From Patescibacteria group bacterium (GTDB taxonomy: Bacteria; Patescibacteriota; Microgenomatia; Levybacterales; UBA12049): a stretch of DNA of 64,000 nt. Every line of letters begins with the position of its first letter. Within the stretch, counting starts at the first letter, position 1. The stretch lies in NCBI GenBank assembly GCA_026004395.1, contig BPJB01000001.1, positions 161,370 through 225,369 on the forward strand. The letters run 5' to 3'. This document shows positions 1 through 64,000 of this stretch, one piece after another. The translations under genes and the position numbers were made by a program. The notes below the pieces were generated by a model. That model searched no databases and was not told where the DNA came from. It saw nothing but the letters and a program-made list of their open reading frames with translations.

Positions 1-1218
1 AAGATGTCCTGGCCCTAAAAATTGAAAGGGTATATGCAATCTTTCCAGCGCACGTTGAAAAGGCAATGAATGATCATTTGCTCTAACTAAGATAGCAAAG
101 TCGCTATAGGGTCTGTTATTCTTTTTGACCTCTTCGCGAATTCTTTTGGCCACTTCCTCTGCCTCATCTTCAGCACGATGAGCAAGGATAAATTCAACTC
201 CTTCTCCCTGTACTCCTCTCATCGATATAAGTTTCTTATTTATCCCTTCTTTTACTTCAAGTCTATCAGGGTTATTAAATTGGATCAGTCGATATGCACT
301 ATCAAGAATCGCTTGTGTTGAGCGGTAATTTTTCGTGAGGGTGATAATAGTAGCTTTGGGAAAATGGGATCTAAACTGCATCATATTGGCTATTGCTGCT
401 CCCCGCCACCTATAAATACTTTGATCATCATCTCCGACGACAGTGATATTTTGGTCATCAGCAGCAAGTAAGATTGCCAGTTCATTTTGAGCGTAATTTG
501 TATCTTGGAATTCGTCAACTAGAATATACTTAAACTGTCGTTGATATTGATTGAGGATGTTTTTTCTTGTTCTGAAGAGTTTAAGAGTATTGCTAATTAG
601 GTCTGAGAAGTCCATCACACCATTTTTGGCTTTAAGTTCTTCATACTTTGCAAAAGCATGAGCCAGCTCATTTATTTTTTTTATTTCATCTTGCTCTACT
701 TTTTGTTCTGAGATTTTTTGGGCATAGAGCAAATATTGCTCAGGAGAGATATCATCGTCTTTTAGACGACTGAAGTGTTGTAGCATGCCTTGGAGAAATT
801 TAGTAGGGTTTCCCAAAGGTCTAAAATAATCAAGATCAAGCTCAAAAAGATGCTTGCGAAGAAAAAGAAGTGCTTCTGCTTCTGTCATTAACTCAAATGC
901 TGGAGAGAGTCCTATATGTATTGCTTCTTGACGTAAAACGCGATCACAAAATGCATGAAAAGTTTCAATCCACATAGTTGTGTATCCATAAGGAAGCACT
1001 TGATCTATACGTGTCTCCATTTCTTGTGCTGCTTTTTCTGTAAATGTGAGCGCTAGAATAGAAGAGGGAGGGATATTCCTTTCTAGAATTAAGTGTTCAA
1101 TGCGTTTTGTAATAACTGTTGTTTTACCTGTTCCAGCTCCTGCAATAATCAGTAGAGGTCCTTTGTTGTGAGTAATTGCAGCGATTTGTTCTTCGTTAAG
1201 ATTTGAAATATCAGGCAT
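1..1218 (-). CDS. UvrD/PcrA-family ATP-dependent DNA helicase, 5' end (N-terminus) of gene; continues beyond window start
   Basis: Reverse translation from ATG (rc of 1216-1218) gives MPDISNLNEEQIAAITHNKGPLLIIAGAGTGKTTVITKRIEHL... with Walker A GAGTGKT, later ...VDEFQDTN... and ...YRWRGA.... These are UvrD/Rep/PcrA motifs I/II/III. The ORF runs off the window edge, so it is missing from the ORF track. Confidence 0.85.
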   Translation of the reverse strand, partial: MPDISNLNEEQIAAITHNKGPLLIIAGAGTGKTTVITKRIEHLILERNIPPSSILALTFTEKAAQEMETRIDQVLPYGYTTMWIETFHAFCDRVLRQEAIHIGLSPAFELMTEAEALLFLRKHLFELDLDYFRPLGNPTKFLQGMLQHFSRLKDDDISPEQYLLYAQKISEQKVEQDEIKKINELAHAFAKYEELKAKNGVMDFSDLISNTLKLFRTRKNILNQYQRQFKYILVDEFQDTNYAQNELAILLAADDQNITVVGDDDQSIYRWRGAAIANMMQFRSHFPKATIITLTKNYRSTQAILDSAYRLIQFNNPDRLEVKEGINKKLISMRGVQGEGVEFILAHRAEDEAEEVAKRIREEVKKNNRPYSDFAILVRANDHSLPFQRALERLHIPFQFLGPGHL

Positions 1219-1314
1219 GCGAATTATTCTACCATATAGTGATCCTTGTAAAACAGGGGAAAAATAATTTCTATATATTTAAGATCATTAATATAATTTG
1301 CTAATATAGATTAT

Positions 1315-2055
1315 ATGGCATCGCTTCCACATGAATTTAGTCTGCCATTTTGGAAAAAAGAGCAGGTTGCTGATCAGACGTATTCATTTTATTTTCTCAG
1401 AACTGAAAAAATAGATTTTAAGCCGGGTCAATATATTAAAATGACTTTAGATCTTACAGAAGAAGATCCACGGGGAAACTCTCGTTTTTTCTCTCTTTGT
1501 TCTTCTCCACTTGAAGAAGAGTTGATTATGATCACAACCAAAATTGCAGATGTTCCAAGCCCATTTAAAAAAAAATTATTATCTCTTACTCCCAATGAAT
1601 CAGTAAAATTTTTTGGTCCTGCTGGTGTATTTGTGCTTCCTGAACAAAGTGCAAGACCTGTTATTCTTCTTGCTGGAGGGATTGGGATTACGCCATTTCA
1701 TAGCATGATACTTTATGCATCAGTCAAAAAGTGTAATTTCTTCATTACACTTATAGCATCATTTAGTACTGTTGAAGAAGCGGTTTTTTATCAGGAATTG
1801 CAAGATGCTGCCGCTTTACAAGATAATCTTAAAGTAATTTATACTATCTCTCATCCTGAGAGATCACAGCAGAAATGGGATGGTGCAAAAGGCAGAATAT
1901 CTGAGGAAATGATAAGAAAATATGTTGCCCATCCGAAAGAGGCTCTTTTTTATATTTGCGGTCCTATGAAGATGGTTGATTCAATGCTAGAGCTTATCAA
2001 AGGTATGGGAGTTCCTCAGGGACAGATCAAAAAAGAAAATTTTACAGGGTATTAA
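1315..2055 (+). CDS. FAD/NAD(P)-binding oxidoreductase (ferredoxin-NADP reductase-like electron-transfer subunit)
   Basis: RFFSLCSSP (RxYS-type FAD-binding motif) and LLAGGIGITPF (NAD(P)-binding glycine-rich motif). About 246 aa, typical of FNR-like modules. Confidence 0.6.
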   Translation: MASLPHEFSLPFWKKEQVADQTYSFYFLRTEKIDFKPGQYIKMTLDLTEEDPRGNSRFFSLCSSPLEEELIMITTKIADVPSPFKKKLLSLTPNESVKFFGPAGVFVLPEQSARPVILLAGGIGITPFHSMILYASVKKCNFFITLIASFSTVEEAVFYQELQDAAALQDNLKVIYTISHPERSQQKWDGAKGRISEEMIRKYVAHPKEALFYICGPMKMVDSMLELIKGMGVPQGQIKKENFTGY

Positions 2056-2083
2056 TTTCTTACAAATCTCTTTCTAAAAGAGA

Positions 2084-3067
2084 TTAGGAATTAGGATCAT
2101 CATAAAATGGGCGAAGCCCCTTTGCTCGGGAAGGATGACGCAATTTTCTAAGAGCGTGTGCTAAAGTGATTCTTACAACTTCTTGATTTAATCCTAATTC
2201 TTTGGCTATCTGTTTCTCATTCATTTCTTTCGTATATTCTCCTAATCCATATCTCATTTCTAATACTTTTTTTTCTCTTGGAGTAAGTGTATTAAGAGTA
2301 TCTTTGATTGTTGTATCCAATTCGACTTCATCATAAATTTGAGCTGGATCAGATTGCTTATCTGAAGTAATTTCATCTACATTTCTTTCTTTTGGAATTA
2401 AAGTATCCGTAAAGGATTGAGAAGATGTTATTCTACTACCTAGGGATAAATATTGTGTACCTTTGTAGCGTTTTATAATGGTTGCAAATGTATCGAAGTT
2501 TAGTAGTGGTGGATCAGAATAACTCTTTTTAAGATGCTCTGTAATTGCCTGATAAAGTTCTTCTACTGTTGGTTCTTTCTGTAATTTTTGTTTGAGAGTC
2601 TCTGAGAATCTATTAATTAAAGGTAAATAGAGTTTTACAGTGCTTTTACGATGAAAAGGCGTAGATAGATCTTCAGTCATTTTTGGGCTTTGCAATACCT
2701 CTGCTAAGCTATCTCCGACATAAGTAGAAAATTTAGCAGGTTCTCCTGTTTTTTCCGATATTTGATTGGGATCAAAATTGTCTATACAACTTCTTATTAT
2801 AATAAATGCCTCACTAATCAGATCTGAGGGTGGTATATTTTTAGGAGCATATTGTCCTATAAAATAGGGGATCATTCTCATTGTTGAAGCGTAAATTTCA
2901 GAATAAGCACGTGTTTTGTCATCAAAGGAAGAAGAAGGATTGCGAATTGTAGCAATTCTCTTACTTATTTCTTCATCAGATAAAATTGGCAGTTCAGTAT
3001 TTCTAAGATCCCTGATAAATAGTGTATAGTGATCCTCTTGTATGTTGTTATCCCTTTGTTCAGCCAT
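2084..3067 (-). CDS. rpoD: RNA polymerase sigma-70 family factor (group 1-like region 4.2, highly divergent region 2)
   Basis: C-terminus LTPREKKVLEMRYGLGEYTKEMNEKQIAKELGLNQEVVRITLAHALRKLRHPSRAKGLRPF matches RpoD/SigA region 4.2 almost residue-for-residue. Region 2 landmarks DLISE and KFSTY are present but diverged. The rpoD symbol is inferred. Confidence 0.7.
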   Translation of the reverse strand: MAEQRDNNIQEDHYTLFIRDLRNTELPILSDEEISKRIATIRNPSSSFDDKTRAYSEIYASTMRMIPYFIGQYAPKNIPPSDLISEAFIIIRSCIDNFDPNQISEKTGEPAKFSTYVGDSLAEVLQSPKMTEDLSTPFHRKSTVKLYLPLINRFSETLKQKLQKEPTVEELYQAITEHLKKSYSDPPLLNFDTFATIIKRYKGTQYLSLGSRITSSQSFTDTLIPKERNVDEITSDKQSDPAQIYDEVELDTTIKDTLNTLTPREKKVLEMRYGLGEYTKEMNEKQIAKELGLNQEVVRITLAHALRKLRHPSRAKGLRPFYDDPNS

Positions 3068-3141
3068 ATTAAAAATATTTTCTATTTTTTTGAAAGAATC
3101 AATCTTTTAGCACATTGTTTTACAATAGTAATCTTTAAATT

Positions 3142-4182
3142 CTAAGAGTCCTCGAGTACTTTTCCCTCTAAAATCTTAGTTGCTGTTAGTTTGTTCCCCA
3201 TTTGAGAGATACCCATTGATACATTAGTAAATTGTGCAGATGCATTGTTCAGATGTCTGCCAAGAATTGTCAGGTTTTCTTGAACTTTGCCATATTCGAT
3301 CTCAAGTGAACGGAGTAGCTTGAATACTTCTTTTGATCGAGATTCGATTTTTTTGCCCTCAAATGATAGAAGAATAGTCTGAAGATGAACATAAAGTGTG
3401 CTCGGTGATACAAGATATACTCTTGATCTTCTGGCATAATCTAAAATGTCATTCAGATTGCAGATCTCATAAAAAACTGCTTCACTGGGTATATACATCA
3501 GAGCAAAATCCATAGTTCCCTCATCTGGTAAAATATATTTTTTGGCAATATTGTCAATGTGTTTTTTGACATCACGTATAAATTCTTTTTTCAAAACCTC
3601 CTTTTGTGATTCCTCATTGTTTTTAACCATTCGCTGAAAACTTTCCATCGGGAATTTTGAGTCTATGGGGAGAATACCACCATCGGTTTTTATTGCGGCA
3701 TCAACTTTTTCTCCTGATTTAAATTGATACTGAAGATAAAAGCTATTTTGGGGAAATATTTGAGATAGAAGATCTTTAAGAATCTCTTCACCTATATTCC
3801 CTCTTAATTTGGGACTTTTCAAAAATTCTTGAAGCTCCTTCATGCTTCTGCCAATTTCACTCATTTGTCCTACTTCTATTCCAACTGTTTTTATTACTTG
3901 CGCAGCTTTATCTAATCTTTCATTGAGTTGTTTGGAATTTTCTTGAAGCGTTTGTACCATGAGATCCGTGTTTGATGAAAGCATTTGGTTAATCGTTTTA
4001 TTAGTCGTCTCCAGTGAAGTTTGCATTGTTTTTAGCCATTCTATAATAGCTCTCTCTGATGATTGATTTTTAAACTCTGCAATTTTTCGGTTGAGAAGAA
4101 AAATAATAATTCCAAATCCAATTACAAGAACAGAGAGCAATAGGATAAGATTTGCTTCCATAGCTTGGTGTAAGTATATCAC
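3142..4182 (-). CDS. rmuC: DNA recombination protein RmuC
   Basis: N-terminal TM helix, long coiled-coil, then a C-terminal RmuC-type domain (…DFALMYIPSEAVFYEI…YLVSPSTLYVHLQTI…). Confidence 0.7.
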   Translation of the reverse strand: MIYLHQAMEANLILLLSVLVIGFGIIIFLLNRKIAEFKNQSSERAIIEWLKTMQTSLETTNKTINQMLSSNTDLMVQTLQENSKQLNERLDKAAQVIKTVGIEVGQMSEIGRSMKELQEFLKSPKLRGNIGEEILKDLLSQIFPQNSFYLQYQFKSGEKVDAAIKTDGGILPIDSKFPMESFQRMVKNNEESQKEVLKKEFIRDVKKHIDNIAKKYILPDEGTMDFALMYIPSEAVFYEICNLNDILDYARRSRVYLVSPSTLYVHLQTILLSFEGKKIESRSKEVFKLLRSLEIEYGKVQENLTILGRHLNNASAQFTNVSMGISQMGNKLTATKILEGKVLEDS

Positions 4183-4209
4183 AGAAACGCAACAGTTTTG
4201 AGGATGAGA

Positions 4210-5262
4210 TTAGTAATATAATTCTGGGTCAACTGATAGACTTTTCCAAGAGGATCGAAAAGGTGTGAAAACAGCTGCTGCTGCAATCATCGCTCCATTA
4301 TCTGTGCAGAATTCCTTTGGTGGTATAAAAAGATCGGTCTTTTGTAGATTTTCTTTCACTGCCATTTGTAGATCTTCTTTAAGTTTTTTGTTGGCGGCAA
4401 CGCCTCCTCCAAGAAGAATGGATCTAACTCGATATTTTTTGGCTGCTTTAAGTGTTTTTATTACTACGACATCAATAATTGCTTGTTGAACAGAAGCGCA
4501 TAAATCATAAAGAATTTGTTTGTTGTTGGATACAAACTTGGGATCGTGAAATTCCCACTTGTTCTTTTTAACTAAATTGAGTACTGCAGTTTTAAGTCCA
4601 CTAAAACTAAAATCAAAATCATGAGATCTAATCATAGGACGAGGAAGATCAAATGCATGAGCGTTACCTTTTTCTGCAAGATGAGAAATTGCAGGTCCTG
4701 CAGGATACGGCAGATTAAGAAGTCTTCCAATCTTATCAAACGCTTCTCCTGCTGCATCATCCCTTGTTCCACCAATCACAGTGATATCATTGTGCTGTCT
4801 AAGATAGACTAAGTCAGTATGACCTCCTGATATTACCAGAGCAATGGCAGGTAGGTAGATATTAGAGTACTGTAACCAATTTGCATAAATATGTCCATAG
4901 AGATGGTTGATAGGAATTAATTCTTTATTCCAAACAAGAGAGAGTGTTTTAGCTGTTTCAACGCCAACTAGAAGCGATCCTATAAGTCCTGGACCATAGG
5001 TTACAGCGATAGCATCCAAAGGAGGTGGTTTAGGGCTACCAAGATCATAGGAAAGTCCTTTTTTTAAGGCTTCTTTAATAACGGGAATAATATAGCGTAA
5101 TTGTTCACGAGCTGCCACCTCTGGTATAATCCCTCCTGTTGTCGAGTGAAGCGCTATTGAAGAAGATAGACTATTTGCCAGTAGAGTGAGCCGATTATTG
5201 GAAGTGCTTAATACTGCTGCTCCTGTTTCATCGCATGATGTTTCAATCCCGAGAATAGTCAT
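4210..5262 (-). CDS. tsaD: tRNA N6-adenosine threonylcarbamoyltransferase TsaD (Kae1/YgjD family)
   Basis: MTILGIETSCDETGAAVL… N-terminus and …GGVAANKKL…CTDNGAMIA… are typical of TsaD. Confidence 0.9.
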   Translation of the reverse strand: MTILGIETSCDETGAAVLSTSNNRLTLLANSLSSSIALHSTTGGIIPEVAAREQLRYIIPVIKEALKKGLSYDLGSPKPPPLDAIAVTYGPGLIGSLLVGVETAKTLSLVWNKELIPINHLYGHIYANWLQYSNIYLPAIALVISGGHTDLVYLRQHNDITVIGGTRDDAAGEAFDKIGRLLNLPYPAGPAISHLAEKGNAHAFDLPRPMIRSHDFDFSFSGLKTAVLNLVKKNKWEFHDPKFVSNNKQILYDLCASVQQAIIDVVVIKTLKAAKKYRVRSILLGGGVAANKKLKEDLQMAVKENLQKTDLFIPPKEFCTDNGAMIAAAAVFTPFRSSWKSLSVDPELYY

Positions 5263-5756
5263 AGAGAGATTTTGATTGTTTCACCTTCAGAAAGTCCTAG
5301 TTTTTCTACAGTTCCCGCTTTGAGTTCAAGAACCCTGTTTGCAGGTTGAGTAGGTGAATAAGTAGCTAGCCGTTCATCTTTATTTTGAGGATAAGGTACA
5401 TTTTTATAGATTGTAACGATTGTTTCATTATTAAGGAAGATTATATCAATAGGAAATTTCATGTCCTTCATCCAAAATGCATAATATCCTGGTGTATCAA
5501 AAATAAAAATCATTCCCTCATTATCTTTGATAGATTTTCTTTTGGAGAGTCCTAATTGACGTTTTTGTTCAGAATCAGCAACTTCTAAAACAAATGTTGT
5601 GTCTCCAATTGTCGTTGTTATTTTTCTTGTAAATTGATTACTTTTTTGTGCAATGATAAAAACAATTATTGCTGCAACAGCTATTATAAAAATAATAAAT
5701 CCAACAAGATATTTATTCATATAATTTAATGCATCGCGTAGTTGAAAATTCCTCAA
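5259..5756 (-). CDS. DUF192 (COG1430) domain protein, N-terminal TM anchor
   Basis: …GLSKRKSIKDNEGMIFIFDTPGYYAFWMKDMKFPIDIIFL… matches the DUF192 core. The 4-nt ATGA overlap with tsaD suggests translational coupling. The true start may be an internal Met, since the ORF overlaps the upstream gene by 44 nt. Confidence 0.55.
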   Translation of the reverse strand: MRNFQLRDALNYMNKYLVGFIIFIIAVAAIIVFIIAQKSNQFTRKITTTIGDTTFVLEVADSEQKRQLGLSKRKSIKDNEGMIFIFDTPGYYAFWMKDMKFPIDIIFLNNETIVTIYKNVPYPQNKDERLATYSPTQPANRVLELKAGTVEKLGLSEGETIKISL

Positions 5757-6186
5757 TTCTATTGATTACTTCTTTTACTTTTGCTCCTATTTCTGCTGCT
5801 TGTCTATCTTTATGATAGCGATATGGATCACCTTTGGTAGTTGCGATTATAGCAGGTTTGAGAGATGTTACAAGGCTGTCATAATCTTCATCTGTGAGAA
5901 TTCCCTCAAGCAAAACGACAAAATCAACGTAGGGAAGTTTTGCAAGCTTTTGTGCACGTAGAGATTGTTGCTCCACTGGTCTATTCTTGCCTTTTTGGAT
6001 CTTGATGGCAATATCGCTTTCAAGCATGACGATGAGTATATCTCCTTCTTCCTTTGCTTTTTTCAGAAAAGATTTATGCCCTTCATGAAGCAGATCAAAA
6101 CAGCCCCCTGCCAAGACAAGAATTTTTCCTTCTTTAATTAGTTTTTGAGTTATAAATTTAGCCTTGTTTGCTGTTGTAATTTTCAT
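5713..6186 (-). CDS. Cytidylyltransferase-like nucleotidyltransferase (HxGH family; RfaE domain II / glycerol-3-phosphate cytidylyltransferase-like)
   Basis: LVLAGGCFDLLHEGHKSFL contains the (T/H)xGH nucleotidyltransferase signature. Size is about 157 aa. Confidence 0.6.
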   Translation of the reverse strand: MKITTANKAKFITQKLIKEGKILVLAGGCFDLLHEGHKSFLKKAKEEGDILIVMLESDIAIKIQKGKNRPVEQQSLRAQKLAKLPYVDFVVLLEGILTDEDYDSLVTSLKPAIIATTKGDPYRYHKDRQAAEIGAKVKEVINRIEEFSTTRCIKLYE

Positions 6187-6238
6187 ATCTAAGTTTTTAA
6201 AAATATTTTTTTTGATTAAATCAAGAATAAATTAAGAT

Positions 6239-7669
6239 TTAACCTTCTTTTGTGCCTCTAAGATATACAGCCTGCCAAGGACGGTAATGTGAGGTAAATT
6301 TTTCATCTATGATAATTTTCCCATTTCTTCTTACTTGTCTGGTAAAGTAGACCACAGCACCCGCTGCTGCCCAATCTATTTGTTTGATTACTCCTTTTGG
6401 CAAGGTGGGATCATCTTGATAAAGTGGTTCGGGGGCTGGAGATTGAGAAACAATTACAGGTTTTCCAATAAATACCTCTCTTCCGTCTTTTGTTCCATAA
6501 AGTTCAAAAGTAAGTTCATATTGATCAGGATTAACATGTGCTTGAAGGAGAATGTAGTTTTCTGTATCATTTTTGAATTTTAAATCAAGCGTTGGAGTGT
6601 AAATTGCTGCATCAATACCTGGTCCTGAATCTTGTTCATAATAACTGACTCTATAGGCGTGTTGATTTCTTTCAATAACAGGTAGTCCGGCATTAAGAAT
6701 TGCTCTAAAGAGTGTGGTTGAGACTTGACACACTCCACCACCGTCACCAAGAACAGTTCTACCATTTTGAATGACATATGCTTGTTTGTATCCTGTAAAG
6801 ACAGAGACATCACCGAGTGCTTTATTAAACGAAAAGACTTCTCCTGGTTTTATAAGTATGCCATTAAGGCGGGTTGCGGCAAGTGTTATATTGTAGATTC
6901 TATTGGCTATAGATCCCGCAAAATGAGATCTCCCTTCACCAATCTTTTCAACTATTCCTAAATTATTAGCTTCTTCGTTTGTCACTTCGGGTTTTATGGT
7001 AATAATAGGAACAGAAATTATTAACGTTTCCTTGGTGGATGATGTAACTTCTCGTACTAGTATTTCTTTTAGTTTGGCTACATCTACTTTTTTTCCATCT
7101 TTTGCCGTTTGGAATTCAGTTACACGGCCGTTTTCAAAGATAAATCGAGCATTAATTGGATCTGAGTCTATTATTTTTTGAAACTGATTGATAAAGGATG
7201 AAACTTCTTTTTCATTAAAATGGTATGCAGGTTCAAGATTGATGCCATTGATATATGACTGCAAGATAAGAGATAAGTTGGAAAGGAGGTTTTCAGACCG
7301 TCCTATTGCAAACGCCTGTTCCGCAAGCAGGTCTTCATCATAGCCAATATTCAGTCTTTGAGCAGATGAGGTTGCTATTTTTTCATCGCTTTTTAAAGTA
7401 ATTATCTTATGATAAAAAACATTGTTCTTTTTGCGAAAAAACTCTTTGACTTCGTCTTTTGTCCTTCCATCCAAGCGTATATGATCAATTGCAATACCCG
7501 GATAGACTTTATCTTTATAGTTATACTGGTAATATATATAGAAAAAACTTAGAGAGAAGAATAGTCCGAGTATTACCCCTAAAAAAAACCACATGCATGA
7601 TCGAAGTATTAATAAAAAGTCTTTTTGGGTTGGGATATTAATATTTATGTTGGGAAAGATTTTTTTCAT
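6239..7669 (-). CDS. VanW family protein (membrane-anchored, PG-associated)
   Basis: N-terminal TM. …RIYNITLAATRLNGILIKPGEVFSFNKALGDVS…QAYVIQNGRTVLGDGGGVCQVSTTLFRAILNAGLPVIERNQHAYRVSYY… is the VanW domain core. The true start may be the internal Met (about 7594), because the 5' end overlaps the divergent neighbour. Confidence 0.75.
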   Translation of the reverse strand: MKKIFPNININIPTQKDFLLILRSCMWFFLGVILGLFFSLSFFYIYYQYNYKDKVYPGIAIDHIRLDGRTKDEVKEFFRKKNNVFYHKIITLKSDEKIATSSAQRLNIGYDEDLLAEQAFAIGRSENLLSNLSLILQSYINGINLEPAYHFNEKEVSSFINQFQKIIDSDPINARFIFENGRVTEFQTAKDGKKVDVAKLKEILVREVTSSTKETLIISVPIITIKPEVTNEEANNLGIVEKIGEGRSHFAGSIANRIYNITLAATRLNGILIKPGEVFSFNKALGDVSVFTGYKQAYVIQNGRTVLGDGGGVCQVSTTLFRAILNAGLPVIERNQHAYRVSYYEQDSGPGIDAAIYTPTLDLKFKNDTENYILLQAHVNPDQYELTFELYGTKDGREVFIGKPVIVSQSPAPEPLYQDDPTLPKGVIKQIDWAAAGAVVYFTRQVRRNGKIIIDEKFTSHYRPWQAVYLRGTKEG

Positions 7670-7723
7670 TTTAAAGAATTGCTATGGCTTATTACAGGTA
7701 TTATACTATACATACTCCTTTAT

Positions 7724-9244
7724 ATGGATGAAAATGTCGTTTTCAAACCCACAAATACTCCTTCTTCCCAACCGTCATCATCGGATATTCCTCAAACATC
7801 GCCTTCTTCAAGCAATCTAAATTCTCCTTTACAATCTCCGCAGATAAATAAAGAATCTTCTTCTACTCCTCCTTCACCTCCATCTCCTCCTTCACAAGCT
7901 TCATCTTTATCTGAATCTCCTTTACCTAAACCACCTGTTTCATCTCAAAGGAATGTTTTGGGATTACTTTTGAAAATAGGTATTGCTATTTTGGCAATTG
8001 CAATTATTGTAATTTTCATTTTTAAATTCATCGTGCCGCTTTTTGGTACATCAAAAGCAAATAAAGTAAATCTAATCTATTGGGGATTGTGGGAAGACAA
8101 AAATACTATGCAGAAAATTATTGATGATTTTCAGAGAGAGTATCCAAATATTACAGTTACCTACATTAAAAAAGATATTAGACAATACAGACAGAGTCTT
8201 GTTACCCAAATCTCCAATGGTACAGGTCCTGATATCTATAGGTATCATAATTCCTGGGTAGGGATGATGAAGTCGTATCTTTCCCCACTTTCTGCTGATG
8301 TTATTACACCTGACGAGTTTAAAAATTTATACTTTCCTGTTATTCAGAGAGATTTAACCCGGAATGGAGCTCTTTACGGAATACCTTTGATGATAGATAC
8401 ATTGTCTTTGTTTATTAACGAAGAGCTTTTTGAAGCAGGTGGAAATACAGTTCCGAGAACATGGGATGAGTTTGTACGCGTTGCCAAAAATCTTGTTGTT
8501 AAAGATAGCGAGGGAAATATACTTACTGCTGGTGCTGCTATGGGAACGTATGATAATATCACCCATGCGCCTGATATTATCGCTCTTTTGTTTGCGCAGA
8601 ATGGAACCAATTTTGACAATTTCCAAGCGACAAAAGTTAATGCTAGTCAAGCCCTGCAGTTTTATACAGCATTCGCAAAAGGAGAAGGAAGTGTCTGGAA
8701 CGATAGGCTCGATCCATCTGTTGTTGCTTTTGCTAAAGGAAATCTTGCTATGTATTTTGGTTACTCCTGGGATATTTTTACAATTCAATCTCTGAATAAA
8801 GACCTTAGATTTTCTGTCCATCCAGTACCGAATCTTCCAGGAAGAAAAATAACAATAGCCAGTTACTGGGTTGAGGGTGTTTCAGCAAAATCGAAACATC
8901 AAAAAGAAGCAATGTTATTTATGAAACATTTAGCAAAAAAAGATACTCTACAGAAACTTTATACAGAAATTGCTAAAACACGCTCTTTCGGTGAGTTATA
9001 TCCTCGTAAAGATCTGGCTGCAACATTGAAAAATAATAGACTGGTTTATCCTTTTCTAGCACAAGCAGAGTTTGCTATTTCTTCCTATTTTGCAAGTGAC
9101 ACTTACGATGAAGGAATTAATATGCAGATGAATAAGTATCTGGGAGATGCCGTAAGGAGTATTCAAACAAATAGTTCTGCTGAGTCTGCAACAGAAACCC
9201 TTGCCCAGGGTGTACAACAAATTATTAGTAAATATGGGCAATAA
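7724..9244 (+). CDS. ABC transporter extracellular solute-binding protein (family 1, sugar-type). S/P-rich low-complexity N-region followed by a TM/signal-anchor.
   Basis: …KVNLIYWGLWEDKNTMQKIIDDFQREYPNITVTYIKKD…YGIPLMIDTLSLFINEELFE… looks like an SBP_bac_1-like fold. The ORF track starts at 7625 and would overlap the divergent VanW start, so I used the internal Met MDENVV (7724). Start is uncertain. Confidence 0.6.
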   Translation: MDENVVFKPTNTPSSQPSSSDIPQTSPSSSNLNSPLQSPQINKESSSTPPSPPSPPSQASSLSESPLPKPPVSSQRNVLGLLLKIGIAILAIAIIVIFIFKFIVPLFGTSKANKVNLIYWGLWEDKNTMQKIIDDFQREYPNITVTYIKKDIRQYRQSLVTQISNGTGPDIYRYHNSWVGMMKSYLSPLSADVITPDEFKNLYFPVIQRDLTRNGALYGIPLMIDTLSLFINEELFEAGGNTVPRTWDEFVRVAKNLVVKDSEGNILTAGAAMGTYDNITHAPDIIALLFAQNGTNFDNFQATKVNASQALQFYTAFAKGEGSVWNDRLDPSVVAFAKGNLAMYFGYSWDIFTIQSLNKDLRFSVHPVPNLPGRKITIASYWVEGVSAKSKHQKEAMLFMKHLAKKDTLQKLYTEIAKTRSFGELYPRKDLAATLKNNRLVYPFLAQAEFAISSYFASDTYDEGINMQMNKYLGDAVRSIQTNSSAESATETLAQGVQQIISKYGQ

Positions 9245-10118
9245 ATATAAAGCAATTGTTCGTACTCTTCTTTATAGTGATATATTCGATTTTCCGCTAA
9301 CAGAGGCTGAAATTTATTATTATTTATTGACAGATACTAGAATTTCCAAGTCAGAGTTTAGACAGGCTTTTACTGAATTGCTTCCTCATCTTATGTATCA
9401 AAAACCTTACATTGCTCTCCCTAATAGAGGAAATATTATTCAAAGAAGAAGAAATAATGAACGATGGCTTAATCTCAAAAGAAGAGAGGCTTCTCAGATT
9501 GCTCGAATATTATCCTATATTCCAACGATATATTTTATTGGATTAAGTGGTGGAGTTGGTGTGGGAAGTGCCAATAAAGATGATGATATTGATTTTTTTA
9601 TAATTACAAAGAAAAACTGTATATATATCACAAGACTCATCAGTCTGTTAGTTCTTGCTATACTTGGAAAACGTAGAAAACGAGGAGAGAAGAATGCAAG
9701 GGATAAAATTTGTTTGAATATGTTTCTTGATGAATCTTCTCTAGCATTACCTTTAGATCGTCATGATATATATACCGCACATGAGATTGCTCAGATTTAT
9801 CCTCTAGTTGATAGAAATAATACTTATCTGCGATTTTTATCTGCCAATAAATGGATTGCTACATTTCTTGCTCATGCAACATTAGGGAGAAAAGTGAAAT
9901 TTCAGAAGTTACAGCAAAGTTTAGGAGAGGGCTTATTGAGAATCTTTGAGCCTATAGCTCGTTATTTGCAACTGAAGTATATTAAAAGGCATAGAACAAA
10001 AGAAATAGTGACGAATAATTTTATCGCATTCCATCCAAAAGACTATAGGTCAATTATAGTTAAAACTTATCAGCAAAAAATTAGAAAAAATTTACTCAAT
10101 TTTAGCTCTCTATTTTAA
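9234..10118 (+). CDS. Nucleotidyltransferase-fold (Pol-beta superfamily) domain protein, function unknown
   Basis: …FIGLSGGVGVGSANKDDDIDFFIIT… has the G[SG]x9-13Dx[DE]-like signature of minimal nucleotidyltransferases. Start taken at MGNKYK (ATG 9234), which overlaps the upstream stop. The ORF-track start 9201 is also possible. Confidence 0.4.
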   Translation: MGNKYKAIVRTLLYSDIFDFPLTEAEIYYYLLTDTRISKSEFRQAFTELLPHLMYQKPYIALPNRGNIIQRRRNNERWLNLKRREASQIARILSYIPTIYFIGLSGGVGVGSANKDDDIDFFIITKKNCIYITRLISLLVLAILGKRRKRGEKNARDKICLNMFLDESSLALPLDRHDIYTAHEIAQIYPLVDRNNTYLRFLSANKWIATFLAHATLGRKVKFQKLQQSLGEGLLRIFEPIARYLQLKYIKRHRTKEIVTNNFIAFHPKDYRSIIVKTYQQKIRKNLLNFSSLF

Positions 10119-10143
10119 TACTCTAGGATATTATTATTTTTGC

Positions 10144-10172
10144 TTGACAAACGGGTGTGTATTCTTTATACT
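10144..10172 (+). promoter_or_regulatory. Sigma-70-type promoter upstream of greA: TTGACA, 17 nt, TATACT
   Basis: TTGACA at 10144-10149, a 17-nt spacer, TATACT at 10167-10172, lying about 70 nt upstream of the greA ATG. Confidence 0.45.
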
Positions 10173-10242
10173 TTCACTGATTTAGATAGAAAATATCATC
10201 TCTCCCAGCATGCATTTTGGAGGGATTTTCTTTTTAGTAGAT

Positions 10243-10710
10243 ATGGATTCCAAAAAAATATACCTTACAAAAGACGGGCTTGAAGAACTGAAAAAAGAGT
10301 ATAACGAGCTAGTTAATGTAAAGCGTCCAGCAGTAGTTGAACGAGTTACAGAGGCTAGAAATCAAGGTGATCTCTCAGAAAACGCTCAATATGTAGCTGC
10401 AAGAGAAGAACTAGCTTTTATTGATGGCAGGATAGATGAGTTGGAGGAAATGCTTAGACAAGTATATATTATTGAGGATGATCACCAAGGAGCAACTGCA
10501 GTGAATTTGGGATCTGAGGTGACTTTAAAGATCAATGGACAACATGAAGTATATCGGGTTGTAGGAGAATGGGAGGCAGATCCAGCAGAAAAAAAGATCT
10601 CACACGAATCTCCTCTGGGTAAAGCTTTGCTCGGAAAGAAGATTGGTGACAAAGTTGAGGTTGAGGCACCTGCTGGAAAAATTGTTTATACTATTGTCTC
10701 CATTAAATAA
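10243..10710 (+). CDS. greA: Transcription elongation factor GreA
   Basis: MDSKKIYLTKDGLEELKKEYNELVNVKRPAVVERVTEARNQGDLSENAQYVAAREELAFIDGRIDELEEML is a canonical GreA N-terminal coiled-coil with an FKBP-like C-domain. I prefer the MDSKK start over the upstream ATG at 10210. Confidence 0.88.
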   Translation: MDSKKIYLTKDGLEELKKEYNELVNVKRPAVVERVTEARNQGDLSENAQYVAAREELAFIDGRIDELEEMLRQVYIIEDDHQGATAVNLGSEVTLKINGQHEVYRVVGEWEADPAEKKISHESPLGKALLGKKIGDKVEVEAPAGKIVYTIVSIK

Positions 10711-10748
10711 GGTGTTGGATTGTAGAATCGGTTGGCAATAACTACTCC

Positions 10749-11729
10749 ATGAAGATTCATACCAATTTACCCCTCTCAAATATTACTCATTACCGTATCG
10801 GCGGAGTTGCTAAAAAAGTTCTTGAGATAACATCAAGAGAAGATCTTCTCGAGGCGGTGAAGCTTGTACAACGTCATAATCTCCAAAATGTATATATTCT
10901 TGGACTTGGATCCAATATCTTGTTACCAGATAAAAGTATTGATGGAGTAATACTTTGGATGAGAGGTAGATCAGAGTTTAGTATTCATCACTTTTCTGAG
11001 GTGGATGCTTTTGCAGGAGATTTATTAGATGATTTAATTAATTTTACATTTTCTCATCAGCTTGTTGGTCTTGAGTGGGCAGGAGGATTGCCAAGCACTA
11101 TTGGTGGTGCTATTCGCGGCAACGCGGGGGCATTTGGGTATGAGATAAAAGATATTATCAAAAGTGTTGAATATATTGATATCACAGATAAAGATCTTAA
11201 TATCAGAACTCTTTTGCAAAAAGAGTGCCAATTTGCATATAGGGATAGCATTTTTAAACATAATCCTTCGTGGGTTATCGTCAGTGGTACGTTTAAATTG
11301 AAATTGGCTTCTCAAGAAGAACTAAAAACAGCAAAAGAAATTTACGAAAAGAATATTCTTTATCGTAATACTCATCATCCCGTTGAGTACCCATCATGTG
11401 GATCTGTTTTTAAAAATATCACTCGTTTGGAGGAGGTTGAAAAAATTTTGAACGTTTGGCCTGATATTAAGGATCTTTCTCAAAAAAAATGGCATAACAA
11501 AATTGCAATGGGTTATGTGATTAATAGGCTTGGATTTTCTGGAAAACGTGTAGGAGGGGCAAAAGTATCTGAAAAACATGCAAATTATATTATTAATACT
11601 GGTAATGCAACATCTCAAGACGTACTCACCCTGATAAGAGGGATACAACAAAAATTTCAAAAAACTTTTGGATTTGTTCCTGATCCTGAAGTAATGATTG
11701 TCAATAGTAAAGTTATTGACAAAAAATAA
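10749..11729 (+). CDS. murB: UDP-N-acetylenolpyruvoylglucosamine reductase MurB
   Basis: …YRIGGVAKKVLEI…GLGSNILL… FAD-binding domain and …GGLPSTIGGAIRGNAGAFGYEIKD… MurB signature. Confidence 0.85.
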   Translation: MKIHTNLPLSNITHYRIGGVAKKVLEITSREDLLEAVKLVQRHNLQNVYILGLGSNILLPDKSIDGVILWMRGRSEFSIHHFSEVDAFAGDLLDDLINFTFSHQLVGLEWAGGLPSTIGGAIRGNAGAFGYEIKDIIKSVEYIDITDKDLNIRTLLQKECQFAYRDSIFKHNPSWVIVSGTFKLKLASQEELKTAKEIYEKNILYRNTHHPVEYPSCGSVFKNITRLEEVEKILNVWPDIKDLSQKKWHNKIAMGYVINRLGFSGKRVGGAKVSEKHANYIINTGNATSQDVLTLIRGIQQKFQKTFGFVPDPEVMIVNSKVIDKK

Positions 11730-11792
11730 TCCCTACATCATAATTATTGATGTCTATATGATTTGCCAAACAACATCTACCAACACAAAGAA

Positions 11793-11860
11793 GGACCCCC
11801 ACTAAGAGGGGTTCTATTGCGTTGTTTTTTTTTAGGACCCCTCAGCGAAGGGGTTTTTTA
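11793..11860 (+). terminator. Two tandem Rho-independent terminators after murB
   Basis: Hairpin 1: GGACCCCC-actaaga-GGGGTTC (11793-11815), with a T-run at 11824-11833. Hairpin 2: GGACCCCT-cagcga-AGGGGTTTTTT (11835-11860). Each has a GC stem followed by a U-tract. Confidence 0.6.
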
Positions 11861-11881
11861 GTGGTAAAAATATGAGCAATC

Positions 11882-12694
11882 TTGAAAGAATTAGCCAATT
11901 ACCTATTACTTTTTCTCAAACCTTCTCTTTACCAAAAGAGGATAAAAGTTTTTCTTGTAGATCAAAAGCAGAATAAAGAACACGATACTTGGCATCGTGC
12001 ACAAGAAATTATTCTTCATAGAGCGTCATTTAAAGATCGTGTGATTTTTGAGTTTTCTCCTTTTTACCTCTACCCAAGCGGTGAACTAGGTTATAGGACA
12101 CAATCATGGGATCATCCAGCGTTTAGAAACGGTATACGCTTTGTATCCGAGGTGAGTAGTCAAATCCCCCGGGAGAAGGTTATTCATTTTATTCTCGTGG
12201 ATGATTTTAATAACGTTCCTGAAGGTGTTACTAATTCAGATATTCTGCAACGACTAATGGAAGCCAAAAGGATTCCAGAGCTTGCTGAATCAGCATTGTT
12301 TTCACTTCATACAAATAGTCAGTCTGTTTTTTATTGGGAAAGTGATTTTGTTCAAGAAGGTGTTAAAAACTCTTGCAGTAATCTTGATGCAGCATTCCAA
12401 AAAGAAAAGATTCTTTTTGATAGAAAAGCTGATGAAGTGAACCTTCAAAATCTTAAATCAACGCTTCTTGTTGTCGCTCATCCAGTTGAATTCAGATCTC
12501 AGCAATCCCTTATGCTTTCTTCTCTTCTGAGAGAGATGAAACACCCTCCATTTCAAAGGATGAGTAAACTAGAACGTTTTACCACACTCAGTGAAATGTA
12601 TTGCCATGTTTGGTTTGATGATGAGGGAAATATAGATAATGTGACAAGACCATTTTGGGATGGAAATAAATTCGTACATGAGGAGCTGATGTAA
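11882..12694 (+). CDS. Hypothetical protein (no recognisable domain)
   Basis: A 270-aa ORF immediately upstream of the DapF-like gene, with a 1-nt gap between its stop and the next start. I recognised no motifs. Confidence 0.4.
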   Translation: MKELANYLLLFLKPSLYQKRIKVFLVDQKQNKEHDTWHRAQEIILHRASFKDRVIFEFSPFYLYPSGELGYRTQSWDHPAFRNGIRFVSEVSSQIPREKVIHFILVDDFNNVPEGVTNSDILQRLMEAKRIPELAESALFSLHTNSQSVFYWESDFVQEGVKNSCSNLDAAFQKEKILFDRKADEVNLQNLKSTLLVVAHPVEFRSQQSLMLSSLLREMKHPPFQRMSKLERFTTLSEMYCHVWFDDEGNIDNVTRPFWDGNKFVHEELM

Positions 12695-12695
12695 T

Positions 12696-13799
12696 ATGCA
12701 GCAGAAAGATCTTCAATTACTTCAACTTATTCATTATGAGGGTGCAGGAAATAAGACTCCAGTTCTTGCAATTGATGCAGTTATTAAAAATCTTGCTTCT
12801 TCCCCTGAGGAAGTGAGATGGCAACTTGAGAAAGACATGACTTTTCGTAAGTGGCTCAAGAAACAGGGACAAAAATACAATGCAGACTCTATTATGATTT
12901 GTTATAAATCACAGGATTTACAGTATGACTATGTTACTTTTGTTGGCGAACCACATAGTGATTTGTCTTCCAGTTTTTCCAATATGTGCGGTAATGGTAT
13001 ACGCTGTCTAGCACTGCATATTGTAGTTTCAGAAAATAATCTGCAGCAGCAAAAGAAATATCTTCAAAAAGGGATAAAAATCTGGGCAGGTGATATCAAA
13101 CATGTCAAAGTACTCAATCTTAATAGAGAATTAATTTCTGCTGACGTAGAAGTTAATTTAGGTAAATTTTATTCTGATAAAGATAGTTCTTTTCCTTTTC
13201 TTAATACCTCATACTTTAATCTCAAATCTTTCGATGCTTTTTTCCTTCCTTCGGAATTAAATGTACCTGATCCCTTTTATAAGCGGAAATTTGGATTTGG
13301 CTACAACGGCGATAAATTTAAAGGAGAACCGCATCTTGTGTTGTTAAATACTTTAAAAGAGTATGAAAAATTGATTACAGATTTGAATGTGGATCTTAAT
13401 CTATCTTCAAAAGAATCTATTTTGGATTCTCTCTCTCAGGTGGTTTGTATCTTAGGCAAAGAAATAACATTTGCCCGTAAATTTTTTCCAGTGGGAATAA
13501 ATGTCAATGTAGGAGTTTTTATTGACAATATTCTTTATATGGCTACTCATGAAAGGAATCTTTCTGAAAGTAGAGATATGTGTCAAGCTCAACAAGAAAA
13601 AAACAATAATATCTGTCGCTGTCAGACAAAAGCTTGTGGTACCGGAGGAGCTGTTGCTTGCAATATTGCAATCAGACAAGGATATATTGAATGTTCGAGT
13701 ATGACAACGATTCATCCTGGGGGAATATTACGTTTTAAAGTTGAAAATAAGCAGACTATAATGATTGGTCCTGCTAGAAAGGTGGAGTTTTATGATTGA
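12696..13799 (+). CDS. Diaminopimelate epimerase (DapF)-fold PLP-independent epimerase/racemase, with insertions (367 aa)
   Basis: HYEGAGNKTPVLAIDAV (compare DapF HGLGNDFMVVDAV), the catalytic Cys motif FSNMCGNGIRC (DapF …CGNGARC), a second Cys motif KACGTGGAVAC (DapF ACGSGACA), and …HPGGILRF…IGPARKV (DapF LPGGRL…TGPAVHV). Confidence 0.65.
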   Translation: MQQKDLQLLQLIHYEGAGNKTPVLAIDAVIKNLASSPEEVRWQLEKDMTFRKWLKKQGQKYNADSIMICYKSQDLQYDYVTFVGEPHSDLSSSFSNMCGNGIRCLALHIVVSENNLQQQKKYLQKGIKIWAGDIKHVKVLNLNRELISADVEVNLGKFYSDKDSSFPFLNTSYFNLKSFDAFFLPSELNVPDPFYKRKFGFGYNGDKFKGEPHLVLLNTLKEYEKLITDLNVDLNLSSKESILDSLSQVVCILGKEITFARKFFPVGINVNVGVFIDNILYMATHERNLSESRDMCQAQQEKNNNICRCQTKACGTGGAVACNIAIRQGYIECSSMTTIHPGGILRFKVENKQTIMIGPARKVEFYD

Positions 13800-14502
13800 G
13801 CAATATAAAAATCTTCTTTCTTATGAATCAGAGCAACAGTATCCAGTACGTAAAGAATGGTTTAAGGGTTTTCTCAGTGGAAACTTACTTTGGCCCCAAA
13901 ATAACATAGGTATACGTTTTTTAACTCTTGCTTCAGTACTGAGGGATCAGCCCAAAAACTGGCAGGAATTTGCACAAAGTAAGTTTACTTCTGAGCAAGA
14001 AATGCTACTTGGAAAAGTTATGTCAAGAGCTCATAGATTACGAGAGATCCCTATTGTGACTAATGAATTCCATAAGAATGGTGATTTAATTATCACAAAC
14101 TACAGACTTCAGGAACTTTGGAGTGCAACCAAAGCGTATGTATATGCGGATATACTAAACTATATAGATGAGGATTTCAAACTGGAATGGAATATGACCT
14201 TTAGCGCTCCAATAACTCTAACTGCACAGAATACAAAAAAAATACAGGATTTTTTTAATGCAGATGAGGAATTATCGAGAAGAACCACCTTAATAAAAAT
14301 TGTAGGAGGAGTTGCTGAGTGTTTGAGAACGAAAGAAGCATTAAATTGTGCATCTTCTTATAAAGAAGAACTCCTTAATAACAGAAACACTTTTTCTCCT
14401 CGAGCGATCGAAATACGTAAACAATTAAAGCTTATCCTAACAGAATTTCTCTCACAACAATATCCCAATGAAGCATTTGATAGGCTGTTTTGGGGAATGT
14501 GA
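13765..14502 (+). CDS. Hypothetical protein
   Basis: A 245-aa ORF overlapping the DapF-like stop by 35 nt. No recognisable motifs. Confidence 0.35.
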   Translation: MVLLERWSFMIEQYKNLLSYESEQQYPVRKEWFKGFLSGNLLWPQNNIGIRFLTLASVLRDQPKNWQEFAQSKFTSEQEMLLGKVMSRAHRLREIPIVTNEFHKNGDLIITNYRLQELWSATKAYVYADILNYIDEDFKLEWNMTFSAPITLTAQNTKKIQDFFNADEELSRRTTLIKIVGGVAECLRTKEALNCASSYKEELLNNRNTFSPRAIEIRKQLKLILTEFLSQQYPNEAFDRLFWGM

Positions 14503-14545
14503 TCTTCTTGTTTAGATTGTAAAATGAAGGTAAAATAGTATTACT

Positions 14546-16066
14546 ATGTTTTGGGCAGATCAAGTAGCAAAAGAAATTAAAAAAAGGAATTTACCTCTTG
14601 AGTGGGTAGATGATATGAAAACTCCATCCGGTAGAGTTCATGTTGGTTCCCTTTTAGGAGTTGTTTTCCATGATCTTGTATACAAAGCTTTAATTGATAT
14701 TGGAGTAAACGCAAAATTTACGTATGTTTTTGAAAATCATGACCCAATGGATGATATTCCAGTTTATCTTCCTCGTGAGAAATATGAAAAATATCTAGGC
14801 ATGCCCTTATTTAAAATACCGTCTCCAGTTGAAGGTTATAAAGATTTTGCTGAGTATTATGCACTTGAATTTAAAAATACGTTTAATGCTATTGGATGTT
14901 CTCCTGAGATTCTCTGGACAAAAGATCTCTATACTAGTGGAAAGATGAATAAAGGTGTAAAGCTGGTTTTAGACAATGCTGAGGAGATTAGAAATATCTA
15001 CAAAGAACTATATAAAAAAACAATGCCCAGTGACTGGTATCCTTTTCAGGTGTATTGTGAGTCGTGTGGTAAGGTATCCACAACACGTGTTTATAAATGG
15101 GATGGAGAATTAGTGCATTATCGTTGCCTAGTTAATGCTCTTGAATGGACGAAAGGTTGTGGTTATGAAGGTAAAACATCTCCCTTTAGTGATGCATCAG
15201 GGATTAAAGGAAAACTTCCCTGGAAAGTAGAGTGGCCAGTGAAGTGGCAGGCAATTGGGGTGACAGTTGAAGGAGCTGGAAAAGATCATATGAGTAAAGG
15301 AGGATCGCATGATTTTGCTATATTGGTGTGCGAGAGAGTTCTCCATTATCCTGTACCTTATCCTATAGCGTATGAATTTATGTTGATAGGAGGTAAAAAA
15401 ATGTCCTCTTCTAAAGGTCGCGGATTTGCTGCTGCTGATATGCTTAAGATTCTTCCTCCAGAATTACTAAGATTTCTCATAGTGAAAATGAATCCGCAGC
15501 AACAAACTAATTTTGATCCATCCCAACCTGATACAATTCCTAGACTTTTTGATGAGTATCAGGAATATGCCAAACATTTTTTAGAAAAAAGGAATGATGA
15601 TGAGTCAAGAATTTTTGAGTTTTCTCAGATTAATGGGATAAAAATGCCTCCTGAGATTCGTTTTTCTACTCTTGCACAGTGGGTACAGATGCCCAATATG
15701 AATCAGCGTATAAAAGAAGAAGGACTAGAAGAATGGGCTAAATATGCTCGAGTTTGGGTAGAACGTTTTGCACCAGAGTCCGAGAAATTCACTATACAAC
15801 AGCATGTCCCCAAGGAGGCGTATTCTCTCTCAGAAAAACAAAAAGAATTTCTTAAAGTTATTGCTGGGATAATTCGAGAAGGATTAAATCCAGATGATTT
15901 TCAAAAACTAATTTATGATAAGGCAAAAGAGATGGATCTTTCCTCAAAAGATGCTTTTGCAGCAATCTACACTGTTCTTTTGGGCAAGAACCATGGACCA
16001 CGAGCAGCTTGGTTAATTTTATCTTTAGATCCTTCATTTGTTAAGGAGAGATTTACATCTCTTTAA
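14546..16066 (+). CDS. lysK: Lysyl-tRNA synthetase, class I (archaeal-type LysK)
   Basis: …KTPSGRVHVGSLLGVV… is a HIGH-type motif (HVGS variant) and …KMSSSKG… is the KMSKS motif. Length is 506 aa, and the Zn/anticodon region CESCGK…YRC is typical of class I LysRS. Confidence 0.85.
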   Translation: MFWADQVAKEIKKRNLPLEWVDDMKTPSGRVHVGSLLGVVFHDLVYKALIDIGVNAKFTYVFENHDPMDDIPVYLPREKYEKYLGMPLFKIPSPVEGYKDFAEYYALEFKNTFNAIGCSPEILWTKDLYTSGKMNKGVKLVLDNAEEIRNIYKELYKKTMPSDWYPFQVYCESCGKVSTTRVYKWDGELVHYRCLVNALEWTKGCGYEGKTSPFSDASGIKGKLPWKVEWPVKWQAIGVTVEGAGKDHMSKGGSHDFAILVCERVLHYPVPYPIAYEFMLIGGKKMSSSKGRGFAAADMLKILPPELLRFLIVKMNPQQQTNFDPSQPDTIPRLFDEYQEYAKHFLEKRNDDESRIFEFSQINGIKMPPEIRFSTLAQWVQMPNMNQRIKEEGLEEWAKYARVWVERFAPESEKFTIQQHVPKEAYSLSEKQKEFLKVIAGIIREGLNPDDFQKLIYDKAKEMDLSSKDAFAAIYTVLLGKNHGPRAAWLILSLDPSFVKERFTSL

Positions 16067-16126
16067 AATCAATTTCACAAGTTTGTCACTGTCTAGTGTA
16101 TATGATATAGTAATTTCTCAAAGGTT

Positions 16127-16981
16127 ATGAGGAAGGCTCTATTTATTCTCATCCCATCCTTAATTCTCGCAACTTCTATTTTTTTTCTGATACAAATTTT
16201 TCTTATTCGTAGTAATGACAAAGGCGCACTTCAGGTAACAGCATCTCCCAAAAGCAAGGTATATCTCAATGGGGAGTTTATAGGGGAAACTCCTCTTTGC
16301 AGATGTGAACAGGATAATATGCTTAAAGTAGGCAAATATAATATCAAACTTGTTCCTACAACAAGTGGATTTTCTGAATTTCAAGAAAAGATTATTGTGT
16401 CAAAATCAGTATTGACAGTTGTTGATCATAAATTCGGTAAAGGAGCGACCTCTGAGGGAAGCATTATTACACTTCAGCCTCTAAAAGAGAGTAATACAAG
16501 ATCTCTTTTAGTACTTTCAATACCTGATAAATCTGAGGTACTTCTTGACAATACATCAGTAGGATTTACACCGGTACTTATTAAAGATATTACCGAGTCC
16601 GATCATGAGCTGATTATCAGAAAAAGCGGCTATGCAGAAAAAAAAGTGAAGATAAGAACACCCACAGGCTATCAATTATTAGCTAAGGTATATCTAGGTG
16701 TTGATGAGGAAGAGATTGTTTTATCTCCTACACCTTCTCCAACTTCAGCTTCTCCTTCTGCAACACCAACTCCTCCTATTCGGAAAGTAACTATTTTACA
16801 AACACCAGTAGGTTTTTTGCGAGTCAGAGCAGAAAGTAACATAGAATCTTCTGAAATCGGTAGAGTAACTCCCGGACAAGAGTTTGAGCTATTAGATGAG
16901 GTTAGAGGATGGTACAAGATTAAATTGTCTGATGGCAAAGAAGGTTGGATTAGTAATCAATATGCAAAGAAAATCGAATAA
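16127..16981 (+). CDS. Membrane-anchored PEGA-domain / SH3b-domain protein
   Basis: N-terminal TM, then two PEGA-like beta modules (…KVYLNGEFIGETPL…, …VLLDNTSVGFTPVLIK…ELIIRKSGY…), a P/T/S-rich linker (SPTPSPTSASPSATPTPP), and a C-terminal bacterial SH3-like domain (…VRAESNIESSEIGRVTPGQEFELLDEVRGWYKIKLSDGKEGWIS…). Confidence 0.6.
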   Translation: MRKALFILIPSLILATSIFFLIQIFLIRSNDKGALQVTASPKSKVYLNGEFIGETPLCRCEQDNMLKVGKYNIKLVPTTSGFSEFQEKIIVSKSVLTVVDHKFGKGATSEGSIITLQPLKESNTRSLLVLSIPDKSEVLLDNTSVGFTPVLIKDITESDHELIIRKSGYAEKKVKIRTPTGYQLLAKVYLGVDEEEIVLSPTPSPTSASPSATPTPPIRKVTILQTPVGFLRVRAESNIESSEIGRVTPGQEFELLDEVRGWYKIKLSDGKEGWISNQYAKKIE

Positions 16982-17926
16982 CTAAGACTGAATAACGTAA
17001 ATAATGACAATAACCATTAATGCCCATAATAATACGGTTGCAAGTAATGGTTTATCAGAAAACAATACCTTCTCAGGGCTTTCTCCTTCATGCTTTTCGT
17101 AAATGTCTTGCATATATCTCATTAATCCATAAACGACAGGAATGATAGTTAACATCAACCATTTTCGCTGAAGATACGTTGGAAGAAAATCAGGAAAGAG
17201 AAGTTCATTGGTAATAGTAAACCGACGCGAATTTTCAAGGAAGGTGAAGAGAGAATAAGAGATAAATGTTGATGTAGCAAAAATAGATGTATAGACGTCA
17301 AGCAATCTTTCTGAATAATGTGAAAGAGATTTGCGAACTTCAGCAATATTTTTAATATTTTCTTGCGATACTAAAGTAAGTTCTCGACGTCTTTTTCCAA
17401 TAGCTAAAAATAGCGATAAAGAAATCGTTGTTAAAAGTAGCCAAACAGATATATGATAGCCGCTAAGAAACTCCCCAGCATACACTCTGAGAATATAACC
17501 TCCAGCAAGCGCTAAGATGTCAATTACAGCGATATGTTTTAGAACAATTGAATATGAAAGTTGAAGGATGACATAAACCAAAGTAATCAAGAAAAAAGTA
17601 GGTGATATCAGAAAACTTGCGATAATTCCAGTTATGCCAAGTGCCAAAGCGATAACAATCGCTTCAAAAATAGAAACATCGTTATGGGCAAGTGGACGAA
17701 ATTGTTTAAAAGGATGTAGCCTATCTTTGTTGATATCAAAAATATCATTGATTACATAGATTGCTGAGGATGTGATACAAAAAACAATAAATCCTGCAAT
17801 TGTCTCTTCCAGAATTACCGGTGTAAATAATTCACCATTAAACGTGATAGCGGCAAAGATCGCTAGATTTTTGATCCACTGTCTAGGTCGTAGTAATCGT
17901 ATAATGTTTCTAATCTTCTTTCTCAT
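16982..17926 (-). CDS. UbiA-superfamily polyprenyl-phosphate (pentosyl/phosphoribosyl) transferase, DPPR-synthase-like
   Basis: …LRPRQWIKNLAIFAAITF…YVINDIFDINKDRLHP… contains the NDxxDxxxD Asp-rich motif, and there are 8-9 TM helices. I took the internal Met (MRKKIR) as start to reduce overlap with the upstream gene. Confidence 0.7.
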   Translation of the reverse strand: MRKKIRNIIRLLRPRQWIKNLAIFAAITFNGELFTPVILEETIAGFIVFCITSSAIYVINDIFDINKDRLHPFKQFRPLAHNDVSIFEAIVIALALGITGIIASFLISPTFFLITLVYVILQLSYSIVLKHIAVIDILALAGGYILRVYAGEFLSGYHISVWLLLTTISLSLFLAIGKRRRELTLVSQENIKNIAEVRKSLSHYSERLLDVYTSIFATSTFISYSLFTFLENSRRFTITNELLFPDFLPTYLQRKWLMLTIIPVVYGLMRYMQDIYEKHEGESPEKVLFSDKPLLATVLLWALMVIVIIYVIQS

Positions 17927-18983
17927 GGGGTAAGCGGAGTACGTAATGCAAAAAAAGTAAACCGCCTCCAACAATAACAATTAGCATAACAATAGCAAAA
18001 AGTTTGCTTTTGCTATGTAGTGTTAAAGCTATTGAGCCCAATATAGCAGAGATGCTCCAATAAAACAATGCGATTTGTCTTTGAGTATAACCAAGTCTTA
18101 GCAATAAGTGATGTAAGTGTTTATTGTCGTGCCAAAATGGTGATTTGCCGGAGAGAAGTCGTCGAGCAATTGTGAATAATGCATCTACTGTTGGTATTCC
18201 CATGACAAGAATTGCTGTTGCTAACTTCGCGCTTGAGAGAATTGAGACAACAGCAAGCAGCAGATACATACTGGTTGCTCCATATCCTGGAAAAATTTTT
18301 GCTGGATAAAAGTTATACATAAGAAATCCAAGCGATGCTCCTGCAATAATGAATGAGAGATTAGCATCAATAAGGTTTTTGGTATCAACGAAGGGGAAAC
18401 GCAGGCTTAATAAGCCAATAACAATTGCTGATATGGCAACAATACCAGGCATTTGGCCATCAACCCCTTTACTCCAATTCAGCATGTTCATTACCCAAAT
18501 AATCCAAATGCCAGCAATAATATCTCCAAGTGTTATTCCCAAGAAAGGAATAGAGTATGTATCAAGATAAAGAATCCCTCCAAAAGGGTGGGTGATAAAA
18601 GGTACGCTGACTCCGCTGCCCACCACAATTACTGCACAGAGAATATTAATTAGAAACCTCAGATAAGGTGAAACATCTTTTGCTTTTGCGTTGTATTGAT
18701 CATCAATAACTCCAACGACAAGTGCCAGGAATGCTGCAAAAAATATTGCAATTGTTATGGACGTTATAGGAATGAAGAAGATGCTAGTAAGGAAGATACC
18801 AAGAAAAAGTGGTATGCCTCCACCTCTGGGAATAGGTCTTGTGTGAATGATGCCGGGATGCTTATGGATTGAAGGATCATCTACCAAACCTCTTTTTTTA
18901 ATAAAAGGCAAGAGTATCCTCACCAAGATTGTAGTCAAGAAAAAGGCTAAAATAAAAGGAATAAGAAATGGTAGTAATTTCAT
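17910..18983 (-). CDS. Polyprenyl-phosphate HexNAc-1-phosphate transferase (WecA/TagO / MraY superfamily, GT4-PNPT)
   Basis: …GLVDDPSIHKHPGIIHTRPIPRGGGIPLF… and …FWHDNKHLHHLLLRLG… match WecA-type motifs. About 10 TM helices. Confidence 0.72.
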   Translation of the reverse strand: MKLLPFLIPFILAFFLTTILVRILLPFIKKRGLVDDPSIHKHPGIIHTRPIPRGGGIPLFLGIFLTSIFFIPITSITIAIFFAAFLALVVGVIDDQYNAKAKDVSPYLRFLINILCAVIVVGSGVSVPFITHPFGGILYLDTYSIPFLGITLGDIIAGIWIIWVMNMLNWSKGVDGQMPGIVAISAIVIGLLSLRFPFVDTKNLIDANLSFIIAGASLGFLMYNFYPAKIFPGYGATSMYLLLAVVSILSSAKLATAILVMGIPTVDALFTIARRLLSGKSPFWHDNKHLHHLLLRLGYTQRQIALFYWSISAILGSIALTLHSKSKLFAIVMLIVIVGGGLLFLHYVLRLPHEKED

Positions 18984-19349
18984 TTAGATAATAAGTTGTG
19001 TAATCCTAAAAATGAATATTATTGTAATAAGAGTCAAAAGCAAACTGGTAACGCCTAACATGCGTGCAAGAAGGGGAATTTTGTTGTAGAGGAAATTTAT
19101 TAATAACGCATTTAGAATTACAGCAAAAAATGCTACAATGGGGGCAATAAAGAGTTGCCATTTACCCCCTAAACGAGCAGCTCCCCAAGGCATTTGATTG
19201 TAAAGAGGTAAGAAATTAGGAAGATAGCGATATACAAAAATAATATAAAGTAATGATAAAAACAGGAGAAAACATGAGGCAAGTATTGAAAAACTAATAA
19301 TCTTGTCTTTTTTCAAATAATTAATTAATGCGTTCATAAAGATGTACAT
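18984..19349 (-). CDS. Small integral membrane protein (3-4 TM), unknown function
   Basis: A hydrophobic 121-aa ORF wedged between two glycosyltransferase genes. Its stop abuts the WecA-like start. Confidence 0.4.
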   Translation of the reverse strand: MYIFMNALINYLKKDKIISFSILASCFLLFLSLLYIIFVYRYLPNFLPLYNQMPWGAARLGGKWQLFIAPIVAFFAVILNALLINFLYNKIPLLARMLGVTSLLLTLITIIFIFRITQLII

Positions 19350-20817
19350 CTTGAATTACAATCTTTTCTCTATAATTATATAAAGAAAAAGGTAGAGGCT
19401 GTATTCCTGGAAATATTGCAACATATTTAGGTTTGGCTTTTAGAAAAGCTTGTTCTGTTTCTGCAAGCGTTTGCATATTGGTCAGCATATGATATGCAAC
19501 TGTAAATCTCCCTACAGGAAGTTTATTAGATAGCACATATATTTGAGCATTATTTCCCCAGAGGAAGATGGTATCGCTATTTCTGGTATGTCGTTGTAAG
19601 TACAATGCAATTTCTGCATCACGTGGCGCTCTACGATCAAAAAAAGATTGATAATCAGATACTGATTTCTTACCTATTAAAAAAGATATAAAATTGGGGT
19701 AGTAGAGTATCGTTTTAACGATACTCCAATGATTGAAGGATTGGCTCAAAATAACAATTAAAATAATAAATATTAAGGCAAGATATTTTTTGTATTTTGT
19801 ATGGATACTTAAAAGAAGTCCTGGGATAAGAGAGAGACTTGGCAATATGACAAGAAGATAGTGTGTATAAGGTCTTTGAGAGAAAAAACTATTAAAAAGT
19901 GAAAAAACAATCCAAAGAGCTATGAAAAGAGCAGAATAGGGTATCTTTTTTCTGAATAAAATGATTCCCCAAATAAATCCTATAAGAAGAGTAAATTTTA
20001 GTATAAGAAGTCCCTGAGGAATAATAAAGAGATTCTTATATCCCACATATCCTACATTGCTTAAGAATATGGCATGCAGATATGTATAGAGTGCTTTGTG
20101 TTTCAGAAAATAAAAAATCGTGATGCAAAAGGGAACAAGAAATCCAATCAATAATAGAGCAAAAACTTTCCCATATTCCAATAAATATTTTTTAAATGCG
20201 TTAATATTTAGTGTTGTCGGAAGACAAGCTATAAAAAGGAAAAGAAAAAAAGAAGCAAAATCAAAAACGGCTACTGTTTTATAAAGAAAAGACACTCCAA
20301 GCAATAATCCGGCAATAAAAATCCATTTTGCAGATTGTTTTAAATGAGAGTCATTTAAAAATTGTTGAACAATGATCAATCCTGAAGCAATGGTAGGTAA
20401 GAGCATAAAATTTTCAGCATTGGCTATATTACCTTCAATAATCGGCAGTCCAAAAAAAAGAGCAAAAATTAAAGTACTTATCAAAGACGATTTTTTATTT
20501 TGAAAGAGGTGGAGTGAGAGATGGTAAAAAAATAGAAGCGTTAGAATTCCAACAATAGCAGATGTGAATCTTACCCAGAACTGATCTGCTCCCAATAGAG
20601 AATATGTAATATAAAGAAGCGGAGGTTTATTATCCCATATTTGTGTGTAGAGTATTCTTCCTTGATTGAGAGCAGATCCGATCACTTCATATATACCTTC
20701 ATCTCCGTACCAGTAGGGTTCAAAAAATGAGGGAAAACGAAGAGTAAAAAATAAAACACCAATAAGAGATATCGTCCATAATTCCCGGTTTTTTTTTAGA
20801 TCTACTTTATTTTTCAT
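19321..20817 (-). CDS. GT-C fold glycosyltransferase (ArnT/PMT, GT39/GT83-like), polyprenyl-phosphate-sugar dependent
   Basis: …FTLRFPSFFEPYWYGDEGIYEVIGSALNQGRILYTQIWDNKPPLLYITYSL… is an ArnT/PMT-type N-terminal loop, including a DE-like acidic motif. At least 10 TM helices, then a C-terminal soluble domain. Confidence 0.65.
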   Translation of the reverse strand: MKNKVDLKKNRELWTISLIGVLFFTLRFPSFFEPYWYGDEGIYEVIGSALNQGRILYTQIWDNKPPLLYITYSLLGADQFWVRFTSAIVGILTLLFFYHLSLHLFQNKKSSLISTLIFALFFGLPIIEGNIANAENFMLLPTIASGLIIVQQFLNDSHLKQSAKWIFIAGLLLGVSFLYKTVAVFDFASFFLFLFIACLPTTLNINAFKKYLLEYGKVFALLLIGFLVPFCITIFYFLKHKALYTYLHAIFLSNVGYVGYKNLFIIPQGLLILKFTLLIGFIWGIILFRKKIPYSALFIALWIVFSLFNSFFSQRPYTHYLLVILPSLSLIPGLLLSIHTKYKKYLALIFIILIVILSQSFNHWSIVKTILYYPNFISFLIGKKSVSDYQSFFDRRAPRDAEIALYLQRHTRNSDTIFLWGNNAQIYVLSNKLPVGRFTVAYHMLTNMQTLAETEQAFLKAKPKYVAIFPGIQPLPFSLYNYREKIVIQDVHLYERIN

Positions 20818-22307
20818 GCTTTTTCTGTTACTTTATACTCCATTCGTTTTCCCAGCATAAGCTGTGTATGGGAAATGAGAGCAGGAAGTGCTGATAGGAA
20901 AAATCCAACAATTGGAAGCAGAATAAACTCGAAAGGGAAAAAGATTTTACGGCGTAGAGGAAGATTTACATTCTCTGGTCTATTTTTATAATCAATAAAC
21001 AGCATAATCAGCAGTGCTACAACACAGGACGTTAAGATAATTCCTGCCAAGTGAGGAAGACTATAACCCAGAGAGCTTCTGGAGAAAGCAGGGTTAACAA
21101 ACGGCATAATATTTGCCGCAATAGTGATGATAAACCAGTTTACTGGCCAAAGGAAATGATCCAGAAGCACATGATATAACATTACTGTCTTTCTTACAAA
21201 AGGTACATTGGGGACAGTCAGCCACCATTTTACAAAGAGTGGATCATCCGATACTCCCCATGACCAGCGCCTTTCTTGATTATATTTATTTTTTAAGCTT
21301 TTCCAATATCCTCCTGCATATGCAGCATCCATTGATGTTTTTAAGAAAATAGGTTCAACCCATACTTGTCCTTTAAGTTTGAAAAAGGCTTTGAAAAATA
21401 TTCTATAATCCTCAGGAATGACATCAGTGTCCCAAAATCCAATATCGCGAAGCATCTTGAAAGACAAAGAATATGTAGATTGTGTGATCAGTCTATCTCC
21501 TTGGACAAGAAGAGAAATTCTCCAAAGACTGCCAAAGAAGGAAAGAATTCTTATAGGAGCTGGTACTTTCCAGATATTATTGTAAAATACCGTAGCTGAT
21601 TGCCAGAATTTATAATAACGATTGGGATCAGAAAGGAATTTATAACTAAGATACGCGAAGAATTGTTTATCAAACATCGAATCTACATCAACTGATGAAA
21701 CAGTTGCATAATCTATGTCGAGATTGCCCTTTACAAATAATCTCTCGTATGCAATTTTCCCTCCATATGCTTGATTGGAGGATTTTCCTTTGATTTCACC
21801 TTCTTGATCAGGATGATAGGTCGCAAAAATACTGCCAAATTTACCTTTAAATTCTTTGATAAGCGTATTTGCTTTCTGTTTGGCATCTTTTTCTCTTTGT
21901 TCCATTGCTAGAACAATATGAATTTTTTTCAGAGGGAGCGTTTGTCGGGTTAGATTTTCAAGTGTCATGCGCATCTTTTCAATGTTCTCCCGATAATTAG
22001 GAATGACAAGAACGTGATTGATCTTATCGAAATGCTCTAATTTTTTAGCTTTTTCTAGCCAGTTTTCTTTTTCTGCTTTTTTAATTCTTTTTTGAGCTCG
22101 ATAGGCATTGATAACAAGAGAATAGGATTTGTAAAACCAGTAAATATCAAAAAAAAGAATAAAATAGGCAAGAAGCGTAGGTGCAAGAAGTGATCCCCAG
22201 ATGGGAGAGAGAATGGCAGTCCATGAAGCAAGACCTGGAAGAAGTTCAAGAAATCGTCTTGTTTTTATTGGATAACGATAAAAAAGTTTATTGAAAAAAC
22301 TTGTCAT
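20814..22307 (-). CDS. Processive family-2 glycosyltransferase (cellulose-synthase-like, QxxRW), membrane-embedded
   Basis: N-terminal TMs, a GT2 catalytic core (…HVLVIPNYRE…, D-rich …SVDVDSMF…), a QERRWSWG (QxxRW) motif, and C-terminal TM helices. Confidence 0.65.
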   Translation of the reverse strand: MTSFFNKLFYRYPIKTRRFLELLPGLASWTAILSPIWGSLLAPTLLAYFILFFDIYWFYKSYSLVINAYRAQKRIKKAEKENWLEKAKKLEHFDKINHVLVIPNYRENIEKMRMTLENLTRQTLPLKKIHIVLAMEQREKDAKQKANTLIKEFKGKFGSIFATYHPDQEGEIKGKSSNQAYGGKIAYERLFVKGNLDIDYATVSSVDVDSMFDKQFFAYLSYKFLSDPNRYYKFWQSATVFYNNIWKVPAPIRILSFFGSLWRISLLVQGDRLITQSTYSLSFKMLRDIGFWDTDVIPEDYRIFFKAFFKLKGQVWVEPIFLKTSMDAAYAGGYWKSLKNKYNQERRWSWGVSDDPLFVKWWLTVPNVPFVRKTVMLYHVLLDHFLWPVNWFIITIAANIMPFVNPAFSRSSLGYSLPHLAGIILTSCVVALLIMLFIDYKNRPENVNLPLRRKIFFPFEFILLPIVGFFLSALPALISHTQLMLGKRMEYKVTEKA

Positions 22308-22316
22308 ATTCTAGGA

Positions 22317-23150
22317 TCAACGTAGCTTTTTAAAAATAGTATAAACATTTTGAGTCGTCTGTTCTACAAGTATTTCAAGGTCGATATTCTTAAGACGCGC
22401 AATATATTCACCAACAATTAAAACATACTCTGGGAGATTTCGAGTTCCACGATAAGGATGTGGTGTAAGAAAAGGGCTATCTGTTTCCGTCACAATACGA
22501 TCAATAGGTGTAAGCTTTACTAATTCTTTTAACTCAACTGTTTCTCCTGGTGCAAGACCTTTATAAGTTATATTGCCGTCAAATCCTATAAAAAATCCTA
22601 GATCTAGTGCGTCTTTCAATACTTCTTCTGTTGCGGCAAAACAATGGAACATGCCGGGAACATCCATAAGTAAATGTCTTCTCTCTTTTAGCATTGTGAT
22701 AACATCTTTACCAGCAAGTCGGTTGTGGATCTGAAGTGGTAGTTTGTGCTTGTGAGCTAGATTGATTTGTAGATCGAAAATTTCTTTTTGGATATTGGGA
22801 TCAACAATTCCATTTGACTTGTATTGAAAATAGTCAAGACCAATCTCTCCTATTCCAATCACCTTGGGATGGTTTGCCATATCCTCTAAAGCCTTAATCC
22901 AGTCATCGGTTTGAGATACATACTGAGCTTCTCTTTTAAGTTCTACCTTGTCTGCATGATGGGGATGGATACCTACAATAGCAAACAGCTGATTATATTT
23001 TTCTGCAAGCTCTAGCGCACGTTTACTTGAGTCTATCTTCGTTCCCACATTGATAATACGCGTCACTCCTTTAGATAGAGCGCTTTTGATAACAGCATCA
23101 TAATCTTTCTCAAATGAATGAAAATTTAGGTGACAATGAACATCAATCAT
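22317..23150 (-). CDS. tatD: TatD-family metal-dependent hydrolase (DNase)
   Basis: MIDVHCHLNFHSF… and …GEIGLDYF… are TatD signatures. Confidence 0.8.
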   Translation of the reverse strand: MIDVHCHLNFHSFEKDYDAVIKSALSKGVTRIINVGTKIDSSKRALELAEKYNQLFAIVGIHPHHADKVELKREAQYVSQTDDWIKALEDMANHPKVIGIGEIGLDYFQYKSNGIVDPNIQKEIFDLQINLAHKHKLPLQIHNRLAGKDVITMLKERRHLLMDVPGMFHCFAATEEVLKDALDLGFFIGFDGNITYKGLAPGETVELKELVKLTPIDRIVTETDSPFLTPHPYRGTRNLPEYVLIVGEYIARLKNIDLEILVEQTTQNVYTIFKKLR

Positions 23151-23185
23151 ATTTGATAAAAATTTCTCACTAGATATGTACTTAC

Positions 23186-24604
23186 TTATATTCTTGGAAA
23201 AAGCGGTGTAGCACTTTTTATCTCACCCCAAAATTGAGAGAGAATTTTTTCAGAAGTTTCAGGGAGGAATGGTTGCAGGTTAAAAGCAATGTTGCGAATT
23301 TGTTGAATAATATCACTAAGAATTTCTCTTGCTTCGTTTTGCTTAAGAGTCCAAGGTTGAGTATAGTTTAGCTGCTTGTCAATTTTGGCAATTTTTTGCC
23401 AAATTAATTCTAAGGCGGTATTGAATTTAAACTCATTAATAAGATCTTTTATTCTCTTATCGAGGTTTTCCTGTTTATCTTCCCAAATAAGATTATTGTT
23501 TTCTGCAAGTTTAGCAATTCTGGCTACTAAATTACCAAGTCCGTTAGCAAGATCTGCATTGTATGCCTCTTTCAGCTTTTCCTCTGAGAAATCGCCGTCT
23601 TGAAAAGGTGATATTTTTGCTAAGCAATAATAACGCAGAGCGTCGGTTCCGTATTTTTCTACAATATCAACAGGATTGATAACATTCCCTAATGTTTTTG
23701 ACATTTTTTGTCCTTTTACAGTGAAATACTCGTGCACAAAGAGTTTTTTAGGAAGTTTTAGTCCTGCAGAGAGGAGAATAGCCGGCCAATATACGGCATG
23801 GAATCTAATAATTCCTTTACCTATGACGTGGAGGTCTGCTGGCCACCATTTATTATACATTTCTTCATCCCATCCGAATCCGATACCGCTTTGATAGATA
23901 TTCAGTGCATCAAACCAAACATATATTCGCTGTGATGGATCATTTGGTACAGGCACTCCCCAGTTTTTAGCGCGTTGATTACTGCGAGAAATACTAAAAT
24001 CCTGTAATCCTCCTTTTATAAATGAAATTATTTCATTTTTTCTGAATTCAGGGACAATTTCATATTCATTCGCTGTAATAATTTTTAAGAGCTGATCTTG
24101 ATAGCGTGTAAGGCGAAAAAAATAATTTTCCTCTTCTACTTCCTCTAAGGGATTGCCTGGATGTTCTGGACATTCGTTTTTCTCATTTAACTCATCTGCG
24201 GTTTTAAATTCTTCGCATCCGATACAATATAATCCTTTGTAAGATTTTTTATAAATATCTCCATTTTTATTGCAAAGTTCCCATAGTTTTTGACTTGCGA
24301 CGAAATGTCTCTTTTTATCACTTCCTTTTTGAAAGACATCGAAATGAACATTCAGTTTTTTAGCTGTTTCCTCAAAAAGACGCGCATTCTCATCCACGAA
24401 TTCCTGTATGGATTTTCCTGCTTTTTCTGCAGCTTGAACATTTTTTATGGCGTTTTCGTCAGATCCGCAAAGATAGAGGACATCATCTCCAATTATCCTA
24501 TGAAATCGAGCAATAGTATCAGCTTGGATAAACTCGAGAGCATGCCCAATATGAGGGGTTGCATTTACGTAGGGAATGGCACTAGTAATATAAAATTTAG
24601 ACAT
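23186..24604 (-). CDS. metG: Methionyl-tRNA synthetase (short form, no C-terminal tRNA-binding domain)
   Basis: …YITSAIPYVNATPHIGHALE… is the HIGH motif and …KMSKTLGNV… the KMSKS motif. The CxxC Zn knuckle CIGCEEF…CPEH is present. Confidence 0.9.
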   Translation of the reverse strand: MSKFYITSAIPYVNATPHIGHALEFIQADTIARFHRIIGDDVLYLCGSDENAIKNVQAAEKAGKSIQEFVDENARLFEETAKKLNVHFDVFQKGSDKKRHFVASQKLWELCNKNGDIYKKSYKGLYCIGCEEFKTADELNEKNECPEHPGNPLEEVEEENYFFRLTRYQDQLLKIITANEYEIVPEFRKNEIISFIKGGLQDFSISRSNQRAKNWGVPVPNDPSQRIYVWFDALNIYQSGIGFGWDEEMYNKWWPADLHVIGKGIIRFHAVYWPAILLSAGLKLPKKLFVHEYFTVKGQKMSKTLGNVINPVDIVEKYGTDALRYYCLAKISPFQDGDFSEEKLKEAYNADLANGLGNLVARIAKLAENNNLIWEDKQENLDKRIKDLINEFKFNTALELIWQKIAKIDKQLNYTQPWTLKQNEAREILSDIIQQIRNIAFNLQPFLPETSEKILSQFWGEIKSATPLFPRI

Positions 24605-24650
24605 AGCAATGTGGATTGTAGCAGTGTATTAGCTTTAGAGCAAGGGAAGA

Positions 24651-25070
24651 TTATTGTTCCCTCTTGCTTGTAAATAATAACTCAAGTGTTAAAAAAAGTG
24701 CCAGTAGTAACAAAAAGAAAAAGGGGTGGGTCAGATTATTAGCGCGAAAAACAAAATATATCACAGTAAATATACTGAGCAATATTCCATGTTTTCTGCT
24801 CTTTAATAAAAATGCAAAAAAAGAAAAAATAAAAAGCGCCAGTAACATATAAAAGATAATCACCACAGGAATAGATGCGAATTTAATCGAAAAATTCTGA
24901 TAAGGAGAAAGAGTTGTAATTATAATAAGAAGAGCAATAAAAGAAAGTATACTTAATATTAAGAATTTCCATGTGCGCCTCTTTCTTCGCATAGAATAAG
25001 TGTAGCAAATTTTTTTTATTTTAATTAAAAGGTTAATTTTCTTTTTTAAAATATTGACAAAAAATAGCAC
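24651..25070 (-). CDS. Small membrane protein (3 TM), unknown function
   Basis: A hydrophobic 139-aa ORF with no recognisable motif. Confidence 0.3.
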   Translation of the reverse strand: MLFFVNILKKKINLLIKIKKICYTYSMRRKRRTWKFLILSILSFIALLIIITTLSPYQNFSIKFASIPVVIIFYMLLALFIFSFFAFLLKSRKHGILLSIFTVIYFVFRANNLTHPFFFLLLLALFLTLELLFTSKREQ

Positions 25071-25090
25071 TCCTGTTATTATAGTGCTAA
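25054..25090 (+). promoter_or_regulatory. hrcA-grpE-dnaK promoter (TTGACA, 17 nt, TATTAT) overlapped by a CIRCE operator
   Basis: TTGACA at 25054-25059, TATTAT at 25077-25082. CIRCE: TAGCACTC-ctgttatta-TAGTGCTAA at 25065-25090 (consensus TTAGCACTC-N9-GAGTGCTAA), sitting directly upstream of hrcA. Confidence 0.8.
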
Positions 25091-25099
25091 TTTACAACT

Positions 25100-25840
25100 A
25101 TGCATAACCTTACTCAACGCCAAATAGAGATTCTGAAGGCTGTTATTGAAGAATACATAAAAACCGCTGATCCAGTCGGATCAGAAACAATAGAGAAAAA
25201 ATACAATCTTAGTGCATCTCCGGCTACAATCAGAAATGAAATGGTCAAATTATCAGAATTTGGTTATCTGGAAAAACCCCATTCTTCCTCAGGCCGTGTT
25301 CCTACAGCATCAGGAATGAGATTTTATGTTCGTCATCTCATGCGGCCAAAAGAGTTGACAACAGCTGAGGAAGTTACACTTCAGGAGAGAGTGTGGGATT
25401 ATAGAGAGAAAATGCAAAAGTTTTTAAAAGAAGTAACCCGATCTTTAGCCGATAAAACAGGTGCTTTAGCAATTGCGGCAACAAATGAGGGAGATATATA
25501 TGTCTCAGGATATGCAAATATTTTGGAAATGCCTGAGTTTTTTGATATAGATATCACCAAAACATTGCTTTCCGCTCTTGATGAATATGAATATCTTCAT
25601 CAATTATGTCACCGGATGGCTCAATCTGAAGTAGGAGAGGAAATTTATATTCTTATGGGTGATGAATTAGGACAGAGACTGCAAGGACCATACAGTCTAG
25701 TATATACGACATATGAGACAACAATGCATGGATCAGGCGAGATCGGCGTTTTAGGACCTTTACGACTTAATTATACTCTGGTTGTGCCTACCGTGAAATA
25801 CTTTGGTAATCTTATTGAACAAGTAGCAAAAGGATGGTAA
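25100..25840 (+). CDS. hrcA: Heat-inducible transcription repressor HrcA (short form)
   Basis: MHNLTQRQIEILKAVIEEYIKTADPVGSETIEKKYNLSASPATIRNEM… is an HrcA winged-helix N-terminus. The gene lies downstream of CIRCE and upstream of grpE-dnaK. Confidence 0.85.
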   Translation: MHNLTQRQIEILKAVIEEYIKTADPVGSETIEKKYNLSASPATIRNEMVKLSEFGYLEKPHSSSGRVPTASGMRFYVRHLMRPKELTTAEEVTLQERVWDYREKMQKFLKEVTRSLADKTGALAIAATNEGDIYVSGYANILEMPEFFDIDITKTLLSALDEYEYLHQLCHRMAQSEVGEEIYILMGDELGQRLQGPYSLVYTTYETTMHGSGEIGVLGPLRLNYTLVVPTVKYFGNLIEQVAKGW

Positions 25841-26352
25841 TTATGAGTGATATAAAAAATAAACAAGATGAATCACAGCAACAAACATCTAATAATCAGC
25901 AACTTGCATCTTTTGATGAACTAAAAAAACAGATTGAGGAAATCGAAGGCAAGTATAAAAGGGCGTTGGCTGATTATCAAAATCTTGAAAAAAGGGTTAA
26001 AGAGGAACGTGGTGATCTCATCAAAGCAGCCAATCGAGATCTACTCTTGCGTTTTCTGCCAGTTTTAGATACATTACTTATGGCTCAGAAGCATGCAAGT
26101 AGTGAGACGATAGATGTTTGTACACGTCTTTTTCTTGATATTCTAAAACAAGAAGGCGTAACACAAATTAAGACAGTAGGTGAGAAATTTGATCCACATT
26201 TAATGGAAGTTGTAACAACTACTGATGGAAAGGAAGGAATTGTTGTCGAGGAAGCACGCGCAGGTTTTTTATTACATGATAAACTGCTACGTCCTGCGCA
26301 GGTTGTAGTAGGAAGTGGCGATAAAACTCAAAAGAAAGGAGAAGAAAAATAA
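25834..26352 (+). CDS. grpE: Nucleotide exchange factor GrpE
   Basis: …YKRALADYQNLEKRVKEERGD…LLPVLDTL… are GrpE coiled-coil and beta-domain signatures. Position between hrcA and dnaK fits. Confidence 0.85.
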   Translation: MVIMSDIKNKQDESQQQTSNNQQLASFDELKKQIEEIEGKYKRALADYQNLEKRVKEERGDLIKAANRDLLLRFLPVLDTLLMAQKHASSETIDVCTRLFLDILKQEGVTQIKTVGEKFDPHLMEVVTTTDGKEGIVVEEARAGFLLHDKLLRPAQVVVGSGDKTQKKGEEK

Positions 26353-26355
26353 AAA

Positions 26356-28239
26356 ATGGGAAAGATTATCGGTATTGATTTAGGAACAACCAATTCTTGT
26401 GTTGCAGTAATGGAAGGTGGACAACCTAAGGTAATTCACTCTGCTGAAGGACGCAATGTCATTCCTTCAGTGGTTGATCCCATCGCTCGTATTGTTGGAG
26501 ATGTCGCGAAACGACAAATGGTTCTTAAGCCAAAGAGAACGATTTTCTCCGTTAAGCGATTGATGGGACGAAAGTTTGATGATCCATCAGTCCAGGAAGA
26601 CATTAAATGGCTGCCCTATACAGTAAAAGCAGGACGTGATGGAATGGCAGTTGTTGAAGTTGAGGGTAAAACATTTACTCCACAGGAAATTTCAGCCATG
26701 ATTTTGCAAAAAATTAAAGCAGATGCAGAAGCTTATCTAGGTGAAAAAGTAACGGAAGCTGTTATTACTGTACCTGCATATTTTGACGACAGTCAACGAC
26801 AAGCAACTAAACAAGCTGGTGAGATTGCTGGTCTAACTGTAAAACGCATCATTAATGAGCCTACTGCAGCAGCTTTGGCATATGGTTTAGACAAGAAAAA
26901 TGCTCATACAATTGCAGTTTATGATTTGGGAGGAGGTACCTTTGATATCTCAATCCTTGAGCTTGGAGATGGGGTTTATGAAGTAAAATCTACCAATGGT
27001 GACACTCATTTAGGTGGAGATAATTTCGATCAGGTCATTATTGACTATATTGCTGATGAATTTAAGAAAGAACATAACATTGATCTTCGAAAAGACCCTC
27101 AGGCATTGCAACGTTTGAAAGAAGCTGCTGAGAAAGCGAAGATTGAACTCTCCAGCACACAAGAGGCACAGATTAATTTGCCTTTTATTACTCAAGGGCC
27201 AGAGGGACCTCTCCATCTTGTTATGTCTTTGAGTAGAGCCAAACTTGAGCAGCTTGTGGATCATCTTATCCAAAAAACCTTAAAACCAGTAGAGCTTGCT
27301 CTTAAAGATGCAGGAATAACAGCCAAAAATATAGATGAGGTTGTGTTAGTCGGCGGTATGACACGTATGCCCAAGATAGTTGAAACTGTGACGAAATTTT
27401 TTGGAAAAGAACCTAACAAATCCGTTAATCCTGATGAAGTTGTTGCAGTCGGTGCGGCAATTCAAGGTGGTGTCCTTGCAGGAGAGGTAAAAGATGTACT
27501 GCTTCTGGATGTGACACCTCTGACTTTAGGAATAGAGACTTTGGGTGGTGTGTCAACACCTCTTATTCCACGCAATACAACTATTCCTACATCCAAATCA
27601 CAGATATTTTCAACAGCTGCTGACAATCAGACACAAGTTGAGATAAATGTTCTGCAAGGAGAGCGCCCAATGGCAGCTGATAATAAATCTTTAGGCAGAT
27701 TTATTCTAGATGGTATTCCTCCTGCTCCTCGTGGAGTGCCGCAGATTGAGGTAACATTTGACATTGATGCCAATGGTATCTTACACGTAACAGCCAAGGA
27801 TAAAGCAACCGGAAAAGAGCAAAGTATCAAAATTACAGGATCAACTGGTCTTTCCAAAGAAGAAGTTGAGCGAATGACGAAAGAAGCAGAGCTTCATGCT
27901 AAAGAAGATGAAGAAAAGAGAGCAAGGATTGAGGCTCGAAATCAAGCTGACTCTCTAATCTTCACCGCAGAAAAATCGTTGAAAGATGCAGGTGATAAAG
28001 TAAGTGAGAGTCTTAGGAAAGAGGTTGAGGAGAAGATAACATCACTTCGCAATATTCTCGATACTGGATCGAAAGAAGAATTAGAGGCAAAGACCAAAGA
28101 ACTCTCAGAGAGCCTGCAGCAGCTAGGTCAGCAGATGTATGCTCAATCTGGATCAGCAAATGGTGAGCAGAAAGCAGAAGAAAATGAGCAGAAAAAAGAA
28201 GATAAAGACGAACCAGTAGAAGGGGAAGTCGTCAATTAA
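26356..28239 (+). CDS. dnaK: Molecular chaperone DnaK (Hsp70)
   Basis: [13 protein letters not shown]…, [10 protein letters not shown]…, [10 protein letters not shown]… and an acidic C-terminal tail. Confidence 0.95.
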
Positions 28240-28534
28240 ATCTCGTATTTAATAGATCAGAAAATTCTTCCCTTTTATTTCTGAAGTAACTGCTAAAAAA
28301 AATAGAAGAGATAATTTTTAGACTCATTAGTTCATCTAAACCTAAAATATAAAAACCTCATGATCTATTTAAATTTTATTCCACTAAATTAATCTCTAAA
28401 TGATGTTTGAAGCTTCTTCGTTACAACGATAGACGTAATTTTCAAATTAAGTTGTGCTCCTAAAAAGTGTAGAATGTATTTAAAGTGTTCGCTACTAGCA
28501 GACTAACTTTTTAATTGCTATAATTACTTTACCT

Positions 28535-29422
28535 ATGGCTAATTTAGATTATTATCAAATTTTAGGTGTTCCAAAAACAGCAACGCAGGATGAAATAAAA
28601 AAGGCTTATAGAAAATTAGCTTTGGAGTATCATCCTGATCGTAACAAAAGTAAAGAAGCAGAAGAAAAATTTAAAGAGATCAACAAAGCATATGAAGTGT
28701 TGTCTGATCCTCAGAAAAGACAAATGTACGATCAATACGGATCAGCTGCCTTTGAGCAGGGTGCAGCAGGTGGACCATTTGGAGGTTTTGGAGGATTTAG
28801 ACAACACACAGGTCGTTACGGACCTTTTACCTATACATACTCAACTAATGGTGCAGATTTTGATTTTGGTGGTTTCTCAGATCCTTTTGAGATTTTTGAA
28901 CAGTTTTTTGGAGGAGCATCGCCATTTGGCAGACGCGAGAGAAGACCAGTCTATTCCTTGACTCTTTCTTTCATGGAGGCTGTGAAAGGAGCTCAAAAGG
29001 AAGTAACTATAAACGGAAAGAGGCAAAAGATTAAGATTCCCCCTGGTGTTGATGATGGTACAAGAATTCGTTTTGGAGATTTTGATATTGTCTTTGATGT
29101 TGTTCCCGATCCTCGATTTGAAAGACAGGGCTCTGATGTGATTTCGGAAAAAGAAATCACGTTTCCTCAAGCAGTTCTTGGAGATCAGGTAGATGTTGAG
29201 ACAGTGGATGGAGTAGTAAAAATTCGTATTCCTCCAGGAACACAACCTAATACTTTGATAAGACTCAGAGGAAAAGGAATACCGCACTTAAGAGGTACGG
29301 GAAAAGGCGATCATTATGTTAGAATCAAAGTGGCTATTCCCAGAACAATAACAAGAAGACAAAAAGAACTTCTAGAAGAATTTCAGAAAGAAAGTTCGGG
29401 TAAAAATACTTCTTGGTTCTAA
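28535..29422 (+). CDS. dnaJ: J-domain co-chaperone (DnaJ/CbpA-like, G/F-rich region, no Cys-rich zinc-finger domain)
   Basis: [34 protein letters not shown] carries the HPD motif, followed by a G/F-rich linker ([10 protein letters not shown]). No CxxCxGxG repeats are present, so it is a type-II-like J protein. Confidence 0.75.
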
Positions 29423-29508
29423 ACTCCTAATTTGTTGTTTTTTATTTTTTTTCCTTTTATACTTAAATTAATAAATGTACTAAATACAGAATTTTTCTAT
29501 GGAATGAT

Positions 29509-29802
29509 ATGTGTCCTCCAAATGAAACACTGACTGAGATTGGGTGCTTGCCAACCGATCCTATCCAATTTATAGGAAGATTTTATGGTATTGGTTTAAG
29601 TCTTATTGGAGGAGTATCTCTCATTTTTATAATCATCGGAGGTTATATTATCCTTACATCGCAAGGTAATCCAGACCAAATTAATGTAGGTAAAAGTTAT
29701 ATATTTTATGCTATCCTAGGGCTACTTCTTGCTATTTTTGGTTTTGTCTTTATTGAGGTGGTTATGGTTGATATTTTACAAATTCCAGGATTTAGTACTT
29801 AG
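29509..29802 (+). CDS. Small two-helix membrane protein, TrbC/VirB2-pilin-like topology (tentative)
   Basis: A 97-aa protein with two hydrophobic helices separated by a short polar loop (…LTSQGNPDQ…). Its stop lies 7 nt upstream of the giant polytopic membrane protein gene. Confidence 0.45.
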   Translation: MCPPNETLTEIGCLPTDPIQFIGRFYGIGLSLIGGVSLIFIIIGGYIILTSQGNPDQINVGKSYIFYAILGLLLAIFGFVFIEVVMVDILQIPGFST

Positions 29803-29809
29803 ATAAAAT

Positions 29810-32800
29810 ATGAAAAAGCTTCTGCCCAGTGTATTGATAATTGGTCTTCTGTATCTATTCTTCTTTTTTCCTTTTCATGTGTTTGCTCAGGACGCAGGAT
29901 TACAATCTCCTATGACTATTACTACTACGACAGATCTGCCGCAAGAGGGAGCATGGATTAAAGATCCTGAGGTTACAAAGGTAGGGAAAAATGCTGCAAG
30001 ATCGGGAATGCTTCTTGATTGGACTCTTCAGGAATATCATTGGGCATCAACGAGCGCTGAGTCAGTGAGACCGCTGGCTGAATTCTGGACTGTTATTCAA
30101 AGAATAGTTTATTCACTCTTTCTTTTTGTGATTATTGTAACGGCTTTAATATTAATTATTACACGAGGCAAAAGCATTTCCGCTCGTCGTTTTTTGCCTA
30201 GATTCTTTTTCGTAATTTTATTGGTTACTTTCTCGTTTTCATTGGTTAAATTTGTCTACCAAATTACAGATATTTTTCAAGGTTTTTTTCTTAAAAATCC
30301 ACAAGGTCAGATTATTTCCTCAAGAGATCTTCTTTATGTTGGTTTTGATTATAAAGACTTCGTAGGATTGAGAGTTTTTGGTCAACAATATGATGAGTCA
30401 GCGATGATAGCGCTTCTTTTAGTTAAACTTACAGCTTTTACTTATTATGTAATGTCTATATTGCTTATTGTACGCAAAATTATATTATGGTTTTTTATTG
30501 TTGTATCTCCAATTTTTCCTCTCCTTCTTCTTTTCTATCCATTGCGTAATACTGCCAAAATCTGGTTAGGAGAATTTTTTCGTTGGGTATTATATGCTCC
30601 TTTATTTGCTATTTTCCTTTCAGGTCTTGTTAAGATGTGGCAAAGTTCTCTGCCTCTACCTTTTAATTTTATAGGGGAGAATGTCCGTGATAATGTAATC
30701 TATCCAACTGCAATCAATATTCTTCTTGGAGGTCCTCAACGATTGGTTACTATTGATAATAGTGTTAATCTGCCTAACACTTTTGCACTCTATTTGGTTG
30801 CTCTTTTAATGTTGTGGGTGGTTATTATTCTACCTTTTATCTTGCTTCAGATATTTCTTGATTATATGTACACATTCACTTTTAAGGATTCACCAATTTT
30901 CAAACAAATGATGGGTTTTATTAATAATCGTTTTATTCCTCCATCACCTCCGCCTTTGTCTCCTACTGCTCCTGGACAGCCTTCGGGTCTTGCTCGCAAT
31001 CTCCCATTTGGAAAGCGTATCTCTCTACCTCAAGGAGCTGGTATTGCACGTTCAATTCCTACTGATGTAGCTACTTCACAAAAAGCAAATATTGCTAGAC
31101 CATTTGTTGCATCAAAAGTGGATCAGTCTAAAGTTCTGCGTATGGTCAATCTTTCAATCCCAACAATGCAAGATATCGCACGTTTTGAACGAGCTAGATT
31201 AGAGAAGGATACACTCCAGAAAAAAGAAATTGAAAGAACGCGACAGATTCTTAGAAATATTGCAAACCCAATGAGTATCACAACTGCGTCTGAGAGAGAA
31301 CGCTTCATGCATATCCGTGAGATGCTGCTTAAAGAAAGTCAAAGTGGAAATCCTGTTGCGCTAACAGTTCTTCAAGCAGCCACAAACTATTATATGTCAA
31401 ATGTCTCACAACAATTTTTATCTCAATCACAGGCAACAGAAGAGATTATTCAAAATATTGCGCATCCTGAGAAGATCACCAATACTCTGGAGAGAGAAAG
31501 AATTCTTCAGCTTAAAGAGCAGATTATCAAATCAAGTAAAGAAAATAATCCTCTAGCAACTACTCTTTTAAAAGTTATTTCCCAAATTGAAAATTCTACC
31601 AAACAGCAACTGCAGAAAACATTAGAGAAAATTTCGCAACCTCAATTGATACAATCAACAGATGAAAAAGAAAAATATCAAGAACTTCGTGAGCGTATTG
31701 TTGCAGCCAGTAGATCAGGAAATCAACTGGCAGTACTTCTTCTTAAGTCATTGGAGTCTAAGACTTCTCTTGATCAAGTACAAGCTCTGAAGGAACAGCT
31801 TATTAAAGCTCGCGATGCAGGTAATCCTTTAGCTTCAGAAATACTGAATATTGCATCATCCACAACAAAAGAGTTGTCCAATGAACAGATCACAACGATT
31901 GAATCTGAAATTAGAGAAGCACAAAAAAGAGGAGATCCACTTGCATATCTACTGATGATGATGCTCTCTCAAAAAACAAAGTCGAAGACCGAGTCTCCAA
32001 CCCCGGCTACTTTGAAACTTAAAAAAGGCACATTCCCGGTTGTCAATAGAATTCAACAAGTTAGTCTTGATGATTATGAAGCAGTAAAGAAACTCTGGAA
32101 AGACAATTATCAAAATCTGGATATTCCTCAAGAAGTTGAAGGATTCAGATCACGAAGAGAATGGATCTTAAATGATATTGATTCAATACAAAAAACAATC
32201 AATTTGCTTACTTCACAAAATCCTCAAGATATAGAAGAGGGAATGAAGAATGTTTCCGATATTTTACCATTCCTTCTAATAGGAGGATTTTCACAGACTG
32301 AAATCATAGCTTATCTTAAAGCAAAAATGGAGGCTGCAAAATCTGTACTTGAAGAGTTGGATAAAGAGACAACAGAAGATCTTGTTGAGTCCAGACCTTC
32401 TAAAACTTCTTCTCAACATCAACTGCATATGAGTGTTCAGGAGAGTATAGATAATACGTCTAATCAATATGAAAATGAGATTAACAATTCTATTACAAAT
32501 TTTTACAGTATCAATGCTTCGATTGCACAACAGAGCGATCTGTCAACAAAATCAGTTAATTTTCAATCTGCACAAAATGCAAATTCCTTATTAACGTTAG
32601 TCAATCTTCCTCTGCCTACCATGCAAGATATTGTTAAGTATGAGAAGGCACTTTCTTCTAAGGATACAACTTCTAAAAAAGAGGTAGAAAAGTTTCTTCA
32701 GACGTTAAAGAAACTTGCAGATCCAGAACATCTTACACAAGAAGAAAAAGAAAAGATACAAGCAGTAAAAGATACTCTAGAGAAGGAGAGTAAACAAGGC

Positions 32801-35236
32801 AATATACTTGCAGAGTCTATTCTTACGGCTACAAAACTGAGCCAAGAGCAATTTACAGAAAAAGATATTCCAATTCTTTTACAGCTGTTGCGAACGATCA
32901 CCGATCCATCAATGGCAGAAGATCCTTCAGAACAAGAAACCTACAGAAGGTTATATTCTCAGCTAAGTAATGCCAAACAACAGGCACAGCCTCTAGCTTT
33001 GGAAATCTTTCGTCTAATTGATACATTAGCTCAAAAAGAGTCAGAGTTGACAGCCGTGTTTCTCCAAAAACTCAGCGACCCTGATTCTCTAACAGATGCT
33101 AACGGAAGATTGACATTTCTCAAACTGAAGGAAAGATTACAAGAAGAAAGCAGTAAAGGTAATCAACTCGCATCATTTATCCTTCAGGAAGCTAAAAGAG
33201 ATACTAATCTGATTAACGCTAATAAAGTTAGACTTAAGATTATTGAATCAGCTTTAGATGGTGATCAGTTGGCAAATTTTATTCTCTCAACTCATATACA
33301 GCAGATACCTACTGCTCTTCAAAATCAGGCTCTAACCGTATATAAAATCCTTAGAGATGAAAAACAAAAAGGAAATACTCTAGCACAATCACTATTGAGA
33401 TTATTAGAGTCGAAAAAGCAAACCACCTCAACTAAGATTCATCCTTTATTACCTAAACAGAATCGTATTCAACAAGTAAGCCTTGAAGATTATGAAGCTG
33501 TGAAGAAACTCTGGAAAGAAAATTTCCTTTCAGATGAGATAACAGGTTATTCGGATAAAGAAAGAGCAGAATGGATAAAAAAAGAGATTGCCAATGTTTC
33601 AGAGACAATTAACCTTCTTTCATCTTCAAATCCAGAAGATATTGAGCAGGGAATGAGTCGAGTTGGAGAAATTCTTCCCTTCCTTCTTATTGGAGGATTT
33701 TCACAAGGTGAGATATTAGGATATTTGAAAGCAAAATTGGAAGCTGGTAAATCAGCACTGGAAGAAATTGAAAATAATCAAGATGAGGTAGTTAGAGTAG
33801 AGAGTAATCTTAAGAGCAAAAAAAACGAAAAGACGTTATCTTTTAGTAAAGACTTTGTCGGAGAAATGCAGCAGACTGCTGCTAAAAAAACTGATGACAA
33901 AAAATATAGAGATAAAGAGGAACTAGTTTCATCTCTAAATCTACAAGCTAATCTTCCTCAAACTGAGACTCTTCTTAAGACGCTCTCTCTTCCTTTTTAT
34001 AATCTGAAGGACATTCCCTCTCTTGATATACAGCAGAAAATCACTCCTTCAGCAGCATTTTTAGAACTTGGTGCTCTTTTAAAACTTGCTCATCCGGATA
34101 AGATTAAAGATGCAAAAGAGAAAGAAAAGTTTGCACAAATACGTTCTGCTTTGGTTTCGCAAGCTCGTGATGGAGATGAGTATGCATCATCTATTCTTGC
34201 TGTAGCAGATATCATTTCAGAAAAGGCAGATTCTGAAGATATAGCTCTTCTTACACTTAAAACATTGCAAAAAATTGTATTTCCCGATCTTTGTAAGATA
34301 GATGAACAACAAGAGATGCATTCTCTTAATCAGCAATTACAACAGGAGATACAAAAAGGAAATCTTCTTGCGAGTGAAGGAGAGAAGCTAGCAATAGCAT
34401 ATAAACAAGCACAGCTAGATCAACTTGCTAACTTGATAAGTGAGCTTTATAGTGCGCAAGCAGGATCAGAAGATTCCGAAGAAACACTTCGCGTGTTGAG
34501 AAAACAATTAGAGAATGCTCGTGCAATTGGAAATAACATTGCAGAAAAAATTATTGCATTTGGCGAGAAACAACCCAGTAAATATGAAATTGAAAAACTT
34601 CTAATTTCTTTGTATGAAATCAAAGAAACAGATCGTCTTATATCAACTCTATTCACTTCCTATCTTGCACCTTCGTCTGAATTGTTGTCGCTTGCTAGAG
34701 CTTACTATGAAAAACTGCAAAAACAGAAAAATAATCCATTTGCAGCTTTGTTGATTAGACTAATCAGAAAACAATTACAACAAAGAAAAAGAACGGTCGC
34801 TTCTCTTAGTTTGCCACAACAAAATAGATTGCAACAAGTAAGTCTTGAAGATTATGAGGCAGTAAAGAGGCTCTGGTATGAAATTTATCTTCGTGGAGAT
34901 ATTCCGCTTGATGATGAGGGAGAAACACAATCTCGCGAACAATGGATTGCATCGGATAAAGAAAAACTAATTAACACAGTAAATCTTCTCACATCTGATG
35001 ATCCAGTGAATAATAGAAGAGCTATGGAACAGATTATAGATATTTTGCCATTCCTTCTTATTGGGGGATTCTCCAAAGATGAAATGGTGGGTTATTTAAA
35101 AGCAAAGAGAGAAGCAGCTGAGATGGCTTTGTCGGTACTTAGTGATCAAAAAGAATCTATTTTTTTAAATTCACAAAAAGAAGCTAATTCTCAATCAATA
35201 GCAAAAAACCAAAACTTAAAGAAAGATACTTTCTGA
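29810..35236 (+). CDS. Giant (1808 aa) polytopic membrane protein: signal peptide, a 5-6 TM N-terminal domain (VirB6/TrbL-like topology, tentative), a P-rich linker, and about 1400 aa of alpha-helical repeats in three super-modules
   Basis: One uninterrupted 5.4 kb frame. N-terminal cleavable-type signal (MKKLLPSVLIIGLLYLFFFFPFHVFAQDAG), TM helices between aa 95-370, then a PPSPPPLSPTAPGQPSG linker. After that come repeated ~40-aa units (…ERERF.xIRExLLKESQSGNPVALTVL…) and three copies of a ~115-aa module (…QQVSLEDYEAVKKLWKEN……ILPFLLIGGFSQ.EI.GYLKAK.EA…). Confidence 0.7.
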   Translation: MKKLLPSVLIIGLLYLFFFFPFHVFAQDAGLQSPMTITTTTDLPQEGAWIKDPEVTKVGKNAARSGMLLDWTLQEYHWASTSAESVRPLAEFWTVIQRIVYSLFLFVIIVTALILIITRGKSISARRFLPRFFFVILLVTFSFSLVKFVYQITDIFQGFFLKNPQGQIISSRDLLYVGFDYKDFVGLRVFGQQYDESAMIALLLVKLTAFTYYVMSILLIVRKIILWFFIVVSPIFPLLLLFYPLRNTAKIWLGEFFRWVLYAPLFAIFLSGLVKMWQSSLPLPFNFIGENVRDNVIYPTAINILLGGPQRLVTIDNSVNLPNTFALYLVALLMLWVVIILPFILLQIFLDYMYTFTFKDSPIFKQMMGFINNRFIPPSPPPLSPTAPGQPSGLARNLPFGKRISLPQGAGIARSIPTDVATSQKANIARPFVASKVDQSKVLRMVNLSIPTMQDIARFERARLEKDTLQKKEIERTRQILRNIANPMSITTASERERFMHIREMLLKESQSGNPVALTVLQAATNYYMSNVSQQFLSQSQATEEIIQNIAHPEKITNTLERERILQLKEQIIKSSKENNPLATTLLKVISQIENSTKQQLQKTLEKISQPQLIQSTDEKEKYQELRERIVAASRSGNQLAVLLLKSLESKTSLDQVQALKEQLIKARDAGNPLASEILNIASSTTKELSNEQITTIESEIREAQKRGDPLAYLLMMMLSQKTKSKTESPTPATLKLKKGTFPVVNRIQQVSLDDYEAVKKLWKDNYQNLDIPQEVEGFRSRREWILNDIDSIQKTINLLTSQNPQDIEEGMKNVSDILPFLLIGGFSQTEIIAYLKAKMEAAKSVLEELDKETTEDLVESRPSKTSSQHQLHMSVQESIDNTSNQYENEINNSITNFYSINASIAQQSDLSTKSVNFQSAQNANSLLTLVNLPLPTMQDIVKYEKALSSKDTTSKKEVEKFLQTLKKLADPEHLTQEEKEKIQAVKDTLEKESKQGNILAESILTATKLSQEQFTEKDIPILLQLLRTITDPSMAEDPSEQETYRRLYSQLSNAKQQAQPLALEIFRLIDTLAQKESELTAVFLQKLSDPDSLTDANGRLTFLKLKERLQEESSKGNQLASFILQEAKRDTNLINANKVRLKIIESALDGDQLANFILSTHIQQIPTALQNQALTVYKILRDEKQKGNTLAQSLLRLLESKKQTTSTKIHPLLPKQNRIQQVSLEDYEAVKKLWKENFLSDEITGYSDKERAEWIKKEIANVSETINLLSSSNPEDIEQGMSRVGEILPFLLIGGFSQGEILGYLKAKLEAGKSALEEIENNQDEVVRVESNLKSKKNEKTLSFSKDFVGEMQQTAAKKTDDKKYRDKEELVSSLNLQANLPQTETLLKTLSLPFYNLKDIPSLDIQQKITPSAAFLELGALLKLAHPDKIKDAKEKEKFAQIRSALVSQARDGDEYASSILAVADIISEKADSEDIALLTLKTLQKIVFPDLCKIDEQQEMHSLNQQLQQEIQKGNLLASEGEKLAIAYKQAQLDQLANLISELYSAQAGSEDSEETLRVLRKQLENARAIGNNIAEKIIAFGEKQPSKYEIEKLLISLYEIKETDRLISTLFTSYLAPSSELLSLARAYYEKLQKQKNNPFAALLIRLIRKQLQQRKRTVASLSLPQQNRLQQVSLEDYEAVKRLWYEIYLRGDIPLDDEGETQSREQWIASDKEKLINTVNLLTSDDPVNNRRAMEQIIDILPFLLIGGFSKDEMVGYLKAKREAAEMALSVLSDQKESIFLNSQKEANSQSIAKNQNLKKDTF
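32054..32360 (+). repeat. Intragenic repeat copy 1 (conserved ~300 bp core of a ~1.4 kb super-repeat)
   Basis: caacaagttagtcttgatgattatgaagcagtaaagaaactctggaaagac… through …attttaccattccttctaataggaggattttcacag… This recurs at 33470 and 34832 with about 80% identity. Confidence 0.7.
33470..33770 (+). repeat. Intragenic repeat copy 2
   Basis: caacaagtaagccttgaagattatgaagctgtgaagaaactctggaaagaaaat… through …attcttcccttccttcttattggaggattttcacaagg…. Confidence 0.7.
34832..35140 (+). repeat. Intragenic repeat copy 3
   Basis: caacaagtaagtcttgaagattatgaggcagtaaagaggctctggtatgaaatt… through …attttgccattccttcttattgggggattctccaaag…. Confidence 0.7.
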
Positions 35237-35290
35237 TTATACTACAGAAAGTATCTTGCTATTGCTAAATTTTTAGTATTTAATAAGTAT

Positions 35291-37966
35291 ATGCTAGGTA
35301 ATTTATTCACCCAACGAAAACCAGTGAAACCTTCCATCGCAAGTGATGAGCAAGCAGGAATTGCTCAGTCAAGCGTCTCCGAACAGCAAATATCTTCTTC
35401 AGGCACTACAGCTGCAGTTGGTTCGCGTATGGATCCTCTCATGCGCCAAAATCTTTCTGCTTTATCTCATCTTGATGCTCGAACAACACAGGTGCTTCAT
35501 CATGCACAGGATGAAACCAAACGAATTCGTCAGGCACAAATACGACCGGAACAACTTCTTCTTGGACTCCTCTATGATGAAGAAATATTTAAACTTCTTG
35601 AACAGTTTGAAGTGGATGTTGCCAAGCTTTCGCAAGAAATTCAATCAAAAGAACAGATTGGTACTTATCTAGGTCAACCCACACTCAGTAATGAGAGTAT
35701 TCAAATTTTTGAGCAAGCGTATCGTGAAACAAAGAAAAGAGGAGAAAGTTTCGTTTCTCCTGAGGATCTACTTATGGTTATCTGCGATAGTAACTATGAG
35801 GCTAGCCTTGTTCTTAAAGAAAAAGGTATCAAAAGAGAACAGATAGAAGAAAGGGTGGCAAAATCTTCAATATTTATTAAAGGCAGGAAATCGATTCTGC
35901 AGCAGTACGGAATTGATCTAACAGAGGAAGCACGGGAAGGGAAATTGGATCCTATTGCAGGCAGAGATAAAGAAATAGATAGACTTATACATATTTTACT
36001 TAGACGAACGAAAAATAATCCCATTATTATTGGCGAAGCAGGCGTGGGTAAGACAGCTTTGGTTGAAGGATTGGCTCAGAAGATAGTCTCTGGAAACGCT
36101 CCGAAAGAACTTCAAAATAAACGTATATTTCAGTTAGATCTTGCATCGCTTATTGCGGGAGCAAGTCATCGGGGAGAGTTTGAAGAGAGATTGAAGGGAG
36201 TTATTAATGAGACAATTGCTGCAGAAGGACAGATAATTCTTTTTATTGATGAAATTCATACCCTCATTGGTACTGGAGATACTGAAGGTGCACTTGATGC
36301 ATCCAATATAATTAAGCCACATTTGGCTAGAGGTCACATACAAGTTATTGGTACTACTACTACCTCTGAATACCGTAAACACTTTGAGAAGGATAAAGCA
36401 TTTGAAAGAAGATTCCAACCTGTTCTTTGCGAGGAACCAGATGAGTCTACAGCAGTTCAGATGTTGAAAGTGCTGCAACCAAAATATGAGAAATTTCACA
36501 CAGTTGTCTTCCCAGAAGATACACTCATTGCAGCAGTTAAGCTTTCTAAAAAATATATAGGTGATCGCTACTTGCCGGACAAAGCAGTTGATCTTCTTGA
36601 TGAAGCAGCAGCTCATGTCAAGCTTGAAATTGAGGGTGGCAAAAGATCAGGAAATACAGTTGAGAAAAAAGATATAGAACAAGTTGTGAGTAACTGGACA
36701 GGGATTCCTGTTACTCGATTGACTGAAGATGAAAGTCAAAAACTTCTCAATCTTGAGAAAAAGATTCATGAGCGACTTATAGATCAAGAAGAAGCAGTAA
36801 TTGCTGTGGCTGAGGCTGTTCGTCGAGGGAGGATAGGTCTTTCTGCGGCAAATCGTCCTATTGCTTCATTTATTTTTCTTGGTCCAACAGGAGTTGGCAA
36901 GACGGAATTGGCAAAGACATTAGCTGAGATTCTTTTTGGTCGAGACGATGCAATGGTCAGGCTAGACATGAGTGAATATATGGAAAAACATGAGGTAGCA
37001 AAACTTATCGGTGCTCCGCCTGGTTATGTGGGTTATGAAGAAGGAGGGCAGCTCACAGAGGCTGTACGGCAAAAGCCTTACTCAATTGTTCTCTTAGATG
37101 AGGTAGAGAAAGCCCATCCAGATGTTTTTAATATTCTTCTTCAGCTTTTGGAAGATGGAAGACTTACAGATAATAAAGGCAATACAATTTCATTTAAAAA
37201 TACTATTGTCATTTGCACTTCCAATATTGGCAGTAGTCTCATTCAACAGCAACTAAGTGAGAAAGAAGATTCAATGCAACAATCTCAAGAGGAGTTTAAT
37301 AAACAGTTTGAAGAATTAGCAAGTATGGTAAGTAATGAACTTCATAAATTCTTCCGTCCTGAACTTTTGAATAGATTTGATGATATCGTTATATTTAAAC
37401 CATTGCGTAAATCAGATATGAACGCAATTGCCAAGCTTGGAATAGCAAAAACAGCTAAGCTCCTTGAAGATCAAGGATATCACTTACAAACCACAGAGAA
37501 AGCTATTGCCGAGCTTGCTAAGGAAGGTTATGACCCAGTTTATGGGGCTCGTCCATTGAGACGTCTAATCCAAACAGCCATAGAGAACCAAATAGCACTT
37601 CTTATCATTGGCAGAACGTTTGTCCCAGGCGATACGATCATTGTTGATTTTGATGAGACACAGGGAGTATTTAGATTTAGTAAAGGGAGCGGTGAGAGAT
37701 TAGAGAACAGAGATAATCTGTCAGAGTCTTCTGAAAGTCTAAAGGAAAATGCTCAAGTTGAAGATACTTTTTCTGCCGAAACTTCAATCAATCAACCGGA
37801 TGCAGTGAGTCTTAATAATCAATCGGAAGACTCATCATCATCAATCTTAGCACACGATCCCCTCTCTGATATTAATGGATCATTATTAAGAAATAATCAG
37901 ACAGATATTCAGGGGCAGCCTCCATTATCTCAAGGAAGTGGAGATAATCTTACCACTACAAATTAG
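35291..37966 (+). CDS. Hsp100/Clp-family AAA+ ATPase with two intact nucleotide-binding domains and two Clp_N repeats, ClpA/ClpC-like, no long M-domain, no recognisable ClpP-binding (I/L)G(F/L) loop, S/Q-rich N- and C-terminal tails
   Basis: D1 has …IIIGEAGVGKTALVEGLA… (Walker A) and …ILFIDEIHTL… (Walker B). D2 has …FIFLGPTGVGKTELAK… and …SIVLLDEVEKAH…. Only about 35 aa lie between D1 and D2. The IG[FL]-loop position reads …NIGSSLIQQQ…. The C-terminal 120 aa are low complexity. Confidence 0.8.
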   Translation: MLGNLFTQRKPVKPSIASDEQAGIAQSSVSEQQISSSGTTAAVGSRMDPLMRQNLSALSHLDARTTQVLHHAQDETKRIRQAQIRPEQLLLGLLYDEEIFKLLEQFEVDVAKLSQEIQSKEQIGTYLGQPTLSNESIQIFEQAYRETKKRGESFVSPEDLLMVICDSNYEASLVLKEKGIKREQIEERVAKSSIFIKGRKSILQQYGIDLTEEAREGKLDPIAGRDKEIDRLIHILLRRTKNNPIIIGEAGVGKTALVEGLAQKIVSGNAPKELQNKRIFQLDLASLIAGASHRGEFEERLKGVINETIAAEGQIILFIDEIHTLIGTGDTEGALDASNIIKPHLARGHIQVIGTTTTSEYRKHFEKDKAFERRFQPVLCEEPDESTAVQMLKVLQPKYEKFHTVVFPEDTLIAAVKLSKKYIGDRYLPDKAVDLLDEAAAHVKLEIEGGKRSGNTVEKKDIEQVVSNWTGIPVTRLTEDESQKLLNLEKKIHERLIDQEEAVIAVAEAVRRGRIGLSAANRPIASFIFLGPTGVGKTELAKTLAEILFGRDDAMVRLDMSEYMEKHEVAKLIGAPPGYVGYEEGGQLTEAVRQKPYSIVLLDEVEKAHPDVFNILLQLLEDGRLTDNKGNTISFKNTIVICTSNIGSSLIQQQLSEKEDSMQQSQEEFNKQFEELASMVSNELHKFFRPELLNRFDDIVIFKPLRKSDMNAIAKLGIAKTAKLLEDQGYHLQTTEKAIAELAKEGYDPVYGARPLRRLIQTAIENQIALLIIGRTFVPGDTIIVDFDETQGVFRFSKGSGERLENRDNLSESSESLKENAQVEDTFSAETSINQPDAVSLNNQSEDSSSSILAHDPLSDINGSLLRNNQTDIQGQPPLSQGSGDNLTTTN

Positions 37967-38137
37967 CTTCAAAAAATTTAGACTGAGATTATTTGAGTTT
38001 TCTATTTAGAGTTTCTATACTTAAGATAGGTAATAAATGACAAAAATCTATAGTTTTCAATTTCGTTTTCAATTTTTACCAATGAAGTAAAAATTGTAAC
38101 GACAGAATAATATATAAGTTTATTTTTAATTTTTACT

Positions 38138-38467
38138 ATGTTTTCGTACCTCAGATTTCCATATTATTTTGTTCGATTTTGGTTCATTGAAGCTCCATCC
38201 GGTATTTTGGATTTTTTTCTTTCTCTCAATCATGCATTTTTTCATTTTTTCTCTCTTCCATTATTTTTGCGTACATTTTTTCAACCTTTGAAAAATGAAT
38301 ACCGCACGGGTTTAGTAGGATTTTCTATAGGAATGGGTATTGCGGTTAAAACGGTGTTAATTTTGGTTGATATTTTACTTTTTATTATTCTTCTTGTTTT
38401 TGAAGCCGCAGTTTTAGTTGCATTTGTTATATTTCCTTTTTTAACAATAGCATTACTTTTATGGTAG
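38138..38467 (+). CDS. Small multi-pass membrane protein (3-4 TM)
   Basis: A strongly hydrophobic 109-aa ORF whose stop overlaps the start of the downstream Hsp100 paralog by 7 nt (ATGGTAG). Confidence 0.4.
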   Translation: MFSYLRFPYYFVRFWFIEAPSGILDFFLSLNHAFFHFFSLPLFLRTFFQPLKNEYRTGLVGFSIGMGIAVKTVLILVDILLFIILLVFEAAVLVAFVIFPFLTIALLLW

Positions 38468-40878
38468 CAGCGCAGGACGATTTTATAAAACTCTATGCAT
38501 TTTATAGATCTGCATTTATGCGTGCAGTTCGTCTCTTGATTTTTTTCATTCTTGGCACATATATTCTTTCTGCTTTTTCTACTAATACTTCTCCCAAATT
38601 TGCACTCTTTTTAATGAACATTTTTATCATGTTAGAGGTTTTTTATCATTTTAAGATATCCCGTTTACGACCATCTATGACAGTTCAACAAGCGGATGAT
38701 GATCATGCTCTTAAGGCATGTACTCTTGCTGTTCTCTATGCACTTTATACTGCACAATCTGCGGAGGAGTTAATCAGGCGACTTTTACGCTCAAAACAAG
38801 CAATCTTTTTACTAGAACGTATTCCTGTTAGTCCTGAAGAACTTCCTCATACTACAATTGAAGCTATTACACTCCTTAGATCTACTTTAAAGATTGCCAA
38901 GCTAGCAGGAGGAATCTATATTACTCCTGCTGATGTGATAGCAACATATCTTTTGTTGACTGAGGATCAATCAAAACTGCTCTTTTCCAAAAAAATCAAA
39001 CAAACTGAGCTGATAGAAATTTTGAGATGGGCAAGGTGGAGCTACCCCGAGGAGGAAAAGCACCATCCGCTGGAAATTCAAATTAGTGGTTCAGGAATTG
39101 GTGAAGGGCTTGTAGCAGGATGGACAATCGAGACAAAGAAGTACACTCGTGATTTTGGTATGAACGCAGTTAATGAAAATAACTCCATTATTGGAAGAGA
39201 GGAAGAGTTTCGTGCATTACAGGAAGCTCTCGTAAAAAATCAAAATAACAATGTTCTTCTTATAGGCGAGCAAGGTGCTGGAAAAGAAGGATTGGTACAG
39301 AAACTAGCTATTGATAGTTTTAATGGAAGAACAATTGCAGGTTTGAGGAATAAACGTATTCTTGAACTTCTTATTGGTCCATTAATTGCTGGTGTCTCAT
39401 CTTTAGGAGATCTAGAAGCGCGTCTTCAGGCAATTATTGAAGAAGTATCTCATGCTGGGAATATCATTCTTTATATACCTGAAGTGCAGGATATTCTCGG
39501 ATCGACATCTTTCTCTATGGATCTTTCTGGAGCTCTTTATCCTTATCTTAAAACTGGCAAACTTCCTGTCATTGCGTCTATCACTCCAGGTAATTTTAAG
39601 ACCTATCTTGAGGAAAAACCTCTTGCACGGCTTTTTACACCTATTTATCTTAATGAACCAAAAGAGGAACAAGCAAAACGTATATTGATGGAAAGATCAT
39701 TAGCAATTGAGCGAAAAACCAAAGTCATCATTACTTATTCAGCAATTATTGCTGCTGTAAAATTTGGTGATCGTTATGTACAGGAGATTAGACTGCCGGG
39801 TAGCGCAATTCGACTTCTTGAAGATGTTGTGCAAAGTGCAATGCAGCAGACAATGCCTGTATATTCTCTTACGCACCAAAAAATTCTTACAGAAGATTTC
39901 ATTGTTCAGAAGATTGAAGAGAGGATTGGTGTGTCTCTTTCTGAACCCACATCAGATGAAAGAAATCTTTTATTAAACTTAGAGAATAAACTTCATGAGC
40001 GGGTCATAGGTCAAGACGAGGCAATAAGAGTCATTGCGCAAGCTATTCGTAGACTTCGTTCTGGGATGATATCACGACCAAGACCCATATCATTTCTTTT
40101 CTTAGGACCAACTGGAGTGGGAAAAACAGAGACAGCAAAAGCGCTTGCCAGTATTTATTTTGGTGGTGAAAATTCTATGATTAGACTGGATATGAGTGAG
40201 TATTCCGATGAGATAGGAGAACGCAGGCTGCTTGGAGCTCCTCCAGGACAAGGAACAGAGCGTGGTGAGTTAACAGAACAAGTTCGAGATCATCCTTATT
40301 CTTTGATATTGTTGGATGAGTTTGAAAAAGCTCATCCTCGAATTTTGGATCTTTTTCTTCAAGTTTTGGATGATGGTCGTCTCACAGATAACAAAGGTAG
40401 AACAGTATCTTTTATAAATTCGCTGATTATTGCAACATCTAACGCAGGTTCTGAGTTTATTCGCGAAGAGGTCTTGAAAGGAACTCCATTAGATCAACAG
40501 TTTGAAGCAAAGCTTATTGAGTATTTACAAAATCATCATATTTTCAAACCTGAACTTCTCAATAGATTTGACGATATCATCACTTTTAGACCGCTTACCA
40601 AAGAGCAGATCAAAAAAATTTGTGCACTTATGCTTCAGCAGGTAGTGTCTGATTTGTTAGAAAAAGATATAGCTATAGTATGGGAAGATAAAGTTTTAGA
40701 TAAAATATCTTCAGAAGCATTTGATCCTCAGTTTGGAGCTCGTCCTATAAGAAGATATATTCAAAACAATATAGAAGATCTTCTTGCTCAAAAAATACTT
40801 GCAGGAGATGTGCAACGAGGGAATACTGTGCATATCACACTCAGAGACGATGATTCATTTGCAGTAACTGTTACCTAG
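38461..40878 (+). CDS. Membrane-anchored Hsp100/Clp-like AAA+ protein with degenerate D1 (pseudo-ATPase) and intact D2
   Basis: Two N-terminal TM helices (…LLIFFILGTYILSAF…, …FALFLMNIFIMLEVFY…). The D1 Walker A reads GEQGAGKEG (GKE instead of GKT/S) and the D1 Walker B reads ILYIPE (Pro in place of Asp). D2 is canonical: …LFLGPTGVGKTETAK…, …SLILLDEFEKAH…, a sensor-2 GAR in …GARPIRR…. No IGF loop. Confidence 0.65.
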   Translation: MVAAQDDFIKLYAFYRSAFMRAVRLLIFFILGTYILSAFSTNTSPKFALFLMNIFIMLEVFYHFKISRLRPSMTVQQADDDHALKACTLAVLYALYTAQSAEELIRRLLRSKQAIFLLERIPVSPEELPHTTIEAITLLRSTLKIAKLAGGIYITPADVIATYLLLTEDQSKLLFSKKIKQTELIEILRWARWSYPEEEKHHPLEIQISGSGIGEGLVAGWTIETKKYTRDFGMNAVNENNSIIGREEEFRALQEALVKNQNNNVLLIGEQGAGKEGLVQKLAIDSFNGRTIAGLRNKRILELLIGPLIAGVSSLGDLEARLQAIIEEVSHAGNIILYIPEVQDILGSTSFSMDLSGALYPYLKTGKLPVIASITPGNFKTYLEEKPLARLFTPIYLNEPKEEQAKRILMERSLAIERKTKVIITYSAIIAAVKFGDRYVQEIRLPGSAIRLLEDVVQSAMQQTMPVYSLTHQKILTEDFIVQKIEERIGVSLSEPTSDERNLLLNLENKLHERVIGQDEAIRVIAQAIRRLRSGMISRPRPISFLFLGPTGVGKTETAKALASIYFGGENSMIRLDMSEYSDEIGERRLLGAPPGQGTERGELTEQVRDHPYSLILLDEFEKAHPRILDLFLQVLDDGRLTDNKGRTVSFINSLIIATSNAGSEFIREEVLKGTPLDQQFEAKLIEYLQNHHIFKPELLNRFDDIITFRPLTKEQIKKICALMLQQVVSDLLEKDIAIVWEDKVLDKISSEAFDPQFGARPIRRYIQNNIEDLLAQKILAGDVQRGNTVHITLRDDDSFAVTVT

Positions 40879-40926
40879 TACCCATTTTTTAAAAAAAGAT
40901 TTAGAATGTAGTAAAGATACAATAAG

Positions 40927-41949
40927 ATGACTCAAAGACGCACGATCACAAAAAGGAAAAAATTAATAAGAAGGAGGAAACATCCATGGATGAAAATCCT
41001 ATCCTTTTTTCAAGGAGAGGGAGGAATCTTTGTCATTTTCATATTAGCATCTATAATGGCCGGAGCATTTGCGCTCACAGGTGGACTTACTCCAGTGCTT
41101 AATCCAGCTCCATCGTCTCAGGATCAAGTTATTATTGATGAGGACTCAGCAAAACGCAGTAATGAGAAATCTCTTCAACTAGTTGATATTAAGATTAAAC
41201 CAACAGATACTCCAACACCAACACCCTCGAGTACACCGACCCTAACACCCACACCGCAACAAGCGTGTTTGAATAAGACAGTTTTGACACTCATACTTGA
41301 TGTATCTACTTCAATGAATGCGAATAACAAGATGGGGCAGCTTAATGATGCCTTAAAAAATCTTATAAGTCAGTTAAACGATGAGACGGTGATAGGTGCT
41401 ATAGAATTTGCAGGCCTTGCTTCTTTTCCTAATACTAATGGTGCAAATACACTTCTTCCCTATACTCGGTATAAAGATAATAAATCTCTTATTCAGTCTC
41501 GATTAAGTAACTTACAAGTACATACAACTTCGCTCAACGATGGAACTTATTTTCGATCTGCCTTTACTAGAGCTATTAATAACATCAATGCTGTCAAGGG
41601 TATGTATGCAAGTCAAGGATATAATTTTGTAACAATTGTTTTTACTGATGGAGTACCAGAGACACAGTACACAGATCATGATTGTTTAGTTGAGATTAAC
41701 AATCCCTATATTTGTTTTTCCAATAAGCAAGATCCGCGTTATGATTTAACAGATAGACTCAAAAGTATATCTAATCGAGTGTATTCAATAGGTATTTATT
41801 CAGGACAAAGAGAAAGAGCTGTTTTAACACAAGCCAAACAATTACTTGCAGATATTGCATCAAAACCTTCGTACACAAAAAGTAGCGATAACCCTGCTGC
41901 AATAACTTCTCTTTTCCAAGATACTCTTTCTACTGTTTGTAATCAATAG
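40927..41949 (+). CDS. TM-anchored von Willebrand factor type A (vWA) domain protein with a T/P-rich linker
   Basis: N-terminal TM (…IFVIFILASIMAGAFALTGGL…), a linker TDTPTPTPSSTPTLTPTP, and a vWA core with the MIDAS motif …LILDVSTSMNAN… (DxSxS) plus …VTIVFTDGVPE… (the T…DG metal-site residues). Confidence 0.7.
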   Translation: MTQRRTITKRKKLIRRRKHPWMKILSFFQGEGGIFVIFILASIMAGAFALTGGLTPVLNPAPSSQDQVIIDEDSAKRSNEKSLQLVDIKIKPTDTPTPTPSSTPTLTPTPQQACLNKTVLTLILDVSTSMNANNKMGQLNDALKNLISQLNDETVIGAIEFAGLASFPNTNGANTLLPYTRYKDNKSLIQSRLSNLQVHTTSLNDGTYFRSAFTRAINNINAVKGMYASQGYNFVTIVFTDGVPETQYTDHDCLVEINNPYICFSNKQDPRYDLTDRLKSISNRVYSIGIYSGQRERAVLTQAKQLLADIASKPSYTKSSDNPAAITSLFQDTLSTVCNQ

Positions 41950-42154
41950 GTTTTGGTACTTTGGCCATTGCTTAAAAAAAATATAAGTAATCAAAAGAAA
42001 AATAGTTATCTTAAAAGTAAAAACCAGTACAGATTCTCGATTATGTATAATAAGTTAGTATATGATACATTGATCCCTCATGTTTTGAGCAACCAATTGA
42101 CTAAAACAGTAGGAAATTAGCTCACAACAAAACTTGAGATAGTTTTAGCAAGAA

Positions 42155-42475
42155 TTGCCAAATAGGAAGATGAAAGATTTTCTTCTCTCTTTACTGACCC
42201 CAATCGAAAGGATTATGCTAGCCAAAAGACTCGCAATTATTATTCTTTTAAAAGAAGGGCTTCCAGAGTGGCGTATTGCTGATGCTTTACACATGACGCG
42301 AATCACAGTATCCAGGATGCAACTTTTCCTGGAAGCAAGAGGCAAGGGTTATGAAATTGCTTTGCAAGTCCTGCAAAACGAAAAAGTTATGCAAGATATA
42401 AAAAATTTACTTCTGAAACTCGCAGGTTACGCTGTAAGAGCAGCTGGCGGACGAGTTAAGCCCTCTATTATCTGA
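42155..42475 (+). CDS. TrpR/YerC-YecD-like helix-turn-helix DNA-binding protein
   Basis: …LTPIERIMLAKRLAIIILLKEGLPEWRIADALHMTRITVSR… resembles the TrpR-family HTH. Length is 106 aa. Confidence 0.5.
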   Translation: MPNRKMKDFLLSLLTPIERIMLAKRLAIIILLKEGLPEWRIADALHMTRITVSRMQLFLEARGKGYEIALQVLQNEKVMQDIKNLLLKLAGYAVRAAGGRVKPSII

Positions 42476-42722
42476 CAATCTATGTTCTACTTTCTGTAGT
42501 ATAGGTTAATATATGATACAGAAGATTTGGACTAATAACTGCATAGGAGAGATTAGTCTTAGTGTAGAGAAAAGACAGCTGTAATAGAGTTTGATATTTG
42601 AAAAAATATTTCTCTAAATTATAAATTATTTAAGGATTGAAAAAAAACTTGTTGCCTCCCCCTCTGAATAACAATCCATTATCAGGTTGCTGAAGATTTC
42701 TTGATCTGATATACTTACATAT

Positions 42723-43853
42723 ATGCCAGCAATACAAAGAAGTGAATTCGCTCTTGCTCTTAATCAAGTCGCAGCTGAACGCGGCGTAGAGGTATCTGTT
42801 GTTCTTGAAACAGTACAAAACGCTATTCTTGCTGCATATCGTAAAGATCATCCTGGAATTGATATTACAGAATATAAAGCAGAGCTTAATCCTAATACTG
42901 GAGAAGCAAAAATTTTCCACAACGGAGAAGATGTAACACCTCCTGGATTTGGTAGAATTGCTGCGCAGACCGCAAAGCAAGTTATTCTTCAGAAAATTCG
43001 TGAGAAAGAAAAAGAAGCAATAATTGCAGACTATAAAGTAAAAATTGGCCAAGTTGTCAACGGTACTGTTCTGCGTTTTGCAGGTCCTAATATCATTATG
43101 GATATTGGCAAAGCAGAAGCTATAATGCCACCTCAAGAACAAATCCCCAATGAAAGGTATTATCAAAACCAGAGACTTGTTGTCTATTTAAAAGAGATCA
43201 GAGAGGGAACAAAAGGAGAAGAGATCATTGTTTCAAGAGCAGATAATGGACTTTTAGAAGGATTGCTTAGAAGAGAGGTCCCAGAAGTAGCACAAGGTAG
43301 TGTAGTGATTAAAGCAATAGTGCGCGAACCGGGTAATAGATCAAAAGTTGCTGTGTATTCAAGTCAAGCAGGTATTGATCCAGTGGGAAGTTGTGTTGGC
43401 CAAAAAGGAGTTAGGATTCAATCTATTATTCAAGAGCTGGGTGGTCTGGAGAAGATAGATATTATTCAGTGGCAGGAAGATGCTGCAGCATATATTGCAG
43501 CGGCTTTATCTCCAGCAAAAAATGTAAGAGTAGAGTTGAACAAAGAGGAGAAATTAGCACGTGTTTTTGTCCCTCAAGATGAGTTATCTCTTGCGATTGG
43601 TAAAGATGGTCAGAATGTGAGACTTGCTTCAAAACTGACTGATTATAGAATTGAGATTGTCGAGAATCAACATTCTATCAAGCAGGAAGAGATGGAAGAA
43701 GTTGATCAAGAGTTAAAAAAAGAAGAGACATCATCAGAAATAACTTCAGAATCTGCGACTGAGAGTGTATCGGAAAATCCAACATCTCCTGCAGCGGATA
43801 AGCAAGCAGGAGATTTGTCTATGGCAGGAGAGAACAATGAACAGACTGCTTAA
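42723..43853 (+). CDS. nusA: Transcription termination/antitermination factor NusA
   Basis: MPAIQRSEFALALNQVAAERGVEVSVVLETVQNAILAAYRK… is the NusA N-domain. S1 and KH domains follow (…GKDGQNVRLASKLT…), then an acidic tail. Confidence 0.9.
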   Translation: MPAIQRSEFALALNQVAAERGVEVSVVLETVQNAILAAYRKDHPGIDITEYKAELNPNTGEAKIFHNGEDVTPPGFGRIAAQTAKQVILQKIREKEKEAIIADYKVKIGQVVNGTVLRFAGPNIIMDIGKAEAIMPPQEQIPNERYYQNQRLVVYLKEIREGTKGEEIIVSRADNGLLEGLLRREVPEVAQGSVVIKAIVREPGNRSKVAVYSSQAGIDPVGSCVGQKGVRIQSIIQELGGLEKIDIIQWQEDAAAYIAAALSPAKNVRVELNKEEKLARVFVPQDELSLAIGKDGQNVRLASKLTDYRIEIVENQHSIKQEEMEEVDQELKKEETSSEITSESATESVSENPTSPAADKQAGDLSMAGENNEQTA

Positions 43854-43891
43854 CCTTGCATTGTTGAGATACAAAAGGAGTTTATACTTTT

Positions 43892-45343
43892 ATGACACAG
43901 AAAAGCATAAACACACCATATTTTCCTCCAGTTGTTGCCGTTTTAGGTCATGTTGATCACGGGAAAACTACTCTTCTTGATGCTATAAGAAAAACATCTA
44001 TTGCAGAGCGTGAATTAGGTGGAATTACTCAGAGAATTGGAGCCTCATCAGTTGAAATTATAAGTGATGGTACAAAAAGGAAAATAACATTTATAGATAC
44101 TCCTGGTCATGAGGCTTTTGCAAAAATGAGAAGCCGTGGTGCACAAGTTGCGGATATTGGTCTTCTTGTTGTATCAGCGGCCGATGGGGTTATGCCACAA
44201 ACTCGAGAGAGTATCGCTGTTCTTAAAGATGCAGGAATACCCTATATTGTAGTCCTCACAAAATCTGATCTTCCCACAGCAAATCCTCAGAAAGTAAAAC
44301 AACAACTTCTAGGAGAAAATGTTCTTCTTGAAGAGTTTGGTGGTGATATTCCTGCAATCAGTGTATCAGCAAAGACCAATTATAATATTAAAGAACTGCT
44401 TGATCTTGTTCTTTTGGTTTATGAGCTTCACTATCCAAATTTGCAAGATGCCGCATCAGCGCCCCTTACTGCAGTGGTTATTGAGTCTCGCCTTGATACA
44501 AAAGCAGGACCAAAAGCAACAGTGGTTATAAAGAAGGGAACAATAAAACTTCGAGATGAGCTTTATACAGAACATGGACTATTTCGAGTAAGAAGTATCC
44601 TCACAGATAGAGGAGAATTACTTCAGGAAGCGTCTGTTGGAGATGCGGTCGAGATACTTGGATTTACGAGTGTTCCCAGCGTGGGAAGTCTTATCACCAA
44701 AACTCCTCAGTCTCTTGTTGAGGTATCTCCCAAAGTTCCTCTTAAAAAAGAAGCTACCCTACCAATGCAAAAGAGAGAAGGAGAACTCCAGATTATTCTG
44801 GTTGCTGATACTCAGGGATCACTCGAAGCAATTACAAATGCATTACCAGAAAAAGTCAGATTAGTTTACCAAAAAACAGGTGAAATTACAGAAGCAGATG
44901 TCCTTATGGCAAAATCAACAGGAGCGTTAATTATCGGTTTTAATACCCGCATTCGTCATGATGTTGCGAAACTAGCACGTACAGAAAAGGTTCTCATGAA
45001 AAATTATTCAATTATTTATGAGTTGCTGGATGAGATTTCAGAAGTACTCGCTGGTAAAGAACTTGAGATGATGGAACAGATTTTTGGGACCGCACAAATA
45101 CTTGCCAAGTTTCCCTATGAAAAGACATATGCTTTAGGAATTCGTGTATTAGACGGTAGGGTAGCCAAAGGTGATAAGGCAAGGTTGGTAAGAGGAGAAG
45201 AAATTATTGGAGAAACTCAAATCACTTCTTTAAGGGTAGGAAAGAATCCAGTATCTAAAGTAGAGAAGGGTCATGAAGCAGGGATCCTTATCTCACCATT
45301 ACTTGACTTCCAGGTTGGTGATGTGGTAATATGCCATGAATAA
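43892..45343 (+). CDS. infB: Translation initiation factor IF-2 (short form: G-domain through C-terminus)
   Basis: …VVAVLGHVDHGKTTLLDAIRKT… is G1, …FIDTPGHEAF… is G3, and …LTKSD… is the NKxD-like motif. The gene follows nusA. Confidence 0.88.
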   Translation: MTQKSINTPYFPPVVAVLGHVDHGKTTLLDAIRKTSIAERELGGITQRIGASSVEIISDGTKRKITFIDTPGHEAFAKMRSRGAQVADIGLLVVSAADGVMPQTRESIAVLKDAGIPYIVVLTKSDLPTANPQKVKQQLLGENVLLEEFGGDIPAISVSAKTNYNIKELLDLVLLVYELHYPNLQDAASAPLTAVVIESRLDTKAGPKATVVIKKGTIKLRDELYTEHGLFRVRSILTDRGELLQEASVGDAVEILGFTSVPSVGSLITKTPQSLVEVSPKVPLKKEATLPMQKREGELQIILVADTQGSLEAITNALPEKVRLVYQKTGEITEADVLMAKSTGALIIGFNTRIRHDVAKLARTEKVLMKNYSIIYELLDEISEVLAGKELEMMEQIFGTAQILAKFPYEKTYALGIRVLDGRVAKGDKARLVRGEEIIGETQITSLRVGKNPVSKVEKGHEAGILISPLLDFQVGDVVICHE

Positions 45344-45355
45344 TATAGGATACTT

Positions 45356-46309
45356 ATGGATGCTCAATCAATTCAACGAATCAGAGATATTATTTCTCGC
45401 AGCCAATCGATATCAATTATGGTAGGAGAAAATCCGACTGTAGATCAGATGGCTGCAGCCTTATCTTTATATCTCACTCTTTCTACAGGTAAAAAAGTCT
45501 CCGTTTTTTCTCTCTCAACTCCACTGGTTGAACACTCATCACTAGTTGGTATTGATAAAGTAGGGACATCTCCTGAAGGAACAGGAGGAGATTTGGTTGT
45601 TTCTTTTCCCTACAAAGAGGGAGAGATTGAAAAGGTATCCTACACTATCGAGAATGGTTATCTTAATATTATTGTGAAAGGTGGAGAAGGGGGATTAACG
45701 TTTGATGAGCACGATGTACTTTTCAAAAGGGGAACAGGCAAAGTTGATCTTTTAATTACTGTTGGAGTAGAGAGTATGCGATTGGTGAAGAATCTATTCA
45801 GTGAGGATGCTCTTAAAGAAGCAACTGTGATTAATATTGATAACACAAATGAAAATTCAGGATATGGAGATGTTGTTTTGGTTTCCAATAAATTTTCATC
45901 GCTTTCTGAACAGGTAGCAGATCTTCTTTTGAATCTTGGATTAGATATAGATATTGATACTGCGCAAAATCTTTTATTAGGTATTACAGAGGCTACAAAT
46001 AATTTCCAGTCGCCTCAAACGAGTTATCTTGCCTTTGAAATTGCTGCCATTCTTCTTAAAAGAGGAGCTGTACGGCCTCAAATAGAGATGACAAAAAGAC
46101 AAGACCTAAAAAAAGAAGAAAGATTAGATATCGTGCGACAAAGTATAGGCAAGGTTCAAGAATCGGCACAAAAGCAGTCTCCATTGCCGCGCAGTGAACA
46201 ACAGACTAGACAAGATCAGAAAATGCGATCAGATAGACAATCATCTGAGCAAAAGCCACCTTCTGATTGGCTGACTCCTAAAGTTTACAAAGGTTCAACG
46301 AATATTTAA
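45356..46309 (+). CDS. DHH-family (NrnA-like) phosphoesterase homolog with degenerate catalytic motifs and no DHHA1 domain
   Basis: Architecture parallels NrnA/YtqI: …SISIMVGENPTVDQMAAALSLYLTL… (the DxD motif is lost), …KVDLLITVGVES… (motif II Asp lost), …VINIDNTNEN… (DHH replaced by DNT), …LLLGITEATNNF… (motif IV region). The C-terminus is a Q/R/S-rich low-complexity tail rather than a GGGH-containing DHHA1. Confidence 0.5.
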   Translation: MDAQSIQRIRDIISRSQSISIMVGENPTVDQMAAALSLYLTLSTGKKVSVFSLSTPLVEHSSLVGIDKVGTSPEGTGGDLVVSFPYKEGEIEKVSYTIENGYLNIIVKGGEGGLTFDEHDVLFKRGTGKVDLLITVGVESMRLVKNLFSEDALKEATVINIDNTNENSGYGDVVLVSNKFSSLSEQVADLLLNLGLDIDIDTAQNLLLGITEATNNFQSPQTSYLAFEIAAILLKRGAVRPQIEMTKRQDLKKEERLDIVRQSIGKVQESAQKQSPLPRSEQQTRQDQKMRSDRQSSEQKPPSDWLTPKVYKGSTNI

Positions 46310-46355
46310 GTTATTTTCTTGCGGTAAGTAAGAAAAATTGGTATAATGTTTTTCT

Positions 46356-46625
46356 ATGCCACTTTCATCTACACAAAAACAAGATATTATCAAACAGTAT
46401 CAAACAGCTGAGGGAGATACAGGAAGTCCTGAGGTGCAGATAGCATTGCTTACGAAGAGAATAGAGAGACTTGCAGAACACCTCAAAGATCACGTTCATG
46501 ATGTTCACAGCCGTCGTGGTCTTCTCTCTATGATTGCTAAACGAAGACGACTTATTAACTTTCTTGCAAAGGTTGATAAGAATCGTGCATCAGCTATTTT
46601 AAAAAAGATTGGATTAGAAAAATAA
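46356..46625 (+). CDS. rpsO: 30S ribosomal protein S15
   Basis: …GDTGSPEVQIALLTKRIERLAEHLKDHVHDVHSRRGLLSMIAKRRRLINFL… is canonical S15. Confidence 0.92.
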   Translation: MPLSSTQKQDIIKQYQTAEGDTGSPEVQIALLTKRIERLAEHLKDHVHDVHSRRGLLSMIAKRRRLINFLAKVDKNRASAILKKIGLEK

Positions 46626-48911
46626 ATGGAAAAAACCTCTGTTTCTTTAGATTTTGCAGGAAAAACACTCACATTAGAGACTGGTCATCTAGCCCCGCAA
46701 GCAACCACATCAATACTAGCTCGTCTCGGTGATACAATGGTGCTTGTGACTGTGGTCTTGGGAGCAGAACGTGAGGATCTTGGATATTTTCCGCTCTCTG
46801 TTGAGTATGTAGAGAGACTTTATGCTGGAGGTAGAATTAAAGGTAGCCGTTGGGTTAAACGGGAAGGACGACCTTCAGATGAGTCTATATTAATTGGTAG
46901 ACTTATTGATCGTTCAATTAGACCCTTATTTCCCAAAGATCTAAAGCGCGAAATTCAAGTAGTTGTAACTGTACTTTCAGTTGATGGAGAAAACGAGCCA
47001 GATATTCTCGCAATTAATGCTGTATCTGCAGCTTTGGCTATCTCTAATATTCCATGGAACGGCCCCATAGGAGCGATTCGTATGGGCTACATCCAAGATC
47101 CAGAGAACGGAAAGAAAGAATTTCTCCTCAATCCGACAACAACAGAAGCAGAGTTCTCAGATTTAGATCTCGTGGTGTCTCAATCAAATGATCTTACTGT
47201 AATGATTGAGGCAGGCGCAAATCAAGTTCGGGAAGATGTTTTGCTAGAAGCTATCGAACGTGCACAGAATGAGACTCGAAAAGTAATTGCTTTTATCAAT
47301 GATTTGGCAAAAAAGGTAGGAAAACCAAAACTTGAAGTCCCAGTTGATAAAGAGCTCAAAGAACTTTCAGCTATTATCGAAAAATCGTATAAGGAAGAAA
47401 TTAAAAATTTGGTAACGAAACTTGCAAACAAAGAAACTGGAGGAACAGAAACAGAAGATTTAGTTGCAAAAATTTATGAACACGAAAGAATGGTAGATCC
47501 TAATCGTGAACTTGATACTACTCTTATTGCTAAGGCTTTGGAAGCGGTTTTATTTAAACAAATTAGACACGATGTTGTTTCCCAGCAAAAACGTCCTGAT
47601 GGAAGAAAAATTGATGAAATTCGACCCATCAACATAGCTGTTGGTATTCTACCTCGAACACATGGATCAGCACTTTTTCAAAGAGGGCTTACACAAGTTT
47701 TGACTGTCGTGACTCTTGGTTCTCCTCGTTTGGAACAATTTATTGAATCTGCAGAAGGAGAAGAGACTAAACGTTATATTCATCATTATTCCATGCCACC
47801 CTATTCAGTTGGAGAAGTGGGTAGAATGGGTACTCCCTCCAGACGAGAAATTGGACACGGTGCATTAGCAGAGCGTGCTTTGGAGGCTGTAATTCCTTCT
47901 CAAGATAAGTTTCCCTATACAATCCGTGTTGTATCTGAAGTTCTTTCATCTAATGGTTCGACTTCTATGGCGGCAACTTGTGGATCGACCCTTGCTTTAA
48001 TGGATGCGGGAGTGCCTATTGTAAAACCTGTTGCAGGTATCTCAATTGGTCGTATGTCTGAGGAGGATAAATCTGTTCTTTTGACGGATATTATTGGCCT
48101 TGAGGATTTTTCTGGAGATATGGATTTTAAAGTAGCAGGAACAGATGAGGGAATAACTGCAATTCAGCTCGATGTAAAGATACCGGGGTTAATTTTATCC
48201 GAGATCAAAGAGATCTTGGAGAGAGCGCGGATAGCACGACTGGCAATACTAGAGAAAATGCTTGCTACTATTCCCACCTCTCGTGCTGAGGTGTCAGTAT
48301 ACGCACCAAAGATTGAACAACTGCAGATTCCTATAGATAAGATTGGCGAACTTATCGGTCCGGGAGGACGAGTAATCAGAAATATTATTGCTCAAACAGG
48401 AACTACAGTTGATGTTGAAGATGATGGAACAGTCACTATCTCCGGTACAGAAGAAGAAGCAGTAAAAAGAGCTGTAGAGTGGATAAGAGGGTTGACACGA
48501 GAAGTTGTTCCAGGTGAGATTTTTGAAGGACCGGTTAAAAGAATTCTGCCTTTTGGAGCATTTGTTGAAATTTTGCCGGGAAAAGAAGGAATGGTTCATG
48601 TTTCAAAGATGGGTAAAGGGTATATCCAAAGTCCGGAAGAGGTACTTTCAGTTGGTCAAATTGTCAAAGTAAAGGTTAGCGAAATTGACGAGCAAGGGAG
48701 GATTAATCTTACCATGCAACTTGAAGAGCGACCTCGTGATTTTGAAGTAGGAAAAGCGGAAACTCGTGGACAAAAAAGTGAAAGAGGTGGATTTTCTCCT
48801 CGTTCTGAAAGACAGCGAAGTAAGCATCCACTTGCACAACAGTTTGAGCGGGAAAGGATGCTGCACGAGCTCTCTGGAAGACAAAAAACTCGCCGCAAAA
48901 CGCATTATTAA
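46626..48911 (+). CDS. pnp: Polyribonucleotide nucleotidyltransferase (PNPase)
   Basis: Two RNase PH domains, a KH domain (…IGELIGPGGRVIRNI…) and an S1 domain (…GEIFEGPVKRILPFGAFVEILPGKEGMVHVS…), plus a basic C-terminal tail. The start is adjacent to the rpsO stop. Confidence 0.92.
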   Translation: MEKTSVSLDFAGKTLTLETGHLAPQATTSILARLGDTMVLVTVVLGAEREDLGYFPLSVEYVERLYAGGRIKGSRWVKREGRPSDESILIGRLIDRSIRPLFPKDLKREIQVVVTVLSVDGENEPDILAINAVSAALAISNIPWNGPIGAIRMGYIQDPENGKKEFLLNPTTTEAEFSDLDLVVSQSNDLTVMIEAGANQVREDVLLEAIERAQNETRKVIAFINDLAKKVGKPKLEVPVDKELKELSAIIEKSYKEEIKNLVTKLANKETGGTETEDLVAKIYEHERMVDPNRELDTTLIAKALEAVLFKQIRHDVVSQQKRPDGRKIDEIRPINIAVGILPRTHGSALFQRGLTQVLTVVTLGSPRLEQFIESAEGEETKRYIHHYSMPPYSVGEVGRMGTPSRREIGHGALAERALEAVIPSQDKFPYTIRVVSEVLSSNGSTSMAATCGSTLALMDAGVPIVKPVAGISIGRMSEEDKSVLLTDIIGLEDFSGDMDFKVAGTDEGITAIQLDVKIPGLILSEIKEILERARIARLAILEKMLATIPTSRAEVSVYAPKIEQLQIPIDKIGELIGPGGRVIRNIIAQTGTTVDVEDDGTVTISGTEEEAVKRAVEWIRGLTREVVPGEIFEGPVKRILPFGAFVEILPGKEGMVHVSKMGKGYIQSPEEVLSVGQIVKVKVSEIDEQGRINLTMQLEERPRDFEVGKAETRGQKSERGGFSPRSERQRSKHPLAQQFERERMLHELSGRQKTRRKTHY

Positions 48912-48923
48912 ATTAATTTTATG

Positions 48924-48975
48924 CATACGATCTCTTTTGCTTTTGTGATATTTTTAGTATTATAAAGATCGTATG
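48924..48975 (+). promoter_or_regulatory. 10-bp perfect inverted repeat (CATACGATCT … AGATCGTATG, 32-nt loop) whose 3' arm contains the start codon of the Lon-like gene
   Basis: Left arm 48924-48933, right arm 48966-48975. The ATG of the downstream ORF is at 48973-48975, and the repeat sits in the pnp to Lon-like intergenic region. Confidence 0.4.
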
Positions 48976-50088
48976 GATCCTGCCTCTTTATCAACAGCAT
49001 CTTCACAGAAACCTATTCAAGAAAAAGCAGAGTCAATGGATCAGATTCGCAGATTAGGTGAGCGTGTTGAAAAGGCTAATCTCCCTGCTTTACTTAAAGA
49101 AAATCTTCTAGAACGTGTCTCACGTTTGGCTCTGATACGAGCAAGTTCGGGATTTATGAGTGCAAATTATATTCTCGAATATGAAAATACAGCTAACTAC
49201 ATTAATTGGGTGGTTGGATTGCCGTGGAATAATCAAAGTGAAGATATCCTAGATATGATAAAAGCAAAGCAGATTATGGATAAACATCATTATGGACTTG
49301 AAGAAATAAAAAATAGAATTTTGGATTATCTTGCTACTATAATTCTTAACTTAAAGCAAGGAAGAAAAGATATTATCCAGCGTGCGCCTATTCTTTGTCT
49401 CGTAGGCTTAGCAGGCACCGGTAAGACGACTCTCGCAGCATCAATAGCAGAGGCATTAAATAAAAAATTTGAACGTATTCCTTTTGGGGGGATGGCAGAC
49501 GCACGAGCTCTTCGTGGTCAATCCAAAGCTTTTCCAGATGCAGAGCCGGGGTATATTATCAAAAAACTTTTTCATGCACAAACAAAGAATCCAGTAATAC
49601 TTCTTGATGAGCTTGATAGAGTTACAGAATCGGCTCGAGCAGATATTATGGGAGTACTTGTAGAACTTCTTGATCCTGAGCAAAATTTCTCTTTTGTTGA
49701 TCACTATATTGACTATCCTTTTGATCTCTCGAATGTTTTTTTTATTGCAACCGCAAACAATACCAGTACTATTTCTACTGCTGTTCTTGATCGTTTGGAG
49801 ATTATTCAAATGCCTTCATATACAGATGAGGAAAAATTAATCATTGCTAAAAATTACCTTTTTGACAAAATAAGAACAACAGCAGGATTAACAGATCAAC
49901 AACTCAGCATTGATGAATCTGTTTGGCCTCAGGTGATAAGACCTTTGGGATTTGATTCTGGGATTCGTTCTCTTGAGAGAACAATTGAAAGTATATGCAG
50001 AAAAGTAGCGCGTCAAATTGTTGAAGGTAGAGTACAGAATGTTCGAATTACACAAGATAATCTCAAAGAGTATCTTGTTACGTGGTAG
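48973..50088 (+). CDS. Lon-derived AAA+ ATPase module without the N-terminal (LAN) domain and without the S16 protease domain
   Basis: …YINWVVGLPWNNQSED…KQIMDKHHYGLEEIKNRILDYLAT…ILCLVGLAGTGKTTLAASIAEALNKKFERIPFGGMADARALRGQSKAFPDAEPGYIIKKL…NPVILLDELDRV… is collinear with Lon residues about 300-580 (Walker A, Walker B, sensor/arginine finger). The ORF ends at …LKEYLVTW*, right where the Lon protease domain would begin, and the next gene (rnj) starts 86 nt later. Confidence 0.7.
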   Translation: MDPASLSTASSQKPIQEKAESMDQIRRLGERVEKANLPALLKENLLERVSRLALIRASSGFMSANYILEYENTANYINWVVGLPWNNQSEDILDMIKAKQIMDKHHYGLEEIKNRILDYLATIILNLKQGRKDIIQRAPILCLVGLAGTGKTTLAASIAEALNKKFERIPFGGMADARALRGQSKAFPDAEPGYIIKKLFHAQTKNPVILLDELDRVTESARADIMGVLVELLDPEQNFSFVDHYIDYPFDLSNVFFIATANNTSTISTAVLDRLEIIQMPSYTDEEKLIIAKNYLFDKIRTTAGLTDQQLSIDESVWPQVIRPLGFDSGIRSLERTIESICRKVARQIVEGRVQNVRITQDNLKEYLVTW

Positions 50089-50174
50089 TCTAATCTATGA
50101 TGCAAAGAAATAGGTTTTCTAAAATACAGTTCTATCCAATGATTTCGCTTATATTATCTACACTTTAAGCATTT

Positions 50175-51863
50175 ATGGACCAGCAAGAAAGATCACAGCC
50201 TCAAATGAAAAAGCCCTCTTTATCTCTTATTCCTCTTGGAGGAATGGAAGATATTACTAAGAATATGTATCTTTACGAATATCAAAATGAAATTCTCATA
50301 GTTGATTGCGGGATTGGTTTTGCTGATGCCTCAATGTTGGGTATAGATCTTCTTCTTCCGGATATCACCTACCTTTTACAGACAAAAAAGAAAATTGTCG
50401 GTCTTCTTTTAACTCACGGCCATGAAGATCACATTGGAGCTCTTCCTTTTATTCTACCTCAGCTTCCGAAAATTCCTGTTTTTGGAACGCCGTTTACAGC
50501 AGCTTTGGCAAACGAAAAGTTAAAAGAATTTAAACTCCCCGCCAATGTCAATACAGTCACATTTAATAGTCCTCCTCTGATACTAGGTAACTTCAAATGT
50601 TCTTTTCTTCGTGTAACGCATTCGGTTCCGGATACAGCGCATATCTTTATTCAAACACCTGCTGGAAACATGTACCACGGTAGTGATTACAAAATTGATT
50701 TAACGCCTCAGGATAGGCAATATATGGATTTTCAAAGTATAGTTGCTGTAGGTAATACAAAAATTCTTGGTCATCTTATTGATGCTTTAGGATCGGATCG
50801 TGCTGGGCATACCCCCTCAGATGAAAATTTAGGAAAAACGATTGAGGATATCCTGCTTGAATGCAAAGGCAAGGCAATTATTACAACCTATTCCTCTAAT
50901 GTTGCACGAATAAATCAGATAATACAGGCTGCCGAAAAACTCAAAAAAAAAGTATGTTTTATTGGTAGATCGATCATAAAAGTAGTTGAGGTAGCAACCC
51001 GGCTTGGTTATCTGAAATTTCATGAAGGTACAATTATTGAGTTTGAGAATCTTAAGAATTATCCAGTTAATCAAGTAGTTCTTGTAGTTGCGGGAAGTCA
51101 AGGACAGGAAAACTCAGCAATGACTAGAATTGCAGAAGGTGAGCATAAGGAGATTAAAATTTCATCAGGAGATGTTGTTATAATTTCAGCTGATCCTATA
51201 CCAGGAAATGAAGAATCAGTTAACAGTCTCGTTGATAGTATTTCTAAAACAGGCGCTCAAGTTATCACATCAGGGAATGGAAGGGTTCTGCACGTTTCAG
51301 GGCATGGATCTCAACAAGATCATCTTTTAATGATGTCTCTATTAAGAGCTAGATATATTATCCCCATTAGTGGTAACTATCGTCATTTGATTCTATTTAA
51401 AGATCTAGCACAAAAGTTGGGATATCGTGATAGAGATGTTATTATTCTTGAAAATGGTCAGGAGGTAATTTTTTCAGATGGAGGATATTCTTTTGGACGT
51501 CGAATTCCGACAAAAAATGTTTATGTAGATCAGATTTCAGGAGAAGAAGTAGAAGGCTTTGTTTTGCGGGATCGTGAGAAGTTAGCTAAGGATGGAATTA
51601 TTATCTTAATGGTTGAGATAAATGCTGCTGATGGACAGTTGGCAGAGACTCCAGATCTTATCATTCGCGGTATTTCACCTAAAGAGACACAAGTTATTAC
51701 ATCCGGTCTTGTGAAAGAGATAAGTAATCTTCTCGGCAGTCGAAAAGGGAGGGTCAAAAACTGGATACAACTTCGAAAAGATATAGAAGAAGTCACAAAT
51801 AAATTTATTTACAAAAAATTTAGACGTCGTCCTCTCGTGATACCCGTGATAATTGAAGTTTAG
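50175..51863 (+). CDS. rnj: Ribonuclease J (metallo-beta-lactamase / beta-CASP RNase)
   Basis: …LLTHGHEDHIGALPF… (HxHxDH), a beta-CASP region, and a C-terminal domain. Length 562 aa. Confidence 0.85.
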   Translation: MDQQERSQPQMKKPSLSLIPLGGMEDITKNMYLYEYQNEILIVDCGIGFADASMLGIDLLLPDITYLLQTKKKIVGLLLTHGHEDHIGALPFILPQLPKIPVFGTPFTAALANEKLKEFKLPANVNTVTFNSPPLILGNFKCSFLRVTHSVPDTAHIFIQTPAGNMYHGSDYKIDLTPQDRQYMDFQSIVAVGNTKILGHLIDALGSDRAGHTPSDENLGKTIEDILLECKGKAIITTYSSNVARINQIIQAAEKLKKKVCFIGRSIIKVVEVATRLGYLKFHEGTIIEFENLKNYPVNQVVLVVAGSQGQENSAMTRIAEGEHKEIKISSGDVVIISADPIPGNEESVNSLVDSISKTGAQVITSGNGRVLHVSGHGSQQDHLLMMSLLRARYIIPISGNYRHLILFKDLAQKLGYRDRDVIILENGQEVIFSDGGYSFGRRIPTKNVYVDQISGEEVEGFVLRDREKLAKDGIIILMVEINAADGQLAETPDLIIRGISPKETQVITSGLVKEISNLLGSRKGRVKNWIQLRKDIEEVTNKFIYKKFRRRPLVIPVIIEV

Positions 51864-52029
51864 TACTTATTTCTAAATAAAATTTTGCTAACAGTCTTAG
51901 AAGATGTTCGATCTTCTGTCAAAATCGGAATTTAAAAAAAATATACTTTTTATTTAATTAAAAAAATTTAATAATTGCCTAAAACAAAAAACTTTTGTAT
52001 TTTTGCAACAGAAAGGTATAATAGATCGT

Positions 52030-54168
52030 ATGAGGATTCGCAGGCGTAGCTCTTATCGAAGGAAAAGCTTCAAGTTAAAACTCAAAAAAAATACTGTTTA
52101 TAATCTTTTTGCTGTAGGTTTATTTTTAGCATCAGGTCTTCTATTCCTTTCATTTACTCGTAACGGGACATCGGCAATTCTAATTAACAATATTTTGCAA
52201 GAAAAATTCGGCCGAATAGCAATTTTTGTTCCTTTTGTTCCTTTCTTTTTTGCATTTTTCCTTTTACATCTGAAAATCTTTTTATCTAGAGCTCATGTAG
52301 CCTTTGGTTATTTGGTATTCTTTGTGTCTCTTTTAGGATTGACTAAGAGTGGAACTATTGGTAATGAAATGTTCGATATTCTTGAGGAGATCTTAACTAC
52401 TATTGGTGCGGACTTGGTACTCCTTTCCGGTATTATTGTAGGAAATATAGTGTTTTTCGATACATCGGTTGATGAAGTTTTCGAGTTTCTGGGAAAAATA
52501 AAAAATAATCTTCACAGACTTGTTCCTTTGAGTCTTTTTAATAAAACAAGAGTCAACACAAAGTTTCAAATTGACCGTAACAAACCGCTAATAATTAATG
52601 GAGGACAAAAAGATGAAATAATACAAATATCCCATAATACAGGACCTGCCGTGATAAATACAAGAGAGAAAGAAACAACAGATGATATTTTTTCAACCAA
52701 TATGGTAACTAATATACCCTCAGGCACTGGAAATGGAATTTGGGAATATCCTCCTATATCTCTGCTTGAGGATAGTTCCAATACGACTGCTGATCGCGGG
52801 GATGTAAAGAAAATAGCAGGAAAGATTGAAGATACATTACAAAACTTTGGTGTTAAAGCACGCGTTGTAGAAGTAAATCCAGGACCAGCAGTTACTCAAT
52901 ACGCTTTGGAACTTGCTTCTGGTACCAAGATATCAAAGATTACTTCTTTAGCTAATGATTTAGCTCTTGCAACTGAAGCACCAACAGGGCAAATTCGTAT
53001 TGAAGCTCCAATTCCGGGAAGAAATCTCGTAGGTATAGAGATTCCTAATAGATCATTGGAGGTAGTAACTCTGCGGACAATGCTTGCCTCTCCTATTATG
53101 CAGAAGAGTAAATCAAAACTTGCTGTTTCATTGGGTCTTGATGTATCTGGTAAACCTGTTATTGCTGATATTGGAAAAATGCCACATGTTCTTGTTGCAG
53201 GAACAACGGGTTCAGGTAAATCTGTTCTAGTTAATTCTTTTATTTGTTCACTTCTTTTTAGGGCATCTCCACAAGAAGTTAAGCTTATTCTAATAGATCC
53301 TAAGCGAGTGGAATTCACCGCCTACAATGGTATCCCGCATCTTCTAGTTCCGGTTATTGTTGATGTTGATAAGATTCTATCAGCGCTTAAATGGGCAGTA
53401 GAAGAAATGAAGAGAAGATACAAGCTTTTTGAGGAAAGAGGAGTGCGTAATCTTGAAGGTTATAATGAGCTTTCTGGTTTTCAGGCTCTTCCATATATAG
53501 TTATCATTATTGACGAGCTTGCAGACCTTATGATGTATGCTCCTGTTGAGGTCGAAGATAATATTGCACGACTTGCTCAAATGGCACGAGCTACAGGAAT
53601 ACATCTTGTGATTGCAACTCAACGTCCCTCTGTGAATGTCATTACGGGTTTGATTAAGGCTAATATTCCTTGTCGTATCGCGTTTAACGTATCATCCATG
53701 ATTGATTCGCGTGTCATAATTGATGCTCCGGGTGCTGAAAAACTTTTGGGGAGGGGAGATATGCTTTATGTACCACCAGATCAGGCAAAACCAACTCGTA
53801 TTCAAGGTGCCTTTGTATCAGAAAAAGAAGTAAAAAGACTAGTGGATTTCCTCAAATCCAATAATTATCCTGTAGAATACACAGAAGAAATTATTAACCA
53901 ACCTCTTAGGATAAAAGGTAAACCCGGATTAGGAAGCGAAGATGGTCGGGATCCATTATTTGAGGAAGCAGTACGTCTAATATGTCAATTCAATACAGCC
54001 TCTGCTTCCTTTTTGCAAAGAAAATTGCAGATTGGTTTCGCTCGTGCAGCTCGTCTTACAGATCAACTTGAGGAAGCTGGTATTATAGGTCCTAGTACGG
54101 GTTCAAAAGCAAGAGAGATTTTTATTGGAAAAGCACAGGAGTATCTCGCAAATCTTCAGCAACAATGA
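52030..54168 (+). CDS. ftsK: DNA translocase FtsK/SpoIIIE
   Basis: N-terminal TMs, a motor domain with …VLVAGTTGSGKSVLVNS… (Walker A) and …IVIIIDELADLMM… (Walker B), and a C-terminal winged-helix gamma domain (…ASASFLQRKLQIGFARAARLTDQLEEAGIIGP…). The ORF track starts at a TTG at 52003; I prefer the ATG at 52030 (MRIRRR…). Confidence 0.85.
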   Translation: MRIRRRSSYRRKSFKLKLKKNTVYNLFAVGLFLASGLLFLSFTRNGTSAILINNILQEKFGRIAIFVPFVPFFFAFFLLHLKIFLSRAHVAFGYLVFFVSLLGLTKSGTIGNEMFDILEEILTTIGADLVLLSGIIVGNIVFFDTSVDEVFEFLGKIKNNLHRLVPLSLFNKTRVNTKFQIDRNKPLIINGGQKDEIIQISHNTGPAVINTREKETTDDIFSTNMVTNIPSGTGNGIWEYPPISLLEDSSNTTADRGDVKKIAGKIEDTLQNFGVKARVVEVNPGPAVTQYALELASGTKISKITSLANDLALATEAPTGQIRIEAPIPGRNLVGIEIPNRSLEVVTLRTMLASPIMQKSKSKLAVSLGLDVSGKPVIADIGKMPHVLVAGTTGSGKSVLVNSFICSLLFRASPQEVKLILIDPKRVEFTAYNGIPHLLVPVIVDVDKILSALKWAVEEMKRRYKLFEERGVRNLEGYNELSGFQALPYIVIIIDELADLMMYAPVEVEDNIARLAQMARATGIHLVIATQRPSVNVITGLIKANIPCRIAFNVSSMIDSRVIIDAPGAEKLLGRGDMLYVPPDQAKPTRIQGAFVSEKEVKRLVDFLKSNNYPVEYTEEIINQPLRIKGKPGLGSEDGRDPLFEEAVRLICQFNTASASFLQRKLQIGFARAARLTDQLEEAGIIGPSTGSKAREIFIGKAQEYLANLQQQ

Positions 54169-54306
54169 GAACTCACAGTAGATAAATATTGAATATTAAT
54201 CAGTGCATTTTATTTTAGGTATTTGTTAATAAACGCAGATTGTACCTAGTGTAAGTTCAAAAATTTTAAAAACACTTGAGATTTGTTGATTTTTTATAAT
54301 TAATTT

Positions 54307-54945
54307 ATGATACGAGTTGGACAGAGATTAAAAGAAGCTCGTTTAGCAAAAGGATTAACACTTGAGGAAGTCTCTCAAGCAACAAAAATTCGTTCTTCAT
54401 TTTTAGCATCTATTGAGAAAGGAGAATATCATTCGTTACCATCAAGCTCATATGCTCAGGGATTTGTTAGAAATTATGCGGAGTTTTTGGGATTGCCGCA
54501 GCGTGAGATACTGGCGCTTTTCAAGCGAGAATATGATGAAGAAAAGTACTATAGTATTCTTCCTGAAGGATTTGTTGAGCAGGAAAAATTACCTCTTAAG
54601 AGGATAAAAATTCGTCAGGCTGCACTATTGATTCTTGGTATTTTGTTGTTGCTGGGCGGATTTCTCTTTTATCAATACCGTTCAGCTTTTTTTGACCCTC
54701 AACTTGTTGTGACTGAACCGAAAGAGCAATCACAAACACAGCAGGAGATTGTGGTCATCGGTCGGACCGACTCAAACGCAACAGTCTTCGTTAATAATCT
54801 GCCGGTAACAGTTAATCAAGATGGTTCTTTTATGAAAAAAATTACTGCATTTCCCGGAAGAAATACGATAACTATCAAATCTATAAACCGTTTTGGTCGA
54901 GAGACTACTGTTCAACGTACAGTTCATGTTAAGTCTAGTCCTTGA
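54307..54945 (+). CDS. rodZ: RodZ-like cytoskeleton protein (XRE-type HTH, single TM, C-terminal domain)
   Basis: MIRVGQRLKEARLAKGLTLEEVSQATKIRSSFLASIEKGEYHSLPSSSYAQGFVRNYAEFLGL is a RodZ-type HTH. It is followed by a TM (…LLILGILLLLGGFLFY…) and a periplasmic beta-rich tail. Confidence 0.55.
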   Translation: MIRVGQRLKEARLAKGLTLEEVSQATKIRSSFLASIEKGEYHSLPSSSYAQGFVRNYAEFLGLPQREILALFKREYDEEKYYSILPEGFVEQEKLPLKRIKIRQAALLILGILLLLGGFLFYQYRSAFFDPQLVVTEPKEQSQTQQEIVVIGRTDSNATVFVNNLPVTVNQDGSFMKKITAFPGRNTITIKSINRFGRETTVQRTVHVKSSP

Positions 54946-54978
54946 CCTTTCTTATAAAGTAGAGTAAGCTAGAAGAAA

Positions 54979-55281
54979 ATGATAGATACTGTCCAATTAG
55001 TTTTGTTTTTAGTTATCCTAATTCTGACTATTTTGCTTGTGATATTGGGTATCCAAGTTTATTTTATCCTCAAGGAGGTTAGACGCACGATTGAAAAAAC
55101 TAATAAAGTTCTTGATGATACAGGTATTATAACGGAAAGTATCTCAAAGCCCGTGTCTTCTTTATCATCTGTTGCCATGAGTCTTAAGGCAGGATCAATT
55201 CTTGCGCTGGCAAAACTAATCAAAAATCTTCTTAGCAAAGATAATAATGATGATAAAAAGAAAAATTCTCCTAAGGAGTAA
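54979..55281 (+). CDS. Small N-terminally anchored membrane protein (DUF948/YtxH-like, tentative)
   Basis: One N-terminal TM followed by a charged coiled-coil-like segment. Length 100 aa. Confidence 0.3.
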   Translation: MIDTVQLVLFLVILILTILLVILGIQVYFILKEVRRTIEKTNKVLDDTGIITESISKPVSSLSSVAMSLKAGSILALAKLIKNLLSKDNNDDKKKNSPKE

Positions 55282-55284
55282 GAA

Positions 55285-55641
55285 ATGGATAATAGACGCT
55301 CTGCAAACAATACTTTCAATATTTTTTTATTGGGGATTGTTATTGGAGTAGCCTTGACTTTACTTTTGACTACCAAAAATGGTAGAAAGCTTTTAAGACT
55401 TATTACGGAAGAGAGTCTTCAGCGCCTTTCAAAATGGGAAGACAGGCTTCTGTCAGTTGAAGATGAGAAGATAGATGATGAAGATGATTTTGCTCTGGGT
55501 GAAGATTATCAGTATGAAGGAAGAGATATTGATAGCAAGAAAGACGTGGAGGAGAAAAAACAAGAATCAAGCAATTCTACTATTAATGATCAAGTAAAAA
55601 CCCGTCGGTTTTTTAAAGGAATAAAAAAGAAAACATCCTAA
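55285..55641 (+). CDS. Small N-terminally anchored membrane protein with an acidic coiled-coil tail (YtxH-like, tentative)
   Basis: One TM (…IFLLGIVIGVALTLLL…) followed by an acidic/charged region. Its start is 4 nt after the previous stop. Confidence 0.3.
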   Translation: MDNRRSANNTFNIFLLGIVIGVALTLLLTTKNGRKLLRLITEESLQRLSKWEDRLLSVEDEKIDDEDDFALGEDYQYEGRDIDSKKDVEEKKQESSNSTINDQVKTRRFFKGIKKKTS

Positions 55642-55662
55642 CTGCAAGGAATTCCAAGGAAA

Positions 55663-56613
55663 TCAAAGCCCATATTTCTTAATATTTTCATTGTGTTCAG
55701 CATTGGTCCTAGCATAGCGATTAATACCATTTTTATCGGTAATATAGTACAAATAATCTGTGTCGGCTGGATTAGCAGCAGCTTGCAGAGCAGCAAGTCC
55801 TGGATTGGAAATAGGACCAGGAGGAAGTCCAGGATGTAAATAAGTATTATAAGGAGAGATAACTGCAGTATAATCTGCAACAGTTATAGGCGACCACCAT
55901 TTTCCATTTTGCTTGCCTTTAGCGTATTGAATTGTGGCATCAACTTGCAGTGCCATTCCAATAGCCAATCTATTATGTATTACAGATGATACTAGTGGTA
56001 GGTCTTGAGGATGTCTTGCTTCACGTTCAATTAATGAGGCAATAATGACTATTTTCTCCCGTGGAAGATCAGTATTTATGATATTAATAGATGCATATTT
56101 CTTGTCAAAGTTTTTTTCCATAATTGCGACAATATCCTCAACAGTTGCTTCTTTTGGTATAAGGTAAGTATCGGGGAAAAGATATCCTTCATGTTTAATC
56201 AGAACTTCTCTCCATGAGGGATTATATTTGGGTAGATGTTGTTCAAGAATCTCTGCGATTTCTTCAGCACGTTTTCCCTCAGGAATTGTTATCCAAATAT
56301 CAAGTGGATTTTGTGTCAAAGTTTTTGCAATTTGAAGAGGCGTCATTGATTGGGATAATTTGAAGTCACCTGATTGTATTTTTCTATCAAGATTTTCTTT
56401 TTTAACTAGAAGTAGGAAAATCAATTCACTTCTGAGAAGATTTTGATCTTTTAGTTTTCTTGCAATTGTTTTTACGCTACTTCCCGGTTGAACTACAAAA
56501 ATAATCTCTTTCTTATTATTAGGGTTTATGGCTTTTGTTCCATTTGTCCACCAAAGAAGTCCCACAATAATTAAAATAAAAGCAATAATTGCTACAAAAC
56601 GTACAAATTTCAT
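55663..56613 (-). CDS. mltG: Endolytic murein transglycosylase MltG (YceG family)
   Basis: N-terminal TM, then …IIFVVQPGSSVKTIARKLKDQNLL…, …GYLFPDTYLIPKEATVEDIV… and …TIASLIEREARHPQD… are YceG signatures. Confidence 0.8.
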   Translation of the reverse strand: MKFVRFVAIIAFILIIVGLLWWTNGTKAINPNNKKEIIFVVQPGSSVKTIARKLKDQNLLRSELIFLLLVKKENLDRKIQSGDFKLSQSMTPLQIAKTLTQNPLDIWITIPEGKRAEEIAEILEQHLPKYNPSWREVLIKHEGYLFPDTYLIPKEATVEDIVAIMEKNFDKKYASINIINTDLPREKIVIIASLIEREARHPQDLPLVSSVIHNRLAIGMALQVDATIQYAKGKQNGKWWSPITVADYTAVISPYNTYLHPGLPPGPISNPGLAALQAAANPADTDYLYYITDKNGINRYARTNAEHNENIKKYGL

Positions 56614-56616
56614 AAA

Positions 56617-57897
56617 TTATTTATAAAACATCAGAGGGAAATGAACGAGCGAATCTTTTGCTTCTTTAAGATTATACGCGGATTGCGCATATAATGTATA
56701 GAGAACATCACCCTTTCTCACTTTCTCTCCAATTTTTTTATCTAAGTAAATACCTGCTTTTTTGGCATCTGGAGCGCCTAAGATTTTGGCTATAATAGTT
56801 GCATTCTTGCTATGAATTTTTCTGATAGTTCCTTCTGCTTTTGCAAGTACTTTATAGGAATATTTTCCTGGCTTCAAGCTAAGAGATGTGACATTGGGGT
56901 TTCCTCCTTGAGCTTCAATAATTTCTCGCATTTTGGCAAGTGCTTTTCCTGATGATAGGATCTGACGAGCCCACTCGTGTCCACTACCATACTCTTTTTT
57001 TATTTTTTCTTTGAGTTCTTTTGATGAATCTTCAAGACAAAGTTCAAGAAGCGCGCCTGCAAGGTTAAGTGCACGCTCTTCAAGGTCAAAAGGGCGATTT
57101 TCTCTTTGTTCAAGAACCATCAGAGATTCACGGCATTCAAGTAGAGGTCCAATACCACGTCCAGCTGGTTCATCAGTTTTATGTATCAGGACACGGATCT
57201 TGATCCCAAAACGTTTTGCTAATTTTTCAAACTTATGTTGAAGAAGCTCTGCGTCTTTGAGTTTATGTACCTTGACCATTTCTCCATAAGGAAGGTCAAT
57301 AACTACATGAGTTGATCCAAAGGCAATTTTTTTAGCCATTATAGAAACAAGAATCTTATCATAACTTTCAAACAAAAGAGGTTCTTCCACTTTGATAATT
57401 ACATCATCAGCAGGTGCAATGTTGAAACTTCCTCCCCAGACAATACACCCATTTGTTTTTTTGACAATGTCATAAATTTGCTGTTTAGTAAACTCAACAT
57501 TTGCTAATATTTCCATGTCATCTGCTGTTCCACTAGGAGTTGTAATAGCTCTACTGGAACTTTTGGGAATCTTAAATCCAGCGGCAGCGACTATGGGGAC
57601 GACAATAAGTGTTGTTCTTGTGCCTGGAACACCACCAATTGAGTGTTTATCTGCAACAATGCCAGAAAAATGTAGTTTTTCACCTGTTTCGACCATTGCC
57701 TTAGTAAGATAATAAATCTCCTGATCAGTAAATCCTTTAGAATATCCTGATGCAGCAAAGTAGGTAGTGAGCACATCTCCAAGTCTTTCATTAGCAATTT
57801 CATCCATAATTGCATAAATTTCAGTGTAGGAAAGTTTTTTACCAATAAGTTTTTTTTGTATTGCCTTCAATGCAAGATTTGTGCGATTTTTGTCCAT
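56617..57897 (-). CDS. Thymidine/pyrimidine-nucleoside phosphorylase family protein (possibly AMP phosphorylase)
   Basis: …HSIGGVPGTRTTLIVVPIVAAAGFKIPKSSSRAITTPSGTADDMEIL… is the glycosyl-transferase family 3 core, with a C-terminal PYNP domain. I took the start at MDKNRTNL; the ORF track extends 35 aa further to 58002. Confidence 0.75.
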   Translation of the reverse strand: MDKNRTNLALKAIQKKLIGKKLSYTEIYAIMDEIANERLGDVLTTYFAASGYSKGFTDQEIYYLTKAMVETGEKLHFSGIVADKHSIGGVPGTRTTLIVVPIVAAAGFKIPKSSSRAITTPSGTADDMEILANVEFTKQQIYDIVKKTNGCIVWGGSFNIAPADDVIIKVEEPLLFESYDKILVSIMAKKIAFGSTHVVIDLPYGEMVKVHKLKDAELLQHKFEKLAKRFGIKIRVLIHKTDEPAGRGIGPLLECRESLMVLEQRENRPFDLEERALNLAGALLELCLEDSSKELKEKIKKEYGSGHEWARQILSSGKALAKMREIIEAQGGNPNVTSLSLKPGKYSYKVLAKAEGTIRKIHSKNATIIAKILGAPDAKKAGIYLDKKIGEKVRKGDVLYTLYAQSAYNLKEAKDSLVHFPLMFYK

Positions 57898-58036
57898 CAC
57901 ATTTCTCCTCGTATTTGCTTGTACGCAAAAATAATTATTGAGCGAATTAGATTGAGTACAAAATATAAGGCACCATTTATAAGACGATAAACTCTTGGCC
58001 AAATAGCTTTAAGATAAGCTAGTAATTTTTCTTTAT

Positions 58037-58756
58037 TCATATGATACGTGCTTGAACTATCAGCCTCATCCACGTTGTTCCCGGAGGAGTACAGGTGACA
58101 AGAGTAAGATAATTATCATCATAATTTTGAGAAAAGAAAGATGTATCGTTAGGATCTGTGATTGTGATTTTATAAATTCGATATGTATAGTTTACCCCAT
58201 CTATTGTCAATTCGACAAGATCCCCAACTGTTAAGGTATGAAGGTTAGCGAAAATGGTTTTATAATCCTTGGGATTGTATAGCTGTGGAAGTGTTGAGTG
58301 TCCGAAAATAACTGCATTGCCTTTATTGGGTGGTACTGATGTACCTCCGTAATGAACAAGGTGCTGAGAAAGATCATTATCAACAACAGAAACAATTGCT
58401 TTCTGAATAGAGAGTTTGGGGATACTTAAGTAATATTGCGTAACAGATGAGCTAGTTTTTCCTGCATTAAAACTAGGGTACCAATTTCTCGCATTGGTGT
58501 AATCTACTCCAGTTACAGCATCTGTTGTAGATCTGATAAAATTTTTGATTGATGACTCACTAATTACTGTTGTTTTGGGTATAGGTGTTACCACTCCTTG
58601 TTGTGCAAAAACAGGGTGAAGATAGAGCTGAAAAGAGATAAACGGAAATGAAACATAAGCAACTATAACCACCCCTAGACAACATACTAGAAGACTAAGG
58701 ATGCGGATAAATTTTCTGATATTATGTCGTTTTTCTTTTTTATAGAATCTAATCAT
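58037..58756 (-). CDS. Sortase-family transpeptidase (membrane-anchored)
   Basis: N-terminal TM. …NAVIFGHSTLP… carries the catalytic His, …LTLVTCTPPG… the TLxTC Cys motif, and a downstream Arg (…WMRLIV…). Confidence 0.75.
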   Translation of the reverse strand: MIRFYKKEKRHNIRKFIRILSLLVCCLGVVIVAYVSFPFISFQLYLHPVFAQQGVVTPIPKTTVISESSIKNFIRSTTDAVTGVDYTNARNWYPSFNAGKTSSSVTQYYLSIPKLSIQKAIVSVVDNDLSQHLVHYGGTSVPPNKGNAVIFGHSTLPQLYNPKDYKTIFANLHTLTVGDLVELTIDGVNYTYRIYKITITDPNDTSFFSQNYDDNYLTLVTCTPPGTTWMRLIVQARII

Positions 58757-61070
58757 TAGTCTTTACAATAATAGTGATATTTTCTTTGGAACGAGGAAGA
58801 ATTTTGGATATCAATGGAATATTGGGTGACAATGTGATTTGTATATTCTTGATTTGAGGAATTGTCGTCTTAAGATATGCTTGTGCGTCATCAACAGATT
58901 TTCCTGTAAGGTTTTGAGTTATGAGTGAAGTATTCATTTTGGGTAAAAGATTGGCATGCATAATGAGAGTTGCCTGAACAGCGTCTTTTTCTTTTTTAAT
59001 ATCTTCAAGTTTTGCCTCAACTCCTTTGGAAGAGAGTGCAAGATCTTCGGAATATTTTCCCTTCAGAGCAACTTCTGCTAACTGTTGTATATCAGAGGTG
59101 TTATAAACAAGAGTTGTAAAGACAACTGTTCCTTTTAATGTCACTTTTTTAGTTTCTTCTCCAACATCTTTATCAAAAGATTTTTTAGTTAAGGTGATTG
59201 AGGTAAAGGCTGGAATGGCCTCTTGTCCACTGCGCAATTTAGCAGTAACTGCATTTTTTGCTTTCTCTTCAAGCGTTTGAGGAAGATTGGTAACTAAAAA
59301 ATTAATATCTTTTTGGGAGACTACGGTTATCTCTTTTTTTGATCCTCCTTGAAAAGCAGAATCATTTTTAGCAATAACCATTGTTTGAGGCTCGTTAGCG
59401 ACCTGAAACTTAGTTCCTGAAGGGAGATTATATTCTTTACCAATATCTTTTGCAGTGACTCCTACTTTGGCAGTACTTGATTTTATTTGACTTGCATCTC
59501 CTGAAGCAGAAGCAACAGTCACAGCTTCATCTAAAAGAAAAATTAAGTCATTTGAGGAGGTCAGAGTTGTGCCTTTAGGAAGAGAAATGCTTTTACTTAT
59601 ATTACTATTGTAGATTGTTACAGTACCTTTTGCTTTTTCTCCCACCTCTTTTTTGCCGGTTGCATCTGTTGTTAATGATCCTTCTAAAGATACCTCAATT
59701 TCTTTTGCAGAGAGAATTAATTGGGAAAAATCATTGGGAGAGCCGCTGCGTATGGTAATCTCTGCTTTCTCTTCAATTTCTTTCGGCTCTATCTCAAGTA
59801 ATACTTGCGCTTTTAATGAGGAGATATAAACAACCACACCACTAATCAAGAGAAGGAGAATTATTGTTAAGATAATGATCCCTTTGCTTCTTTTAAAGAT
59901 TATCAAAGTGTTTATACTCCATTGCCATAATGATGAAAAGTTAATCCTAGAGAAAATACTTAAAGATAGTAAAGAAAAAAATGATCGCTTTTTCTCTGTT
60001 TTGCTTTTTGTTTCCCACGCCGTTTGAGAAGATAGAGCAGTATTTTGTTGAGAATTATTGATAGTAAATTTGGGAGAATTTCTTTCTTGCATAGATAATT
60101 TTTCATGAGGAGAAGATATCTTGGAAATATCATCATCTATAACAAATCCGAAGTTATCTGCTGTGTAGAGGTTTTTATCTGAAGTATGCTTTTGTTTTGT
60201 AGAAAATGTGGATTCATCTGTTGATTCAATGGACTCTGTTTCATCTTCTCTCTCGTTTTCCAATGTATTATCAGTTGCTCTAGTTTCTTTTGAAAACTCA
60301 GTTTTAGTATCTTCGATTAGTGCCATTCCCATTTGTTCAGCAGCACCAACAACAATTGATTCTTGGTCAAATCCTTTTGGCAGAGTAGAAATTTGTGGAA
60401 CGTGTAAAAATGGGATACTTTTACTCCACTGAAAACTCATGAATTCCTGAAGCAAAGAGTCATTGTCCTCTACACCAAGAAGAATTATCCGTGAAGGGAG
60501 AACATCAACTGTAAAATGATGTAAAAGTATATCTACTGTTTTGGTAATTTCATCTTTGATTTCACTAGTATGCTGTTCAAGTATTCTTCCTGCTCTAAAC
60601 AGTGTGAGTGTGACCTGTTTTTTACCAATTTCTGCAAGAATTCCTGAGAGAGGAGCACCTTCTTCTTTTTGAAGAAGATTGGCAATTGCTTCGCTTATGA
60701 CGATAAAACCGATCGGGGATAGTGATAATGACTCACAAATTTTTTTAAGTTTGGTTAAATACTCTTTTTTTATTTTTTTTCCCTCTACCCAGCTATTTTT
60801 CACGCCAAAGATTGTTTTTTCAGTTTCGATATCCGCTGCTATAGTTTCTTCAGCAGTGCTTATTGCTTTATCAAGTGTTTCTAATAATTCTTCTTCCGAT
60901 AGATCTTCAAGAGTAGTAGATAGAACTTCTTCACCTTTTCCTACTATAGAGATTTTACCTTCTTTGGCTTGAAGGATCACAGCCACAATTTTCTCATCCT
61001 TTAACAGTAAGGTTAAATAATAATCTGAGTTATCTTTTTTTTTGAATAGACTAGGCAAGGGCAGTTTCAT
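58749..61070 (-). CDS. Large bitopic membrane protein: cytoplasmic N-domain (FtsA/PilM-like actin-fold, very tentative), acidic S-rich linker, single TM, ~370-aa extracytoplasmic beta-rich domain
   Basis: A 773-aa protein with a TM at …IILTIILLLLISGVVVYISSL…. The N-terminus …YYLTLLLKDEKIVAVILQAKEGKISIVGKGEEV… resembles the first strand-hairpin of actin-like ATPases. There is no LPXTG at the C-terminus. Confidence 0.35.
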   Translation of the reverse strand: MKLPLPSLFKKKDNSDYYLTLLLKDEKIVAVILQAKEGKISIVGKGEEVLSTTLEDLSEEELLETLDKAISTAEETIAADIETEKTIFGVKNSWVEGKKIKKEYLTKLKKICESLSLSPIGFIVISEAIANLLQKEEGAPLSGILAEIGKKQVTLTLFRAGRILEQHTSEIKDEITKTVDILLHHFTVDVLPSRIILLGVEDNDSLLQEFMSFQWSKSIPFLHVPQISTLPKGFDQESIVVGAAEQMGMALIEDTKTEFSKETRATDNTLENEREDETESIESTDESTFSTKQKHTSDKNLYTADNFGFVIDDDISKISSPHEKLSMQERNSPKFTINNSQQNTALSSQTAWETKSKTEKKRSFFSLLSLSIFSRINFSSLWQWSINTLIIFKRSKGIIILTIILLLLISGVVVYISSLKAQVLLEIEPKEIEEKAEITIRSGSPNDFSQLILSAKEIEVSLEGSLTTDATGKKEVGEKAKGTVTIYNSNISKSISLPKGTTLTSSNDLIFLLDEAVTVASASGDASQIKSSTAKVGVTAKDIGKEYNLPSGTKFQVANEPQTMVIAKNDSAFQGGSKKEITVVSQKDINFLVTNLPQTLEEKAKNAVTAKLRSGQEAIPAFTSITLTKKSFDKDVGEETKKVTLKGTVVFTTLVYNTSDIQQLAEVALKGKYSEDLALSSKGVEAKLEDIKKEKDAVQATLIMHANLLPKMNTSLITQNLTGKSVDDAQAYLKTTIPQIKNIQITLSPNIPLISKILPRSKENITIIVKTND

Positions 61071-61079
61071 ATAGACTTT

Positions 61080-62987
61080 TTATGAGTTGTTATTACGTTG
61101 ATCGTTGTTGACAATCGCATAAATACGCTTCTGATTTTTTCCTAAATTCTCTTGTTTAATTATCTTAAATGATTTTAGCACGCCTGTAAATTCTACATGA
61201 GGTCCACCGCAAAACTCTATGGAATAAGCATTTTTATAGGATTTTGATGTATCTCCAATAAAGTAGATTTTCGATTTTTCTCCATAGGTGTCCATAAAAA
61301 GCCCTATAGCACCCATTTTATATGCTTCTTCTGTCGGAATAAGCTCATAATGTACTGGTAGATTCTCTTTTATCTTTTGATTAACTATATTTTCCACTTG
61401 TCGTAATTCTTCATCTGTGAGTTTTCTGTCAAAATTAAAATCAAAGCGAATTCTTTCACTTGTTATATTGGAACCTGTTTGGTGAACATGCTTGCCAAGT
61501 ACATCCCGAAGAGCTTGATGGAGAAGATGAGTTGCGGTATGTCCCATGATGGTTTTTTCTGAGTGATCAGCTAGACCTCCTCTAAACATTCCAGCAGATG
61601 CTGTTCGAGAAAGTTCACGATGTTTTTGCAGAGCTTCATCAAATTTCTTTCTGTCTATTGTTTTATGATGTTCTTTTGCAAGTTCCTCAATAAGTTCGAT
61701 AGGGAATCCGTGTGTTTGGTAGAGGTCAAAAGCGACTTCATCTAAGCGATGAATATTTTTTTCAAATTCTTGAAGACCTTTTTTTAGCGTTTTACTAAAT
61801 TTCTCTATTTCTTCTTTTATAACTGTTGAAATTAGTTCGTGATGTTTCTTGATACTTAATTTTTCATCGAGGGTTTCTTCTAGTCGTAGGACTACAGAGG
61901 CAACTTCTGTAAGCTTTGTGATTTGTTCTTCGCCTGCGATTTGATACATCTTTACAGCAGCACGTCGCAAAAGACGACGCAAGACGTATCCTTGTGCTTT
62001 GTTTGAAGGTATTACGCCGTCAACAATCAGAAATGTTGCAGCTTTTATATGATCAGCAATAATGCGCATTGGAGGTTGATATTTTTTATCCTCATAAGAT
62101 TTATAAGAGATGTCCGCAATTTTTGTAATAATTTCTTTATATAGGTCTGTTAGGAAAATATCCGGATTATCATTGAGAGCCGCTGCTAATCTTTCTAATC
62201 CACCTCCAAAATCCACGTTTTTTTGAGGTAACTCTTTAAATGAACCGTCAGCTTGTTTTTGATATTGCATAAAGACTGAATTACCAATCTCCAAAAATCT
62301 TCCACAATCACAATTAGGATGACATTCTTTGCCAAATGATACATCATGAGGTGTCCCAAAATCATAGAAAACTTCTGAGTCAGGTCCTCCTGGCTCTCCC
62401 ACTGGCATTTTATCAGGAGTACCAGCTCTACTCCACCAGTTTTTTGTTTCATCATAAGCAAAAATTCTCCCTCCACGCATTCCTATCTGATATGCATTTT
62501 CTTGACTACCCAGTTCTACAAATTTGGCAGAGATACCTTTTTCTTGAAAAAGTTGCGTCCATATGGCAATACTTTCAGTATCCTTGGGGATATATTCATT
62601 GCCTGAAAAAACTGTCACATAGAGTTTCCGTGGGTCAAGACCAAGACCAACATCTTTGTCTGTTAAAAAAGTGAAAAACCAGTTGAGTTGTTCACTTTTA
62701 AAGTAATCACCAAGACTCCAATTACCTAGCATTCTAAAAAAAGTTGTATGTCTATTGTCTCCAACTTCATCAATATCTTGAGATCTTAGGCAGTTTTGCA
62801 CATTGACTAGACGTTTTCCTGATGGATGTTCTTCTCCCAACAAATAAGGAAGTAGTGCCTGCATTCCTGAGCTTGTAAATAGCGTTGTTGGATCATTAAT
62901 TAGAACAAGTGGCGCATTAGCAATTCTTTTATGATCTCGTTTTTCAAAAAAAGTAATATAACGATTAAGTATTTCGCGTGCTTTCAT
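61080..62987 (-). CDS. alaS: Alanyl-tRNA synthetase, short form (catalytic, tRNA-recognition and editing domains; no C-Ala domain)
   Basis: …DPTTLFTSSGMQ… (class II motif region), …FLEIGNSVFMQY…, and the editing-domain …GHTATHLLHQALRDVLGKHVHQTGS… (HxxxH) plus …CGGPHV…. Length 635 aa. Confidence 0.85.
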   Translation of the reverse strand: MKAREILNRYITFFEKRDHKRIANAPLVLINDPTTLFTSSGMQALLPYLLGEEHPSGKRLVNVQNCLRSQDIDEVGDNRHTTFFRMLGNWSLGDYFKSEQLNWFFTFLTDKDVGLGLDPRKLYVTVFSGNEYIPKDTESIAIWTQLFQEKGISAKFVELGSQENAYQIGMRGGRIFAYDETKNWWSRAGTPDKMPVGEPGGPDSEVFYDFGTPHDVSFGKECHPNCDCGRFLEIGNSVFMQYQKQADGSFKELPQKNVDFGGGLERLAAALNDNPDIFLTDLYKEIITKIADISYKSYEDKKYQPPMRIIADHIKAATFLIVDGVIPSNKAQGYVLRRLLRRAAVKMYQIAGEEQITKLTEVASVVLRLEETLDEKLSIKKHHELISTVIKEEIEKFSKTLKKGLQEFEKNIHRLDEVAFDLYQTHGFPIELIEELAKEHHKTIDRKKFDEALQKHRELSRTASAGMFRGGLADHSEKTIMGHTATHLLHQALRDVLGKHVHQTGSNITSERIRFDFNFDRKLTDEELRQVENIVNQKIKENLPVHYELIPTEEAYKMGAIGLFMDTYGEKSKIYFIGDTSKSYKNAYSIEFCGGPHVEFTGVLKSFKIIKQENLGKNQKRIYAIVNNDQRNNNS

Positions 62988-63214
62988 GCTCTTATTATAT
63001 CATGAGCTTAGATATTGCCATTTTTTATGTTTTCAAGATTGAAAAGATCTGACGTTTTTTTACATAATTGGATTGGTTGCAAGAGGAAGATTATTACTCT
63101 GGTTAATTTTTTCTATAATGATTATTATAATAAAAAATAAGACAAATAAGACGTGTAGCTCGTAATCAAAATAAGTCTCAAGATATCGGATAACAGATGA
63201 ATTTAAAAAAGGTA

Positions 63215-63244
63215 TTGACATACTCAATGAGTATATGCTATACA
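63215..63244 (+). promoter_or_regulatory. Putative rpoB promoter (TTGACA, 18 nt, TATACA) overlapping a 7-bp inverted repeat (ATACTCA a TGAGTAT)
   Basis: TTGACA at 63215-63220, an inverted repeat at 63220-63234, and a -10-like TATACA at 63239-63244, about 95 nt upstream of the rpoB ATG. Confidence 0.3.
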
Positions 63245-63336
63245 TAGTGGCATAGATATCCCTAAGATGCAAGGGTTAGATCCCTTTGCGTCTTTTGTCG
63301 TTTATTTAAATATCTGCCCTAGATTTAATAAAACCG

Positions 63337-64000
63337 ATGCCAAAGTCAAAATCAGACAACAATTCAATTATTCGTCATAACTGGGGTAAACATTACTCAT
63401 CTTTACCAAAATTAGATTTGCTCGCTCTTCAAAAGACTTCCTATAAAAATTTTCTTGATAATCAAATTGGACAAATTCTTCAAGAGGTCTCTCCTATAGA
63501 TGATTTCACGGGGAAGAATTGGAGTCTAACCTTTGGTGAATATAGAATTGGAGAACCATCTAATACCCCTGAGAACGCCTTCTTAAAAGGACTTACTTAT
63601 GATGCTCCTCTTTATGTGAAGGTTAGATTGACAAATTTGAGAACTAACACAACTCACGATGCTGAAGTGTTTTTAGGGGATATTCCTCAAATGACTCAGC
63701 AAGGCACGTTTATTATCAACGGTATTGAACGAGCAGTTGTGAGTCAAATAGTTCGTTCTCCGGGTGTTTTCTTTACTGCATCCCAAGATCCTGCAACAGG
63801 AAAGACATTGTACTCTGCTGAGATTAGACCATCACATGGATCTTGGCTTGAGTTTTCAACAACACGTTATGGAACAATCACGGTTAAGATTGATAGGCGT
63901 CGAAAATTCTTAGCAACGACCTTCCTTCGAGCTATTGGTATCTCCTCCAATGACTCAATAAAAGAAAGGTTTGCAGATCTGGAAGAAACAGAGAATGGAT
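63337..64000 (+). CDS. rpoB: DNA-directed RNA polymerase subunit beta, N-terminal part (continues past window end)
   Basis: MPKSKSDNNSIIRHNWGKHYSSLPKLDLLALQKTSYKNFLD……GTFIINGIERAVVSQIVRSPGVFF… is the canonical RpoB N-terminus. The frame stays open to the window edge. Confidence 0.9.
   Translation, partial: MPKSKSDNNSIIRHNWGKHYSSLPKLDLLALQKTSYKNFLDNQIGQILQEVSPIDDFTGKNWSLTFGEYRIGEPSNTPENAFLKGLTYDAPLYVKVRLTNLRTNTTHDAEVFLGDIPQMTQQGTFIINGIERAVVSQIVRSPGVFFTASQDPATGKTLYSAEIRPSHGSWLEFSTTRYGTITVKIDRRRKFLATTFLRAIGISSNDSIKERFADLEETENG

Follow-up and report, generated by a model that had tools for sequence, protein, structure and literature searches.

TM-Clp, encoded at 38461..40878 within the 64,000-nucleotide stretch of Patescibacteria DNA analysed here (the window), is an 805-residue class-1 Clp/Hsp100 paralogue according to the ORF list, Pfam, NCBIfam, phmmer and AF2. 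We are highly confident that it represents a conserved, selected and membrane-anchored Clp paralogue with a dead first AAA+ ring (D1), pore loops devoid of tyrosine and an obligate small partner protein. Clp/Hsp100 machines serve as the textbook case for threading of substrates with the help of pore-loop tyrosines; the bacterial members described so far are, to our knowledge, soluble. A literature search found no description of such an Hsp100 subfamily, and no specific Pfam or NCBIfam model fits TM-Clp, in agreement with the original prediction, which was aware of no described Hsp100 subfamily that combines these features. All features of the TM-Clp gene and of its small partner gene are given as coordinates on the + strand.

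Architecture and membrane anchor of TM-Clp

From its N terminus, TM-Clp consists of a cytoplasmic helix, two transmembrane helices (TM1 and TM2), a diverged Clp_N domain, a linker, the dead D1 and the active D2. TM1 comprises residues 18-41 (38512..38583; hydropathy and an AF2 helix with pLDDT >90) and TM2 residues 46-66 (38596..38658; hydropathy and AF2). Kyte-Doolittle analysis placed hydrophobic segments at residues 22-40 (1.92) and 48-66 (1.61), which coincide with the two AF2 helices, and at least one N-terminal hydrophobic segment was found in 92 of the 93 rows of the family alignment, with two segments in 69. Hydropathy, the AF2 model and the family thus agree with the two N-terminal membrane helices that had been proposed for this ORF.

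The anchor is followed by a diverged Clp_N-type helical N-domain (residues 71-200, 38671..39060; hhalign and AF2). The Pfam Clp_N model gave no match on this domain; hhalign aligned the family N-domain with the canonical Clp N-domain at a probability of 96.8% and an E-value of 2e-10, and AF2 showed a helical bundle at residues 80-194. The linker carries the family-specific motif GWTIETKKYTRDF (39118..39156), which was recognized by consensus conservation, ranks among the most conserved stretches of the family and is invariant in the five closest sequences.

Tandem AAA+ modules, a C-terminal D2-small domain and, via hhalign, a Clp_N N-terminal domain place TM-Clp in Clp/Hsp100 class 1. Pfam matched AAA_2 (3e-46), ClpB_D2-small (1e-24) and AAA_lid_9, and the best sequence matches in the PDB were ClpB (1qvr; phmmer, 6e-126, in an alignment spanning both rings) and ClpC (3j3s). 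When the AF2 model (pLDDT 88, pTM 0.78) was used as a Foldseek query, ClpC and ClpB came out on top with a TM-score of up to 0.85 on the target. The NCBIfam models for ClpB (TIGR03346) and ClpA (TIGR02639) scored 496 against a cut-off of 1232 and 426 against a cut-off of 993, respectively.

ClpB and ClpC have an M domain and ClpA and ClpC an IGF/VGF loop that docks ClpP, whereas TM-Clp has neither. In the alignment with ClpB, residues 473 to 476 of TM-Clp correspond to residues 402 to 521, so that ~119 residues of the M domain are missing, and D2 contains no [ILV]GF tripeptide between SNAGSEFIREEV and FKPELLNRFDD (LKGTPLDQQFEAKLIEYLQNHHI). TM-Clp therefore falls outside both the ClpB/Hsp104 group, defined by a coiled-coil M domain that is inserted in the small subdomain of D1 and couples to Hsp70, and the ClpA/ClpC/ClpE group, defined by the ClpP loop, and Pfam detected no peptidase domain in it. 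Because these proteins have no ClpP-docking loop, the pipeline name 'ATP-dependent Clp protease ATP-binding subunit' is probably misleading.

The two AAA+ rings

The D1 module (residues 241-475, 39181..39885) is predicted to be catalytically dead from its motif columns in the family alignment of 93 rows. Its Walker A motif, GEQGAGKEG (residues 269-277, 39265..39291), keeps the Gly and Lys residues, with G269, G272 and G274 invariant across the 93 rows, and has Glu in place of Thr, a substitution shared by 65 rows. In the Walker B motif, ILYIPEVQD (residues 336-344, 39466..39492), the Asp is replaced by Pro in every row (93/93) and the Glu is retained. The D1 pore loop, AGVSSLGDLEARL (39388..39426; canonical AGAKYRGEFEERL), has lost its Tyr, and the position is aromatic in none of the 93 rows. 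The former arginine-finger site reads KPLARLFTPIY (39616..39648; canonical ALERRFQPV); both Arg fingers are lost family-wide (RR to E/Q/D plus V/L/A), as is sensor-1 (T to M/I/V). These four sites were assigned with phmmer and the family alignment. The P-loop (GxxGxGK) and an IGR motif are still present.

An offset of the motif assignment was considered and rejected, as phmmer against ClpB of T. thermophilus (1qvr) pairs GEQGAGKEG with GEPGVGKTA and ILYIPEVQ with ILFIDELH. The Walker substitutions named in the original prediction are borne out by the multiple alignment, and its description of D1 as a pseudo-ATPase ring gains from the family-wide loss of the Arg fingers, sensor-1 and the pore-loop Tyr. 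The Pro had been said to replace the catalytic Asp; the substitution is real, but the Walker B Asp coordinates Mg, and it is the Glu next to it, kept in TM-Clp, that acts as catalytic base. Judged from the aligned sequences, the D1 substitutions are far beyond what chance or error would be expected to produce.

The D2 AAA+ module and the D2-small domain occupy residues 476-805 (39886..40875; Pfam AAA_2 and ClpB_D2-small). The Walker A motif GPTGVGKTE (residues 549-557, 40105..40131) and the Walker B motif LILLDEFEKA (residues 615-624, 40303..40332) were read from the sequence, and the sensor-2 motif GAR (residues 759-761, 40735..40743) from the sequence and the family alignment. K555, D619, E620, N661, R702 and R761 are each present in 93 of 93 rows, and T556 of Walker A is kept in 88 rows, the other 5 having S. 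Functional Walker A and B motifs, sensor and Arg finger are therefore intact in D2 and lacking in D1. The D2 pore loop, GAPPGQGTERGELTE (40234..40278; canonical GAPPGYVGYEEGGQLTE; phmmer and family alignment), contains no aromatic residue and is two residues shorter, GYVGY having become GQ--GT; an aromatic residue at the pore Tyr position was found in 0 of 93 rows. D2 had been called fully canonical, which holds for its ATPase motifs but not for this loop. Neither ring thus has the aromatic pore-1 loop (KYR in D1, GYVG in D2), and because the Tyr is missing from both throughout the family (93/93), canonical threading is unlikely. Polar pore loops may still grip a dedicated substrate; the loss of Tyr argues against threading and is no proof.

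Overall, TM-Clp resembles ClpB, ClpC and ClpA in its two-tier AAA+ organization, a Clp_N-type N-domain, a D1 with AAA_lid_9, an AAA_2-type D2 with identical catalytic motifs and a ClpB_D2-small domain. It differs from them in its TM hairpin, its obligate small membrane partner, a D1 without the Walker A Thr, the Walker B Asp, sensor-1 and the Arg fingers, and pore-1 loops without Tyr.

Parallels exist in other AAA+ systems. Pex1/Pex6 likewise has two AAA+ rings, a D1 that is ATPase-dead and lacks aromatic pore loops and a D2 that is active, and it works at the membrane through a small membrane-anchored partner, the tail-anchored Pex15/PEX26 (PMC9265785). Pex1/Pex6, however, is a eukaryotic heterohexamer of the classical AAA clade and a soluble ATPase whose D2 pore loops thread, whereas TM-Clp has its own TM hairpin and a non-aromatic D2, which makes this an analogy and not a membership. 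Torsins are Clp/Hsp100-related, membrane-associated, devoid of aromatic pore loops and dependent on the transmembrane cofactors LAP1/LULL1 (PMC5425593). They have a single AAA+ module, receive their Arg finger from the AAA-like domain of the cofactor and reside in the ER lumen, whereas TM-Clp has two modules and its D2 owns the Arg finger R702 (93/93), which places it outside the Torsins. Because the 109-residue partner of TM-Clp consists almost entirely of membrane helices, it cannot supply an AAA-like domain as the Torsin cofactor does. Like TM-Clp, FtsH and Msp1/ATAD1 are anchored N-terminally by TM segments that put the entrance of the ring at the membrane; FtsH also shares the proteostasis context. 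Both differ in being built on one AAA ring whose pore loops are aromatic, and FtsH carries an M41 zinc protease domain; TM-Clp has a TM hairpin, but its second AAA module and the absence of a peptidase domain place it outside the FtsH group. NSF D2 and p97 D1 are structural nucleotide-binding rings, a precedent for one ring of a type II AAA+ serving hexamer assembly rather than work, and the retention of the P-loop Gly and Lys in a TM-Clp D1 without catalytic residues is in keeping with this; both belong to another clade, and nucleotide binding by the TM-Clp D1 is putative.

The small membrane partner, the family and its gene neighbourhood

The ORF directly upstream (38138..38467; ORF list and homologue search) encodes a small integral-membrane protein of 109 residues with the motif LRTFFxPxKNEYRxGLVGFS. 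As originally described, the two genes overlap by 7 nt, ATGGTAG (38461..38467, from the sequence), such that the TM-Clp start codon lies within the final codons of that ORF, which terminates with TGG TAG; this geometry is typical of translational coupling. In most relatives the spacing between the two ORFs ranges from -8 to +10 nt, with a 4-nt overlap in 17. The small protein matched no Pfam (E up to 10) or NCBIfam family. Its homologues form 536 clusters, and the best 120 are almost all 105-119 residues long, with four at 131-135 residues.

The small ORF accompanied TM-Clp in all 60 assessable GTDB loci, as a separate gene directly upstream in 53 and fused in-frame in 7. This pairing supports the functional coupling to the upstream mini-protein that had been suspected, and the two are indeed fused in some relatives, as had been considered. 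The fusions comprise at least two junction types, and fused fragments were independently seen in other data; a search of a large protein database for fused proteins returned fragments only, none of them full-length. In a reverse check that started from small-protein matches, the pairing with TM-Clp held in 2 of 2 cases, and it persists in distant relatives. In the fusions, TM1 of TM-Clp is dropped and the small protein is joined to the equivalent of TM2, which is kept as the sole anchor helix; topologically, this arrangement is consistent with both proteins lying next to each other in the same membrane. In an AF2 model of a 436-residue fused fragment, P0355 (pLDDT 90), residues 56-104 form one 49-residue helix, a modelled stretch that could alternatively be a hairpin. 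The constant partner of TM-Clp is the small membrane protein, not the canonical Clp.

The D1 changes are shared by ~100 homologue clusters from independent assemblies. Against a 93%-identical relative, the dN/dS of D1 was 0.076; the value for the whole TM-Clp gene was 0.16, and that for the small ORF, compared with the relative L075, was 0.10. The D1 large subdomain has a mean pairwise identity of 0.52, above that of the N-domain, the D1 lid and D2-small. Of 1.84 billion representative clusters, no more than 85 were retrieved with the N-terminal 235 residues of TM-Clp; all full-length matches (~780-830 residues) carry the match N-terminally, and the others are shorter fragments. We defined the family by an N-terminal TM anchor, an 'IP[ED]' Walker B in D1, the GWTxETKKY linker, Tyr-less pore loops and a membrane ORF of ~110 residues located immediately upstream or fused, and TM-Clp of the window carries all five features. 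The genome scan used a 5-sequence alignment, the 15 sequences of the N-terminal region plus D1 being too divergent, and its patterns, such as [TAY]GWTxETKK, limit matches to Levybacteria-type members, so that taxonomic breadth is under-sampled. The two-gene module is conserved in Levybacteria, and other CPR/Patescibacteria carry more distant versions of it.

The pair is usually located between the dnaK operon and nusA. Among the 44 loci with sufficient sequence, 22 have a canonical Clp within the upstream flank, 15 have dnaJ immediately before the pair, and 7 have neither gene nearby; nusA lies downstream in 39 of 43 loci. A VirB6-like gene was found upstream in 15 of 44 loci and a vWA gene downstream in 2 of 43. 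In the window, a pilin-like ORF (29509-29802), a TrbL/VirB6-like gene (29810-35236, Pfam) and a canonical Clp ATPase paralogue (35291-37966) lie upstream of the pair, and a vWA protein gene (40927-41949, Pfam) lies downstream. In the canonical paralogue the D1 pore loop reads SHR, which is unusual, and both the M domain and the ClpP loop are missing; TM-Clp matches this paralogue at 45% in D2 and 34% in D1, no closer than it matches ClpB of unrelated bacteria. A CIRCE element precedes hrcA, and this was the sole site found in the CIRCE search, with none directly upstream of the pair; a promoter and terminator scan around the genes gave counts equal to those in shuffled sequences. Distant relatives occur without the heat-shock neighbourhood: L006 and L073 have UDG and MFS genes at their flanks, and L072 is located in the dcw cluster. 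Because the pair lies in a housekeeping block (dnaK operon ... nusA-infB) at nearly all loci, an origin from a defence island or mobile element was set aside. The heat-shock association itself is drawn from gene order, in genomes that are small and highly syntenic.

Proposed mode of action and its alternatives

We propose that the small ORF and TM-Clp, a presumed old paralogue of ClpB/ClpC, encode a membrane-embedded AAA+ complex. Through the TM hairpin, the Clp_N domain and the face of D1 would come to lie at the membrane on its cytoplasmic side. Because D1 lacks the Walker A Thr, the Walker B Asp, sensor-1, the Arg fingers and the pore Tyr, its role would be that of a structural ring for assembly or docking that binds nucleotide at most. 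D2, with every ATPase residue kept, would be the sole motor, and because its pore loop is without the aromatic-hydrophobic pair, processive threading as in ClpB, ClpC and ClpA would not be expected. Instead, ATP cycles in D2 may drive conformational changes via the N-domain and the TM helices, and these would reach the small membrane subunit or clients held by it. Hexamer formation, nucleotide binding by D1, non-threading action and a proteostasis role are the elements that we infer. Taken as a whole, this mechanism of a D2-driven, non-threading membrane-embedded remodelling complex with a structural D1 is one towards which we lean slightly, and the pair probably serves membrane proteostasis.

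A more far-reaching and tentative idea is that the pair is a new CPR-specific, ATP-driven and non-threading machine of the Clp clade that gates, assembles or resets membrane or surface proteins in these episymbiotic bacteria with their reduced genomes, and whose D1 GKE motif, together with the Pro Walker B, alters nucleotide binding. By analogy, such a machine would follow in bacteria the logic of Torsin and its cofactor or of Pex1/6 and Pex15, and its D1 would bind nucleotide via a relocated acidic residue in an Mg-independent or altered manner. Rather unlikely, in our view, is that TM-Clp is still a motor that truly threads, extracting membrane proteins or dissolving aggregates like FtsH without its protease or like Msp1; it would then pull clients from the bilayer through D1 and then D2, with the small protein as substrate adaptor or membrane gate. 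Such a motor would account for the intact D2 and the chaperone neighbourhood, and a TM hairpin N-terminal to the N-domain would turn the D1 entry face towards the membrane as in FtsH and Msp1. Pex1/Pex6 tolerates a dead, non-aromatic D1 ring (PMC9265785), but its active D2 keeps its pore loops, whereas that of TM-Clp is non-aromatic in 93/93 rows and two residues shorter. Aromatic pore loops are moreover critical to Clp/Hsp100 unfolding (PMC5425593), and neither a ClpP-docking loop nor a protease domain is present for the disposal of clients.

TM-Clp had originally been viewed as a membrane-docked regulatory or pseudo-enzyme partner of the canonical Clp at 35291-37966; such a partner would act in mixed rings with this Clp or by recruiting it to the membrane. 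The genes are adjacent in the window and at 22 of 44 loci, both proteins lack the M domain and the ClpP loop, and the paralogue has the unusual SHR pore loop, but we now consider a specific partnership improbable. The adjacency is facultative, with 15 loci after dnaJ and 7 with neither gene near. In distant relatives no Clp gene lies next to the pair, the two paralogues resemble ClpB of other phyla at least as much as they resemble each other, and the invariant and at times fused partner is the small membrane protein. Still less probable is an accessory ATPase that assembles or energises an adjoining T4SS-like or pilus-like surface apparatus: VirB6-like, pilin-like and vWA genes flank the pair here, and the VirB6-like gene is upstream at 15 of 44 loci, but the VirB6-like/Clp block is missing at most loci, vWA is downstream in only 2 of 43, the pair persists where these genes are missing, and the surroundings showed no ATPase context of the VirB4/VirD4 type. 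That one gene was split by a frameshift or sequencing error had likewise been raised, and decay of a ClpB copy is a related alternative; nothing except the odd motifs and the overlapping ORFs speaks for either, and we regard such an explanation as having a negligible probability. The split form is the majority state (53 of 60 genomes) and occurs in all three relative frames, the same substitutions recur in the ~100 clusters from independent assemblies, and the dN/dS values for the whole gene, D1 and the small ORF point to purifying selection on both ORFs. A pseudogene was ruled out by the family-wide motif conservation together with these low values.

A lineage-wide, membrane-anchored Hsp100 under strong purifying selection tests how far the Clp scaffold can be repurposed. 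It would offer a bacterial comparison system for Torsin and Pex1/Pex6, whose mechanisms remain debated, and may add a lineage-specific proteostasis or envelope component to the CPR bacteria, about whose membrane biology little is known.

Domain architecture and conservation of the two rings

The 805-aa protein encoded at 38461-40878 (+ strand), here termed TM-Clp, is a Clp/Hsp100 superfamily member by fold and domain order. Its second AAA+ module (D2) strongly matched Pfam AAA_2 (3e-46) and ClpB_D2-small (1e-24). The protein also matched AAA_lid_9; the first module (D1) gave only weak, generic P-loop matches, and the NCBIfam models for ClpB, ClpA, ClpK, ClpG and ClpV each scored well under cut-off. 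All motifs named in the original prediction are present, namely GEQGAGKEG (D1 Walker A, residues 269-277), ILYIPEVQD (D1 Walker B, residues 336-344) and GPTGVGKTE, LILLDEFEKA and GAR in D2. Their register is not offset, as phmmer alignment with Thermus thermophilus ClpB (1qvr, 6e-126) pairs GEQGAGKEG with GEPGVGKTA and ILYIPEVQ with ILFIDELH.

The two proposed N-terminal TM helices were borne out by hydrophobic segments 22-40 and 48-66, which match confident AF2 helices 18-41 and 46-66. The model (pLDDT 88.2, pTM 0.78) begins with a short helix on the cytoplasmic side, followed by TM1, TM2, the helical N-domain (80-194), a linker of low confidence that contains the highly conserved motif GWTxETKKY, D1 and D2. 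In Foldseek it matched subunits of ClpC and ClpB hexamers best. By hhalign the N-domain is a diverged Clp_N domain (probability 96.8%, E 2e-10), which the Pfam Clp_N model did not match. Because the first 235 residues matched only 85 representative clusters among 1.84 billion, with the matched region N-terminal in all full-length proteins (about 780-830 aa; the other matches were shorter fragments), the anchor and N-domain are specific to the TM-Clp family.

A database search yielded about 105 clusters of homologues, roughly 780-860 aa long, that share the hydrophobic anchor and the D1 changes; named sources are Levybacteria, Roizmanbacteria, 'Patescibacteria' and, for a single more distant form, Magasanikbacteria. 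Motifs were counted in the 93 rows of a 105-sequence alignment with Pro at the D1 Walker B Asp. In D1, the Walker A frame is retained (G269, G272 and G274 invariant; K275 is K in 87 and R in 6), and Glu replaces the Walker A Thr in 65 rows, with T kept in 18 and S found in 4. E or D still occupies the Walker B Glu position in 79 rows, the sensor-1 Thr is M, I or V in most, both Arg fingers are lost (E/Q/D and V/L/A instead), and the pore Tyr position is never aromatic. In D2, K555, D619, E620, N661, R702 and R761 are present in 93/93 rows and T556 is T in 88 and S in 5; its pore loop reads G[EQ]-G in place of GYVGY, is two residues shorter and carries an aromatic in no row. The original prediction was therefore right about an inactivated D1 and intact D2 ATPase motifs, but calling D2 'fully canonical' overlooked this pore loop.

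Mean pairwise identity within the family is higher in the D1 large subdomain (52%) than in D2-small (44%), the D1 lid (39%) or the N-domain (34%). Against L075, a 93%-identical relative, dN/dS was 0.16 over the whole TM-Clp gene and 0.076 within D1; the small ORF upstream gave 0.10. Because the catalytic residues of D1 are lost, yet its identity is high and its dN/dS low, D1 is predicted to be enzymatically dead but under strong constraint. Sequencing error or a decaying gene was ruled out by the family-wide D1 changes, the D1 identity and the low dN/dS.

The small membrane protein upstream of TM-Clp

A hydrophobic 109-aa ORF (38138-38467, + strand) stops inside the ATGGTAG that starts TM-Clp, which confirms the reported 7-nt overlap. 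No Pfam or NCBIfam family matched it. Its own family, sharing LRTFFxPxKNEYRxGLVGFS, comprises at least 536 clusters, the best 120 of which are almost all 105-119 aa, with four of 131-135 aa. We scanned one genome per GTDB species and found 64 TM-Clp loci, almost all labelled Levybacteria/Levyibacteriota or Patescibacteria, 60 of them with enough upstream sequence for assessment. The small ORF lies directly upstream as a separate gene in 53/60, mostly at a spacing of -8 to +10 nt (4-nt overlap in 17 loci); the fusion that had been raised as a possibility occurs in frame in the other 7/60 (L048, L053, L056, L058, L062, L067, L069), with at least two junction types, and none of the 60 lacks it. 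Fused fragments (P0355, P0356) also occur in independent data, and the reverse look-up from the small protein led to an adjoining TM-Clp in 2/2 cases. In distant relatives (30-40% identity), too, an ORF of 118-127 aa immediately precedes the TM-Clp gene. An HMM built from Levybacteria small proteins matched those of L007 (4e-29), L073 (8e-10), L006 (4e-9) and L074 (8e-4) and did not recognise that of L072. The small membrane protein is the real partner of TM-Clp.

In the fusions, the first helix and TM1 of TM-Clp are gone and the small protein is joined to the TM2 equivalent, which implies that its C-terminus is extracytoplasmic and that both proteins are packed next to each other within the membrane. 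In the AF2 model of a fused fragment (pLDDT 90), helix 2-33 leads into the KNEYR loop, which is followed by one long helix, 56-104, that may cross the membrane once or twice, and then by the anchor helix. A 220-aa database fragment, P0361, has a third junction type, with small-protein residues 1-68 (through GLVGFSIALGMF) continuing without a break into a TM-Clp's N-terminal TM region; the record stands alone and may reflect a deletion variant or a chimeric assembly.

Genomic neighbourhood

The order in the 64-kb window is CIRCE, hrcA, grpE, dnaK, dnaJ, a pilin-like ORF, an 1808-aa TrbL/VirB6-like protein, canonical Clp, the small ORF, TM-Clp, a vWA protein, a TrpR-like protein, nusA and infB. 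Among loci whose flank is 4.5 kb or longer, canonical Clp lies upstream of the pair in 22/44 and a VirB6-like gene in 15/44; dnaJ/dnaK immediately before the pair, with no canonical Clp, is the arrangement in 15/44. Downstream, nusA is found in 39/43 and a vWA gene in 2/43, and distant relatives have unrelated neighbourhoods. The small ORF and TM-Clp are therefore the stable unit, and the canonical Clp/VirB6-like block is inserted only in some loci.

This block, between dnaJ and the pair, includes a 97-aa two-TM ORF (29509-29802), positioned like a relative's gene with a weak T4SS_pilin match, and the 1808-aa protein (29810-35236), whose N-terminal domain is multi-TM and TrbL/VirB6-like (Pfam E 1e-4, under cut-off); it also contains a long internal repeat in three copies, all of which end in ...NR[IL]QQVSL[DE]DYEAVK[KR]LW...ILPFLLIGGFS. 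Canonical Clp (35291-37966) has intact Walker motifs in both rings, no M domain or IGF/VGF loop, a D1 pore loop reading SHR, with His in place of Tyr, in 19/19 Levybacteria orthologues, GYVGY in D2 and a Ser/Gln/Asn-rich C-terminal tail of roughly 100 aa; it differs from standard ClpB and standard ClpC alike. TM-Clp is an old paralogue: its distance from canonical Clp (45% in D2, 34% in D1) is roughly the same as its distance from the ClpB of unrelated bacteria.

The CIRCE-like inverted repeat (25064-25090; ATAGCACTC-N9-TAGTGCTAA, 2 mismatches) precedes hrcA by 10 nt, and the window contains no second one. The vWA protein directly 3' of TM-Clp (40927-41949; 340 aa, N-terminal TM helix, Pro/Thr-rich linker, vWA domain) is conserved in close relatives only. 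IF-2 (43892-45343) has just 483 aa (476-515 aa in relatives) and lacks the N-terminal regions of typical bacterial IF-2, and a 371-aa protein (48973-50088) has AAA and Lon_lid domains without the Lon protease domain; in the relative L003 this gene comes after PNPase.

Elsewhere, in the Magasanikbacteria locus L072 (4643-7787), a 928-aa relative (P0095) and a 118-aa upstream ORF are flanked on one side by mraZ-rsmH-(small ORFs) and on the other by a Glycos_transf_4 gene that is probably mraY, within a cell-division/cell-wall cluster and not beside chaperone genes. In one Levybacteria relative (L001, 3411-7480), a 1039-aa subtilisin-like Peptidase_S8 and a 289-aa secreted-looking protein separate canonical Clp from the pair; its small ORF (7619-7996) was missed by the gene caller, which called a spurious minus-strand ORF. 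Many MAGs with a Levybacteria-type locus (L008, L011, L012 and others) bear the title 'uncultured Gammaproteobacteria bacterium', and the names Saccharimonadales, Limnocylindrales or Sulfotelmatobacter occur on a few. Both gene content and synteny point to placeholder or wrong labels.

Proposed mode of action

With its catalytic residues gone and its P-loop Gly/Lys frame intact, the D1 ring most likely serves assembly or docking and perhaps binds nucleotide without hydrolysis. The D1 of Pex1/Pex6, 'ATPase-dead' and without traditional aromatic pore loops (PMC9265785), is a precedent for such a non-catalytic ring. More speculatively, the Walker A Thr to Glu change, alongside the universal Walker B Asp to Pro, might relocate an acidic Mg ligand. 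D2 would be the sole motor. The anchor would set the N-domain and D1 face against the membrane, so that TM-Clp would do its work on either the small subunit or membrane clients.

Because Clp/Hsp100 proteins conserve aromatic pore loops, which are critical to their processive unfolding, and the Clp-related, membrane-associated Torsins, which have none, rely on transmembrane cofactors (PMC5425593), we consider TM-Clp more likely to be a non-threading, cofactor-coupled remodeller than a classical unfoldase. The main rival, a threading extractase with unconventional loops, seems unlikely to us though worth keeping in view. Less probable still is the original proposal that TM-Clp is a partner of the upstream Hsp100, since canonical Clp is optional (22/44 loci) and the small protein, separate or fused, is the partner in 60/60 assessable loci.

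TM-Clp lacks the M domain that defines ClpB (residues 473 to 476 span ClpB 402 to 521 in the alignment), the ClpP loop that defines ClpA/ClpC (no [ILV]GF ClpP-docking tripeptide) and the protease that defines FtsH, and it departs from the generic Clp/Hsp100 pattern of two active rings with aromatic loops. Public annotation is the generic 'ATP-dependent Clp protease ATP-binding subunit', and, in line with the original prediction, we found no description of such a subfamily in curated models (Pfam, NCBIfam) or the searchable literature. The sequence-level facts on TM-Clp are firm and should come as a surprise to AAA+ specialists; as to function, which we infer, the position of the pair behind the dnaK operon suggests a role in membrane proteostasis.

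Follow-up and report, generated by a model that had tools for sequence, protein, structure and literature searches.

A conserved family of stand-alone Lon-type AAA+ ATPases without protease domain in Patescibacteria

A Lon-type ATPase gene behind rpsO and pnp

The analysed stretch of patescibacterial DNA (64 kb, in the following "the window") contains at 48973..50088 on the + strand an open reading frame of 371 aa that runs from an ATG to a TAG stop codon at 50086-50088. Only 5 further upstream codons would be possible within the stop-to-stop frame. Very few proteins of Patescibacteria have been characterised, and current annotations in this group call the gene 'AAA family ATPase' or give it the misleading name 'Lon protease'. 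The strings that the initial annotation had quoted for the Walker A motif (ILCLVGLAGTGKTT), the Walker B motif (LLDELDRV) and the C-terminus (...LKEYLVTW*) were all found in the ORF as cited.

Three genes of the same strand frame the ATPase gene. Upstream lie rpsO (ribosomal protein S15, 46356..46625), whose orthologues in the related loci L002, L004, L007, L008 and L090 carry PF00312, and pnp (polynucleotide phosphorylase, PNPase, 761 aa, 46626..48911), whose orthologues carry two RNase_PH domains as well as KH and S1 domains. Downstream follows rnj (RNase J, 562 aa, 50175..51863) with the Pfam domains RNase_J_b_CASP, RNase_J_C and Lactamase_B. The PNPase of the window ends in a basic, Arg/Lys-rich tail of about 50 residues; both the length of PNPase (704 to 805 aa) and its tail vary by lineage. 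A ClpB-type gene is found separately in the window at 35291-37966.

The ATPase gene is separated from pnp by 61 nt (48912..48972, + strand; 8-80 nt in relatives) and from rnj by 86 nt (50089..50174, + strand). A simple consensus scan returned no terminator-like site in either gap and no good promoter-like site in the first one, which is weak evidence since the site counts of this crude scan did not exceed those in shuffled controls.

The protein corresponds to the central region of LonA

Pfam assigned an AAA domain (residues 141-279) and a Lon_lid domain (304-353) to the protein and returned neither Lon_C (PF05362) nor LON_substr_bdg (PF02190). The match to the NCBIfam model TIGR00763 ('lon') was limited to profile positions 247-571 of 795 and remained with 338.6 bits below the equivalog cut-off of 608; the score for NF008053 (262 versus a cut-off of 891) was below threshold as well. 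Among solved structures LonA chains matched best, with an alignment that covers E. coli Lon 237-579 and so reaches from the three-helix bundle at the N-terminus through the AAA+ core to the lid. An AlphaFold2 model (pLDDT 89, pTM 0.81), in which the three-helix bundle begins after some 14 residues, superposed best on 6N2I with a TM-score of 0.91 on the target and an rmsd of 2.4 Å. The collinearity with the central region of Lon that the initial annotation had described is thus borne out for LonA residues ~237-579.

The absence of the LAN domain and of the S16 protease domain, which had likewise been noted from the ORF, is supported by all searches. Using tblastn at E<=10, neither the N domain (E. 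coli Lon 1-240) nor the P domain (585-784) had a match in the whole 64-kb window, and HMMs of both domains found no match among all six-frame ORFs of the window. The same HMMs recovered both domains in three control LonA loci at E-values of 1e-63 to 1e-88. Within ±10 kb of the gene no ORF with a Lon P domain or LAN domain was detected by HMM in more than 80 related loci. A split or frameshifted lon was rejected, given that these searches remained empty in the window and in the related loci while the controls were positive. The C-terminal end (N363-LKEYLVTW371, 50059..50085, + strand) falls within the stretch that in Lon links lid and protease, 3 residues past the equivalent of Lon Y578-L579, such that the ORF indeed stops at the lid/protease junction. 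As had been pointed out, rnj starts 86 nt past the stop codon, and no frame of the window contains a remnant of the P domain.

Some relatives carry terminal extensions (at the C-terminus in P0160 and P0158, at the N-terminus in P0124, P0139, P0143 and P0144). We considered these as degenerate domains but rejected this interpretation: they are low-complexity tails rich in Q, P, S and N, without HMM signal or Pfam match.

ATP site and allosteric relay

All elements of a Lon-type AAA+ module are present, namely Walker A and B, sensor 1, arginine finger, sensor 2 and lid. The protein also has a pre-sensor-1 β-hairpin and a sensor-2 arginine (R332, conserved in 79/79 family members). A pre-sensor-1 β-hairpin together with a cis-acting sensor-2 arginine characterises the HCLR clade (PMC7239648), and the roles of Lon residues in the ATP site, the pore loop and the relay were taken from the same work.

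The Walker A motif (G145-LAGTGK151-T152, 49405..49428, + strand) has the family form GLaGtGKTT, compared to GPPGvGKTS in Lon, with K151 present in 81/81 members. D212 and E213 of the Walker B motif (I209-LLDELD-215, 49597..49617, + strand) as well as the sensor-1 residue N262 and the arginine finger R274 (acting in trans), which delimit the segment 49756..49794 (+ strand), are each found in all 81. The lid, a small α-helical subdomain (aa 285-367, 49825..50073, + strand) recognised from Pfam Lon_lid and its invariant columns, contains the sensor-2 residue R332 (49966-49968, + strand) and the family motif W318..R323-P-L-G-F-D. In E. coli numbering this amounts to full conservation of K362, D423, E424, N473 and R484 (81/81) and of R542 (79/79). 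None of the residues required for ATP binding and hydrolysis varies in this alignment, and this holds also for the arginine finger, whose action is restricted to the subunit interface.

The N-terminal three-helix bundle (aa 15-82, 49015..49218, + strand), delimited from the model helices 15-34, 39-59 and 64-82 and the alignment to E. coli Lon, is the equivalent of the Lon NTD-3H, or of HI(CC) in its C-terminal part. Y76 and W79, the counterparts of E. coli Y294 and W297, are both retained in it, while Y245 and D247 of the PS1-β-hairpin align with Lon Y456 and E458. Within the family the position of Y456 is Tyr or Phe in 81/81 members, E458 is Asp in 78/81, Y294 is Tyr in 77/81 and W297 is Trp in 70/81. 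The Lon relay from the nucleotide state to the pore loop, in which the PS1-β-hairpin Tyr/acidic pair and the NTD-3H Tyr/Trp pair take part, is largely retained as judged from these residues. For E. coli Lon, deletion of residues 124-304 reduced the ATPase activity more than 10-fold (PMC5509003). The part of HI(CC) that is required for this activity is kept in the short-form family.

An insertion of 8 aa in the bundle (aa 60-68) adjoins the upper-pore position, and the entry loop of the bundle next to the pore loop is remodelled. The basic patch R306/K308/K310/K311 of E. coli Lon, which we take to be DNA-binding, is absent from the family; since it is equally absent from three LonA controls, this comparison says nothing.

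The pore loops and the C-terminal tail are rewritten

Pore loop 1 (R181-GQSKAFPDAEPG-193, 49513..49551, + strand) is a family-specific acidic, Pro-containing loop that takes the place of the Lon sequence RGHRRTY[IV]GSMPG. The family motif x-P-[DE]-[AS]-E-P-G stands where Lon has its Y398-I399 grip. Among 81 members the position of Y398 is highly variable (F15/S15/Y10/H10/R6/E6...), while the following positions have settled on new residues: I399 is replaced by Pro in 54/81, G400 by Asp or Glu in 69/81 and M402 by Glu in 77/81 (E191 of our protein); P192-G193 are nearly invariant. The tandem-Arg feature of Lon is gone, with R395 being Ser in 65/81, and the net charge of the loop drops from +3 in Lon to 0/+1 in the family. 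The protein of the window has F187-P188, and an aromatic residue is present at this position in ~43% of the family. The aromatic-hydrophobic pair is thus neither found in our protein nor conserved across the 81 members. Pore loop 2 and part of the lid are likewise rewritten compared to LonA. In these alignments, the place of the Tyr-Ile substrate grip of Lon is taken by another loop, which is conserved, acidic and contains proline.

In the subfamily of our protein the tail follows the consensus N-[LIV]-K-x-[FY]-[LI]-P-x-[WY]-COOH, with Asn in 121/121, Pro in 114/121 and Trp or Tyr in 109/121 sequences. The motif differs elsewhere: Dojkabacteria proteins end in ...PDQGPLS, and the tail of the groESL-linked type (see below) is variable.

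The short form is an old family under purifying selection

The short architecture is common to all of the at least 240 homologue clusters listed (120 + 120; 351-632 aa), none of which has Lon_C, and in all of them the end point falls on the same residue. This end point recurs in hundreds of independent assemblies (more than 300). Conservation of the truncated form, proposed at the outset as a check, is thereby established for the clusters listed. The short form is carried by 77 GTDB species from the Levy-, Shapiro-, Gottesman-, Ames-, Roizman-, Woese- and Daviesbacteria, WWE3 and Dojkabacteria/WS6. In a tree the short forms make up one clade apart from LonA, to which our protein is ~38-45% identical over 340 residues and which is its closest relative by sequence. 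A full-length Lon from Patescibacteria was also sought among the closest LonA representatives, but the available names are Clostridiales or generic and thus uninformative on this point.

Comparison with a homologue of 99% identity revealed 12 synonymous and 2 non-synonymous changes, corresponding to a dN/dS of 0.046. For more distant pairs pS was saturated while pN was merely 0.15-0.23. The family is ancient, monophyletic and under purifying selection across the Microgenomates/WWE3/Dojkabacteria branch of Patescibacteria, and the gene of the window is a member of this old, strongly conserved family rather than a broken Lon protease. A decaying lon pseudogene, one of two options considered initially, is refuted by a short form that occurs in 77 species as one clade with a dN/dS of ~0.05. 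Nor do relatives have a full-length Lon at this locus, which would have indicated a recent loss: no Lon_C or LAN lies within ±10 kb.

The literature was searched for Lon without a protease domain, for Lon of CPR/Patescibacteria and for the set of proteases in Patescibacteria. Nothing relevant turned up, and we found no curated family or paper that describes a protease-less Lon ATPase family.

Linkage to pnp and to chaperonin genes

The gene rpsO opens a conserved block of rpsO, pnp and the Lon-like ATPase gene, being located ~2.2-2.5 kb upstream of the latter in most loci (phmmer). Directly upstream on the same strand, pnp was found in 43 of 66 assessable species, in 36 of them within 300 nt. 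This arrangement is present in every major branch and absent in 23 of the 66 species. RpsO, PNPase, RNase J and FtsK were confirmed as neighbours. The whole nusA-infB-rpsO-pnp block is collinear across loci, and most simply the spot behind rpsO-pnp is the ancestral position of the ATPase gene. The adjacency of rnj is looser: it adjoins the ATPase gene in Levybacteria-type loci and is 1-4 genes off in Dojkabacteria. Of the position between rpsO-pnp and rnj, which had been highlighted as unusual, it is therefore mainly the pnp side that is kept.

A derived paralogue is placed head-to-head with groES-groEL (divergent in 10-11 of 14 loci, with Cpn10 and Cpn60 confirmed as neighbours). A CIRCE/HrcA operator was sought between groES and the paralogue, and no consistent site was found. 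The ATPase gene itself is surrounded by housekeeping genes and not by a defence island. Membership in a defence system (BrxL, IetA, DolB or TRIP13-like) was also considered and rejected, the best PADLOC match being DolB with 32.5 bits, a generic AAA hit.

A possible protein remodeller

The best explanation for these observations, to which we give an even chance, is a functional stand-alone ATPase of the Lon type. It would be a descendant of LonA that has permanently lost the LAN and Ser-Lys protease domains, forms a ring and remodels proteins without degrading them. The gene would probably be co-transcribed with rpsO-pnp, and here also with rnj. Its product would assemble into a Lon-like ring and couple ATP hydrolysis to movements of the rebuilt central loop, and protein clients would be remodelled or released instead of being passed on to a protease. 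LonA hexamers are held together by the protease ring; that the short form may assemble without it is deduced from one feature only, the conserved trans-acting arginine finger. The ATPase would most likely act on proteins of RNA turnover and translation, given the probable co-transcription with rpsO-pnp, or in general protein quality control, an option that is supported by the head-to-head placement of the paralogue with groES-groEL. In view of the acidic loop, the clients or their tails may carry positive charge. While the initial idea of a repurposed Lon-derived ATPase is in agreement with sequence and fold, the unfoldase role proposed along with it is doubtful in its classical form because the aromatic-hydrophobic grip of the pore loop is not conserved in the family. 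Some threading ability in part of the family is conceivable, since the aromatic residue is kept in our protein (F187) and in ~43% of the members.

A dedicated RNA-turnover or ribosome-linked remodeller, which would work with PNPase, RNase J or ribosomal proteins, e.g. by removing basic proteins bound to RNA or by regulating PNPase via its basic tail, appears unlikely to us. Same-strand adjacency to pnp with short gaps in the 43 species, at a position that is likely ancestral and in lineages whose proteins are just 45-50% identical, speaks for such a role, as do the acidified central loop and the Arg/Lys-rich tail of the window PNPase. However, the linkage may be historical: because the whole nusA-infB-rpsO-pnp block is collinear, it may reflect inherited membership in this cluster rather than a functional partnership. 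Furthermore, 23 of 66 species lack the linkage, the paralogue is linked to groESL instead, and PNPase length and tail differ between lineages. In its most specific form, the ring derived from Lon would be expressed together with S15, PNPase and RNase J, and its acidic loop would detach from RNA the basic tail of PNPase or basic proteins of the RNA-binding or ribosomal kind. We regard this as a long shot. If true, a whole bacterial branch gave up Lon proteolysis and kept the motor, and in these helicase-poor, genome-reduced bacteria the remodeller would fill the role of the degradosome DEAD-box helicases or of the eukaryotic AAA+ ATPases of ribosome biogenesis.

The loss of the Tyr-Ile grip and the tandem-Arg feature, the rewritten pore loop 2 and the loss of the substrate-recognition N domain could also be understood if the protein did not thread substrates through a pore at all but served as an ATP-dependent switch or scaffold (clamp-loader-like or MoxR-like) or as a holdase or adaptor. 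This is improbable as well: the rewritten pore loop shows high conservation of its own and the PS1-β-hairpin relay that positions it is kept, so that the loop is presumably still a working motor element.

Alternatively, Lon may be split, with the ATPase as the unfoldase half that docks, as in ClpX or HslU, on a separate peptidase (a free Lon_C or a ClpP/HslV-like protein) via its conserved aromatic C-terminus. The end in the former lid-to-protease linker with the ...[FY]-[LI]-P-x-[WY]-COOH motif of the subfamily, the intact motor and allosteric relay and the aromatic F187 are all compatible with this possibility. We nevertheless consider it rather unlikely, since the C-terminal motif is not conserved between subfamilies, the aromatic-hydrophobic pair for threading is not conserved, no P-domain or LAN ORF lies within ±10 kb in the window and more than 80 loci while LonA controls were recovered, and the terminal extensions are not domain relics. 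Finally, a pseudogene, frameshift or assembly artefact of an ordinary lon, for which just the stop of the frame at the protease junction could be cited, has a negligible probability in view of the identical end points, the low dN/dS, the nearby rnj without P-domain remnants, the conserved family-specific motifs and a stop codon that is TAG and not a recoded UGA.

Irrespective of the clients, the family shows that the Lon motor alone can persist for very long with catalytic and allosteric residues intact and substrate-contacting loops rewritten. It constitutes a natural experiment, in place of engineered fragments, on whether the Lon AAA+ ring can assemble and work without a protease ring and on which parts of the pore loop determine client choice. 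A protein remodeller of this type would be a new testable candidate for protein or ribonucleoprotein quality control in Patescibacteria. In genome-reduced bacteria such as Mycoplasma, a complete Lon is retained within the minimal degradation machinery (PMC7737663).

Comparison with known systems

LonA (endopeptidase La, MEROPS S16; E. coli Lon, B. subtilis LonA, human LONP1) is the closest relative by sequence and fold. It shares with the short family the three-helix bundle, the AAA+ large subdomain and the Lon lid, as well as Walker A/B, sensor 1, arginine finger, sensor 2 and the PS1-β-hairpin relay. In contrast to LonA, the short family lacks the LAN/N domain, the long coiled-coil and the Ser-Lys protease domain, has rewritten pore loops 1 and 2 and a partly rewritten lid, and forms a separate clade. 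For every described type, Lon A, B, C and BA alike, the definition asks for a single chain with both an ATPase and a protease domain (PMC9569914). The excised AAA+ domain of E. coli Lon in 6N2I has the same fold and nearly coincides in its boundaries (~235-584 of E. coli Lon), but is a laboratory fragment of a protease, whereas the ATPase described here is a natural, selected, full-length product with its own loop and tail motifs.

According to PMC9569914, LonB has a membrane anchor inserted in the AAA+ module and LonC an inactive ATPase, with the protease domain present. None of the LonB, LonC and LonBA types fits our protein, which has no protease domain, no AAA+ insertion in the model and intact ATPase motifs. 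LonC, for instance that of Meiothermus taiwanensis, is a Lon-family member that gave up one of its two activities (PMC3391209, PMC13069640). It is the mirror image of the short family: LonC kept the protease with a dead ATPase, the short family the ATPase with no protease.

ClpX and HslU are, like the short family, single-ring ATPases of the HCLR clade without a fused protease; their pore loop has retained its aromatic grip, and the peptidases they partner with are known, as are their docking elements. The short family differs in that the grip is not conserved and no Lon_C gene is linked within ±10 kb (>80 loci), and NCBIfam ClpX models match our protein only marginally (19 bits). ClpB/Hsp104 belongs to a different subfamily with two rings and an M domain. 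As a protease-independent relative of ClpA/ClpC it nonetheless offers a precedent for a non-degradative remodeller, and in line with this analogy one paralogue of the short family is linked to chaperonin genes.

Domain content and fold of the ATPase

The ATPase gene (48973-50088, + strand) runs from ATG to TAG and encodes 371 aa, with at most five further codons upstream in its stop-to-stop frame. It follows pnp after 61 nt. As given in the initial annotation, the RNase J gene begins 86 nt past its end, and the strings quoted there for Walker A, Walker B and the C-terminus are all present in the ORF. Pfam detected an AAA domain (141-279) and a Lon_lid (304-353) and no further Lon domain in the protein. 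The NCBIfam 'lon' equivalog matched over profile positions 247-571 of 795 with 338.6 bits (cut-off 608). The best relatives among solved structures were LonA chains, with an alignment spanning E. coli Lon 237-579. An AlphaFold2 model built from 62 family sequences was confident (pLDDT 89, pTM 0.81) and places N-terminal helices at 15-34, 39-59 and 64-82, with the AAA+ alpha/beta subdomain after them and then the lid. The structure closest to it at full coverage was 6N2I, the E. coli 'Lon protease AAA+ domain' in excised form (TM 0.91 on target, 2.4 Å).

The lost domains were sought with the E. coli Lon N domain (1-240) and protease domain (585-784), which gave zero matches at E ≤ 10 anywhere in the 64 kb. 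For each of the two domains an HMM made from 42 full-length LonA representatives likewise found nothing in the window; in three control LonA loci these HMMs detected both domains (E 1e-63 to 1e-88). Pfam, NCBIfam, structure matches and these searches together confirm the earlier view of a protein collinear with central Lon, without LAN and without a protease domain. With the HMMs, no Lon protease or LAN domain was found within 10 kb of the ATPase gene in any locus examined, such that the full-length Lon at the same locus that would have pointed to recent pseudogenisation is absent from the relatives.

A conserved family of short Lon-type ATPases

The best 120 homologue clusters (69-99% identity) all comprise 357-451 aa with AAA and Lon_lid, and 120 further clusters of 351-632 aa came from a profile built on more remote short forms; Lon_C, the Pfam protease domain, occurs in none of either set. 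When 1.84 billion representatives were searched exhaustively, short forms reached down to ~44% identity, while canonical LonA started at ~40-45%. Neighbour-joining distance trees, calculated without support values, grouped the short forms as one clade apart from LonA and from tandem-AAA Lons. The extra length of longer members consists of low-complexity tails and not of relics of the lost domains. The query and a 99%-identical homologue differ by 12 synonymous changes and 2 non-synonymous ones (dN/dS 0.046, the ratio that had been proposed as a check); against 70-78% homologues pN was 0.15-0.23 at a pS of ~0.75, where synonymous sites are saturated. The shared architecture, the single clade and this dN/dS refute the suggested decaying lon pseudogene.

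Going by source names and by scanning a single genome for each GTDB species, 77 species carry the short form. Carriers include Levy-, Shapiro-, Gottesman-, Ames-, Roizman-, Woese- and Daviesbacteria, 'Microgenomates', WWE3 and Dojkabacteria/WS6; Levybacteria-labelled sequences are closest to the window. Several GTDB-collection MAGs (loci L009, L010, L013, L019, L057 and others) are titled 'uncultured Gammaproteobacteria', 'uncultured Pseudomonadales' or 'Candidatus Methanoperedens sp.'. They show the Patescibacteria-type order NusA-IF2-S15-PNPase-ATPase-RNase J; evidently these titles are wrong or mere placeholders, or else the contigs went into the wrong bin.

Compared with E. coli Lon the whole family has a short (~7 aa) insertion between three-helix bundle and Walker A. 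At this site the Dojkabacteria-type members P0144, P0301 and P0333, database relatives from outside the window, carry a low-complexity insertion (~130 aa in P0144).

Residues kept and residues rewritten

Conservation was assessed in 81 aligned diverse family members, with roles of Lon residues taken from PMC7239648. The Walker A Lys (K362 in E. coli Lon), Walker B Asp and Glu (D423, E424), sensor-1 Asn (N473) and trans-acting arginine finger (R484) are present in 81/81 and the sensor-2 Arg (R542) in 79/79. The PS1-beta-hairpin retains Y/F at Y456 (81/81) and Asp at E458 (78/81), and the N-terminal three-helix bundle (NTD-3H) keeps Y294 (77/81) and W297 (70/81). The family's N-terminal helices are the counterpart of the C-terminal part of the Lon HI(CC) domain. 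Since E. coli Lon without HI(CC) loses ATPase activity more than ten-fold (PMC5509003), a start at these helices rather than at the canonical AAA+ boundary is understandable.

The grip of pore loop 1 is rewritten. Y398 has no conserved counterpart (F15, S15, Y10, H10, R6, E6 and others), while I399 is Pro in 54, G400 Asp/Glu in 69, M402 Glu in 77 and R395 Ser in 65 of the 81 members. The net charge of the loop thereby changes from +3 in Lon to 0 or +1. Also family-specific are pore loop 2, a lid stretch (W318..R323-P-L-G-F-D), and the Walker A flank (GLaGtGKTT versus GPPGvGKTS in Lon). An 8-residue insertion adjoins the position of the Lon upper-pore Met284. In the query's subfamily the chain ends in a conserved N-[LIV]-K-x-[FY]-[LI]-P-x-[WY]-COOH; other subfamilies end differently. 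It follows from these kept and changed residues that, as far as sequence tells, motor and internal relay are intact, and the parts predicted to contact clients were rebuilt and then conserved.

Genomic context

In the window the gene belongs to a co-directional run encoding ClpB-type ATPases, NusA, IF2, a weakly DHH-like protein, S15, PNPase, the ATPase, RNase J and FtsK. A simple consensus scan, which is weak evidence, found neither a terminator-like site nor a good promoter-like one in the two gaps flanking the ATPase gene. Upstream sequence of 2.5 kb or more was available for 66 species, and in 43 of these PNPase lies directly upstream on the same strand (within 300 nt in 36, with one small gene between in 7). 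All major branches of the family tree, WWE3 and Dojkabacteria included, show this order, which is therefore most simply the ancestral one. The proposed setting behind rpsO-pnp is thus conserved, but tight adjacency to RNase J is confined to Levybacteria-type genomes; elsewhere one to four genes intervene.

In 10-11 of 14 loci, members of a nested clade with the pore loop RGQSKTSPE[AS]EPG and without the LPxW tail lie head-to-head with groES-groEL, whose products were verified as Cpn10 and Cpn60. Since one MAG holds both a groESL-type and a pnp-linked copy (L049 and L071), the two are paralogues. In a WS6 clade the gene adjoins a convergent VirB4-like gene, which says little.

Other features of the window

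All four genes of an hrcA-grpE-dnaK-dnaJ run (25064-29422) are Pfam-confirmed, and a CIRCE-like palindrome, ATAGCACTCCTGTTATTATAGTGCTAA, with 2 mismatches to consensus lies 10 nt upstream. The run has the make-up of a classical heat-shock operon under HrcA control and lies ~20 kb upstream of the ATPase. An ORF of 1808 aa (29810-35236) separates dnaJ from the ClpB-type gene. Two tandem ClpB/ClpC-type double-ring ATPases follow (35291-37966 and 38461-40878). In the second (805 aa), D2 is strong (AAA_2, ClpB_D2-small), but the first AAA module gives faint matches only; this and the absence of Clp_N suggest a degenerate D1. An 803-aa orthologue is kept upstream of nusA in the related loci L002 and L004.

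IF2 (43892-45343, 483 aa) starts directly at the GTPase domain, without the extended N-terminal part that bacterial IF2 typically has, and is equally short in relatives (483-533 aa). Between infB and rpsO, where rbfA/truB usually occur, sits a 317-aa protein (45356-46309) with a sub-threshold DHH match (E 0.003); most related loci in Microgenomates and Dojkabacteria have a counterpart there (276-442 aa, no Pfam match). In PNPase (46626-48911) the last ~60 codons encode an Arg/Lys/Ser-rich tail of ~50-60 residues C-terminal to the S1 domain; in related genomes PNPase measures between 704 and 805 aa. A protein with a weak Baseplate_J-like match (58749-61070, - strand) adjoins alanyl-tRNA synthetase; together with its counterparts it spans 772-850 aa, and it has the same neighbourhood in L002, L004, L007 and L090, an odd place for a phage-baseplate-type domain conserved in a housekeeping region.

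Proposed function

Sequence conservation establishes the query as a selected Lon-type AAA+ module, predicted to be competent for ATP hydrolysis, without protease or LAN domains. Very probably it is a functional stand-alone ATPase and not a protease; about its client and mode of action we are much less confident. It would act as an oligomeric ring, because the invariant arginine finger can only work on a neighbouring subunit. Hydrolysis would still drive pore loop 1, since both the relay that positions it and the new form of the loop are conserved. With the aromatic-hydrophobic grip gone and no protease, clients may be remodelled, released or held rather than threaded processively into a degradation chamber. 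The acidity of the loop suggests that clients are basic, and quality control, of ribonucleoproteins or of proteins in general, is suggested by the putative pnp operon and by the paralogue linked to groESL. To this reading as a whole we give an even chance.

A dedicated PNPase/ribosome remodeller would be a sharper version of it; with the pnp linkage on one side and the groESL-linked paralogue on the other, we hold it to be rather unlikely. The ATPase may also be a non-threading switch or scaffold, for which the lost grip and the retained relay have to be weighed, and we are similarly doubtful here. Improbable, too, is a split Lon, in which the intact motor would serve a distant peptidase despite the missing grip. 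An artefact or pseudogene of lon can practically be dismissed in view of the selected, widespread short form.

Comparison with known systems

Pfam and NCBIfam hold no model specific for the family, whose members are named 'AAA family ATPase' or, misleadingly, 'Lon protease'. We found no description of it in the literature searched, which left out most subscription-journal papers, so that this absence is no proof. A literature search returned no description of tandem-AAA Lon proteases, to which many top-scoring relatives from outside the window belong (P0121, P0123, P0126, P0128-P0130, P0133-P0138, P0141 etc.). These have two or three Lon-type AAA+ modules, with Walker A motifs ~340 aa apart, and then a single Lon_C; P0121, labelled Candidatus Dependentiae, has three in 1113 aa.

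The query is a LonA derivative by descent. It scores below the curated cut-offs of LonA equivalog models. Like ClpX and HslU it would be a free HCLR-clade ring, but these have a conserved grip, whereas the query family has neither that grip nor a linked peptidase. LonC keeps its protease with a dead ATPase, and the family is its mirror image.
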